From contig NC_043005.1 of the NCBI RefSeq assembly GCF_006345805.1, forward strand, positions 22,878,001 to 22,942,000: 64,000 nt of DNA. The letters are read 5' to 3'. This document shows positions 1-64,000 of this stretch, one piece after another. Source of the stretch: Octopus sinensis (lineage: Eukaryota). The position numbers were made by a program, and so were the translations under genes. The notes beneath the pieces were generated by a model that was not told where the DNA came from, made no database searches, and worked only from the letters and a program-made list of their open reading frames with translations. Every line of letters begins with the position of its first letter. Position 1 is the stretch's first letter.

Positions 1-118
1 CCATCATGTTTCATTGTTGATTAAGAGAATAAAGAATTGTATATATGTTTAAACTTGCGTTTCGTTCCTGACTGGTAGTTTCTAGAAACAAAAAATGTCG
101 GGCTAAGAGATCCTTACA
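1..118 (+). mobile_element. 3' end of solo LTR (complete copy at 41566-42120)
   Basis: Identical to 42003-42120; contains AATAAA, ends ...CTTACA and is followed by GATC. Confidence 0.65.
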
Positions 119-239
119 GATCCTTAACCAAATTTTCAAGAAATTATGTCATCTTTAAAAAAAATGAAGAATACATTGGATAATGTATATTATGTCTGGA
201 AAAAAGACAAGAGGATGTGCTTAGAGTGCTTTTAACTAG

Positions 240-461
240 ATTTTGTTATTCTTTTTTTTAATACACACCGTTGGAGCTGCCCATTTTACTTATTCCACTT
301 TTTGGATGACTCCAATTTTCTCTAATCTGTCTAATTGTTCATTGATATGTTTTATTACAGCAAAAGGTTCCATTCTTTTAGGTTTGAACACTGGTACTGT
401 GTTTTCCTTAATTTGGAAATATGTCTCTATCTTAGAACACAAACCTAATTTATCTAACAAC
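240..461 (-). mobile_element. Ty3/Gypsy pol relic, start of RT region (right half of a fragment split by an RTE)
   Basis: Translates LDKLGLCSKIETYFQIKENTVPVFKPKRMEPFAVIKHINEQLDRLEKIGVIQKVE, then (shifted) WAAPTVCIKKKNNKI, the Gypsy pattern PVF.K.R.VP...L.RL...GVI..V...WAAP.V. Confidence 0.8.
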
Positions 462-3219
462 CTCGACCCAAAATATGGTGCAAAGTCCCCTCTTGACCCA
501 AAATATGGTGCAAAGTCCCCTCTCGGCCCAAAATAACGTTGTGGTGGAACAATGCTGTTGACAGGGCTATTAGACAAAAGAAACTGGCTTGGTAGGACTG
601 GAAGAACGGTGGTAGCAGGGAAGTGTATCAGACTGCCAGAAGGGAAGCTAGGAGGCAGGTTTATTTAGCCAGAGGGGAAGCAGATAAGAAAAAATTTGCC
701 AATGTTCTGCACCGTGAGGACCAAAGACTTGAGATATTTCGTGTTGCACGACAGTGTAAGAGAGAATCGTGATGTGGTAGGAGAGAAATGTGTTCGCATG
801 GATGATGGTTCACTTGCGCTAAATGAGGATGCAAAGAGAGAGGTTTGGAGACACCACTATGAAAGGTTGCTGAATAAAGAAAATGAATGGGAGAAAGAGA
901 TTCTGCCAAATGTTGACCTAACAGAGAGACCAGCTATCCGAGTTGACAGTACCTTGGTAGATAAGGCAATTAGAAGTATGAAGACAGGGAAAGCTCCCGG
1001 CCCATCAGGAATTACTGTAGAGATGCTCAAAATATCTGGCAGTGTTGGCTATAGCCTAGTCACCCGTATAGTTAACCAGGGGATACACGAAGGAGTCATA
1101 CCCAATGACTGGTGTAGCAGCATAATAGTCAACTGCTACAAAGGTAAAGGTGACGCTTTAGATACAAATAATTACAGAGGTATTAAGCTGTTGGATCAGG
1201 TAATGAAGGTCACTGAGAGGGTCATAGCCCAACTGATTAGGGAAAGAGTTAGCTTGGTTGAGATGCAGTTTGGTTTCATGCCAGGGAAAAGCACCACTGA
1301 TGCCATATTTCTGGTAAGACAGCTGCAGGAGAAATACCTAGCCAAAGATAAGCCTCTGTACCTGGTTTTCATTGACATGGAGAAAGCCTTTGACAGGGTC
1401 CCCCAATCCCTTATCTGGTGGTCAATGAGATAACTAGGGATAGATGAATAGTTAGTGAGAGCTGTGCAAGCCATGTACAGGGATGCTGTAAGTAAGGTGA
1501 TGGTTGGCAATGAGTACAGTGAAGAATTCAAGGTAGAGGTAGGGGTCCACCAAGGTTCAGTCCTCAGCCCCCCTCATATTTATTATAGTCCTCCAGGCAA
1601 TAATGGAGGAATTCAAGACAGGATGCCCCTGGGAGCTCCTCTATGCTGATGACCTTGCTCTAATTGCTGAGTCACTATCAGAACTAGAGAATTTTCAAGT
1701 GTGGAAACAAGGATTAGAATTGAAGGGCCTTAGAATCAACCTAGCTAAAACCAAAGTCCTAATAAGTAGAAAGGCAGACAAACCATAAATCCCTTCAGGT
1801 AGATGGCCCTGCTCAATCTGTAGTAGAGGCATAGATAGAAACTCTATAAGATGTACCAAGTGCAAGCTTTGGACACATAAGAGATGCAGTAATATCAAAG
1901 GAAGGCTAACTGGGAAGATAGTTTTTGTATGTGGCAGATGCTCGGGAGCAATAAACACTGATAATGTGCAGAGAACAACTTCAGCCACATTCCAGGGAGA
2001 AAAACTAGTAGTTGATAGCTTCCGTTACCTAGATGACCAAGTCAGTAGCGGAGGAGGGTGCGCTGAAAGTGTAGCTGCTAGAACAAGAATAGCCTGGGCA
2101 AAGTTCAGAGAGCTCTTACCTCTGCTGGTGACAAAGGGCCTCTCGCTCAGAGTAAAAGGTAGACTGTATGACGCTTGTGTACAAACAGCCATACTACATG
2201 GCAGTGAAACATGGGCTGTGACTGCTGAGGACATGCGTAAGCTCGCAAGGAATGAAGCCAGTATGATCCGATGGATGTGGAAAATCAGTGTGCATACTCA
2301 ACAGAGTGTAAGTACCTTGAGAGAAAAGTTGGACCTAAGAAGCATCAGATGTAGTGTGCAAGAGAGATGACTGCACTGGTATGGTCATGTGGTGAGAATG
2401 GAGGAGGATAGCTGTGTGAAAAAGTGCCACATCCTAGTGGTTGAGGGAACCTGTGGAAGCGGTAGACCCAGGAAGACCTGGGATGAAGTTTAGGCCTCAC
2501 CAAGGAAATGACTAGTGACCGAGACTTTTGAAAATATGCTGTGCTTGAGAAGACCTGGCAAGCCAAATGGGACCATAACCAGCTCACCTATGCATACCTT
2601 TTCCTTCTTTGGACACTAAACTCTGCTTACGAAGACCTGTTGAGGCAAATGAAATCAAAATCAAATTCAATGACTAGCAAAGTGCAAAGAGCACCATAGG
2701 AGTGTGATCGTTGTCAGAGAGGCTAACCAGCTTCCGTGCCAGTGACACATAAAAGGCACCATTCGAGTGTGATCATCACCAGCGTCGCTTTACAGGCATT
2801 TGTGCCTGTGCTAGTAGGGTGCCAAGAACACCATCCGAGCATGATCGTTGCCACAGAGCACCATCTGAAAGTGATCGTTGCCAGAGTGGCTAACTGGCTT
2901 CCGTGCCGGTGGCATGTAAAAGGGCACCATTCGAGCATGATCATTACCAGCGTCACCTTACTGGCACCTGTGACAGTGGCATGTGTAAAAAGATTTGAGC
3001 GAGGTCATTGCCAGTACAGCCTGACTGGCCCCCGTGCCGGTGGCACATAAAAAGCACCCACTACACTCTCGGAGTGGTTGGCATTAGGAAGGGCATCCAG
3101 CTGTAGAAACTCTGCCAGATCAAGATTGGAGCCTGGTGCAGCCATCCAGTTCGCCAGCCCTCAGTCAAAATCGTCCAACCCATGCTAGCATGGAAAGCGG
3201 ACGTTAAACGATGATGATG
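462..3219 (+). mobile_element. 5'-truncated, decayed RTE-clade LINE (RT, PHD-like insert, C-terminus, 3' UTR, (GAT)n tail)
   Basis: Motifs GKAPGPSG, NYRGIKLL, QFGFMPGKSTTDAIF, FIDMEKAFDRV, VGVHQGSVLSP, LLYADD, SFRYL, LHGSETW spread over several frames with stops; ends AAAGCGGACGTTAAACGATGATGATG. Confidence 0.95.
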
Positions 3220-3500
3220 ACTTAAGGAAAAGCATTTTAAAATTTTTTCTTCAATTCATCTGATACCTTATTCTTACTGGAGGAACAATCATTTATGTAA
3301 TTACAGAACAGATTTATAGAGAAGTCCCATAAATCAAGCAACTCCATTCAGTCAGCACCAAACGAGTTTGTTGCATTTTTTAACACAAACACTTTTGCAT
3401 TATAGGTTTTTTGCCTAAGAAGTGTAATCTTTCACCTGTGATGCCTCGCAAACTTTTCAATGTTTACTATAATGTAAGTTTCCCAATTTTCCGAGTTTGG
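3220..3500 (-). mobile_element. Ty3/Gypsy pol relic, protease-to-RT linker (left half of the split fragment)
   Basis: Reverse strand reads RGITGERLHFLG..KVFVLKNATNSFGAD*MELLDLWDFSINLFC..ELKKKF*NAFP*V, continuing in frame into LLDKLGLC at 461. Confidence 0.7.
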
Positions 3501-3609
3501 CTAGTCCATTCTCACAGGGGTGTCATGATTCTTGCCATAACATCATCATACCCAGAAAAATAAAACTAGGATTTTTCATAATAATAATAATAATTATAAT
3601 AATAATAAT

Positions 3610-3826
3610 AATGGTTTCAAATTTTGCCACAAGAGCAGCAATCTTGTAGGAGGGGATAAGTCAATTACATCAATTCCAGTGTTTCATTGGTACTTAATTT
3701 ATTGACTCCGAAAGGAGGAAAGGCAAAGTCGACCTAGGTGGAATTTGAACAGAGAACATAGTGACAGGCGAAATACCACTAAGCATTTTGTCCAGCATGC
3801 TAATGATTCTGCCAGCTCACTGCTTT
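3610..3826 (-). mobile_element. Abundant ~200-bp SINE family (core GGTCGACTTTGCCTTTCATCCTTTCGGGGTCGATAAA..GTACCA)
   Basis: Same core recurs at about 8180-8380, 16645-16852, 19810-19980, 33160-34340, 35553-35787 and 38350-38590; flanked by (AAT)n; core resembles the Meta-SINE domain (from memory). Confidence 0.75.
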
Positions 3827-4044
3827 AATAATAATAATAATAATAATTCTTTCTACTATAAACACAATGCCTGAAATTTGTAGGAAGGTGCCATTCAACT
3901 ACAGGCAAAATGTCGCTGCGTATTTCATTTGTCTTTATGTTAGTATAACTGTTAATGACTCTGCCAGATTACACTGTATTGTTGCTGTTGAGTGTAGCGG
4001 TCTTCCTCCCAGAGCTCACAAGATCGCACCTCTGTAGTGGGAGA

Positions 4045-4370
4045 AGTCCAAAATGTGGTCCTTTGCTATTTGTAAGACCCGCAGAAGAGAAAGCAGGTCA
4101 ACCCCCAACACCAAGAGCATTGACAGATGGATGAATGCGCATCAAGGCTCAGCGGTTGTGTAGGAAGTCGGGGACAAGAAACAGGGAGAAAGAGTGAGAG
4201 AAAGTTCGGGCGAAAGAATATAACAGGGGCGCCACCACCCCCTGCCGTAGCCTCGTGGAGCTTTAGGTGTTTTCGCTCAACAAACACACATAACGCTCGG
4301 TCTGGGAATTGAAACCGCGATCATCCGACCACAAGTCCGCTGCCCTAACCATTGGGCCATTGCACCTCCA
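4045..4370 (-). mobile_element. tRNA-derived SINE
   Basis: Reverse strand starts TGGAGGTGCAATGGCCCAATGGTTAGGGCAGCGGAC with B-box-like GGTTTCAATTCC; same head as 21279-21569 and 53846-54148. Confidence 0.75.
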
Positions 4371-4470
4371 TGCTGTTGTTGTTGTTGGTGGTTTCTGATT
4401 TTGGCACAAAACCTTAAGTTCGGGGAAGACGGTTAGTTGATATTATTGACCTAAGTAATTGATTGGTGCC

Positions 4471-4720
4471 CATGGGCATATGGCATAGTGGTTAAGAGCA
4501 TGGGATACTAACCTCAAGATTCCAAGTTCAATTCCAGGCAGTGACCTGAATAATAATAATAATAATAATAACAACAACAACAACATCAAAAAAATACCTT
4601 AGGAATGAGAACCCAAGTTTGAAATTTCCCCAAGATACCTGATGAACAAATAAGATGAGGACAAATATCCGTCAAAGGTAAATAATGTACATAATTCCTC
4701 ATCTCTTAAATATAGAATTG
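4471..4720 (+). mobile_element. tRNA-headed repeat with (AAT)n/(AAC)n spacer and a hammerhead-core-bearing tail
   Basis: A-box-like TGGCATAGTGG, B-box-like AGTTCAATTCC, then CTGATGA at 4639-4645 and a tail shared with 37871-37955. Confidence 0.6.
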
Positions 4721-5580
4721 ACTGAAGCTTATTCAATGACCCCTGAGAGATAGAGGCAAAGTTGACTTCAGTGGGAATCGAACTCAGAATGCTACAAGAC
4801 ACTCTAATGAATCAGCCAGCTCATCATCAGTTTTTTCATGCTTGACAAGTATGATGCTTTCATTGAGGCAGATTTTCTAGTTCTGGATGTTTCCCTTGTC
4901 ACTAACTTCCACCTGATTCTAAGCACCTGATTCTTAATATTTTTCCTTGGTTAGACATGTTTTCATGGAAGATTGATGGTGACACTTGTTTACAACTACC
5001 ATGCAATGTCAAGACAAAGAAACACACAAACACACACCTTTTCTCACATCTTTCAGCAATATACAGTAATCTGTTGTTAAGGCTAATGTACAATCCAGTT
5101 TAACATTATTACCAGTTTTTAGGTGCCTTTCAAAGAATTCTTTTTGTTACAAGTGTTCATATCAGATCCATGAATTCCGTCAGCACCTGTCTTTAGAGTG
5201 GCTTTTTTTTTTTTCTAGAAACATTAACCTGCAGTATTCAAAATAACATCAGTCACATTTGTTTTGACATCCTGAAAGTGTAGTTTGCAGAGGTCAAGCC
5301 CACTGCAGCTTCTCATTTCTTCTTCTTCCCCATTGTCATCATCGTCACCATCATCACTATCATAGATCAGACAGAATTCACTGAGACAGCTTTTCTACAA
5401 TTTCATGTCCTTCCTGTCACCAAGTCCCACTTGTTTCCAAGCAAGATAATATTTTCCCATGCCCAGATATGTTTTTCATGGAATGTTAACTTTTACTGGT
5501 ACAATAGTGATACTCGTTTACAACTCTCGCACAATGTTGAGACAAGGAGGCACAAACACATACACATTTATACATACATA

Positions 5581-6405
5581 TGAGGTGGGATCAAAAAGTT
5601 CCCAGGTTAGTTATGGCTAATAATCATCTCCTTCAAAACAGCCACCTTACACTGGTCTCAGTGTTCCTGCCAATTTTGGAATCCAGCCTGGAAGTCGTTT
5701 TCTGTAAGCTAGTCGAGGACCTTCTGTGATTTGCTCTGGATCTCAACAACAGTATTAAAACAGTAACCTTTGAGCTACATTTTCATCTTGGAGAAGAGAT
5801 GGAAGTCCACAGGTGCTAAATCTGGCAAATAAGGTGGGTGCAAAAGCAATACCAAGGTGTTTCAGGCAAAGAACTCATGAGTGAGAAGGGCTCAGTAACA
5901 GGGTGCATTATCATCATGTAGAATCCAATTCTTCGCTCTCCACAGATCTGGTCACTTTCACTGAATGTCTTCTCTCAAACACTTCAAAACCTCTCAGTAG
6001 AACTCTCAATGTGATGGTCTAGCCCTGGGGAACAAATTCCCGATGCACAATACTACAGGTGTTGAAAAAAACGTCCAGGGACATTCTTCTGCTTTTGAAG
6101 TGCCTATACCACTTGAAACATTGTGTATGACCCATTGACAAAGTATGTTCGATGTTTCAGTAGCAGAGTTCCCAAGTTTAATGCAAAATTTCATGTTGGC
6201 TCTTTGTTCCAACTTCCTGTCCAAGACAAAAATTGAAGACTACAGCATACGTATGATAACAGAAACTTGCAAAGTAAACACAGCGATGTCACTTGGCACA
6301 TTGCCTCATGAAGGTCACTACTAACTCTCACTATGCACACAACCATGCACTGCCATCTGTTGGTGCAATACAGATCTAATCCAGGAACTTTTTGATACCA
6401 CCTCA
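5581..6405 (-). mobile_element. Internally deleted mariner with both TIRs
   Basis: TA|TGAGGTGGGATCAAAAAGTTCC ... GGAACTTTTTGATACCACCTCA|TA; residual peptides EQRANMKFCIKLGNSATET, WILHDDNAP, HPPYLPDLAPVDFHLF. Confidence 0.9.
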
Positions 6406-6628
6406 TATATATAAAGATGTGTGTGAGACAGGCTTCTTTCAGCAAATGCTAATTCCATTCACAAGGCTTTCATCAAGAGTTATTGTAGAAGATACTTGCC
6501 TAAATTGTCACACAAAAGAACTGAACCTGGAACCACATGATTGAGAAACAAACTTCTTAACCACACTGCCAGGTTTGCACAGCCACTACCTTACAAAAAT
6601 AAACACTAACAGTTAAATTGCAGAATAT

Positions 6629-6743
<115 letters not shown>

Positions 6744-7064
6744 CTCTTTTCTCTCTTTCATCTTTCTCTCTCATTCATATATTGACAAAAAAAGTAACCA
6801 AACAAATTTTATATATTAGAAAAAGGAATTATTTTATTTGATTTTATTTTCCTTAAATATAAAAAATGTTGTTTTAATTTTTAATAGCATTATATGAATA
6901 TGATTAATATAAAATGTAACATGGAAATATCCTTGGTATGAAAGCAGTTTTACTTTAGTTTGTTTGATTTTTTCCCCCATTTAAGTATGTTTTTTCTTTA
7001 TCTTTTTTTCAAATCTCCTTTTCATCAGCCTACCCCATCCAATACACGAATATCAGATACAACA

Positions 7065-7202
7065 TCATATAGAGTAACTCCCAAAGAATCCTTTCATTTG
7101 TGTGTCAGCATCTAACAATGGATTTCTTTCTTCCATTTGCAATTTGGTCAGACCATATTCCTTGATATCTTCAAATATTTTAATGAAAAACAGTAAGAGG
7201 CC
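7065..7202 (-). CDS. SLC18B1: SLC18B1-like MFS transporter, last coding exon (copy 1)
   Basis: Acceptor ttttaag| then GLLLFFIKIFEDIKEYGLTKLQMEERNPLLDADTQMKGFFGSYSI*; phase 0 matches the previous exon; acidic dileucine motif EERNPLL. Confidence 0.8.
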   Translation of the reverse strand, partial: GLLLFFIKIFEDIKEYGLTKLQMEERNPLLDADTQMKGFFGSYSI

Positions 7203-8495
7203 CTTAAAAGAGAAATAAAGAGGGTAACATCAATATCACCATCCTAAGCATTATAATCATGTTAATCATCATCATCATTGTCATCTCCATCATCATTATC
7301 ATCTTCATCATCCATTCTTTCCACTAATCCAATAAGCCATTAGAAAATATAAAGATCTCAAAATCAAACTGCTTAACATTTTATAGTTGGGTAATTTCTC
7401 ACACATTCACATGCACACACAAGTAGTGCACGTATAGAAACAATTACATACACATATCAAAAAAATATAGGCTTTGAAATAACTTCTATCATTTTTATAA
7501 AAGCTCAAGTTTGTAAAAGACACTATATTCAAGTGAACATCACATTTTTTAACTCATTTATTTTATCATCTTCAAAGTAACCAATGGGTTTGGAACTCAG
7601 AATTTCAAAGGGCACAACTAGTTTCCTCCTCTAACTGCCTTCCCTTGATAAGGATTTTTAACTAACATCAATACACGGTCAATATTTAGGGTGGTAGACC
7701 TAATCTCTTATCCAATTAAATGCTACCATAAGCAGCCCTTTCTTTTCCTCATCAGTTCCTGCAAAAAAAAAAATACAGGAGTTGCTCTTCCTTCTTTCAC
7801 TGAGCCATTGAAAAAGAGTCAATTAGATTGACTCCAGTATATCACTAATACATATATTACTATCCTTAGGAGAGGAATGTAGTAGTTAACTTCACCCTAA
7901 GAGATGAAGCTAACCACTGCAGTTCATAAAAGGACATAATTAAGTACTGTAAGATATTTAACATAGCATTCTACAGTTTGTGCCATTCATTGTGCCCACT
8001 AATAAATAGTGGTTTCTATCATAGCCTCACAGCTACAAAATTTGGGAGACAGTTGATTGCATCAATCCTAGTGTCCCTGGAAGGATGAAAACAAAGTCAA
8101 CTTCAACAGGATTTGAACTCAGAATGTAACAAAGTATTTTGTAATTTTGTATGATTCACTAATAATTTTATGATAATAATTCTTTTCGCCAGAGATTTTA
8201 AGGGAGGGACCAAGTCAATTACATCGACCCCAGTGTTCAACTGGTACATATTTTATCAACCATGAAAGGGTGAAAGGCAAAGTCAACCTTGACAGCATCT
8301 GAACTCAAAACAAAGCCAGAAAAAATGTTAGTGAGCATTTTTCCCAGTGTGTTAATGATTCTGCCAGCTTGCTGCCTTAATAATAATAATAATAATAATA
8401 ATAATGGCTGTGATGATGACGATAACAACAATGACATCCAGTTTGTGCACTACAGGCCAACAGACCAGATATTGTTGTAAAAAAAATCAAATTAT

Positions 8496-9150
8496 CTAGG
8501 GATAACTGAGGAAACCCATGGCCCAAAATCTTGCTGAACACCTAAGGCAAGTGACCTCTCCAATTCTTTTTCTCTGACACAGGTCTACACTTAGAGTGGT
8601 ACCATCTACTCTTACCATTTTTGCAACTTTCATCCACCTTTCAATGAATTCACTCGAGGACAGAACCTTCCTCTTCACCCTCAAGTTTCACTTGCAAAAG
8701 TCAATGAGAACTCTACCAAAGATGAATGTTTCTGTACTCATGCCTTTCAATCTTGTCCACTATACAACCTCTTTTGCCACAGTCACCAGGCAAAGGAAAA
8801 CTAGTCAAGCAGTAACTGGGTCAGGTGAAAAATGATAATGGAGGCAATGTAGACATTTACTACTTCTGCCTGATTTTTCAAGGACAGCTTCCTTTGTCCA
8901 TTTCTTGGTAAGACTGGCAACAGTGTTAGTCACCTCGTCCAAGTTCATATCCACCTTGAGATTAAAAACCAAACCAGACACTCGAGCAGTTTAACTGATC
9001 CATCAGTCGACAATGCCATCCGATGGCATTGACCTACCTCTCCAGGTGCCCAATTGCCAGCCCAACAACTTGTTGGTGTTGATTTTGGTCCCTGCTACTG
9101 ACTCATATTCCTTTAGAATGGAGCTGACCATCTCCAATTCTGTTAGACTA
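8496..9150 (-). mobile_element. Tx1/L1-like LINE ORF2 fragments (late RT and C-terminal end, internally deleted)
   Basis: Reverse strand ELEMVSSILKEYESVAGTKINTNK (late RT pattern) and RVKRKVLSSSEFIERW near the end. Confidence 0.55.
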
Positions 9151-9497
9151 CCACAATCATCATCATTATTGTCAGCACCATCATCATTGCCACTACCACT
9201 ACCATCATCATCATCATTTAATGTCCATGTTCTATACCGATGTAAGTTGGACAGTTTAACAGGACCTGATGGTCCTAAGGACTACATCATGCTCCAGTGT
9301 CTGCTTTGGCATGGTTTCCACAACTGGATGTCCTTCCTAATGCCAACCCTTTCACACCATATACTGGGTATTTTTACGTGTCACCTGCACTAGTTGGGCT
9401 GCTATGCAGTTGGCAAGAAGACAAACCCTGATGAGGCAACTTTATTCTAGGAGATGAGGGGTAAAAGTATGAGAGAAGGGCCAGAGCAGAACAAGTT

Positions 9498-9540
<43 letters not shown>

Positions 9541-9544
9541 TATG

Positions 9545-10517
9545 TGTGTGTAGATATCAAATTGTTGGATGAGGTAATGAAAGTTATGTTGGAGGTTATA
9601 GCCCAATTAATGAAGGAGAGAGTTAGTATAGATGAGATGCAGTTGGGTTTTGTGCCAGGGAGAAGCACCACTGATACTATATTTCTGGTAAGGTAGCCAA
9701 AGATAAACCTCTGTACTTGGCTTATCTGGTGATCAATGCAGAAACTAGGGACAGACAAGTGGTTGGTGAGAGCTGTACAAACCATGTGCAGGGATTCTAT
9801 CAGTAAGGTGAGGGTTGGCAATGAGTACAGTGAAGAATTCAGGGTACATGTAGGCGTCCATCAAGGATCAGTCCTCAGACACCTCTTGTTTGTCATAGTC
9901 CTCCAAGCAATAACAGACATATTTAAGACAGACTGCACCTGGGAGCTCCTCTATGCTGATGACCTTGTTCTTATAACTGAATCACTATCAGAACTAGGGA
10001 AGAAGTTTCAGGTATGGAAGCAAGGTCTAGAATTGAAGGACTTTAGAGTTAACCTAGCAAAAATCAAAGTTGTGGTAAGTAGGAAGGCAGACAAATCACA
10101 AATCCCTTCAGGTAGATGGCCTTGCTCGATCTGTAGAAAAGGTGTAGGTAGAAACTCTATAAGATGTACCCGGTGTAAGCTATGGACACACATGAGGTGC
10201 AGCAATAGCAGACGAAGGTTAACAGGGAAAATAGTTATTGTGTGTGGAAGATGCACAGGTACTATAAACGTCAAAATGTACAGAAAATAGACTCCATCAA
10301 CTGCCAGTGGGGTAAGCTGTAGGTAGTAGATAGCTTCTGTTATCTAGGTAACCAAGTTAGTAGTGGACATGGATGCTCCAAGAGTGTATCTGTGACAATA
10401 GGATTAGGCTGAGTAAAGTTCAGAGAGCTCCTACCTCTGCTGGCAACAAAGGGCCTCTCCCTCAGAATGAAAGGCAGATTGTATGATTCCTGTGTGTGAA
10501 CAGATATGCTCTATGGC
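9545..10517 (+). mobile_element. Second decayed RTE LINE fragment (RT plus PHD-like insert) in the last intron
   Basis: IKLLDEVMKV, QLGFVPGRSTTDTIF, VGVHQGSVL, LLYADD, WPCSICRKG..; same family as 462-3219. Confidence 0.92.
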
Positions 10518-10590
10518 ACATCCAACAGGTTATAGTAAAAAGAAAAACAAATGAGAAATTAAATGCCTGTATTATTAAACCAATACTCAC

Positions 10591-10684
10591 AGCAGAAAAA
10601 CACCCGATGGCCATGTAAGTTGTACACCACTGGAAGCCAACACTGTCCATAAGAAATCCACTTAAAGATGGTCCAACGAATTCA
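10591..10684 (-). CDS. SLC18B1: SLC18B1-like exon (copy 1)
   Basis: tctttcag| (G)EFVGPSLSGFLMDSVGFQWCTTYMAIGCFSA |gtgagt; 94 nt, phase-compatible on both sides. Confidence 0.88.
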
Positions 10685-11716
10685 CTGAAAGAACAAAATT
10701 ACTAATAGGTGAGAATTATGTATGCAGGTCAATTGAAAATGAATCTCTTCCATATAATCATGTAAACCAATATTACTAGCTTTATTGTGAAGCAGTCAGC
10801 AAGTAAACCAACAACAGCCAAAGAGTCTCACTTAGGTATGTGAATGGCAGAGGGAGAATATTAGCTCGATGGCTAATATTATTTAACCTATTTTGACAAG
10901 TATGGAGACAACTTCTGACATATTTCAATCTTATTAAACCTCTTCAGGAAAGTATAGTCCTCAGTGAACTTGCAAAAGTAGTAGTGAGGGATCAACATCA
11001 TCATCATCATCATTCCCTTTTCTATGCTTGCATCAGTCAGATGAAATTTGTTGAAGCAGAGTTTCTACAGTTAGATGCCCTTCCTGTCACCAACTCTCAC
11101 CTGTTTCCAAGCAAAATCATATTTCCCCTTTGCCAGACACATGTGTCATGCAAGACCAGAAATGAACAGCACCAGTCATATGACAGTGATGCAGGTTAAT
11201 AATCAGCACATGATATCAAGACAAGATTACACACATACACACACACTGCATATATGTATACACAGCTGATTTTTTTCTGATGTGTGCTCCAATATCTGCT
11301 TTGGCATGGTTTCTATGGCTGAATGCCCATCCTAACACTAACCACTTTACAGCATACACTGGGTGCTTTTTTGTGCCACCAGCATTAATGAGGTTGCCAT
11401 GCAGTTCACAGGGCTAGGGGACAAGGGAGTTAATATGAGAGTGGGGTAGAGCAGGATCCTGCAGAGGGATCTTCTTTTTCTACCTTCAGTGTTTCTGTTC
11501 AGGGTTTACGCTGGTTGTATATTTACTACAATGATACTGATCAAACCACAATTTACTGATACTTAATTTTTTTTTATACCATATCACATCAGATTCTTCT
11601 TGTATGGAAAAACATATCATAGCAGTGAAATCAATGTCAATATATATATAAACTATACTTAAATATAGAATAACATAACAGATCAATATGGTAAATGAAT
11701 CAATCCAACAACCTAC

Positions 11717-11791
11717 CCGAATGCATACATTGATCCCCAAATACCAGATACTAATCCATATGTACTGGAACATTTTTGTAGTCCTGCTTCT
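11717..11791 (-). CDS. SLC18B1: SLC18B1-like exon (copy 1)
   Basis: ttgttatag| (I)EAGLQKCSSTYGLVSGIWGSMYAF(G) |gtaggt; 75 nt; matches the family pattern STxGLVSGx. Confidence 0.88.
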
Positions 11792-12389
11792 CTATAACAA
11801 AGGAAAGAAATATTATGACATCATTAATGTATTATTAGGATAGGATTATTCAAAGAATATGTGAACATAGCTACAACATAATGAGTCCCATAATCTAATT
11901 GAGTGTTGGGGCCCTTTTGAAGATTTCATTATCATATAAATATATCTAGGATAAGTCAGCTTTGTTAACATGAGCCCTTCTCCAAAGAAGTTAAACTCAG
12001 CACAACAAAATAATAAAAGAACAGTAAATCTTGATGCTGTTGTTGCTGATAGTATACAATAGTATAATATGCCTTACAGTTTACAGTTTGGTGTACTGAA
12101 CCAAATAGAATGAATGAAAGGACAAGAAAAATTCTTTGCACCTGGTTGTCTCATGCCATATTGACTCATCTACTGAAATAAAATTTTTTAAATGGAGTGT
12201 AGCCAACATCTGGCAATAATAACTGTTAATTCTTCTATAATACATGCCTTCCTTTATATATTTAGTTAAATTTTTGCATGAATATAAAAACTTTGCAAAT
12301 GAGAGGTGCTAATTGTCTTACCAATGATAATTAATATTATATATGAAATTAACTTGCTATAAACTCTGATTTAAAATTACTACCGTTAA

Positions 12390-12570
12390 CCCTTCAAGGT
12401 CATATCAGACCCAAATATTCTACCTGTTTTATGTTCAAACTGACCAGATCAGGCTTCTCACTCCTACCCTGCAATGTCATTCTAAAAGCTACAAGATGAT
12501 GTATGATAAACTCAAAACAGCATGAATAAATAAGGATTACATTTGACAAAGTAACCTGAATGCTAAAGGG
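12390..12570. mobile_element. TTAA-flanked piggyBac-type MITE
   Basis: TTAA|CCCTT...AAAGGG|TTAA; related to 27572-27790; duplicate at 55268-55448. Confidence 0.7.
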
Positions 12571-12720
12571 TTAAACTTCTTATGTAGCTCATTATTGCCA
12601 GTATTCTTTCCAAACCACTTAGGCAAATCAAATTTGTAAAATAAAAATATCTCCTACCCAAGGTATTTAGGGATAAAAACCAAAGGAATCTATGGACAGA
12701 AATGAATGATAACTACTTAC

Positions 12721-12816
12721 ATTGCAAGTTCTAGAAGCATGTCATATGTTGGTAGAACTGTGAGACTTACAAATATACCAAGTAATGCAAGGCATATGAT
12801 ATTTAACCACAAAAGA
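12721..12816 (-). CDS. SLC18B1: SLC18B1-like exon (copy 1)
   Basis: tcttttcag| (D)LLWLNIICLALLGIFVSLTVLPTYDMLLELA(I) |gtaagt; 96 nt, phase 2 to phase 2. Confidence 0.88.
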
Positions 12817-13149
12817 CTGAAAAGAAAGAAAGAATAAGACACATTAGAAATAATATGAATTAACTGTCGACAGTTTAATGTAAATTGATATTAGATATTA
12901 TATGGCCTTGTGCCAAAATTTGAAACCGATATTAGATATTATAAAAGGTGGCAGAAATGTTAGCACGTCGGGCGAAATGCTTAGCAGTATTTTGTCTGTC
13001 TTTTTGCCTCAATGAACTGTCTGACACATGCAAGTATAAAAAAGTGGACACTAAAATATATGCATACATATAGAGATAATATACATACATGTGTGTGTGT
13101 GTATGTGTTTATACATTCTTTTAACTTTTAGTTTGTTTTAGACTGGCCA

Positions 13150-13740
13150 CCTTCCTGAAAAAGGAAATTGTCATCATCTCGTGTAAGTGCATATCCTTTG
13201 AATTATAAGAATGTTTTACAAATTTTGAAGGCTCTGGATATCACAGACATTTGTAGCTGATGAATTAAGGAGCTATGTTGTTTCTTCAGAAATCCAAGGC
13301 CAAGTTATACTTTGTCCAGTCAGGCTGGTATGTAATCTGTAGCTCCAACAATAACAAGTATGGAGATAAATGTGCATCTTGCATATTGGATCGGAAAACT
13401 TCTCATCAATGGTCTTTAAGTATCTTCCCCCTTTTGCATTTTCTTACCAAACTGACATCAAGTGGGCAACTGTTTTCTATGACAAAGCATGCTTATAATG
13501 AGTGTTCACAAACAATAATATCAGGCTGGTTGCAGTTTTTATTTTTAGGTTCTACCAGTTTTCCTTTGAGCTGTCTGTCTCAACACATTCCTTCCCATTT
13601 TGATTTTATTTTTGTCTTCTGCAAGGGCATTCCATTTTGTTCTAGCTAACACATAATGTCTCACAGGGAAGTAGTAATGAGACAACATTCTTTCACAGTT
13701 GGCAATAATGTGGCTAACATGCTCAATTTTATTTTGCACA
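13150..13740 (-). mobile_element. Fragment of a LINE with a restriction-like endonuclease (R4/Dong/NeSL-like), C-terminal part
   Basis: EHVSHIIANCERMLSHYYFPVRHYVLA resembles the ExxxHIxxxC...RH motif after the CCHC knuckle; heavily decayed; duplicate at about 56030-56620. Confidence 0.55.
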
Positions 13741-13759
13741 AATGATATTTTTTGTCAAC

Positions 13760-14939
13760 TGATAACCTTCCTTTTGCCATCTTTGTAGGAACTTCATTAT
13801 TCCACATTCATAGAACTTCAGGTCCTTATCAGCCAAAAACTGAAGCAAGTGCAAATTCAGTTCATCATCATTGTTGAAAGTTTTAACATTCAAAGGATTT
13901 TGCAAATTTCGAAATAAATGGTAATCTGTTGGTGCATGGTCAGTGCTATATGGTGAATGTGACATCACTTCCCAGCCAAGCTCCAATAATTTTTCACAAG
14001 TTAGCAAAGATGTGCATGGCCTAGCGTTGTCATGGTGGAACTTAATATCTTTAAGATTTGACAATTCTGGCCATTTTTCTTTGACTGCTTCCTCCTGTTT
14101 CATTAGTTGTTGACAGTAAACATCTGTATTGATCGTATGGTTCTTTGGAAGCAACTCCAAATACAAACACCTTTGTAATCCCACCAAATTGACAGCATGA
14201 CCTTTTTTTGATGCAATTCAACCTTTGATATGGTTTGTGCTAGTTTATTACACTTGGACCATGATTGTTTTCGATTGATGTTATTGTAGACAATCCATTT
14301 TTCATCATCAGTGATGATTTGGTTCAAAATAAGGTCAATTTCATTGCATTTGGGATGCATATCACAAATATTGATTCATTGTGTTAAGTGAATCTCTTTC
14401 AATTTCTGTGGAACCCAAATATTGTGCTTCTTAACAAGTCCAAGACATTTTAAGTGATTTTCAGTTGTTATGATATATTTACCCTCTCTACAATCTCTGG
14501 CACAGTTATGACATTTAGATTCAATAATGGCTTTGATTCGGTCATCATCAATTTCAGTAGGTCGGCCAGAACGTTGGTCATCTTTGAGTGAAAATTCTCC
14601 TGAACATAATTCTAAAAACCATTTCTGTGATGTGCATTCTGTTAAGCAATCAATACCATAAACTTTACATATCTCTTTGTGAGCCTCAGCAGCTTTCTTG
14701 CCTGTATGGAAATAAAAAAGCAAAATATGGCAAAAATTTTCGTTTTTGCACTCCATGTTAAAATTGACACTGAACTAACAGCTGTAAACAAAATTATGTG
14801 CAATTTGCTTCTAAACTAAACTAAAAGTAAAAGCTGTCAAATGTCAAAAGGGAAAAAATCATGACATTAACAAAAGTTATTCAAAACAATCAAAACTTTA
14901 TCTGTTTACAAAAACAAAATTACTTTCTTGCCAACCCAG
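13760..14939 (-). mobile_element. Mariner (DD34D) transposase pseudogene with 5' TIR
   Basis: TA|CTGGGTTGGCAAGAAAGTAATT TIR at the high end; WVPQKL, IITDDEKW, FHHDNARP, SPYSTDHAPTDYHLF; frameshifted; no 3' TIR seen. Confidence 0.93.
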
Positions 14940-16107
14940 TATGTGATGTAACACTATGTATGTATGTCTCTCCTGTTTTTCATCATTTAAATTTCTCCTC
15001 TGAAGAAGGATCTAGTTTCTAACAATGATACAAAATTCCATCTTTGGAATGTATATAACAAAATAATGTCACGTTTTAAGTCTGATAAAGGTCTTTCATA
15101 GTTTTATTGTTCCACTTACAGATTGTATTTGTAATGTATGAATCGCTTGGTTGATTGCTTTCACTAATACCATTACCATAATTAAAGAGGTTTCTCAATT
15201 ATTAAAATTTGCCATTAGCCATGTAATTTGCAGAAACCACCAAATTAAAATTCATGTTAGATAATTTAATACAGGGCTTTGTTTGAACCTGTTACACCTT
15301 TCCCCTGGATATATTTATGAATATAAAATATGCATATAAGCACACACACACACACACACACACATACACACACACACACACACACATGTGCTTTGAGACA
15401 TCTGTAAATAACTGAATTGTAGTAATATATCCTTTTGTAATACATATACCTCTCACTTTGTGTGAGTGTTTGTGAAGTCATCTGAGTATGTATATATGTG
15501 TATAGTCTTCATTATCATTACCATCATCATTGTTTAACGTCTGCCTTCCATACTGGCATGGGTGGGATTGTTTGACAGGAGCCAGCCAAGCAGAAGCCTG
15601 CACTAGACTTCTGTGATTGTTTTGGCAGGATTTTTACAGCTGGGTGCCCTTCCTAACACCAACCACCCAGCAGAGTGAACTTAGTGCTTTTTTGCATGGC
15701 ACAAGCACAGGTAAGGTCAGTTTTGGCAAGGTTTTTACAGCTGGATTCCCTTCCATATGCCAACCACTTTACAGTGTGAACTGGATGCTTTTTAAGTGGC
15801 ACCTGCATTGGAAGAGATGATCTTGTATCAGATGATGAAAGGCTATAATGAGACAGAAACATGTGTCTTGCTGTAGAGGAGATACACGGTTACAGAGAGA
15901 GGGAGGGAGAGAGTGAGAGAGAGAGAACAAAAATGAGGACAGAAACAGGTGTGTTGCTGCGAAGGAGATACATGGTTACCTGAGCTGAGGGAAGTGCAGG
16001 AGGAGAGAGAGTGGGAGACATCAGGACAGAGATGATGGCAAAGTGCCAGGCATACTCACATATATTCTAATATTGAACAGTGAGAATAAGTGCTCAACAC
16101 TGTATTT

Positions 16108-16330
16108 CATCATCATCATCGTTTAACATATGTTTTCCATACTGGCATGAGTTGGACGGTTTGATAGAGCTGGCCAGCCAGGGAGCTGTCCAGACTCCAA
16201 CTGTCTACTGTGGCATGGCTTCTACAGCTTGATGTCCTTCCTAATGCCAACCACTTTACAGAAAATGCTGGGTGCTTTTTACATGCCACCAGCTTGGGGC
16301 ATTTATACAGCACTGGCACAAGTGCATTTT
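16108..16330 (-). mobile_element. Short element sharing the RTE 3' tail (one of many)
   Basis: Begins (CAT)n CGTTTAAC, the reverse of the RTE end; relatives at about 9200-9390, 15520-15800 and 39840-40115. Confidence 0.65.
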
Positions 16331-17256
16331 TTGTGACACTGGCACTTGCAAGGACAAGCCTGTATGTATGGATGACAGCAATTTTACTTAGCTGATATAT
16401 CTTTTCAAGTACAGAAAATCATCACAACTACTAGTCCCTTGTCATTTCCTCAATGAGGCCCAGTGTCCGAAGATCCTTTCTCACCACTTTGTCCCACATC
16501 CACCTGAATTCTTATTCCATTCAAATTTTGACCTGCTATAATCACTAATTATATTTTTTCACTTCATTATATATTCTACAATGTTTTTGTTCACATACAC
16601 ACATGCATACATCCATATTGCCAACATACACATTCACATATATATATTCCTTTCTACTCTAGAGACAAATTTTGGGGAGGGGGAGGCAATCGATTAGGTC
16701 AACCCCAGTATGCAACTGGTACTTAATTCATCGACCCAAAGGATGAAAGGCAAAGTCAACCTCAGTGGAATTTGAGCTGAGAACGTAAAGACTGACAAAA
16801 TACCGCTAAGCATTTCATCCAGCGTGCTAACATTTCTGCCAGCTCACCACCTTATTCACATATATATTGAAACATACAAATACATACACATAGATAAAAA
16901 AAAACAGGTTCAACACATCTTTGCTCATGCCGTTATGATACACAATAGTTCATTGATGATGTTATGACAGTTAAGATATAAACATTATCGAGAAAAAGAA
17001 TACTAGATAAAACTAGTGAATAGGTGAGAACGTTGTAGATTAATTGTTAAGGAGAGAGCAGCTAGACACATTAATTCATCAAGCATATACCTATCAATAA
17101 TACTACAGATTAACAAAATATATCATATTAGACTCCACCCAACGCCATCCAAAATTGCTACGTCAATCAATATTAACTCAAATACACGGTCTATACATAT
17201 CAAGTAAACACAAACAGAACTCACATAATGCCTGATTTTACCAGCAGAAAATCTAG

Positions 17257-17289
<33 letters not shown>

Positions 17290-17294
<5 letters not shown>

Positions 17295-17499
17295 TCAAAA
17301 TGTGACCTCGTGTGTACCGTTGGCGATTTCTTTCCTCTGTCTTCCCTTCTCGGGATCTTTCCTTCTCCTATGTTTCCGACGAAGAGCTCCGCTCGAAACT
17401 TTAAACCCTCCTTCTTCCCTTCTTTCCTGAGTGTCCATAATACTATATTTGCTCCACGTCCTCGCGTTGTTGTGTTTTTTTTTGTTTTCTTGTTTGGAT

Positions 17500-17548
<49 letters not shown>

Positions 17549-17847
17549 AATACACACACGTATATATATATAGTGAGAATTTACAAAAAAACAAAAGACA
17601 AAGACAAGTGTGTAAACAACAAACAGATGTATTAGTTTAATGCTTGGAAAGTGAAAAAGTCTTTTACATTTCGAACCTATGCCATTCAACAGAAAGGAAC
17701 ACAGAAATAAACAGGGAGAGAAAATAGAAAAACTTTTAGTGGCTAGCAATCTATCATGGTGAATGCTGGATAGAGGGGCCACAGAGGAGAGCTAGGAAGA
17801 AAGGGAGATAATAAAGTAGTGGTGATCCCAAAATGAAGGTGCGCATG
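17290..17847. mobile_element. Two convergent short elements in (TA)n, each with a minimal hammerhead-like motif (Penelope-like ends)
   Basis: + strand gttt-CCGACGA-a-gagc-tcc-gctc-GAAA-cttt-aaac at 17372-17406; - strand cttt-CTGTTGA-..-GAAA-tgta-aaag at 17696-17661. Confidence 0.5.
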
Positions 17848-19205
17848 CAGTATTTCACTTATCCTCGTGGGATTTCCTGTGAGGGAGCCATCTTTTTGGA
17901 AGAGAGGTCCTATTCTCTGGCACACTGTGGCTGTCTCTTTGGCAAACTTATAGAAAGCTTTAGGGTTTGACTTGATATTTTCTATTACCCAAGCTTCTTT
18001 ATCTGCTCTCTCCTTTTCATGAGACTGATGCAGACTTTTCTCAATTTCCATTAGCATTCTCTTGAGACAAGACTTCTCACCACTTTTGGTGTGCTTGCTC
18101 AGGCGGTTCGCAATCCTTGTCCGTCGTCTCATAAGAATCTTCTTTTCTCTAGGGATCCTGTTTTTGTGTGTGCTGGCCTTCCACACTGGGACATATTTGT
18201 CACATATGGCTTGTATTATGGACATGAAACGTTTGTGTTTCATGTCAATGTCTGGTGTGGAGAGACATTTAGGCCAATCCTGTTTGAGGATCTCTTTCTC
18301 AATCAACTTCCAATTTGCTTTATGAAAGTTTAATTTGGGGAGATTGTGCATGCTTCGTATAGGCTGTGTATCTGCGGGGGCTTTTGGTCCATACATAGAC
18401 AGCTCTATTATGTTGTGATCCAAGATCATTGTCGGTATCACTTTAACATTATGGATAATATCCATATTGTTTGTGAAACAGAGATGCAGTATATTATTTG
18501 CCCTGGTTGGTTGCAGAACTGTTTGCTCCATGAAAGAAGCATTTGTAAGATGGATCGGGGACTCTGCCTGTGCTTGCTGATGGTGTGTCATCCCCGGGAG
18601 CATCTGCACCCCCCAGGCCATTCCACATTGGGAAGTTAAAGTCACCCATGAAGAATACACTGTTGTGTTGTTCCAGTTTGGTGAGAACTTCTATTTTTGT
18701 TAGGAGCAGTCTTCAACCATGCCTGTGTGATTTGGGGCATCCGGTGGGCGATATGTAGTACATATGACGATATTCAGTTGTCTTATGTGTACAATTTGAG
18801 TGTCAACACACTGAGTTTGAATATGACAACAGGACCTGGGGCATGAGGTCATCTCGGATATACACTGCAACTCCACCATGACTCCTCCCTTTTCTATCTG
18901 AGCATATGACAACATATTGCGGTATGTTTATTTCTGCATCCCCTATATCAGGTCCAAGATGCATTTCTATGAGTGCCATGCATATAGCTTGATTGCATGT
19001 TGTAAGGTCTGTCAGGAATGAAATTTTCTTTTTACAGTTGTCGCGCAGCAGCTCTCCTACGTTCAGAAGAATATTTTTGTGGCGTGTGTGTTGGTGTTTG
19101 TGGTGGCCATCCTGCATCTGTTGGTGGTGGCCTTATGTGGTGGTAGTTCCAGCTTTGTGTTTGTAGCCAAGTCAGCTGCTGGACAATTTTTTGTGCCATG
19201 CACAA
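17848..19205 (-). mobile_element. CR1-type LINE ORF2 N-terminal half (APE endonuclease plus linker), truncated before the RT
   Basis: SDRKGRSHGGVAVYI, TTYRPP, MGDFNFPNVEW, QPTRANNIL, LDHNII, NFHKANW, IKSNPKAFYKF, IGPL. Confidence 0.9.
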
Positions 19206-19257
19206 AAAGAATATATATATATATATACACACACACACATATATATACATATATATA

Positions 19258-19700
19258 AATAAGAGAGATAGAGATCAACAGAATCAAGAACACATGCGTC
19301 AAGAGCAAAGGCAGCCATACTTAGAAAATATGAGAAACAGAGTTCAAGAAAGAAGGAAAAATATGGAAGATGAAACACAGAATTATCTTATGATAGACAG
19401 AGCTCAAATAAGAAGATGGAATATAATGGAACAACAAAATTCTCAATTTATTATTGGTAAGATGACATAATATGCCCGCACTGTCATGCATTTAGATTTC
19501 TGCAGGAAGCATTTAATTGCTGCCATAATGGTAGGTAGATTAGGCAAGGTTTCCTTACCTAATCTACAAAAATATCCTGACCAGTTAAAACAACTTTTGG
19601 AGAATATTGACATTGAAGGAATGAACTTTAGACAGAACATCAGAAACTATAACTAAATGTATTCATTTGCCTCATTTGGAACCAATGTTTCACCACCAAT
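19258..19700 (+). mobile_element. Helitron Rep-helicase N-terminal fragment
   Basis: IGKMNIICPHCHAFRFLQEAFNCCHNG..KVSLP..FRQNIRNYN..SFASFG (cleaner in the duplicate at 62135-62578), the Helitron CxxC..CC..GKV.LP / F..NIR.YN..F.S motif. Confidence 0.85.
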
Positions 19701-21278
19701 AGATAGATAGATACAAATATATATATACATTTGTGTGTTGTGGGGTGCATGTGCACCCATGTGCACACACGTAAGATTGATCGTTTGACTGACTGTAGAA
19801 GTAAAGTGATATCAATAATATTAACCCTACATTATTGCTACATAGTTTATCAACCCTAGAAACATGAAAGGCTACGTCGACCTTGGCTAGATATGAACTC
19901 AGGATGCAAAATAATATATCTAGATATAGCAAAATATTTTTATCTTGACTCCTCCCTTTTTGCTGCCCACCAGCTTAATTATTTTAAACAATTTCTTTTA
20001 TTAATAATATTGAATTCTAATATTATTAATAACAAAGAAAATAATTTATATAGCATTATAATATCACTAAATGAAATCACTAAATCTAATTAAAATAAAT
20101 TATTCATTATTTATACAAATGAAAGAATGCAAACATTTTGTTTGGCTTTGTTTAATGACGAAATAGCTAACTAATTAAAAAACTTCTAGTATATTACTTA
20201 CACTTCACTGATTTCATTTTCTATTCTATTCTGCATTCTGCACATTTTTAAATGATTTTAAATAGAAAAAATCCTGTATTATTTCAGTTATTCAATAGAA
20301 TCTTCTTTTTTTTCCTGGACATTTTTACAGCTAGTTATTATGTTTTGTTTTTTTCTCTATGCTTCTGTTTTAATATTTTCTATTTTGGACTTTCATTGTT
20401 ATAATTTATATATATATTTTATACCAAATATTCAGATATGACAAAAGAATTTACAGCTATTTCACAGCTTAACAGAATTTGTCTTATGTGAGGCCTGAAC
20501 AATCAAGTAAAGCCTCTACATAGCTATTCATTCTGTTCAATGTAGTAACCAAATTGACCCTCAACAAACTGCTTTCAGACTTGAAAATGGATATTGTATT
20601 GTTATATTGTTCTTTAACTGCAGGCAAACTCAGCTGAGCAAACATAATCAAAAACATTCAAAGCATGACCATCTTTCTATTTATTCTGGATTCATACGTA
20701 TCCTTCTCTTTTTAAGATAATAGGTTCCCTTTTTAAATTAGAGGAATTTTTTACATGCTATTTTTAGCAGGACATGCCACAATATATAAACTACCTTTTT
20801 CACATTCAACAACTGTTTAATGGTTTTGCATGGTGTATTCTATAATGCAAAAGAGCAAGATTTTCACATTCATTCATTCAGTATTCAAATTGCAGATCAC
20901 ATTATACACAAAGTGACATTGTGCATTTATAAAAAACCATAAATTCTTCATTTCAAACATCTTTGGATTACCTCCATTGCAAGAATATTACATCAACAGT
21001 TCGGAAACTCTTTTTAACCCAGAATGTTTAATCAATTCACATTGTATGTTCATAGCAGTTGGTTTTGAGTTCAATGCCACTGCATGACACCTTAAGCAAG
21101 CATCTTTTTGTGGGTAGAATCTGGGGAGAGGGAAACTATGCAGGAACCTGTCACACACGTATGCATGTGTGTTTATGGTTGCATGTATAAAACTATCATG
21201 TGTCAAAAGTTATTCACAAAGTATAGTTTGATAAATAACTAGCAGACTGAGATAAATACTGGGCCATTGTGATCAATA

Positions 21279-21569
21279 TGGAGGCACATGACCTAGAGCA
21301 GCAGACTCACAGTCAAGGGATCATGGGTTCAAATCTCAGACTGGGCGATGTGTGTGTTTATCAGCGAAATACCTAAGCTCCACACAGCTCCAGTACAAGG
21401 TAATGGCGAACTTCTGCTGACTCTTTCGCCAAAACTTTCTCTTGGTCTCTCCTCCTGCATCTAGCAGCCCACCTGAGACAGACCGGTGTCCCATCCAAGT
21501 GGGGAACCTATACGCCAATGAAATCAGGAAACCAGCCTAGCATGGCTTGAGAAGGAACAAAACAACAAC
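21279..21569 (+). mobile_element. tRNA-derived SINE with (AAC)n tail
   Basis: GGAGGCACATG head, GGTTCAAATC B box, near-TSD tgatcaatat / tggtcaatat; same family as 53846-54148. Confidence 0.8.
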
Positions 21570-22037
21570 ATGGTCAATATGACCAACTAATGATTCAATA
21601 TGGTCAAATCAAAATAATTGAAACAAGTAAAATAAAACTATCTTCTTTCTATTTCTTTGTACATCCATCAATGACTTCAATGTCCAGTCTGCTTCTCAAC
21701 TCACTTCTACTTAATCTATCTCTTAAACTGACATTGCACATTCACTAGATTAGCTTTATTACATTTTCAAAGCTAACATATATTATTCTAAGGAAGACTA
21801 TTAATGTCCAAGATTCTTTGAGGTTCTTCTCATCTGACAGATAAAGGTAGTTTAGTGGGTTTGATGAAGATGATATTCAGTTTGTTTCCTATTAAAGTTA
21901 GTTTAATCAAATTGTGCAACCCATATCAGTATGGAAAATGAACATTTCAAAACATTAAACATTATATTTTACTACGTGAACATATTTCACAACATTTCAA
22001 ACAATTTTTATTTTTTTGATATCAAAACAGTCCTTAC

Positions 22038-22132
22038 TCATCTGGTATCCCAGAAATAGGTACTGGTCCAAGGAACAGTAGGACAAATGCAATCATAAAG
22101 AATCCTGCTATAAGTAATTTATTAGCATCATC
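22038..22132 (-). CDS. SLC18B1: SLC18B1-like exon (copy 1)
   Basis: ttcttacag| DDANKLLIAGFFMIAFVLLFLGPVPISGIPD(D) |gtaagg; 95 nt; xLGPxP family motif. Confidence 0.9.
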
Positions 22133-22373
22133 CTGTAAGAAAAATAAATAAATACATTGATGGTGATAGTCAGCGAGGGAGAAGGATAAGGAGACCATTT
22201 TTATTGGTCCTAAGGTCTCATAAGCACACATATAAGACACATGTAAAAGGGGATAACAGAACATGTGGAATGTGCAGACAGATGGATAGATAATGAACAT
22301 AGTTGCAAAGGAAAAACATAATACAAGTTTAAAATTCAGTTTATAAAACAAATAAAGACAACTCTTGTATGTA

Positions 22374-22425
<52 letters not shown>

Positions 22426-22430
22426 CATAA

Positions 22431-22493
<63 letters not shown>

Positions 22494-22581
22494 TATATAT
22501 ATATATATATTATATATATATATATATTATCACATATATATATATACGCGCACACACACACATGCACACAAACATATATAT

Positions 22582-22830
22582 ATATTGTTGTATTTCAGGG
22601 TGGTCATTATATTTATTACTTTTTTTTTCAAATAAAACACACACACACACACATATTTTTTTTCTTCACTTGTTTATTACTGTTATTTTATTGCTTTACT
22701 GCCTGGCATTAAAATAATAAAATAACAGTAATAAACAAGTGAAGAAAAAAATATTGTGTGTGTGTGTGTTTATTTGGCAAAAAAAAATTAAATAATAAAT
22801 AAAATGATCATCCCGAAATACAAGAATATC
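22582..22830. repeat. Foldback inverted repeat (about 110-120 bp arms)
   Basis: ttcttcacttgtttattactgttatttta pairs with taaaataacagtaataaacaagtgaagaa; outer ttgtatttcagggtggtcatt pairs with aatgatcatcccgaaatacaa. Confidence 0.85.
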
Positions 22831-22928
22831 TGTTTCAAACACATGATTTCACATCCAGAATCTTGCAAAAACAAATTGATATATATATATATATATATAC
22901 ACACGCACACACCACCACACACACACAT

Positions 22929-22980
<52 letters not shown>

Positions 22981-22990
22981 ATATATATAT

Positions 22991-23045
<55 letters not shown>

Positions 23046-23050
23046 TATAT

Positions 23051-23929
23051 CATCATCATTATCGTTTAATGTCCGCTTTCCACACTAGCATGGGTTGGAT
23101 GGTTTGACTGAGGGCTGGCGAACCAGATGGCTGCACCAGGCTCCAGTCTTGATCTGGCAGAGTTTCTACAGATAGATGCCCTTCCTAACGCCAACCACTC
23201 CAAGAGTGTAGTGGGTGCTTTTACATGTCACCAGCACGGGAGCCATTCAGGCGGTACTGGCAATGACCTCGCTCGAATCTTTTTACACATGTCACTGGCA
23301 CAGGTGCCAGTAAGGCGATGCTGGTAACGATCCCGCTCGAATGGTGCCTTTTACATGCCACTGGCACGAAGCCAGTTAGCCGACCTGGCAACGATCATGC
23401 TCAGATGGTGCTCTTAGCACCCTACTAGCACAGGGCACAAGTGCCAGTAAGGCGACGCTGGTAACGATCACACTCGAATGGTGCTTTTTATGTGCCACTG
23501 GCACAGTAGCTGGATAGCCGCTCTGTCAACTATCACTCTCATATGGTGCTCTTTGCCATCATCGAATTTTACTTTGATTTTGATTTCACCTGCCTCAACA
23601 GGTCTTTGCAAGCAGCGTTTAGTGTCCAAAGTAGGAAAATGTATGCACAAGTCGGCTGGTTATGACCCTGGCATAGGCCATGAGGTTATGGTCGCATTTG
23701 GCTTGCCGGGTCTTCTCAAGCACAGCATGTTTCCAAAGATCTAGTCATTAGTCATTTCCTTGGTGAGGCCTAAAGTTTGAAGGTCGTGCTTCACCACTTC
23801 ATCCCAGGTCTTCCTGGGTCTACCTCTTCAAAAGGTTCTCTCAACCACTAGGATGTGGCACTTTTTCCCACAGCTATCCTCAACTATTCTCGCCACATGT
23901 CCATACCAGTGCAGTCGTCCTCTCTTGCA
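23051..23929 (-). mobile_element. RTE LINE 3' fragment (C-terminus plus 3' UTR)
   Basis: Reverse complement of about 2355-3219; RLHWYGHVAR; (GAT)n tail at the low end. Confidence 0.9.
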
Positions 23930-25564
23930 CACACAAATATATATATATATATATAATATATATATATATATATACAAACACATACACACACACATATATA
24001 TACACACACACACACACATATATATAATTTACAAGATAAGGGCAAAAGAAAAATTCTAATGCCAAATATGCCGAAACAAAAATTGTCAATGACCATTATA
24101 ATTTATGTGTCTCGAAACACATATATATATATATATACCACACACACACACATACACATATATATGTATATACATGTAGCCAAGTATAATCTTATAGATT
24201 AAAGCGGATGCATTTTTGTATATGTTTGTATAAGTGTAAAGGAATCTCTGTATTTTCTATAACTATTTAGTATATGGTTGGTCATTGTGACCATTTAGCA
24301 TTGACCTAGTTTTCTTGCTACAAAATCTAATTGCCAAATAGGAGTAAAGTCTAAGACAATATAATCCCCTTTCCACTTTAATTTTCTTTAGGAATAACTT
24401 CTGAAGTTTATTTCACCCCTACCTACTTCTATAAATAGAAAATCTCTTTTTGTCTCCATTCAACAGAAGATCCCTCCCTACTTTCTAGCAGTTCAAAATA
24501 ACTTAAAGAATATTCTTCAGTCAGAAGATAAATTCTAATACCTTAATGTTCTTAACATTCAAATGAACATCTGTCTATATATCTACCCTCTTTATAATGT
24601 TATCAATTAACATGAAAATACGTATATGTATTGATGGAGAACCTCTATTAATGGCTGATGATTGCTCAACATTTTAAAACTGTTGTAATACTTACAATGT
24701 TTAATAAAATGATGTAGCGTGAAACGATCGTACCAAATTACCAAAGATATTCTTGTTGCTTATTTTGATTATAATCACCCCATGGATTTATATGGATAAC
24801 ACCATACAAAATTCTGGTGCATCTAATTTAAGTACCACATTCATTTGAATCTAAATTTTGCTGAATATATATATATATTATTTGGACCTTTGGTATATGG
24901 CTAGAAGTATACCAATTAAAGCACTGTTACCATTCAGGCTACCTGATATCATCCATAGTTATGATATAACTGTCAATGGATCTACGTCAGGAATTTCACA
25001 GTGTTTGTTGAGTTTATAATGAATGAGGGAAATGGAAATGGAGTGTACAAGAATCTTTATGCAACACAACAATGATTTCGACCCATCCTACATCTGTCCA
25101 TTGCAGATGGGATATTGTACAGCTAGGTGTTGCACCCACCAGTGCAGAATGCATCCCATTTTAAATTAGCTATTTTGCTAAATATACTTGGTTTCACTTG
25201 GCATGTTGTTGGTCACCAGTAGGTTGTTGGCTATAGTAATAGAGGATGGATACAATTTCTAGGTTATAACTGGTAAATGGGTCTGGCTATAGCTCACAGT
25301 GAATACACACCATAGGGTAAAGTAATAAAAGATAGAGAATAAATAGCTAGATGACCTGAGCTGGAAAGCCCTTCATCATACATCTTTTCAATAAATGCTG
25401 ACCTAGGATTAAACAGCAACCACAACATATTATATTCAAATATTTATTTACCACATCATTTAACAAGATTGGTAAAATATGACATAGTAACACATGGGAG
25501 ATAAGTTACAGACACAATAATAGGTACAATTAATTGTAATAAATTAAGAGATGTATCAACTTAC

Positions 25565-25663
25565 CACTCTGTCTGAGAGTTTACCCCAGAAAGGTGAAGC
25601 AATAGCATACGTCACAGATATTAGAAGAAACACAAGACCAACAAGTGAACCACTTAATGAGAA
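25565..25663 (-). CDS. SLC18B1: SLC18B1-like exon (copy 1)
   Basis: ttgtttcag| FSLSGSLVGLVFLLISVTYAIASPFWGKLSDRV |gtaagt; 99 nt; MFS G-x-L-S-D-R loop motif. Confidence 0.92.
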
Positions 25664-25914
25664 CTGAAACAAACAGAAGTACAGATATCAATGAATGTTG
25701 TGTGTGTGTGTGTGTGTGTGTGTTAGTAAGTAAAACCTTATACACATATATGTAGATCTCTAATACTTATTACTAATCTATGATTTTCATTCTGGGCTCT
25801 CATGGCCAAGAAAAAAAAAATATAAAGAAAATATTAAACTATCTATTAATTATATTTAGTATTTAGCCACTAAAGCTGCTTGCAGTAGATCTCCTTTGTT
25901 ATCGTTTGGTTTGG

Positions 25915-26700
25915 GTTTTGATGTGGACAACACTTTTCATATCCCACCAAGAGATAACAATACCTTACATGGGTGAAAACTTTTTTTAGCCTGGGGTGCC
26001 AGTGTTTTCTCCTTTCCTTACCCAATGTCTTCGGTGCTTGACATTTTTATAGAGAACCCATTTCTCATCACCAGTCACTATTCAGTCTAAAAAGGTTCAT
26101 TCTTGAGATGTGATAGCAAAGAAGAACATACATTCACTCTCTGCATGCGATTAACCTCAGAAAGTTTGAGGAACCTATTGACCCAATTTGCTTTCCAATG
26201 GCACGCTGATATCGATGACTGGTTGAATGAACAAATCAAAGCTTCTCTGCTAGTTCCTCAACAGTTATGATGAGATTTTGTTCCACCAGGGTTTGCAGGA
26301 TATTCTCTCGCTGAGCTCTACAGATCTTCTAAGATGAGGCTCATTGTGGAGGCTGTAGATTCCGGTTTGGAATTTCTGGAGCCACTGTTGACATTGGCTT
26401 ATGCTTACTGTCCAGTCCCCATATACTACATTAATATTCCTCACACTTTCCATTGTGTTGTTGCCTTTATTGAACTCATAAAGCAAACTATGCCAAAATG
26501 CTCCTTTGTCACTTCCATTATAGCTTTGAAAAAAATAACTGTTACAATTGATCTGCATTCTTCAAAACTTGCACATAAAAATAAGGTGAAGGTAAAATTA
26601 CAACCTGCTTTTATAGCCAGTTGATGCAGGTAGTTTATCCCATCCCTCTCTGGCTTTTAGTTCATGCAATTGAAAAACCCACATTATTTATGGAATGACC
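25915..26700 (-). mobile_element. Mariner fragment (third family), 5' half
   Basis: HSLLYEFNKG..QWLQKFQTG..SLHNEP, IVTGDEKWVLY, HPCKVLLSLWWD; TIR-like TA|GGTCATTCCATAAATAATG at the high end. Confidence 0.85.
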
Positions 26701-27267
26701 TATATATATATATTATATATATATATATATATAAACTTTTATAAGGAGATTTTGACAGTGACATCAAAGTTTTGATGGGTTATTATTTGCCTCAATAAAT
26801 TTCATCTAACCCATGCAAGCATGGAAAAATTGGATGTAAATCATTGCTAAATGCTACTGCAGATGATAGTGATATGAATGTAATTTTGTGTGTATGTGTG
26901 TGTCTGTGTATACCTAGTATTTTTTTCTTTTTTGAAAATATGAGAGAAAGTTAATGTAGTGAATTAAATCAAGATTCAAACACAGATTTAAGCTTAATGC
27001 TTAATATGTCTTAATAATTCTATTAAATATATATACTAACATATTTTATATATCTGTGATTTTATTTATGTCTATAGTGCATATTCTTGGATCTGAGTGT
27101 ATGTGTGTGTGTGCTAGCATGAGTTTGCTTGTTTGTGTTTCGATGTGCATGTTTTTATATGTGTGTGGTTTAGTTAGTACTTTGTCTAAATTTTGGCTTT
27201 TTAAAAGAAGTTAGTTTCAGACTATTTCAAGTTAATGTATCTGCTACAAATAGAAATACTTACTTAC

Positions 27268-27409
27268 CATACGTAAATGTGGTTCAAGTATTGGATCTAA
27301 GCCTGCCCAGACTGTTGATGACATGAAGATTACAAAACACATTACTAATAACATTGGAGACTTTAATAATGGCCTCATAATATTCTTCTTCTTCTGTCAA
27401 CTTTCCAGT
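27268..27409 (-). CDS. SLC18B1: SLC18B1-like exon (copy 1), frame problem at its 5' end as assembled
   Basis: ttgttttcag| ... KKKNIMRPLLKSPMLLVMCFVIFMSSTVWAGLDPILEPHLRM |gtaagt; 142 nt does not fit the phase of the previous exon. Confidence 0.8.
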
Positions 27410-27571
27410 CTGAAAACAACAAAAATGCAAAGTGATGACTTTATATATTACACACCTAAGACTATTCAATTTCCTTTGATATAAATTTAAATTGGAATAC
27501 AACCAAATACTAACTTAATTATAGAGAAGTTAGACATTTCTATAAATCTCTCTAATTCTTGATTATTTTAA

Positions 27572-27790
27572 CCCTTTAGTGTTTAAACTAACTCTGTCTG
27601 ACCCAAACAGCCTAACTGTACCATATTCAAAATAGCTAAATCTGGCCTCTTATCCCTACTTTACAACATCATTCTAAAAATAACAACCACATCATTGAAA
27701 TCTAGAAGCTAAGAGATAATACATTATTAATTTCAAAACAATGTGAATAAATAAGCATTAATTTAACAGAATAGTCTGAATGTTAAAGGG
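27572..27790. mobile_element. TTAA-flanked piggyBac-type MITE
   Basis: TTAA|CCCTTTAG...TTAAAGGG|TTAA. Confidence 0.75.
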
Positions 27791-28197
27791 TTAAAGCTTA
27801 CAACAGCCTTCATTGTGTTGGTAACATGGTAAAATGTACCCAGTATACCCTATAAGGTGGCTGGTGTAAGGAAAGGTATCCAGCCATGGAAACCATGCCA
27901 AAACAAAATATCAGTGAAGTGTGGCTCCCAGACATACCCCAAATAAGAACTAATTAGACTGTGACAACAGATGCAAAATGAGATGATGGTAATGAACACA
28001 TGTATTCATTTGAAACAATGTCAAGAATAGGTTAATTATGTGATCTACATTCATTTTTATATGTCAAAATGGGACAGGTTTATTTGTTGGAACAATTGCT
28101 TTTTTATTGTTTTTATTATTTCTTGTTTTCACATGATAATTTTCTGGATTTTACCTTTAGAGTCTAAATTTACAAAATTTATTTATTCTATGTTTAA

Positions 28198-29264
28198 CCC
28201 TTTCGTTACCAAACTGCCCAAAGCCGCCAAAAAAAAATTTTGGTTAATGTGACCAAACCGCCCAAACCCGCCCGTATTTACCTATTCATATTTAAATGAG
28301 AATATCAGAACAAATCTCTTTTGTACATTCATGAAAAGACATATTATACTTCATAAACAGTTCATCTACAGTTTTGTACAATAATCGAAGTGTAATTTTA
28401 ATTCCGTGAATTTTTGGGAGATTTTTTTTCCGAAATTTGTTCCTATTGTGTTTTCAAAATTTGTAATTCTGACAAAAAATGGATACGAATTTCATTATAT
28501 CAAGCAGCGAGTCAGAATTCGAAGGATTTTCTACTGAAGACCTTCATAAATCTAACTCTATGACTGAAAAAAAAAAGCATGTGGTATTTGACATGAATCT
28601 GATGTTTCATTTTCCGAAAGTGAAAAGTTTGAATCCAAGAGCTCCGACAGCGATAAAGAAAATGAATTGGCACCTGAATGGAGTGAAAATTTAAAAACTG
28701 TTTCTTTCGGTGATTTTTCTGAAGAAACTGGACCAAGCCACAGACTTTCCCAGGAGAGTAAAGCCTTAGACTATTTTTTTTCACTTTTTCGAATGAGCCT
28801 ATTTGAAATCATTACGGCAGAAACGAACCGTTACGCTAAATGTAAACAAAGCGAAAGAAAGGATAGTTAGTGGTTTCCCCATAACCTTAAATGAAAATAT
28901 TAATAAATGGGTATCAGAAAGTTACCCAGAATAACAATTCTATCATAAAATTTTGTTGTATACCCAATTGAATATTAGCTAATAACCTATTTTCTATAGT
29001 GATGTTTGAACAAAATTTTAATAATTTTATATTTTGTTGAATTTACCTGTATCTACCTGCAATTAGAGTCACTTTGTGACAAAATTATAGTATAGAATTG
29101 GTTTAGAACATTTCATTAAATTATCTTCCAAAAATCACATTAATATATTGATAAATAAAAAGTTATAGTTGTTTAATAAAACCAGACTAAATTTATGATT
29201 ATGTTAGAAATTAATTGAAACACTTAAGGGGTGTATTTTTGGTCAGAATATAGTAACGAAAGGG
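28198..29264 (+). mobile_element. Internally deleted piggyBac transposon
   Basis: TTAA|CCCTTTCGTTAC ... GTAACGAAAGGG|TTAA (perfect 12-bp TIR); remnant SSSESEFEGF..DYFFSLF..IITAETNRYA of the transposase N-terminus. Confidence 0.92.
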
Positions 29265-29626
29265 TTAAATTGATTCAGTTTCTTATCATCATAACATAAA
29301 CTCTTCAAATTGGGAATTTTGTTTATTTTTAAATGTAGAATGTTAATATTTTGCCCACTAAGTCACTGGATGAAATTTGATGCTGATTGAAATGTGTGTG
29401 GTATTTGTATATATAGGAAACAGCATATTCAAAACACATTTATATTCTAATATGATCTTTTTTATTAAAGCTTTCTCATATCTGCATATCAGACCCTTAT
29501 AGTTTCATTTGGGACAACACAAACCCCTAAGTTCATCTTTATTGCCAATGTTTCCAGACTAGCTCAACTTCATCATCAGGAGGTGCAGTAATTTTTAACT
29601 TTTGTGGTATATATATGTATATAAAA

Positions 29627-30170
29627 AATTAATAATATCAAAGGGTAATCTGGAATATTATAAATTTCCATTACCAGTGGCCTAGCATGTAAAAATTTAG
29701 TCAATAGACTATATATTATCATATAAATACAGTGTATATTTAAACACATACCTCTTATGTGTTTAAATGTACACTGTATTTATATGAATAATATATTGTA
29801 TATTGACTAAATTTTTACACGATAAGACACTGGTAATGGAAATTTGTAATATTCCAGATTACCTTTTGATACTATTAATTATTGATAATTTTCTGGATAA
29901 TTTTCGAAATGAAAAAGCTGGCATGTTTATTTACTGCCAACAGGTAGCTGCGCTTGTGCAGTAGATTTGAAAAATTAGAATGTATCAGCATGGGGCATAT
30001 ACTGGATTGCCTCGTGTATATATATTTAATCTAAGGTGCACCTGCTAAAGAAGGCTTCACCTAGCAAATTATTTTATTTGCTAAAAAAAATCTGAAACCA
30101 TTGGTCCAGGAGTTAGTGCAAGTAGTCCTATGATGGCTACCTCTTATGTGTTTAAATGTACACTGTATTT
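29627..30170 (+). mobile_element. Penelope/retrozyme-like unit with inverted 5' duplication and a decayed type I hammerhead
   Basis: Palindrome 29627-29880; 33-bp direct repeat at 29749 and 30138; cctg-CTAAAGA-stem-GAAA-CCATTG-GTC-cagg at 30041-30110. Confidence 0.6.
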
Positions 30171-30171
30171 T

Positions 30172-30203
<32 letters not shown>

Positions 30204-30670
30204 ATATATGATTATGTATGTATGCATGTATATATATGTGTGTGGCATGTTATATACACACATATATTGATGATGATATATATATATATATATATGATTA
30301 TGTATGTATGCATGTATATATATGTGTGTGTGTGCATGTTTATATACACACATATATATGATGATGATATATATATATATATATGCCATCATTATCATTT
30401 ATAACCACTTTCATGTTGGTATGCATTAGATGAGTCATCAGGTTCTAAGTTCTTATTCAGATTTACTTTCCTCCCGGACTTATCAGGGAAGAAACATCTT
30501 ACTCAATATTTTATTTTCACATGGTTTCTAGGACTGGATCTCTTCCAAATACTCACCACTTACAGAATGTAGTGGTGCATTTTACTGTCATACTAACACA
30601 AGAGGCTGTTATGTCTTCAACAAGACAATACAACAAGTACCTCCCACCCTCATGTTGTCTCTACTTAACA

Positions 30671-30716
<46 letters not shown>

Positions 30717-31081
30717 TGTGTTGTGTGTGTATGGCCAATGGCCATAATCAATGCAGCAAGCAAAAATACTTATGGTTCACCCATTTACATTTCTTAGATG
30801 AAATGAGATCAACAAATTTGTATCAGACAAAGTACCAGAGCCAAAAAATTGACATGAAAACCCCTTGTATGCAGTGCCCAAAATAGCCACTGTCTAATGA
30901 CTTTAAATTATTAATTCATGTCTATATCAAATATTTTCATTATTTCTGAAATCATTTATATAACAAAATGGATTTGGGAAATCTGGGATTTTTGTTTGTA
31001 ACACTTGGGACAATTTCAAAAGACTGAAAAATATTAGCACAATTCACAGAAAAAAGCCTGGTGAATATGTCCAGGTGTGGT

Positions 31082-31500
31082 TACATCATGACAGACTTTA
31101 CATTATAGCATGAGAGCACATCATTGATTAAGTCATTAATATCAATGAAAAAACTCTGACAAGCCAACTGATTGATGGAGCAAACAATTAGCTAAGAAAT
31201 CAATTACTTAATTCATTAAAGAGAGATATACCAAGTCTGAATACATCATGACAGAACTAGAACATGAGGCAAGCTGCTGATGAGGTGATAAATGGTAATG
31301 AAAGGACTCTGACAGACAAATGATTGACTGATCAAACAATTAGTCAAGCAATTGATTAGTTAATTAAGAGAGTATATCAGTTTGGATACATCATGAACAG
31401 GCCTGTAACAATGAGGGCACATCTTTGATGAGGTTGCAAATGACAATGAAAGCACTCTGAGAAACCAAGTCATTAAGTGACTGATTGATTAACTGATTGA
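31082..31500. repeat. Degenerate tandem repeat, three units of about 145-160 bp
   Basis: Units start TACATCATGA at about 31082, 31242 and 31387; each has AATGAAA..ACTCTGA and TGATTGA. Confidence 0.7.
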
Positions 31501-31618
31501 TTGATTGATCAGTTGGTTAGTTGGTTGGTTGTTGTTTGGTTGATTCATTCATTGACCAAACAATTAGTCTATTGACTGAACCAAAAAAAAAAATAAAGAA
31601 TAAAAGTGAAACACTGAC

Positions 31619-31708
31619 CTTTTCGTTTTGATAATATCCAAAGGTGAAAGGAACCACACACCAAAATATAGAACCAACAACAACAAATGGTAAGATGAAG
31701 CCTCCAAC
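31619..31708 (-). CDS. SLC18B1: SLC18B1-like exon (copy 1)
   Basis: taatcag| VGGFILPFVVVGSIFWCVVPFTF.. |gtcagt; GGFxLPF is the SLC18 motif after the central helix; possible 1-nt indel near its 3' end. Confidence 0.82.
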
Positions 31709-32089
31709 CTGATTATTTCCAATAGAAAATAGAAATCATATAAGAAAAGAATTATTGTTAATTCTATATTTGTTGGACAAATAAGAAAATGAAACATTCA
31801 AAGACCTTGTTAGAAATACACAGGGATTGTCCGTTTATTCTAACACACACACCACACACACACACACACACACACCTCACACACACCTTACAACAATACA
31901 CATATATATCTGCAAGGAAGTCTAAATTCAGTTTCCATTATACACTCAAGTTCATACATTTTGTGGAAGGGTATAATCAATTATACTGAACACAATATTT
32001 AATACGTACATTAATATATCAACCACAGAAAGTTAAACTAAGGCATTTACTCTAGTGATTCTACCAATTTTGTCTTATCATGTCTTGGG

Positions 32090-33100
32090 CCCTCAACTTT
32101 TGATAGAGTCATAGGGATGCTATCATGACAAATTGCACACCAGTTTTCTCTATGTGTCACAGTTGTATGCCAGAGCTCAAGTGTCTGCTAACAATTTGCC
32201 TGTCCATTCCTTGATGTTGTTTGTACATCATTTTGCCAGTTGGTTCCTTAAAAAATGGTTTTCATGAGTCTATTGGATTTCGTTAGATGGCCATATCATC
32301 TCAGCTTCTTCTTTTCTTCACCATTTTAAGAAGATCTTCAAGGAGGCTAATGCAATACTGAATGGTTTTGTGAAGTTTCCATTTACGATATGATTTAAGT
32401 ACAAAATGTTTAAGGTGTTGTGATAGCATCTCATTCACAATGCTTGTATCTTCCTCAGAATCTCTGCTGTGAGAATCTATGCCCTCAGTTGCATACAGAA
32501 AGATGGAAAATAGCAGTATACAACATACGGAGTCTGATTTTCTGGCAACGAGTGCAGTTTCACACAAGGCACCATTGGAGAGTGGTTCCATTTCACCATA
32601 GGTTTCCATTAAGCCTGAATCTTCTCTCCACCCACTTCAACATCTTCATGGAACTGATCATGAGCAATGTCCTTGAAAACCATATAGCAGAGTCAGTACT
32701 GGAGATGAGTACATCGAAAATCTAAGATTTATTGATAACATTGAGGGGCTGGCAGGAAGGGAAGAGGAAATGATTGAATTAGTCAGCCATCTTGATAGAA
32801 CTTCTGCCAAGAATGATATGGAAATCAGTGCTGCAGAAATACAAACTCATGACAAATACCAATGATTTCATCTCATCCAACTTCTCTGTACAAGGACAGA
32901 AACTAGAAACGGTGCAGCAGATTAAATATCTGGAAGCAATTATTAATGATAAAAGATTAAAACCTGAAATTCTCACAAGTGCCATACAGATAATAACTGC
33001 ACTAACAAAACTCATGGCAATGCAGAAAATTAAAAGATTGATATAAACAACAAAACCAGAGTTTTGGGTACACTGGTACTTCCATTAATACACGTGGTCT
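32090..33100. mobile_element. Old RTE/BovB-like RT fragments in both orientations
   Basis: + strand FNIFMELIM, LRFIDNIEGLAG, QKLETVQQIKYL (32590-33090); - strand LLFSIFLYATE and C-terminal remnants (32090-32560). Confidence 0.65.
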
Positions 33101-33159
33101 CATATACAGTTACACTACTTCCACCCTGGGCTATCAAAACATAGATGTGCCTCATTTCA

Positions 33160-34340
33160 GAAATTCGCAGAATTGTTAGAGCATCAGAAAAATAGCTATC
33201 TGTATTTCTTCCAATTCATATTATCCATCTCCCACCAAGGTCAACTTTGCCTTCATCCTTTCAGGGCTGATCATATAAAGTACCAATCATGTACAGGGAA
33301 CAATGTAATCAACTAACCCCAACCGAAAATTTGAAATGATTCTCCTTTTTGTAAGGCAGTGAGGTGGCAGAATCATTAACATGTTGGATAAAAATACTCA
33401 GCGGCATTTCTTTTGCCTTTACATTCCAAGTTCCATTACAACCTGAGGACAACTTTGCTTTTCATCCTTTTGAGAGTCAATAAGGACAAAGTACCAGTCA
33501 CGTATTGATCAAATAGCCCCACCACCTCTTAAAAATTGCTGTCCTTGTGGCAAAATTTGAAATTATTATGAGTGAACAGTGCATGCCATCAAAATGACAC
33601 TGGGGTAAAATATATGAAGCCCAGTATATACCCATCATGACTATCTGTCTGATAAGGGTACACCAGGCACAAGCATCACAACCATATGTACATGAAATGG
33701 TGATCTCATCTCAGGTTAACAGTACATGACATTATTATTATTATTATCATTATTATTATTATTATTATTATTAAGGCAGTGAGCTGGAAGAATCATTAGC
33801 ATGCTGGGCGAAATGCTTAGTGGTATTTCGTATGCCACTACTTCGAGTTCAAGATCTGCTGAGGTCGACTTTGCCTTCATCCTTTCAGAGTCAATGAAAT
33901 AAGTACCCAGTTATGCACTGGGGTCAATGTAATTGACTAGTCCTCTTCCCACCAAAAATTTCAAGGCCTTGTGCCTAGAGTAGAAATAATTATCATATTA
34001 TTATTATTATTAAGGCAGCAAGCCGGCAGAATCGTTAACATGCCAGACAAAATGCTTGGTGATATTTTGCCCATTGTTACCTTCTGAGTTCAAATTCTGC
34101 TGAGGTCTACTTTGCCTTTCCATCCTTCAGGGGTCGATAAAATAAGTACCCGTTTGAACACTGGGTCGGTGTAATCGACTCATCACCTCCCCCAAATTCC
34201 TGCCCTTGTGGCAAAATTTGAAACCATTATTTTTTTTTTTTCTGTCGGGTCAAACTTTGCTTTTCATCTTTTTGGGGTCAATGTAATCAATTCATCCCTC
34301 CCACAAAAACTGCTGCTCTTGTGGGAAAATTTTAAACTAT
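33160..34340 (+). mobile_element. Head-to-tail cluster of about five copies of the ~200-bp SINE
   Basis: Repeated AAGGCAG.GAGCTGGCAGAATC head and ACTTTGCCTT.CATCCTT core, separated by (ATT)n. Confidence 0.8.
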
Positions 34341-34495
34341 TATTGTTATTATTATATATACTAATTACACTACATCACCTGTATCATTCATAATTATCAT
34401 TTGAATCTTCATAATCTAAAATAATTTCATATAATGCTTCAACAATATGAATTATCTAGGTATTTGATCAGAAAACAAAAGAAATTAGTTATTAC

Positions 34496-34564
34496 ACTGT
34501 ATAAAGCTCCACCAAGTGCTGGTCCTACGGCAAGACCAATTCCTACAAACGTCTCTGTTATACC
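34496..34564 (-). CDS. SLC18B1: SLC18B1-like exon, most 5' exon visible (copy 1)
   Basis: ttacag| GITETFVGIGLAVGPALGGALYS |gtaata; 69 nt; MFS antiporter motif GxxxGPxxGG. Confidence 0.9.
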
Positions 34565-34571
34565 CTGTAAA

Positions 34572-34671
34572 NNNNNNNNNNNNNNNNNNNNNNNNNNNNN
34601 NNNNNNNNNNNNNNNNNNNNNNNNNNNNNNNNNNNNNNNNNNNNNNNNNNNNNNNNNNNNNNNNNNNNNNN
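34572..34671. other. Assembly gap (100 N)
   Basis: Seen directly; exactly 100 N is a typical placeholder for unknown gap size. Confidence 0.99.
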
Positions 34672-36830
34672 TAATAATTTAACATATAGCATAATAACAA
34701 CATAATAATCACATAATAATATAACAGCATAACGTATAGTAAAAACAGAGCAACTTATTAACAAAATTATAACAATATAAGATAATAATATAGTATAGTT
34801 GCTGTATAATTAGTACTTACAAATTAAACTCTACAGTTTATATTTAGCTCATTGGTTTCTGTGTACTTCTGATTGAATCTTGAAAGTTAGACAGGAGAGG
34901 AATAATCAACAGATAGTACCTTACTATCTTTATTGTTAGCTCCAAGTTGTCCCTGATCTGGCAGACAGACCTATGATTCCATAAATGTCCTTAACAGTGG
35001 TAAATGATATATTTTTAAATACAGTGGGGGAGTTTGCAACAGGAATGAATGCTCTTCAAGTTCACAAATCTGAAGATATCAATGAGATAGTAATTGTTCT
35101 CTGCTTCTAGGTTTTTACTTATTACAAACTGGTATCTCACAAATGTTCTCTTTCAAGGCATTATTACACTAAAATTCTTGATCACTTCTTTCTGCATGGT
35201 ACACAATAAATCATTAATTTATTGACAGAGATGTATTAGCCGTAGATGTTAATTTGGAAACTTTGGAAAGCAAGTGGTAGACTGATTAAAACAGAACATG
35301 TTATGTTTACTGCTTATGTAACATTAATGGTTTGTAATTCAGAAAGAATGACACTATGCACAGAATAATATATTATAGCTATGAAATAATTATATACATA
35401 AATGTATTCTGACACAGCTAGCCATTTATTTAAAATGGCAACTTTCATTGTAAATACCAGTTAAGTTTGTTTAATCAGCTGTAAATAATTATTAGAAAAC
35501 CCAGTAATATACTAATAATTATCTTTACAATAGATAATGGCTGTTCACTTCTTATTTCTTTATTTCCCACAAGGGGCTAAACATAGAGAGGACAAACAAG
35601 GAGAGACAAAGGGATTAAGTCGATTACACCGACCCCAGTGTATGACTAGTACTTAATTTATCGAACCCAGAAGGATGAAAGGCAAAGTCAACCTCAGCAG
35701 AATTTGCACTCAGAACATAACAGCAGACGAAATACAGCTAAGCATTTCACCTGGCATGCTAACGTTTATGCTAGCTCATTGCCTTTCGGTTTCTACTTAA
35801 TAAAGGAGTAAAGAATACATTACAAAACATTATCAATAACTGTAAAAAAGACACAAAAATAGATTACCTATACAGTGGTAACTGATCATGCAAGGGACAA
35901 TATTCACTAACCCGCACAAGTAGTTATAATAATGATTTTCACTATTGATACAAGTGAAACAATAACAGACCTCCATTACCAGGCATGACTATATGGTAAA
36001 AAAGATTGCTTCATTCTCAAGTAGTTTCAGGTTCAATTCCACAGCACAGAACTTTTGATAAATTTTAGCCTCAAATGCTTTGTGAGAGTAATTTGTTCAA
36101 TTAGACATCTCATCAAGCTCACCATGCGTGTATACATGTATCTTTGTGTATTTGTGTTTGTGTGAGTGTTTGTCACAGCACCAGTTATCAGAACCAGAGT
36201 TGTATAAGGAAAAGTGTAACTTAGTGAATGATTCAACAAATTTATATCAATGGTACACCTCAGACTAAAATAAATACCTATGTCCATGATATCGACTAAA
36301 ATCCTTCAAATTAGTACCTCAGCCTTGTCACAATCTAATTACTGAAGCCAGTAAAAGAATAAAATAATATCCTGTAACTATACCAACTTAAGAGAATGAT
36401 TTAAAGAGTATACACCGATATTAACTTTACTAACTCAGAAGGAATACTTTCTCCTTAGCCAATATTTCTTCCAACAAAATAGTAGGGAAATATCTGAAAA
36501 GAATCCAATCAAAACACAAAAGCAACATTTGGAAAACCAACATGTGGGAAATTGTATTTCACATAATGACAAAACACAAAACCATTCAAGTTCAATGATA
36601 AGATTGTACAAACATGTTTGGGATGACAAACACTGATCCTAGACAGAATAACCATACTAAAAACCTAGTATGATGTATCAATTCAGCTTTATAACATCTT
36701 ATTTAGAGGTTTACTCCTATGCAAACCAGAAGCAAGAAATTTCTACCACATGTCTGCTCAAAAGGTAGAAAGCAGCATCTGACAACAAAACTAAGCCATA
36801 CAAAAACAAAACTGAAGATATTAGTGACAA

Positions 36831-37608
36831 CTAGCAGTATCCCCCGGCGTTGCTCGGGTTTGTAAGGGAAATAACTATATAAGCATTTTTAGAGAGTTAC
36901 TTCCCTTATATAATAGCAAAAAAATGCATTAAAAATGGGAAAAAATTATGGTAAATTTTTTTTTAAATTGTAGACTCATCGTAGACGCGCGCTAATACCC
37001 AGAAGGGCTCGATATGAATTACGACTATAAGTTACCCACTTTTGGTTAAACTGCACCGCAAAATGTAGGAGTAGTTAGGAATCTAAATCGTAGGAGACAG
37101 ACACACAACTTCACTTTTATATATAACTAGCAGTATCGCCCGGTGTTGCTCGGGTTTGTAAGGGAAATAACTATATAAGCATTTTTAGAGAGTTACTTCC
37201 CTTATAGATGCCAATTCGGGCTTTCTTAGCCATTTCTGTTTTGGTGTCTTCAAGCCATGAAGTCATTGTTCTAAAAGAACGCTGGTCTCCTTGACAACGC
37301 TTTACGACGTTGATTTCCTTACACTCAGGGGGAGAAGCAAACAGGTGCAGGTGTGACCATGGACGCCGACTCCGCCGCCATCGACACACGAAAAATTATG
37401 CATTAAAATGGAATAAAAAATTATGTTAAATTATTTTTAAAATCGTAGACTCATCGTAGACGCGCGCTAATACTCAGACGGGCTTGATATGAATCACGAC
37501 TATAAGATACCCGAATTTGGTTAAACTGCACTGCAAAATGTGGGAGTAGTTAGGAATCTAAATCGAAGGGGACAGACACTCACACAACTACAGTTTTATA
37601 TATATAGA
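36831..37608 (-). mobile_element. Tandem dimer of non-autonomous Helitrons
   Basis: Reverse strand A|TCTATATATATAAAA start at 37608; each unit ends CCCGAGCAAC.CCGGG..ATACTGCTAG (CTAG at 37127-37130 and 36831-36834); last unit followed by T; no TSD. Confidence 0.88.
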
Positions 37609-37765
37609 TATAAAGATATTGCTGACTGCAGAGAATTTCTTTGAGATATCATTTCATAAGATATGATGTGGTAGACAGCAACTTTTAGTAAATATAAAAA
37701 AAACACAGTCAAACATATTGAAACAGATGGCTCAAAAGAACGTCGGTGGAACAGAAAAATAATAT

Positions 37766-37955
37766 TTACATTATTTACATTATTTTCATTATTTATATTT
37801 GACGGATATTTCTCCTCATTTTGTCCTGATGAAGGCCTGAGGGTATATCAGCTGAAATGTTGTGTTAACCACAAACAAGATGAGGACAAAAATCTGTCAA
37901 ATGCAAATAATGTAAATAATGTACATAACTGCTCATCTCTTAAATATAGAACTGT
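37766..37955 (+). mobile_element. Hammerhead-like tail fragment with inverted 5' copy
   Basis: CTGATGA 37826-37832, ctga/tcag stem, GAAA 37854-37857; 37766-37824 is the reverse complement of the downstream tail. Confidence 0.6.
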
Positions 37956-38879
37956 ATTAGATAAATAATATAAACAACCAAATTAAAACACAACTTACCT
38001 GGTGTTGTATATGATAATAAAATAGAAACATGCTATTGTGGAAATCATTTCCTGACATGTGTTAATGTGCTAAAAATAAAAGACCTGCACACCAAATACA
38101 CTTTCGGCATTATAACTGTTATCATTGGAGCAATGATCTGCTTGGATTAACCTGGGTTCTTGATTAAAGAATATAGCTCCATAATTCATACCCCACAGAA
38201 GATATGTCCCCTTGGTCATGTCAAAAACGATAAAAATCTTCTGGACCTTAAAATTTAAAGCATAAATGATTGTGCAAAAAACAAAACAAACATATTGTAT
38301 GCATATCTTTCCTTAACAACCTTGCCACTGAACAGATGGCCAGTCAAATAATCTACCAAACTCCAGTTAGGAAAAGAAAACAACACCTTATTAGCCGGTA
38401 GAATTACAAGAGATTTAGGAAAATACTTTATATTTTCTGGCTCTTGACATTCTGATTTCAAATCCTTCCAATATCAACTTTGCTTTTCATCTTTTCAAGG
38501 CTGAAAGAATAAAGAACCAATCAAGACAATGGAATCAGCTAACCCACTCCTTTCAAAAATTTTTAACCCTCTCCCTAAATCAGAAACCATTATTATCCTT
38601 ATGTTGTTGTTTTGTTTTATACAATCTGTTCCTGAGTTTCACCAGAGACCTCAAGTAATAGCAAAGTTGGACATTTTACTGTGGGTTTTAATCATGAAAA
38701 GCAATGACATATTCCAAGGAAAGGAGACCAAATATTCGGAATTAAAATTCCATTAAGAGTTTGTGGTAATATTTGTGATTTTACAAGATTCATGTATTCT
38801 CAAAGTGTTGACATTCGGATATGGGCTGTACCCATCATCATTATCATTTTTTAACATCCATTTCCCATTCTGCCTTGGG

Positions 38880-39640
38880 GGCAATTTTTTGTAGTTCTGA
38901 CACTTTGCAATTTCCTGGTATTTAACCATATTATTTGAGAATACTATCTGGTAACATACCTAAAGCTCCATTTATCACAGATACACTTGTCATTCTTAGA
39001 TGCCACATTTTTGAAATCTCTATTTCAAGGTTCTTGTATTTAGCTAACTTTTCAAATTATTTTCACACAGGTGTTGTAGTCTGCTGAGTTTGATGTATCT
39101 CTGAGCATAAATTCTGTCAATGTGATTTTTCACCACAATATCTGTTCTTCTCATATGGGAGTCCAAATTGGTGATAAATAGTCCAGTGCAAATACTAACC
39201 AAGTCTATTATGGTGATTAGTATACTCAGTTGTGGCTAACATAAGACAACCAGAGATTAGATGATCAGTTATTTGTCTGTTCATACCCCAGAGGTGGTAG
39301 GAAGGATCAGCACTCTTTTCACAAATCTTGGTTTGGTAATTTCTAGTTGACAGATCTTGAGTTGCTATGATGAAGCCCTCTTTTTCTGATTTACATTCAG
39401 ATGCAGACAGACACTAATGGGTAATATTTATATCAATATCAGAATCACTGACCCTTGTAGAGTATTTACCATGTAGTACCTTCATTTTCCATCTATTATG
39501 CAACTCCAAAATATCATTTGATTTATATATTTCTTTGTGTCTTCTGATATTGTGTGTATTTTCTTCGTACTTTCATGCTTGCAGATTAGTTAAAGCATTC
39601 ACTCACTAGTGTCTTTTAGATAAATGTCTAACTCATGGTT
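38880..39640 (-). mobile_element. R4/Dong-like LINE C-terminal fragment (restriction-like endonuclease)
   Basis: Reverse strand HGKYSTRV..KEGFIIATQD, DIVVK, AKYKNLEIEISKMWHL..SVINGALGM. Confidence 0.75.
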
Positions 39641-40494
39641 GCTGTCTTTGACACAATTGCAGTCCACATCCTCTATCTTTTCAAGGGATATATACTTTGT
39701 CTTCATCTACCTTTGGGTGATGTGTGTAAAGCATTGCAAGAAAATTGCATATATTTGTGATAATCTTCATCATCATTGTTATCATCGTTATCATTGCTGT
39801 ACTCTAGAAGACCCACCCACCACAACAGAATTGAGATTCTAAAACCAAAGTGCCACATAAAAGCACTAGTGTGAGTGCTAGTGCCACATAGATAGCACTG
39901 GTGTTGGTGCCACATAAAAAGCGTGGGTGATGGTATCACATACAAAGCACCCAGTACACTCTGTAAAGTGGTTGGCATTAGGAAGGGTATCCAACCATAG
40001 AAATCAAACTAAAACAGACTATGGAACCTGGTGTGACCTCTAGCCTTGCCAGTTCCTGTCAAGCAGTCCAACCCATGCCTGTGTGAAAAACAGATATTAA
40101 ATATTGACGATGATGATATACACACACATGAAGATGATACATGCATGCATGCATGGACACACACACGCACATACCTACATACATACAACAAAAATACGAA
40201 TGGATAAAATTATATCTTTAATTTGTGGCTCCACCATACGATGCCAACAATCATTTCTGGTGTAACATCATATTTAGATACAGAAAATATCAGTCAAATT
40301 AATATATCCAAAATACATGTTAATACATTATCAAGGCAATCCAAAATTGGTTAAATTGAAAGCAAACTAAAAAAATATCTTTAGTAGACAAAGGCATACA
40401 AAAAGAACATTTTCCACAATTGTATCACTTTGTACTCTTTTAACACTGAGTGCTTTACTGATATCTGCCTTGATGTTTTTTAATCTCTTTTTCT

Positions 40495-40526
<32 letters not shown>

Positions 40527-41565
40527 GCATTCATACACAAGCAATATCCATTTTATGCACAACACATTAGAACTGAAATGATTTTGATTATTAGAAAGCC
40601 TTACAATGGGCAGTAATAAGAGTGTAAATACATTCTTTGTTTTAATCTGATGAATAGAAATGTTTATTGGCTGCTCTCAGAAAAAAATATATCTGACTTC
40701 CTTAGGCACAGAAAATTATATCAGTCAAATACCAAAATATTAGCCACTTTCTGAACCTTGATTCAAAATTCATACATTAAATTCACATGTATAATGAATT
40801 GGAAATTATTTTACCTTTTGTATTCAATAATTTATTATCTGTAGTTTTAGTCCGGGTGTGTAGTTTTTATGTTGCCCATCTGAATTGATCTAGTGTTAAT
40901 GATTATGACTTTATGACCTAATTTCAAATTTAGATTGTTCATTCTTGATTTCTTTCATCAATTAAGGATTAGTTAATGTTTGTTCTTAAGTTGCACTATC
41001 TTTGAAAATTCATTTCATCATTGTTATCATCATCATCATCATTTAATATCTGTGTTCCATGTTGGCATGGGTTGGATGATTCAACAGGCTCCAAGAAGCC
41101 AGGGGACAACATGTATTTTGGTTTCTTATATAGTTTCAGTAATCAGTTTTCTAGTTTTATCTGGGATGTGGGTGGATTGATTCTATATGAAACGGTTGTA
41201 TTTGCCAATTAACATATTTTTATTTAGTTTTTATGTTTCATTGAAGCACAATATGTTACAGATACACATTTAAAAGATCAATATAAAATATAATGTCATG
41301 AAATTAAAATTTGTTTGTATACAGATTTGAAGTTTATTCTTCAGCTGATAGAATTATTCAGTTGTTAGGATTTTATTGTTTTTTTTTAATGTGTGATATA
41401 TTATTAGTGTTAGTTTATGAATGGATTTAATGTATGAGATGTTCAACTTTGTAATGAAACTAAACATCAACTGAATCAAATTCATTTGTTTGGGAAGGCT
41501 TACAAAAGTGATAGATCTCTCTCATTCTCAAATTAATTATAAACTAGTTAACTTGTCTATAGATC

Positions 41566-42120
41566 TGTAGTGACGTCATATTCCAGTGTGCGTACACGCA
41601 ACGTCATTCTTCAGTGTGCGTGTGCGGAACGTCACCTTTGTAGTGACGTCATGTTCCAGTGTGCGCACACACAACGTCATTCTTCAGTGTGCGTGTGCGG
41701 AACGTCCTTCTTCAGTGTGCGTGTGTGGGGTTGGAACCTTCTGGAAAGGCATAAGGAAGTTCCCTCATGCACATGCGCTAGAGACTGAAGAAGAAATTTC
41801 TATTCGCGTTCCTTAATAGCGTCGGGGACTTGAGACACGGCGATAGAAGAGAAAGGACGTATTTTCATACGTGTGATCAGCCTATTCTCCTGTCCCAGAC
41901 GCTTAGGATTTTAACCTGTTCTATTGCTGCTGAATTGTTGTAAGAAGCTTACAAAAGTTAGAATTCAGCCTTGCTGTGTTGAACTAGGTGGATACCAGTA
42001 TACCATCATGTTTCATTGTTGATTAAGAGAATAAAGAATTGTATATATGTTTAAACTTGCGTTTCGTTCCTGACTGGTAGTTTCTAGAAACAAAAAATGT
42101 CGGGCTAAGAGATCCTTACA
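41566..42120 (+). mobile_element. Solo LTR (555 bp)
   Basis: GATC|TGTAG...CTTACA|GATC: TG..CA ends, TGTA/TACA inverted termini, 4-bp TSD, AATAAA near 42029, internal 73-bp tandem repeat. Confidence 0.78.
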
Positions 42121-42463
42121 GATCCTTAACCAAATTTTCAAGAAATTATGTCATCTTTAAAAAAAATGAAGAATACATTGGATAATGTATATTATGTCTG
42201 GAAAAAAGACAAGAGGATGTGCTTAGAGTGCTTTTAACTAGATTTTGTTATTCTTTTTTTTAATACACACCGTTGGAGCTGCCCATTTTACTTATTCCAC
42301 TTTTTGGATGACTCCAATTTTCTCTAATCTGTCTAATTGTTCATTGATATGTTTTATTACAGCAAAAGGTTCCATTCTTTTAGGTTTGAACACTGGTACT
42401 GTGTTTTCCTTAATTTGGAAATATGTCTCTATCTTAGAACACAAACCTAATTTATCTAACAAC

Positions 42464-45220
42464 CTCGACCCAAAATATGGTGCAAAGTCCCCTCTTGACC
42501 CAAAATATGGTGCAAAGTCCCCTCTCGGCCCAAAATAACGTTGTGGTGGAACAATGCTGTTGACAGGGCTATTAGACAAAAGAAACTGGCTTGGTAGGAC
42601 TGGAAGAACGGTGGTAGCAGGGAAGTGTATCAGACTGCCAGAAGGGAAGCTAGGAGGCAGGTTTATTTAGCCAGAGGGGAAGCAGATAAGAAAAAATTTG
42701 CCAATGTTCTGCACCGTGAGGACCAAAGACTTGAGATATTTCGTGTTGCACGACAGTGTAAGAGAGAATCGTGATGTGGTAGGAGAGAAATGTGTTCGCA
42801 TGGATGATGGTTCACTTGCGCTAAATGAGGATGCAAAGAGAGAGGTTTGGAGACACCACTATGAAAGGTTGCTGAATAAAGAAAATGAATGGGAGAAAGA
42901 GATTCTGCCAAATGTTGACCTAACAGAGAGACCAGCTATCCGAGTTGACAGTACCTTGGTAGATAAGGCAATTAGAAGTATGAAGACAGGGAAAGCTCCC
43001 GGCCCATCAGGAATTACTGTAGAGATGCTCAAAATATCTGGCAGTGTTGGCTATAGCCTAGTCACCCGTATAGTTAACCAGGGGATACACGAAGGAGTCA
43101 TACCCAATGACTGGTGTAGCAGCATAATAGTCAACTGCTACAAAGGTAAAGGTGACGCTTTAGATACAAATAATTACAGAGGTATTAAGCTGTTGGATCA
43201 GGTAATGAAGGTCACTGAGAGGGTCATAGCCCAACTGATTAGGGAAAGAGTTAGCTTGGTTGAGATGCAGTTTGGTTTCATGCCAGGAAAAGCACCACTG
43301 ATGCCATATTTCTGGTAAGACAGCTGCAGGAGAAATACCTAGCCAAAGATAAGCCTCTGTACCTGGTTTTCATTGACATGGAGAAAGCCTTTGACAGGGT
43401 CCCCCAATCCCTTATCTGGTGGTCAATGAGATAACTAGGGATAGATGAATAGTTAGTGAGAGCTGTGCAAGCCATGTACAGGGATGCTGTAAGTAAGGTG
43501 ATGGTTGGCAATGAGTACAGTGAAGAATTCAAGGTAGAGGTAGGGGTCCACCAAGGTTCAGTCCTCAGCCCCCCTCATATTTATTATAGTCCTCCAGGCA
43601 ATAATGGAGGAATTCAAGACAGGATGCCCCTGGGAGCTCCTCTATGCTGATGACCTTGCTCTAATTGCTGAGTCACTATCAGAACTAGAGAATTTTCAAG
43701 TGTGGAAACAAGGATTAGAATTGAAGGGCCTTAGAATCAACCTAGCTAAAACCAAAGTCCTAATAAGTAGAAAGGCAGACAAACCATAAATCCCTTCAGG
43801 TAGATGGCCCTGCTCAATCTGTAGTAGAGGCATAGATAGAAACTCTATAAGATGTACCAAGTGCAAGCTTTGGACACATAAGAGATGCAGTAATATCAAA
43901 GGAAGGCTAACTGGGAAGATAGTTTTTGTATGTGGCAGATGCTCGGGAGCAATAAACACTGATAATGTGCAGAGAACAACTTCAGCCACATTCCAGGGAG
44001 AAAAACTAGTAGTTGATAGCTTCCGTTACCTAGATGACCAAGTCAGTAGCGGAGGAGGGTGCGCTGAAAGTGTAGCTGCTAGAACAAGAATAGCCTGGGC
44101 AAAGTTCAGAGAGCTCTTACCTCTGCTGGTGACAAAGGGCCTCTCGCTCAGAGTAAAAGGTAGACTGTATGACGCTTGTGTACAAACAGCCATACTACAT
44201 GGCAGTGAAACATGGGCTGTGACTGCTGAGGACATGCGTAAGCTCGCAAGGAATGAAGCCAGTATGATCCGATGGATGTGGAAAATCAGTGTGCATACTC
44301 AACAGAGTGTAAGTACCTTGAGAGAAAAGTTGGACCTAAGAAGCATCAGATGTAGTGTGCAAGAGAGATGACTGCACTGGTATGGTCATGTGGTGAGAAT
44401 GGAGGAGGATAGCTGTGTGAAAAAGTGCCACATCCTAGTGGTTGAGGGAACCTGTGGAAGCGGTAGACCCAGGAAGACCTGGGATGAAGTTTAGGCCTCA
44501 CCAAGGAAATGACTAGTGACCGAGACTTTTGAAAATATGCTGTGCTTGAGAAGACCTGGCAAGCCAAATGGGACCATAACCAGCTCACCTATGCATACCT
44601 TTTCCTTCTTTGGACACTAAACTCTGCTTACGAAGACCTGTTGAGGCAAATGAAATCAAAATCAAATTCAATGACTAGCAAAGTGCAAAGAGCACCATAG
44701 GAGTGTGATCGTTGTCAGAGAGGCTAACCAGCTTCCGTGCCAGTGACACATAAAAGGCACCATTCGAGTGTGATCATCACCAGCGTCGCCTTACAGGCAT
44801 TTGTGCCTGTGCTAGTAGGGTGCCAAGAACACCATCCGAGCATGATCGTTGCCACAGAGCACCATCTGAAAGTGATCGTTGCCAGAGTGGCTAACTGGCT
44901 TCCGTGCCGGTGGCATGTAAAAGGGCACCATTCGAGCATGATCATTACCAGCGTCACCTTACTGGCACCTGTGACAGTGGCATGTGTAAAAAGATTTGAG
45001 CGAGGTCATTGCCAGTACAGCCTGACTGGCCCCCGTGCCGGTGGCACATAAAAAGCACCCACTACACTCTCGGAGTGGTTGGCATTAGGAAGGGCATCCA
45101 GCTGTAGAAACTCTGCCAGATCAAGATTGGAGCCTGGTGCAGCCATCCAGTTCGCCAGCCCTCAGTCAAAATCGTCCAACCCATGCTAGCATGGAAAGCG
45201 GACGTTAAACGATGATGATG
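42464..45220 (+). mobile_element. RTE LINE (duplicate of 462-3219)
   Basis: Colinear; one extra 1-nt deletion near 43285. Confidence 0.95.
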
Positions 45221-47580
45221 ACTTAAGGAAAAGCATTTTAAAATTTTTTCTTCAATTCATCTGATACCTTATTCTTACTGGAGGAACAATCATTTATGTA
45301 ATTACAGAACAGATTTATAGAGAAGTCCCATAAATCAAGCAACTCCATTCAGTCAGCACCAAACGAGTTTGTTGCATTTTTTAACACAAACACTTTTGCA
45401 TTATAGGTTTTTTGCCTAAGAAGTGTAATCTTTCACCTGTGATGCCTCGCAAACTTTTCAATGTTTACTATAATGTAAGTTTCCCAATTTTCCGAGTTTG
45501 GCTAGTCCATTCTCACAGGGGTGTCATGATTCTTGCCATAACATCATCATACCCAGAAAAATAAAACTAGGATTTTTCATAATAATAATAATAATTATAA
45601 TAATAATAATAATGGTTTCAAATTTTGCCACAAGAGCAGCAATCTTGTAGGAGGGGATAAGTCAATTACATCAATTCCAGTGTTTCATTGGTACTTAATT
45701 TATTGACTCCGAAAGGAGGAAAGGCAAAGTCGACCTAGGTGGAATTGAACAGAGAACATAGTGACAGGCGAAATACCACTAAGCATTTTGTCCAGCATGC
45801 TAATGATTCTGCCAGCTCACTGCTTTAATAATAATAATAATAATAATTCTTTCTACTATAAACACAATGCCTGAAATTTGTAGGAAGGTGCCATTCAACT
45901 ACAGGCAAAATGTCGCTGCGTATTTCATTTGTCTTTATGTTAGTATAACTGTTAATGACTCTGCCAGATTACACTGTATTGTTGCTGTTGAGTGTAGCGG
46001 TCTTCCTCCCAGAGCTCACAAGATCGCACCTCTGTAGTGGGAGAAGTCCAAAATGTGGTCCTTTGCTATTTGTAAGACCCGCAGAAGAGAAAGCAGGTCA
46101 ACCCCCAACACCAAGAGCATTGACAGATGGATGAATGCGCATCAAGGCTCAGCGGTTGTGTAGGAAGTCGGGGACAAGAAACAGGGAGAAAGAGTGAGAG
46201 AAAGTTCGGGCGAAAGAATATAACAGGGGCGCCACCACCCCCTGCCGTAGCCTCGTGGAGCTTTAGGTGTTTTCGCTCAACAAACACACATAACGCTCGG
46301 TCTGGGAATTGAAACCGCGATCATCCGACCACAAGTCCGCTGCCCTAACCATTGGGCCATTGCACCTCCATGCTGTTGTTGTTGTTGGTGGTTTCTGATT
46401 TTGGCACAAAACCTTAAGTTCGGGGAAGACGGTTAGTTGATATTATTGACCTAAGTAATTGATTGGTGCCCATGGGCATATGGCATAGTGGTTAAGAGCA
46501 TGGGATACTAACCTCAAGATTCCAAGTTCAATTCCAGGCAGTGACCTGAATAATAATAATAATAATAATAACAACAACAACAACATCAAAAAAATACCTT
46601 AGGAATGAGAACCCAAGTTTGAAATTTCCCCAAGATACCTGATGAACAAATAAGATGAGGACAAATATCCGTCAAAGGTAAATAATGTACATAATTCCTC
46701 ATCTCTTAAATATAGAATTGACTGAAGCTTATTCAATGACCCCTGAGAGATAGAGGCAAAGTTGACTTCAGTGGGAATCGAACTCAGAATGCTACAAGAC
46801 ACTCTAATGAATCAGCCAGCTCATCATCAGTTTTTTCATGCTTGACAAGTATGATGCTTTTCATTGAGGCAGATTTTCTAGTTCTGGATGTTTCCCTTGT
46901 CACTAACTTCCACCTGATTCTAAGCACCTGATTCTTAATATTTTTCCTTGGTTAGACATGTTTTCATGGAAGATTGATGGTGACACTTGTTTACAACTAC
47001 CATGCAATGTCAAGACAAAGAAACACACAAACACACACCTTTTCTCACATCTTTCAGCAATATACAGTAATCTGTTGTTAAGGCTAATGTACAATCCAGT
47101 TTAACATTATTACCAGTTTTTAGGTGCCTTTCAAAGAATTCTTTTTGTTACAAGTGTTCATATCAGATCCATGAATTCCGTCAGCACCTGTCTTTAGAGT
47201 GGCTTTTTTTTTTTCTAGAAACATTAACCTGCAGTATTCAAAATAACATCAGTCACATTTGTTTTGACATCCTGAAAGTGTAGTTTGCAGAGGTCAAGCC
47301 CACTGCAGCTTCTCATTTCTTCTTCTTCCCCATTGTCATCATCGTCACCATCATCACTATCATAGATCAGACAGAATTCACTGAGACAGCTTTTCTACAA
47401 TTTCATGTCCTTCCTGTCACCAAGTCCCACTTGTTTCCAAGCAAGATAATATTTTCCCATGCCCAGATATGTTTTTCATGGAATGTTAACTTTTACTGGT
47501 ACAATAGTGATACTCGTTTACAACTCTCGCACAATGTTGAGACAAGGAGGCACAAACACATACACATTTATACATACATA

Positions 47581-48405
47581 TGAGGTGGGATCAAAAAGTT
47601 CCCAGGTTAGTTATGGCTAATAATCATCTCCTTCAAAACAGCCACCTTACACTGGTCTCAGTGTTCCTGCCAATTTTGGAATCCAGCCTGGAAGTCGTTT
47701 TCTGTAAGCTAGTCGAGGACCTTCTGTGATTTGCTCTGGATCTCAACAACAGTATTAAAACAGTAACCTTTGAGCTACATTTTCATCTTGGAGAAGAGAT
47801 GGAAGTCCACAGGTGCTAAATCTGGCAAATAAGGTGGGTGCAAAAGCAATACCAAGGTGTTTCAGGCAAAGAACTCATGAGTGAGAAGGGCTCAGTAACA
47901 GGGTGCATTATCATCATGTAGAATCCAATTCTTCGCTCTCCACAGATCTGGTCACTTTCACTGAATGTCTTCTCTCAAACACTTCAAAACCTCTCAGTAG
48001 AACTCTCAATGTGATGGTCTAGCCCTGGGGAACAAATTCCCGATGCACAATACTACAGGTGTTGAAAAAAACGTCCAGGGACATTCTTCTGCTTTTGAAG
48101 TGCCTATACCACTTGAAACATTGTGTATGACCCATTGACAAAGCATGTTCGATGTTTCAGTAGCAGAGTTCCCAAGTTTAATGCAAAATTTCATGTTGGC
48201 TCTTTGTTCCAACTTCCTGTCCAAGACAAAAATTGAAGACTACAGCATACGTATGATAACAGAAACTTGCAAAGTAAACACAGCGATGTCACTTGGCACA
48301 TTGCCTCATGAAGGTCACTACTAACTCTCACTATGCACACAACCATGCACTGCCATCTGTTGGTGCAATACAGATCTAATCCAGGAACTTTTTGATACCA
48401 CCTCA
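47581..48405 (-). mobile_element. Deleted mariner (duplicate of 5581-6405)
   Basis: Same TIRs and TA flanks. Confidence 0.9.
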
Positions 48406-48630
48406 TATATATAAAGATGTGTGTGAGACAGGCTTCTTTCAGCAAATGCTAATTCCATTCACAAGGCTTTCATCAAGAGTTATTGTAGAAGATACTTGCC
48501 TAAATTGTCACACAAAAGAACTGAACCTGGAACCACATGATTGAGAAACAAACTTCTTAACCACACTGCCAGGTTTGCACAGCCACTACCTTACAAAAAT
48601 AAACACTAACAGTTAAATTGCAGAATATTC

Positions 48631-48718
<88 letters not shown>

Positions 48719-49059
48719 TCTCTCTCTCCATCTCTATCTTTCTCTTTTCCATCTTTCTCTCTCTATCATTCATATATTGACAAAAAAAGTAACCAAACAA
48801 ATTTTATATATTAGAAAAAGGAATTATTTTATTTGATTTTATTTTCCTTAAATATAAAAAATGTTGTTTTAATTTTTAATAGCATTATATGAATATGATT
48901 AATATAAAATGTAACATGGAAATATCCTTGGTATGAAAGCAGTTTTACTTTAGTTTGTTTGATTTTTTCCCCCATTTAAGTATGTTTTTTCTTTATCTTT
49001 TTTTCAAATCTCCTTTTCATCAGCCTACCCCATCCAATACACGAATATCAGATACAACA

Positions 49060-49197
49060 TCATATAGAGTAACTCCCAAAGAATCCTTTCATTTGTGTGT
49101 CAGCATCTAACAATGGATTTCTTTCTTCCATTTGCAATTTGGTCAGACCATATTCCTTGATATCTTCAAATATTTTAATGAAAAACAGTAAGAGGCC
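49060..49197 (-). CDS. SLC18B1: SLC18B1-like last coding exon (copy 2)
   Basis: Identical to 7065-7202. Confidence 0.8.
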   Translation of the reverse strand, partial: GLLLFFIKIFEDIKEYGLTKLQMEERNPLLDADTQMKGFFGSYSI

Positions 49198-51491
49198 CTT
49201 AAAAGAGAAATAAAGAGGGTAACATCAATATCACCATCCTAAGCATTATAATCATGTTAATCATCATCATCATTGTCATCTCCATCATCATTATCATCTT
49301 CATCATCCATTCTTTCCACTAATCCAATAAGCCATTAGAAAATATAAAGATCTCAAAATCAAACTGCTTAACATTTTATAGTTGGGTAATTCTCACACAT
49401 TCACATGCACACACAAGTAGTGCACGTATAGAAACAATTACATACACATATCAAAAAAATATAGGCTTTGAAATAACTTCTATCATTTTTATAAAAGCTC
49501 AAGTTTGTAAAAGACACTATATTCAAGTGAACATCACATTTTTTAACTCATTTATTTTATCATCTTCAAAGTAACCAATGGGTTTGGAACTCAGAATTTC
49601 AAAGGGCACAACTAGTTTCCTCCTCTAACTGCCTTCCCTTGATAAGGATTTTTAACTAACATCAATACACGGTCAATATTTAGGGTGGTAGACCTAATCT
49701 CTTATCCAATTAAATGCTACCATAAGCAGCCCTTTCTTTTCCTCATCAGTTCCTGCAAAAAAAAAAATACAGGAGTTGCTCTTCCTTCTTTCACTGAGCC
49801 ATTGAAAAAGAGTCAATTAGATTGACTCCAGTATATCACTAATACATATATTACTATCCTTAGGAGAGGAATGTAGTAGTTAACTTCACCCTAAGAGATG
49901 AAGCTAACCACTGCAGTTCATAAAAGGACATAATTAAGTACTGTAAGATATTTAACATAGCATTCTACAGTTTGTGCCATTCATTGTGCCCACTAATAAA
50001 TAGTGGTTTCTATCATAGCCTCACAGCTACAAAATTTGGGAGACAGTTGATTGCATCAATCCTAGTGTCCCTGGAAGGATGAAAACAAAGTCAACTTCAA
50101 CAGGATTTGAACTCAGAATGTAACAAAGTATTTTGTAATTTTGTATGATTCACTAATAATTTTATGATAATAATTCTTTTCGCCAGAGATTTTAAGGGAG
50201 GGACCAAGTCAATTACATCGACCCCAGTGTTCAACTGGTACATATTTTATCAACCATGAAAGGGTGAAAGGCAAAGTCAACCTTGACAGCATCTGAACTC
50301 AAAACAAAGCCAGAAAAAATGTTAGTGAGCATTTTTCCCAGTGTGTTAATGATTCTGCCAGCTTGCTGCCTTAATAATAATAATAATAATAATAATAATG
50401 GCTGTGATGATGACGATAACAACAATGACATCCAGTTTGTGCACTACAGGCCAACAGACCAGATATTGTTGTAAAAAAAATCAAATTATCTAGGGATAAC
50501 TGAGGAAACCCATGGCCCAAAATCTTGCTGAACACCTAAGGCAAGTGACCTCTCCAATTCTTTTTCTCTGACACAGGTCTACACTTAGAGTGGTACCATC
50601 TACTCTTACCATTTTTGCAACTTTCATCCACCTTTCAATGAATTCACTCGAGGACAGAACCTTCCTCTTCACCCTCAAGTTTCACTTGCAAAAGTCAATG
50701 AGAACTCTACCAAAGATGAATGTTTCTGTACTCATGCCTTTCAATCTTGTCCACTATACAACCTCTTTTGCCACAGTCACCAGGCAAAGGAAAACTAGTC
50801 AAGCAGTAACTGGGTCAGGTGAAAAATGATAATGGAGGCAATGTAGACATTTACTACTTCTGCCTGATTTTTCAAGGACAGCTTCCTTTGTCCATTTCTT
50901 GGTAAGACTGGCAACAGTGTTAGTCACCTCGTCCAAGTTCATATCCACCTTGAGATTAAAAACCAAACCAGACACTCGAGCAGTTTAACTGATCCATCAG
51001 TCGACAATGCCATCCGATGGCATTGACCTACCTCTCCAGGTGCCCAATTGCCAGCCCAACAACTTGTTGGTGTTGATTTTGGTCCCTGCTACTGACTCAT
51101 ATTCCTTTAGAATGGAGCTGACCATCTCCAATTCTGTTAGACTACCACAATCATCATCATTATTGTCAGCACCATCATCATTGCCACTACCACTACCATC
51201 ATCATCATCATTTAATGTCCATGTTCTATACCGATGTAAGTTGGACAGTTTAACAGGACCTGATGGTCCTAAGGACTACATCATGCTCCAGTGTCTGCTT
51301 TGGCATGGTTTCCACAACTGGATGTCCTTCCTAATGCCAACCCTTTCACACCATATACTGGGTATTTTTACGTGTCACCTGCACTAGTTGGGCTGCTATG
51401 CAGTTGGCAAGAAGACAAACCCTGATGAGGCAACTTTATTCTAGGAGATGAGGGGTAAAAGTATGAGAGAAGGGCCAGAGCAGAACAAGTT

Positions 51492-51536
<45 letters not shown>

Positions 51537-51540
51537 TATG

Positions 51541-52513
51541 TGTGTGTAGATATCAAATTGTTGGATGAGGTAATGAAAGTTATGTTGGAGGTTATAGCCC
51601 AATTAATGAAGGAGAGAGTTAGTATAGATGAGATGCAGTTGGGTTTTGTGCCAGGGAGAAGCACCACTGATACTATATTTCTGGTAAGGTAGCCAAAGAT
51701 AAACCTCTGTACTTGGCTTATCTGGTGATCAATGCAGAAACTAGGGACAGACAAGTGGTTGGTGAGAGCTGTACAAACCATGTGCAGGGATTCTATCAGT
51801 AAGGTGAGGGTTGGCAATGAGTACAGTGAAGAATTCAGGGTACATGTAGGCGTCCATCAAGGATCAGTCCTCAGACACCTCTTGTTTGTCATAGTCCTCC
51901 AAGCAATAACAGACATATTTAAGACAGACTGCACCTGGGAGCTCCTCTATGCTGATGACCTTGTTCTTATAACTGAATCACTATCAGAACTAGGGAAGAA
52001 GTTTCAGGTATGGAAGCAAGGTCTAGAATTGAAGGACTTTAGAGTTAACCTAGCAAAAATCAAAGTTGTGGTAAGTAGGAAGGCAGACAAATCACAAATC
52101 CCTTCAGGTAGATGGCCTTGCTCGATCTGTAGAAAAGGTGTAGGTAGAAACTCTATAAGATGTACCCGGTGTAAGCTATGGACACACATGAGGTGCAGCA
52201 ATAGCAGACGAAGGTTAACAGGGAAAATAGTTATTGTGTGTGGAAGATGCACAGGTACTATAAACGTCAAAATGTACAGAAAATAGACTCCATCAACTGC
52301 CAGTGGGGTAAGCTGTAGGTAGTAGATAGCTTCTGTTATCTAGGTAACCAAGTTAGTAGTGGACATGGATGCTCCAAGAGTGTATCTGTGACAATAGGAT
52401 TAGGCTGAGTAAAGTTCAGAGAGCTCCTACCTCTGCTGGCAACAAAGGGCCTCTCCCTCAGAATGAAAGGCAGATTGTATGATGACTGTATATGAACAGC
52501 TATGCTCTGTGGC
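51541..52513 (+). mobile_element. RTE fragment (duplicate of 9545-10517)
   Basis: Colinear; diverges only in the last ~35 bp. Confidence 0.9.
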
Positions 52514-52586
52514 ACATCCAACAGGTTATAGTAATAAGAAAAAGAAATGAGAAATTAAATGCCTGTATTATTAAACCAATACTCAC

Positions 52587-52680
52587 AGCAGAAAAACACC
52601 CGATGGCCATGTAAATTGTACACCACTGGAAGCCAACACTGTCCATAAGAAATCCACTTAAAGATGGTCCAACGAATTCA
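52587..52680 (-). CDS. SLC18B1: SLC18B1-like exon (copy 2)
   Basis: As 10591-10684 but WCTIYM instead of WCTTYM. Confidence 0.88.
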
Positions 52681-53589
52681 CTGAAAGAACACAATTACTA
52701 ATAGGTGAGAATTATGTATGCAGGTCAATTCAAAATGAATCTCTTCCATATAATCATGTAAACCAATACTACTAGCTTTATTGTGAAGCAGTCAGCAAGT
52801 AAACCAACAATAGCCAAAGAGTCTCACTTAGGTATGTGAATGACAGAGGGAGAATATTAGTTCGATGGCAAATATCATTTACCCTATTTTGACAAGTATG
52901 GAGACAACTTCTGACATATTTCAATCTTATTAAACCTCTTCAGGAAAGTATAGTCCTCAGTGAACTTGCAAAAGTAGTAGTGAGGGACCAACATCATCAT
53001 CATCATCATCATTTAACATCCCCTTTTCTATGCTTGCATCAGTCAGATGAAATTTGTTGAAGCAGAGTTTCTACAGTTAGATGCCTTCCTGTCACCAACT
53101 CTCACCTGTTTCCAAGCAAAATCATATTTCCCTTTTGCCAGACATATTTGTTATGCAAGACCAGAAATGAACAGCACCAGTCATACGACAGTGATGCAGG
53201 TTAATAATCAGCACATGATATCAAGACAAGGTTACACACATACACACACACTGCATATATGTATACACAGCTGATTTTTTTCTGATGTGTGCTCCAATAT
53301 CTGCTTTGGCATGGTTTCTATGGCTGAATGCCCATCCTAACACTAACCACTTTACAGCATACACTGGTTGCTTTTTTGTGCCACTAGCATTAATGAAGTT
53401 GCCATGCAGTTCGCAGGGCTATGAACCCTGGGAGAGAAGAGGTATCAGCTTCATGCTAGGGGACAAGGGAGTTACTATGAGAGTGCGGTAGAGCAGGATC
53501 CTGCAGAGGGATCTTCTTTTTCTACCTTCAGTGTTTCTGTTCATGGTTTACGCTGGTTGTATATTTACTACAATGATACTGATCAAACC

Positions 53590-54148
53590 GTGTAGGCACG
53601 TGGTTTAGTGGTTAGGGTGTCAGCATCATAATCGTAAGGTTGTGGTTTCAATTCCTGGACCGGGTGATGTGTTGTGTTCTTGAGCAAGACACTTCATTTC
53701 ATGTTGCTCCAGTCCACTCAGCTGGCAAAAATAAATAACGTTGCGATGGACTGGCATCCCATCCAGCTGGGGAACACATACGCCACTGAAACCAGGAAAC
53801 CGAGCCCATGAGCCTGGCTAGGCTTTAAAAGGGTGCATTTATTTTGTGGAGGCACATGGCCTAGTGGTTAGAGTTGCGGACTTGTGGTTGAGGGATTACA
53901 GGTTCGAATCTCAGACTGGACGATGTGTGTGTTTATGAGCGAAACACCTAAGCTCCATGCGGCTCTGGCAGAAGGTAATGGCAAAACTTCTGCTGACTCT
54001 TTCGCCACAACTTTCTCTCACTCTTTCTTCCTGCATCTTGCAGCTCATCTGCAATGGGCTGGCGTCCCATCCAGGTGGGGAACCTATACGCCAAGAAACC
54101 GGGAAACCGGCCCTTATGAGCCAGGCATGGCTCGAAAAGGAACAAACA
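53590..54148 (+). mobile_element. Two different tRNA-derived SINEs head-to-tail, present only in copy 2
   Basis: SINE A 53590-53845 and SINE B 53846-54148, inside a perfect 12-bp TSD ACTGATCAAACC (53578-53589, 54149-54160); empty site at about 11536-11547. Confidence 0.92.
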
Positions 54149-54261
54149 ACTGATCAAACCACAATTTACTGATACTTAATTTTCTTTTATACCATATCAC
54201 ATCAGATTCTTCTTTTATGGAAAAACATATCATAGCAGTGAAATCAATGTCAATATATATA

Positions 54262-54522
54262 AAAATAAAATAATAAATGTACCATTTTAAAACCTAGCCA
54301 GGCTCATGGGCCCAGTTTCCCGGTTCTATGGTGTATGTGTTCCCCAGCTGGATGGGACACCAGTCCATTGCAGCATTACTCATTTGCCAGTTGAGTGGAC
54401 TGGAGCAATGTGAAATGAAGTGTTTTGCTCAAAAACACAACATGTCGCCTGGTCCAGGAATTGAAACCACAATCTTATGATCATGATGCTGACACCCTAT
54501 CCACTAAGCCATGCACCTCCAC
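54262..54522 (-). mobile_element. SINE A copy in reverse orientation, present only in copy 2
   Basis: Reverse complement of 53590-53845; degenerate TSD caatatatata / caatacataca; empty site at about 11640-11650. Confidence 0.9.
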
Positions 54523-54599
54523 CAATACATACAAACTATAATTAAATATGGAATAACATAACAGATCAATATGGTAAATGAATCAATCCAACAACCTAC

Positions 54600-54674
54600 C
54601 CGAATGCATACATTGATCCCCAAATACCAGATACTAATCCATATGTACTGGAACATTTTTGTAGTCCTGCTTCT
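54600..54674 (-). CDS. SLC18B1: SLC18B1-like exon (copy 2)
   Basis: Identical to 11717-11791. Confidence 0.88.
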
Positions 54675-55598
54675 CTATAACAAAGGAAAGAAATATTATG
54701 ACATCGTTAATGTATTATTATGATAGGATTATTCAAAGAATATGTGAACATAGCTACAACATAATGAGTCCCATAATCTAATTGAGTGTTGGGGCCCTTT
54801 TGAAGATTTCATCATCATATAAATATATCTAGGATAAGTCAGCTTTGTTAACATGAGCCCTGCTCCAAAGAAGTTAAACTCAGCACAACAAAATAATAAA
54901 AGAACAGTAAATCTTGATGTTGTTGTTGCTGATAGTATACAATAGTATAATATGCCTTACAGTTTACAGTTAGGTGTACTGAACCAATGAGAATGAATGA
55001 AAAGACAAGAAAAATTCTTTGCACCTGGTTGTCTCATGCCATAGTGACTCATCTACTGAAATAAAAAATTTTAAATGGAGTGTAGCCAACATCTGGCAAT
55101 AATAACTGTTAATTCTTCTATAATACATGTCTTCCTTTATATATTTAGTTAAATTTTTGCATGAATATAAAAACTTTGCAAATGAGAGGTGCTAATTGTC
55201 TTACCAATGATAATTAATATGTGAAATTAACTTGCTATAAACTCTGATTTAAAATTACTACCGTTAACCCTTCAAGGTCATATCAGACCCAAATATTCTA
55301 CCTGTTTTATGTTCAAACTGACCAGATCAGGCTTCTCACTCCTACCCTGCAATGTCATTCTAAAAGCTACAAGATGATGTATGATAAACTCAAAACAGCA
55401 TGAATAAATAAGGATTACATTTGACAAAGTAACCTGAATGCTAAAGGGTTAAACTTCTTATGTAGCTCATTATTGCCAGTATTCTTTCCAAACCACTTAG
55501 GCAAATCAAATTTGTAAAATAAAAATATCTCCTACCCAAGGTATTTAGGGATAAAAACCAAAGGAATCTATGGACAGAAATGAATGATAACTACTTAC

Positions 55599-55694
55599 AT
55601 TGCAAGTTCTAGAAGCATGTCATATGTTGGTAGAACTGTGAGACTTACAAATATACCAAGTAATGCAAGGCATATGATATTTAACCACAAAAGA
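55599..55694 (-). CDS. SLC18B1: SLC18B1-like exon (copy 2)
   Basis: Identical to 12721-12816. Confidence 0.88.
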
Positions 55695-56639
55695 CTGAAA
55701 AGAAAGAAAGAATAAGACACATTAGAAATAATATGAATTAACTGTCGACAGTTTAATGTAAATTGATATTAGATATTATATGGCCTTGTGCCAAAATTTG
55801 AAACCGATATTAGATATTATAAAAGGTGGCAGAAATGTTAGCATGTCGGGCGAAATGCTTAGCAGTATTTTGTCTGTCTTTTTGCCTCAATGAACTGTCT
55901 GACACATGCAAGTATAAAAAAGTGGACACTAAAATATATGCATACATATAGAGATAATATACATACATGTGTGTGTGTGTATGTGTTTATACATTCTTTT
56001 AACTTTTAGTTTGTTTTAGACTGGCCACCTTCCTGAAAAAGGAAATTGTCATCATCTCGTGTAAGTGCATATCCTTTGAATTATAAGAATGTTTTACAAA
56101 TTTTGAAGGCTCTGGATATCACAGACATTTGTAGCTGATGAATTAAGGAGCTATGTTGTTTCTTCAGAAATCCAAGGCCAAGTTATACTTTGTCCAGTCA
56201 GGCTGGTATGTAATCTGTAGCTCCAACAATAACAAGTATGGAGATAAATGTGCATCTTGCATATTGGATCGGAAAACTTCTCATCAATGGTCTTTAAGTA
56301 TCTTCCCCCTTTTGCATTTTTCTTACCAAACTGACATCAAGTGGGCAACTGTTTTCTATGACAAAGCATGCTTATAATGAGTGTTCACAAACAATAATAT
56401 CAGGCTGGTTGCAGTTTTTATTTTTAGGTTCTACCAGTTTTCCTTTGAGCTGTCTGTCTCAACACATTCCTTCCCATTTTGATTTTATTTTTGTCTTCTG
56501 CAAGGGCATTCCATTTTGTTCTAGCTAACACATAATGTCTCACAGGGAAGTAGTAATGAGACAACATTCTTTCACAGTTGGCAATAATGTGGCTAACATG
56601 CTCAATTTTATTTTGCACAACTGATATTTTTTGTCAACT

Positions 56640-57800
56640 GATAACCTTCCTTTTGCCATCTTTGTAGGAACTTCATTATTCCACATTCATAGAACTTCAG
56701 GTCCTTATCAGCCATAAACTGAAGCAAGTGCAAATTCTGTTCATCATCATTGTTGAAAGTTTTAACATTCAAAGAATTTTGCAAATTTCGAAATAAGTGG
56801 TAATCTGTTGGTGCAAGGTCAGTGCTATATGGTGAATGTGACATCACTTCCCAGCCAAGCTCCAATAATTTTTCACAAGTTAGCAAAGATGTGCATGGCC
56901 TAGTGTTGTCACGGTGGAACTTAATATCTTTAAGATTTGACAATTCTGGCCATTTTTTGTTGACTGCTTCCTCTTGTTTCATTAGTTGTTGACAGTAAAC
57001 ATCTGTATTGATCGTTTGGTTCTTTGGAAGCAGCTCCAAATACACAACACCTTTGTAATCCCACAAAATTGACAGCATGACCTTTTTTTGATGCAATTCT
57101 GTTTTTGATGTGGTTTGTGCTGGTTCATTACGCTTGGACCATGATCATTTTCGATTGATGTTATTGTAGACAATCCATTTTTCATCATCAGTGATGATTC
57201 TGTTCAAAATAAGGTCGATTTCATTACGTTCAGATGCATATCACAAATATTGATTCATTGTGTTAAGTGAATCTCTTTCAATTTCTGTGGAACCCAAATA
57301 TTGTGCTTCTTAACAAGTCCAAGACATTTTAAGTGATTTTCAGTTGTTATGATATATTTAACCTCTCTACACAGTTATGACATTTAGATTCAATTATGGC
57401 TTTGATTCGGTCATCATCAATTTCAGTAGGTCGACCAGAACGTTGGTCATCTTTGAGTGAAAAATCTCCTGAACATAATTTTTAAAACCTCTCTGTGATG
57501 TGCATTCTGTTAAGCAATCAATACCATAAACTTCACATATCTCTTTGTGAGCCTCAGCAGCTTTCTTGCCTTTACGAAAATAAAAAAGCAAAATATGGCA
57601 AAAATGTTCGTTTTTGCACTCAATGTTAAAATTGACATTGAACTAACAGCTGTAAACAAAATTATGTGCAATTTGCTTCTAAAATAAAGTAAAAGTAAAA
57701 GCTGTCAAAAGGAAAAAAGTCATGACATTAACAAAAGTTATTCAAAACAATCAAAACTTTATCTGTTTACAAAAACAAAATTACTTTCTTGCCAACCCAG
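56640..57800 (-). mobile_element. Mariner pseudogene (counterpart of 13760-14939, more diverged than its flanks)
   Basis: FHRDNTRP, SPYSTDLAPTDYHLF; same TIR and TA at 57801-57802. Confidence 0.92.
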
Positions 57801-60124
57801 TATGTGATGTAACACTATGTATGTATGTCTCTCCTGTTTTTCATCATTTAAATTTCTCCTCTGAAGAAGGATCTAGTTTCTAACAATGATACAAAATTCC
57901 ATCTTTGGAATGTATATAACAAAAATAATGTCACGTTTTAAGTCTGATAAAGGTCTTTCATAGTTTTATTGTTCCACTTACAGATTGTATTTGTAATGTA
58001 TGAATCGCTTGGTTGATTGCTTTCACTAATACCATTACCATAATTAAAGAGGTTTCTCAATTATTAAAATTTGCCATTAGCCATGTAATTTGCAGAAACC
58101 ACCAAATTAAAATTCATGTTAGATAATTTAATACAGGGCTTTGTTTGAACCTGTTACACCTTTCCCCTGGATATATTTATGAATATAAAATATGCATATA
58201 AGCACACACACACACACACACACACATACACACACACACACACACACATGTGCTTTGAGACATCTGTAAATAACTGAATTGTAGTAATATATCCTTTTGT
58301 AATACATATACCTCTCACTTTGTGTGAGTGTTTGTGAAGTCATCTGAGTATGTATATATGTGTATAGTCTTCATTATCATTACCATCATCATTGTTTAAC
58401 GTCTGCCTTCCATACTGGCATGGGTGGGATTGTTTGACAGGAGCCAGCCAAGCAGAAGCCTGCACTAGACTTCTGTGATTGTTTTGGCAGGATTTTTACA
58501 GCTGGGTGCCCTTCCTAACACCAACCACCCAGCAGAGTGAACTTAGTGCTTTTTTGCATGGCACAAGCACAGGTAAGGTCAGTTTTGGCAAGGTTTTTAC
58601 AGCTGGATTCCCTTCCATATGCCAACCACTTTACAGTGTGAACTGGATGCTTTTTAAGTGGCACCTGCATTGGAAGAGATGATCTTGTATCAGATGATGA
58701 AAGGCTATAATGAGACAGAAACATGTGTCTTGCTGTAGAGGAGATACACGGTTACAGAGAGAGGGAGGGAGAGAGTGGAGAGAGAGAGAACAAAAATGAG
58801 GACAGAAACAGGTGTGTTGCTGCGAAGGAGATACATGGTTACCTGAGCTGAGGGAAGTGCAGGAGGAGAGAGAGTGGGAGACATCAGGACAGAGATGATG
58901 GCAAAGTGCCAGGCATACTCACATATATTCTAATATTGAACAGTGAGAATAAGTGCTCAACACTGTATTTCATCATCATCATCGTTTAACATATGTTTTC
59001 CATACTGGCATGAGTTGGACGGTTTGATAGAGCTGGCCAGCCAGGGAGCTGTCCAGACTCCAACTGTCTACTGTGGCATGGCTTCTACAGCTTGATGTCC
59101 TTCCTAATGCCAACCACTTTACAGAAAATGCTGGGTGCTTTTTACATGCCACCAGCTTGGGGGCATTTATACAGCACTGGCACAAGTGCATTTTTTGTGA
59201 CACTGGCACTTGCAAGGACAAGCCTGTATGTATGGATGACAGCAATTTTACTTAGCTTGATATATCTTTTCAAGTACAGAAAATCATCACAACTACTAGT
59301 CCCTTGTCATTTCCTCAATGAGGCCCAGTGTCCGAAGATCCTTTCTCACCACTTTGTCCCACATCCACCTGAATTCTTATTCCATTCAAATTTTGACCTG
59401 CTATAATCACTAATTATATTTTTTCACTTCATTATATATTCTACAATGTTTTTGTTCACATACACACATGCATACATCCATATTGCCAACATACACATTC
59501 ACATATATATATTCCTTTCTACTCTAGAGACAAATTTTGGGGAGGGGGAGGCAATCGATTAGGTCAACCCCAGTATGCAACTGGTACTTAATTCATCGAC
59601 CCCAAAGGATGAAAGGCAAAGTCAACCTCAGTGGAATTTGAGCTGAGAACGTAAAGACTGACAAAATACCGCTAAGCATTTCATCCAGCGTGCTAACATT
59701 TCTGCCAGCTCACCACCTTATTCACATATATATTGAAACATACAAATACATACACATAGATAAAAAAAAACAGGTTCAACACATCTTTGCTCATGCCGTT
59801 ATGATACACAATAGTTCATTGATGATGTTATGACAGTTAAGATATAAACATTATCGAGAGAAAAAGAATACTAGATAAAACTAGTGAATAGGTGAGAACG
59901 TTGTAGATTAATTGTTAAGGAGAGAGCAGCTAGACACATTAATTCATCAAGCATATACCTATCAATAATACTACAGATTAACAAAATATATCATATTAGA
60001 CTCCACCCAACGCCATCCAAAATTGCTACGTCAATCAATATTAACTCAAATACACGGTCTATACATATCAAGTAAACACAAACAGAACTCACATAATGCC
60101 TGATTTTACCAGCAGAAAATCTAG

Positions 60125-60166
<42 letters not shown>

Positions 60167-60371
60167 TCAAAATGTGACCTCGTGTGTACCGTTGGCGATT
60201 TCTTTCCTCTGTCTTCCTTCTCGGGATCTTTCCTTCTCCTATGTTTCCGACGAAGAGCTCCGCTCGAAACTTTAAACCCTCCTTCTTCCCTTCTTTCCTG
60301 AGTGTCCAATAATACTATATTTGCTCCACGTCCTCGCGTTGTTGTGTTTTTTTTTGTTTTCTTGTTTGGAT

Positions 60372-60412
<41 letters not shown>

Positions 60413-60721
60413 TATATATATAAATACACACACGTATATATATATAGTGAGAATTTACAAAAAAACAAAAGACAAAGACAAGTGTGTAAACAACAAACAG
60501 ATGTATTAGTTTAATGCTTGGAAAGTGAAAAAGTCTTTTACATTTCGAACCTATGCCATTCAACAGAAAGGAACACAGAAATAAACAGGGAGAGAAAATA
60601 GAAAAACTTTTAGTGGCTAGCAATCTATCATGGTGAATGCTGGATAGAGGGGCCACAGAGGAGAGCTAGGAAGAAAGGGAGATAATAAAGTAGTGGTGAT
60701 CCCAAAATGAAGGTGCGCATG

Positions 60722-62075
60722 CAGTATTTCACTTATCCTCGTGGGATTTCCTGTGAGGGAGCCATCTTTTTGGAAGAGAGGTCCTATTCTCTGGCACACT
60801 GTGGCTGTCTCTTTGGCAAACTTATAGAAAGCTTTAGGGTTTGACTTGATATTTTCTATTACCCAAGCTTCTTTATCTGCTCTCTCCTTTTCATGAGACT
60901 GATGCAGACTTTTCTCAATTTCCATTAGCATTCTCTTGAGACAAGACTTCTCACCACTTTTGGTGTGCTTGCTCAGGCGGTTCGCAATCCTTGTCCGTCG
61001 TCTCATAAGAATCTTCTTTTCTCTAGGGATCCTGTTTTTGTGTGTGCTGGCCTTCCACACTGGGACATATTTGTCACATATGGCTTGTATTATGGACATG
61101 AAACGTTTGTGTTTCATGTCAATGTCTGGTGTGGAGAGACATTTAGGCCAATCCTGTTTGAGGATCTCTTTCTCAATCAACTTCCAATTTGCTTTATGAA
61201 AGTTTAATTTGGGGAGATTGTGCATGCTTCGTATAGGCTGTGTATCTGCGGGGGCTTTTGGTCCATACATAGACAGCTCTATTATGTTGTGATCCAAGAT
61301 CATTGTCGGTATCACTTTAACATTATGGATAATATCCATATTGTTTGTGAAACAGAGATGCAGTATATTATTTGCCCTGGTTGGTTGCAGAACTGTTTGC
61401 TCCATGAAAGAAGCATTTGTAAGATGGATCGGGGACTCTGCCTGTGCTTGCTGATGGTGTGTCATCCCCGGGAGCATCTGCACCCCCCAGGCCATTCCAC
61501 ATTGGGGAAGTTAAAGTCACCCATGAAGAATACACTGTTGTGTTGTTCCAGTTTGGTGAGAACTTCTATTTTTGTTAGGCAGTCTTCAACCATGCCTGTG
61601 TGATTTGGGGCATCCGGTGGGCGATATGTAGTACATATGACGATATTCAGTTGTCTTATGTGTACAATTTGAGTGTCACACACTGAGTTTGAATATGACA
61701 ACAGGACCTGGGGCATGAGGTCATCTCGGATATACACTGCAACTCCACCATGACTCCTCCCTTTTCTATCTGAGCATATGACAACATATTGCGGTATGTT
61801 TATTTCTGCATCCCCTATATCAGGTCCAAGATGCATTTCTATGAGTGCCATGCATATAGCTTGATTGCATGTTGTAAGGTCTGTCAGGAATGAAATTTTC
61901 TTTTTACAGTTGTCGCGCAGCAGCTCTCCTACGTTCAGAAGAAATATTTTTGTGGCGTGTGTGTTGGTGTTTGTGGTGGCCATCCTGCATCTGTTGGTGG
62001 TGGCCTTATGTGGTGGTAGTTCCAGCTTTGTGTTTGTAGCCAAGTCAGCTGCTGGACAATTTTTTGTGCCATGCA
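60722..62075 (-). mobile_element. CR1-type LINE endonuclease fragment (duplicate of 17848-19205)
   Basis: ORFs 61462-62253 and 60617-61495; fewer frameshifts than copy 1. Confidence 0.9.
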
Positions 62076-62134
62076 CAAAAAGAATATATATATATATATA
62101 CACACACACACATATATATACATATATATATAAA

Positions 62135-62578
62135 TAAGAGAGATAGAGATCAACAGAATCAAGAACACATGCGTCAAGAGCAAAGGCAGCCATACTTAGA
62201 AAATATGAGAAACAGAGTTCAAGAAAGAAGGAAAAATATGGAAGATGAAACACAGAATTATCTTATGATAGACAGAGCTCAAATAAGAAGATGGAATATA
62301 ATGGAACAACAAAATTCTCAATTTATTATTGGTAAGATGAACATAATATGCCCGCACTGTCATGCATTTAGATTTCTGCAGGAAGCATTTAATTGCTGCC
62401 ATAATGGTAGGTAGATTAGGCAAGGTTTCCTTACCTAATCTACAAAAATATCCTGACCAGTTAAAACAACTTTTGGAGAATATTGACATTGAAGGAATGA
62501 ACTTTAGACAGAACATCAGAAACTATAACTAAATGTATTCATTTGCCTCATTTGGAACCAATGTTTCACCACCAATAG
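62135..62578 (+). mobile_element. Helitron Rep-helicase N-terminal fragment (duplicate)
   Basis: ORF 62064-62414 ends IGKMNIICPHCHAFRFLQEAFNCCHNGR. Confidence 0.85.
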
Positions 62579-64000
62579 ATAGATAGATACAAACATATAT
62601 ATATACATTTGTGTGTGTGTGGGTGCATGTGCACCCATGTGCACACACGTAAGATTGATCGTTTGACTGACTGTAGAAGTAAAGTGATATCAATAATATT
62701 AACCCTACATTATTGCTACATAGTTTATCAACCCTAGAAACATGAAAGGCTACGTCGACCTTGGCTAGATATGAACTCAGGATGCAAAATAATATATCTA
62801 GATATAGCAAAATATTTTTATCTTGACTCCTCCCTTTTTGCTGCCCACCAGCTTAATTATTTTAAACAATTTCTTTTATTAATAATATTGAATTCTAATA
62901 TTATTAATAACAAAGAAAATAATTTATATAGCATTATAATATCACTAAATGAAATCACTAAATCTAATTAAAATAAATTATTCATTATTTATACAAATGA
63001 AAGAATGCAAACATTTTGTTTGGCTTTGTTTAATGACGAAATAGCTAACTAATTAATAAAACTTCTAGTATATTACTTACACTTCACTGATTTCATTTTC
63101 TATTCTATTCTGCACATTTTTAAATGATTTTAAAATAGAAAAAATCCTGTATTATTTCAGTTATTCAATAGAATCTTTCTTTTTTTCCTGGACATTTTTA
63201 CAGCTAGTTATTATGTTTTGTTTTTTTCTCTATGCTTCTGTTTTAATATTTTCTATTTTGGACTTTCATTGTTATAATTTATATATATATTTTATACCAA
63301 ATATTCAGATATGACAAAAGAATTTACAGCTATTTCACAGCTTAACAGAATTTGTCTTATGTGAGGCCTGAACAATCAAGTAAAGCCTCTACATAGCTAT
63401 TCATTCTGTTCAATGTAGTAACCAAATTGACCCTCAACAAACTGCTTTCAGACTTGAAAATGGATATTGTATTGTTATATTGTTCTTTAACTGCAGGCAA
63501 CTCAGCTGAGCAAACATAATCAAAAACATTCAAAGCATGACCATCTTTCTATTTATTCTGGATTCATACGTATCCTTCTCTTTTTAAGATAATAGGTTCC
63601 CTTTTTAAAATTAGAGGAATTTTTTACATGCTATTTTTAGCAGGACATGCCACAATATATAAACTACCTTTTTCACATTCAACAACTGTTTAATGGTTTT
63701 GCATGGTGTATTCTATAATGCAAAAGAGCAAGATTTTCACATTCATTTTCAGTATTCAAATTGCAGATCACATTATACACAAAGTGACATTGTGCATTTA
63801 TAAAAAACCATAAATTCTTCATTTCAAACATCTTTGGATTACCTCCATTGCAAGAATATTACATCAACAGTTCGGAAACTCTTTTTAACCCAGAATGTTT
63901 AATCAATTCACATTGTATGTTCATAGCAGTTGGTTTTGAGTTCAATGCCACTGCATGACACCTTAAGCAAGCATCTTTTTGTGGGTAGAATCTGGGGAGA

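Follow-up and report, generated by a model that had tools for sequence, protein, structure and literature searches.

The window analysed here is the whole 64,000-nt stretch of Octopus sinensis DNA. On its plus strand, positions 4467–4720 carry a decayed solo repeat, to be identified below as the terminal repeat (pLTR) of a Penelope/Poseidon-type element. This copy spans unit position −6 to the tail end, and 237 of its 250 aligned bases agree with the family majority. The initial annotation described a tRNA-like head with A and B boxes, an AAT/AAC spacer, a CTGATGA motif and a tail. All of them were found in the sequence where it had placed them, and the start of the unit had to be moved from 4471 to 4467. 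The first bases (4467–4473) form the upstream half of a short palindrome where the head begins, with the predicted Pol III start at G 4468, 13 nt 5′ of the A box. The 75-nt tRNA-like head follows at 4474–4548. Its A-box-like element (4481–4491) begins at tRNA position 8, its B-box-like element lies at 4525–4535, and its cloverleaf has decayed. The (AAT)7(AAC)5 spacer occupies 4549–4584, and its length varies between copies. From the ATG at 4605–4607 to 4720 there is a remnant of the first codons of an open reading frame (ORF), whose N-terminal peptide motif is also present in the intact relative P0002. Inside it, 4634–4645 holds the 5′ strand of helix I and half of a hammerhead core (CUGAUGA), which is what is left of a minimal type I hammerhead. 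Past 4644 the copy has lost helix II, GAAA, the palindromic helix III and the cleavage site. This 38-nt deletion, which reaches from after the CUGAUG core to past helix I, also breaks the reading frame, and the copy therefore cannot be a ribozyme. The last part (4689–4720) is the ‘tail’ known from Penelope-like elements (PLEs), an extension of about 33 nt between two alternative 3′ ends. A candidate target-site duplication pairs 4457–4465 with 4716–4724; it is a weak one, with 8 of 9 bases matching and a score of 6, below the counting threshold. Pieces of other tRNA-type SINE families flank the repeat on the minus strand (4290–4370 and 4728–4797); heads of other SINEs in the loci resemble the head of this family by only 60–70%.

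The tail recurs at 37871–37954 (81% identity, E 1e-18), as the initial annotation had noticed. This second insertion is a head-to-head pair. The main arm (37825–37956, plus strand) is 5′-truncated at the hammerhead core, has CpG-decayed helices II and III and keeps the tail; the inverted arm (37771–37824, minus strand) has no tail and is fused head-to-head to the main arm. Helix II of the family has a stem of 5 bp after one bulged A, instead of the 4-bp ctga/tcag read from the decayed copy at 37826. We agree that neither copy is intact, since the first has the 38-nt deletion and the second (37771–37956) lacks the 5′ strand of helix I. A third copy at 46467–46720 (plus strand) is 100% identical to 4467–4720. 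It is not an independent copy, because positions 1–11416 are duplicated at 42003–53421 (99.4%) and it lies inside this large segmental or assembly duplication. The tandem duplication is about 42 kb long and also relates 11642–21129 to 54525–64000 (98.6%), with an N gap at 34572–34671 between the two duplicate copies; it is either a recent segmental duplication or an uncollapsed haplotype. LINE-ORF-like fragments were seen by eye at 669–2370 and 9733–10290 (plus strand, with reverse transcriptase (RT) motifs) and at 17743–18690 (minus strand, with an endonuclease-like stretch).

A genome search with 4460–4730 had 5,188 candidates, of which 40 were scored; these yielded 72 matches. Copies of the family are scattered over the whole genome, far above chance. 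Exact matches number 5,870 for an 18-mer of the head, 1,166 for an 18-mer of the ORF end and 761 for the intact 46-nt hammerhead, and the reversed controls of the head 18-mer and of the hammerhead gave 0. Alignment of 29 loci defined a unit of about 290 nt, consisting of the tRNA-like head, the AAT/AAC tract, a body, a minimal hammerhead and two alternative 3′ ends. The proposed linkage of head and hammerhead tail was confirmed: the AAT/AAC tract follows 194 of the 202 head matches that reach the 3′ end of the head, in loci mostly fetched with this family. ARAGORN found no tRNA in the window, and Rfam called neither a tRNA nor a hammerhead at the window copies; the Rfam hammerhead search also gave no match for the unit. 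Contigs of two other organism labels cover 30 of 30 bins of the element. The family looks old, judged from the absence of an intact ORF among the 69 family loci translated and from copies that are about 90% alike.

The family consensus keeps CUGANGA and GAAA with paired helices. Its hammerhead is of the minimal type I, with a short helix I, a bulged base between 9 and 10.1, a G10.1–C11.1 pair, a palindromic 15.2–16.2 and no loop 3, and GUU as the cleavage triplet in the sequence. The same features are given for the minimal type I hammerheads of metazoan PLEs in the available text of PMC4209133, and comparison by sequence found no structural difference from them, in line with the PLE-type assignment suggested at the outset. 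Among 94 copies not picked by motif, 15 keep the core, the palindrome and the helices. Covariation in helices I and II, an earlier suggestion, did not appear within the family. Only 3 double-sided changes were counted over 10 pairs × 94 copies, as would be expected for neutral decay from one master. Related families, found with a pairing descriptor, have the same fold with different helices (24 sense versus 11 antisense loci of 80). The active fold was not recovered in the minimum free energy fold of the dimer. RNA-seq gave no read-end peak at the cleavage site on two loci (L013 and L204), and deletions, taken as a possible footprint of cleavage in vivo, had no peak at the cut site and were spread over the unit. 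An in-frame loss of 3 nt, which takes out the cleavage triplet, has spread in both ORF-linked and short copies. This spread matches what is described for PAc of the lizard Anolis carolinensis, whose hammerhead mutants still insert in vitro and whose ribozyme is dispensable (PMC11167929). For the octopus hammerhead, cutting is predicted only in the dimer, and copying probably does not depend on the ribozyme.

The initial annotation took the unit for a separate non-autonomous family that borrows a Penelope RT. Our results showed instead that it is the pLTR of a coding element, lying about 30 nt after the ORF stop and encoding the first ~50 codons of the ORF. In several copies the sequence upstream of the head encodes the conserved C-terminus of an endonuclease, and when loci were picked by this C-terminus, 29 of 30 ran directly into the unit. 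The element is ordered as ORF stop, spacer, head, AAT/AAC tract, ATG, hammerhead and tail. In tandem copies the reading frame goes from the ATG of the unit through the hammerhead into an ORF with RT and GIY-YIG domains. Among 40 loci, a pLTR formed by a partial tandem copy was seen in L204 (a partial pLTR, a broken 2.3-kb ORF and a full unit), in L173 and in the group L176/L182/L208/L209. A script-built majority of 64 segments contains an 835-aa ORF from the ATG of the unit, which is 56% identical to P0002; the hammerhead-encoded peptide is common to the N-terminus of P0002 and the family ORF. An RVT_1 match was found in a fragment from locus L162, the protein has 239 homologs, mostly with RVT_1, PF26215 or PF28514, and profile alignment with Pfam-confirmed Neptune-like ORFs extended over RT and endonuclease (E 4e-60). 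The endonuclease of P0001 stayed below the Pfam GIY-YIG threshold, and the PDB search gave weak matches to the RT only. In the profile alignment, the family has a gap opposite the CxxC linker of Neptune and so has no Zn-finger-like linker between RT and endonuclease. Such an extra linker is given as a feature of Neptune and Nematis in the available text of PMC8557442, and its absence points to the Penelope/Poseidon clade. Taken together, we consider it probable that 4467–4720 represents the terminal repeat of a Penelope/Poseidon-type element that codes for protein, in a solo copy that is now dead, with the tRNA-like head likely serving as the Pol III promoter of this element. The kind of element, the hammerhead and the insertion style are known; the tRNA-like head, likely a promoter, is unusual.

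Neptune-like PLEs were also considered as the partner and rejected, as 30 GIY-YIG loci and 20 longer stretches matched the unit only by microsatellite and one stray tail fragment. High-copy Neptune-like PLEs with ORFs of 775–781 aa exist in the same genome, and the unit is absent from them. Five of the loci (L061, L062, L064, L065 and L079) represent young Neptune-like families with open frames of 762–781 codons. A minimal hammerhead with a canonical core lies at the 3′ end of Neptune-like PLEs in L066 and L075, and L061 has, by eye, what is apparently a U3–A8 core variant. Another short head-to-head palindromic repeat, belonging to a different family, stands beside a PLE end in L073 (oriented positions 4778–4870).

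The insertions also have the hallmarks of Penelope that had been suspected. An inverted 5′ arm was found in 46 of 90 hammerhead-anchored arms. The tail belongs to the main arm in 40 cases, to the inverted arm in 17 and to both arms in 3. An inverted, 5′-truncated arm and an optional tail of 30–40 nt at one end are described as PLE hallmarks in the available texts of PMC8557442 and PMC8969392. Repeats resembling target-site duplications scored at least 8 in 5 of 45 solo copies, versus 0.2–0.6% of mismatched pairs. The alignment stopped short of the unit in 20 of 35 RT-anchored copies. Among the RT-anchored copies of L141–L210, internal deletions of at least 3 nt were found more often in the unit than at the ORF end (3–17% versus 0–12% per bin) and evenly spread; this excess may reflect instability of inverted arms.

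Copies without ORF sequence are in the majority (55 of 70 head-anchored copies) and look like SINEs; as in tRNA-SINEs, A and B boxes mark the 5′ end, and copies begin there. They could in principle form an independent, self-cleaving tRNA-SINE or retrozyme family that has its own masters and is mobilised in trans by the RT of a Penelope element, and transcription and copying in trans would be open to solo repeats whose boxes are intact. We compared 112 unlinked with 41 ORF-linked units. Most common among the shared indels are lengths of 3 or 9 nt, which keep the frame, and only 1 position differs between the two classes at p<0.01. One 9-nt repeat-unit loss, carried by 11 of the 112 unlinked units and by none of the 41 linked ones, speaks for an independent family; no diagnostic short-copy subfamily emerged among the 153 units. 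The identity of the whole unit with the pLTR of the coding element also argues against independence. So does the arrangement of the copies, which are solo or head-to-head, with head-to-tail tandems rare and without tandem arrays, and the retrozyme label was dropped for this reason. Circular RNA had been proposed as a further sign. Go-back joints in RNA reads on L204 arise from a repeat that occurs twice in the reference, and no circle-type joint was among the RNA-run joints listed for the solo unit. An independent family is in our view improbable, and no separate SINE lineage was found by these sequence comparisons; the unit is a pLTR that encodes the N-terminus of its element.

The head was compared with 9 sampled tRNA sequences of the same genome, giving 38–46 identities and z values of 3.1–7.5 against shuffles. 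Its anticodon arm resembles Lys(TTT), yet the overall scores were alike for all of them and none of the 9 was singled out as the parent. To locate the 5′ ends of the copies, 70 head-anchored loci were used, and 65 copies remained after 5 repeats of one insertion were dropped. Fifteen of these run into the ORF, 35 start between −7 and +5, and 15 start between +6 and +31; no 5′ end fell between −8 and the ORF-linked class. Thus 35 of the 50 copies at risk stop within 13 nt, where 4% (from the upstream truncation rate) or 12% (from the head-internal rate) would be expected (p<1e-20). The ends were set by x-drop extension, in which upstream matches of 1–3 nt can be chance. The wall stands at −6/−7, which is 13–14 nt before the A box, the same spacing at which Pol III SINEs such as Alu start. 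The share of ORF-linked copies differs by sample (1 of 45 hammerhead-anchored versus 15 of 70 head-anchored), and frequent internal deletions in ORF-linked units may explain part of this gap.

A wall of this kind could also come from processing. RNase P might cut the tRNA-like head from a longer Pol II transcript and free the short unit. When arms were aligned to the head alone, 16 of the 45 hammerhead-anchored arms reaching it began at its first G, as such a cut would predict. With upstream sequence allowed, however, 27 of 55 unlinked copies start at −7 to −1, upstream of the RNase P cut, and the acceptor and T stems of the head do not pair in the sequence. We regard RNase P processing as very improbable. 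Another explanation makes the head a passive passenger in the 3′ UTR of an element with a Pol II internal promoter, and the 5′-end pile-up either a Pol II start or a fold-back or pause of RT at the palindrome. The palindrome is exactly at the head start, and the internal promoter of the Penelope of D. virilis is TATA-less and LINE-like in the available text of PMC2377424. Fold-backs at the palindrome account for only 8 of the 35 copies that start at −7 to +5. In the other 27, the start joins either unrelated flank or a distant internal site, which is what run-off at the end of an RNA would leave. Together with the spacing to the A box, these joins argue against a passive head. We infer that the head marks the 5′ end of the RNA, which is best read as a Pol III start. 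In 80 related metagenome PLE loci, no A and B boxes were found between the ORF end and the hammerhead (1 unrelated regex hit), and for this reason the head looks lineage-specific.

Pol III stops at TTTT, and the coding strand of the family majority has 0 TTTT runs in 2,566 nt. Base shuffles gave a mean of 4.9 runs (P0 0.011) and synonymous shuffles 3.1–3.6 (P0 0.017–0.036). Under an order-2 Markov null, which was fitted to the same T-run-poor sequence, the mean was 1.5 and the absence was not significant (P0 0.22), as a passive head would allow. In contrast, 12 of 12 control PLE ORFs have such runs (3–27 each, above their own shuffle mean), which goes against a passive head. Real copies of the family carry 0.15 T4 per kb. 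The absence of TTTT is suggestive, not decisive, as a sign of whole-element Pol III transcription.

RNA-seq was also inspected. In two unstranded runs, 7,992 of 12.9 M and 6,412 of 12.0 M reads on L013 came from the family (about 500–600 per million), with no start or end peak on this locus. On L204 there was no depth step at the head, and depth fell along the ORF. The lack of strand information, of a start peak and of a step leaves room for a passive head. At L013:1380–1720, a strong excess of A>G and T>C was observed in the RNA reads of runs X23 and X24; at place 1522, for example, it concerned 560 of 2,476 reads, versus 0.3% of contig depth in a DNA-like run of another organism label. Such a pattern is characteristic of A-to-I editing in head-to-head copies. 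The excess suggests that much of the signal comes from edited hairpins, by read-through of inverted arms in host transcripts, and it is only a hint because the runs come from different organism labels. We also considered that a short tail intron might move the start to a later ATG, and rejected this: the listed joints included none of this kind, and P0002 agrees with in-frame read-through. RNA-seq neither supports nor refutes the use of Pol III, and on the evidence from starts, spacing and T runs we consider a passive head unlikely.

Tentatively, then, and as a possibility we would hold at somewhat less than even weight, the octopus element may be an autonomous coding element whose whole 2.7-kb RNA, including the ORF of ~835 codons, is made by Pol III from a captured tRNA-type promoter in the pLTR, with all TTTT purged, and which sheds SINE-like copies of its own 5′ tip. 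Pol III would start about 5 nt before the head and, without TTTT to stop at, could run through the ORF to the next repeat. RT would then start at one of two tail sites, by analogy with PAc, for which starts at two internal sites bounding the tail are described in vitro (PMC11167929). A start in the first repeat, or on RNA of a solo repeat, would run off at the RNA 5′ end after ~290 nt and give SINE-like short copies; a start in the second repeat would give ORF-bearing copies, variably truncated. Since a start in the first pLTR of a tandem RNA would yield a unit from the tail to the start site, no SINE master would be needed. Translation of an uncapped Pol III RNA has no explanation in this Pol III model, which counts against it.

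The element resembles PAc in its single ORF with RT and C-terminal GIY-YIG domains and in its pLTR formed by partial tandems, and it shares with PAc and other Penelope/Poseidon PLEs the hammerhead over the ORF start, the two 3′ ends with a tail of 30–40 nt and the inverted 5′ arms (available texts of PMC11167929 and PMC8557442). It differs from PAc in the A/B-box head between the ORF stop and the ATG, in the sharp 5′-end wall and in the absence of TTTT from the coding strand. Like the schistosome SM-alpha repeat, it combines a Pol III-type promoter, putative in the octopus unit, with a downstream hammerhead in a single short repeat; SM-alpha, however, is described as non-coding and often tandem (PMC6765202), whereas the octopus unit is the terminal repeat of a coding element and occurs solo or head-to-head. 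The TRIMp3 elements Cassandra, Helenus and Ajax have a small-RNA-derived Pol III promoter in the terminal repeat, as the octopus element probably does. They are described as non-autonomous LTR elements (PMC10886601), while the octopus promoter-like head sits in a coding PLE of the non-LTR type. Metazoan non-LTR retrozymes also are short hammerhead sequences from PLE pLTRs, but they are defined as tandem repeats with a hammerhead per unit (bioRxiv 10.64898/2026.07.22.740005), an arrangement the octopus copies do not have, and the words ‘tRNA’, ‘pol III’ and ‘promoter’ are absent from the main text of that preprint. In the literature searched, a tRNA-type promoter in a coding PLE is not described; Repbase, Dfam, subscription journals and supplements lay outside the search and may hold the family. 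Named octopus SINEs include OK, OR1, OR2 and Twhin.

If true, this would be a coding retrotransposon run by the polymerase of short non-coding RNAs, which the autonomous LTR partners of TRIMp3 are argued to be unable to use, needing Pol II instead (PMC10886601). One would then have to ask how cells translate an RNA that has no cap and contains an internal ribozyme. The element would also show a SINE and its autonomous partner directly as one and the same, with a simple origin for SINE-like repeats, in which RT starts at the first copy of its binding site in a tandem PLE RNA. In practical terms, Penelope ends account for thousands of the repeats that look like tRNA-SINEs in this genome, and these repeats are probably misannotated.
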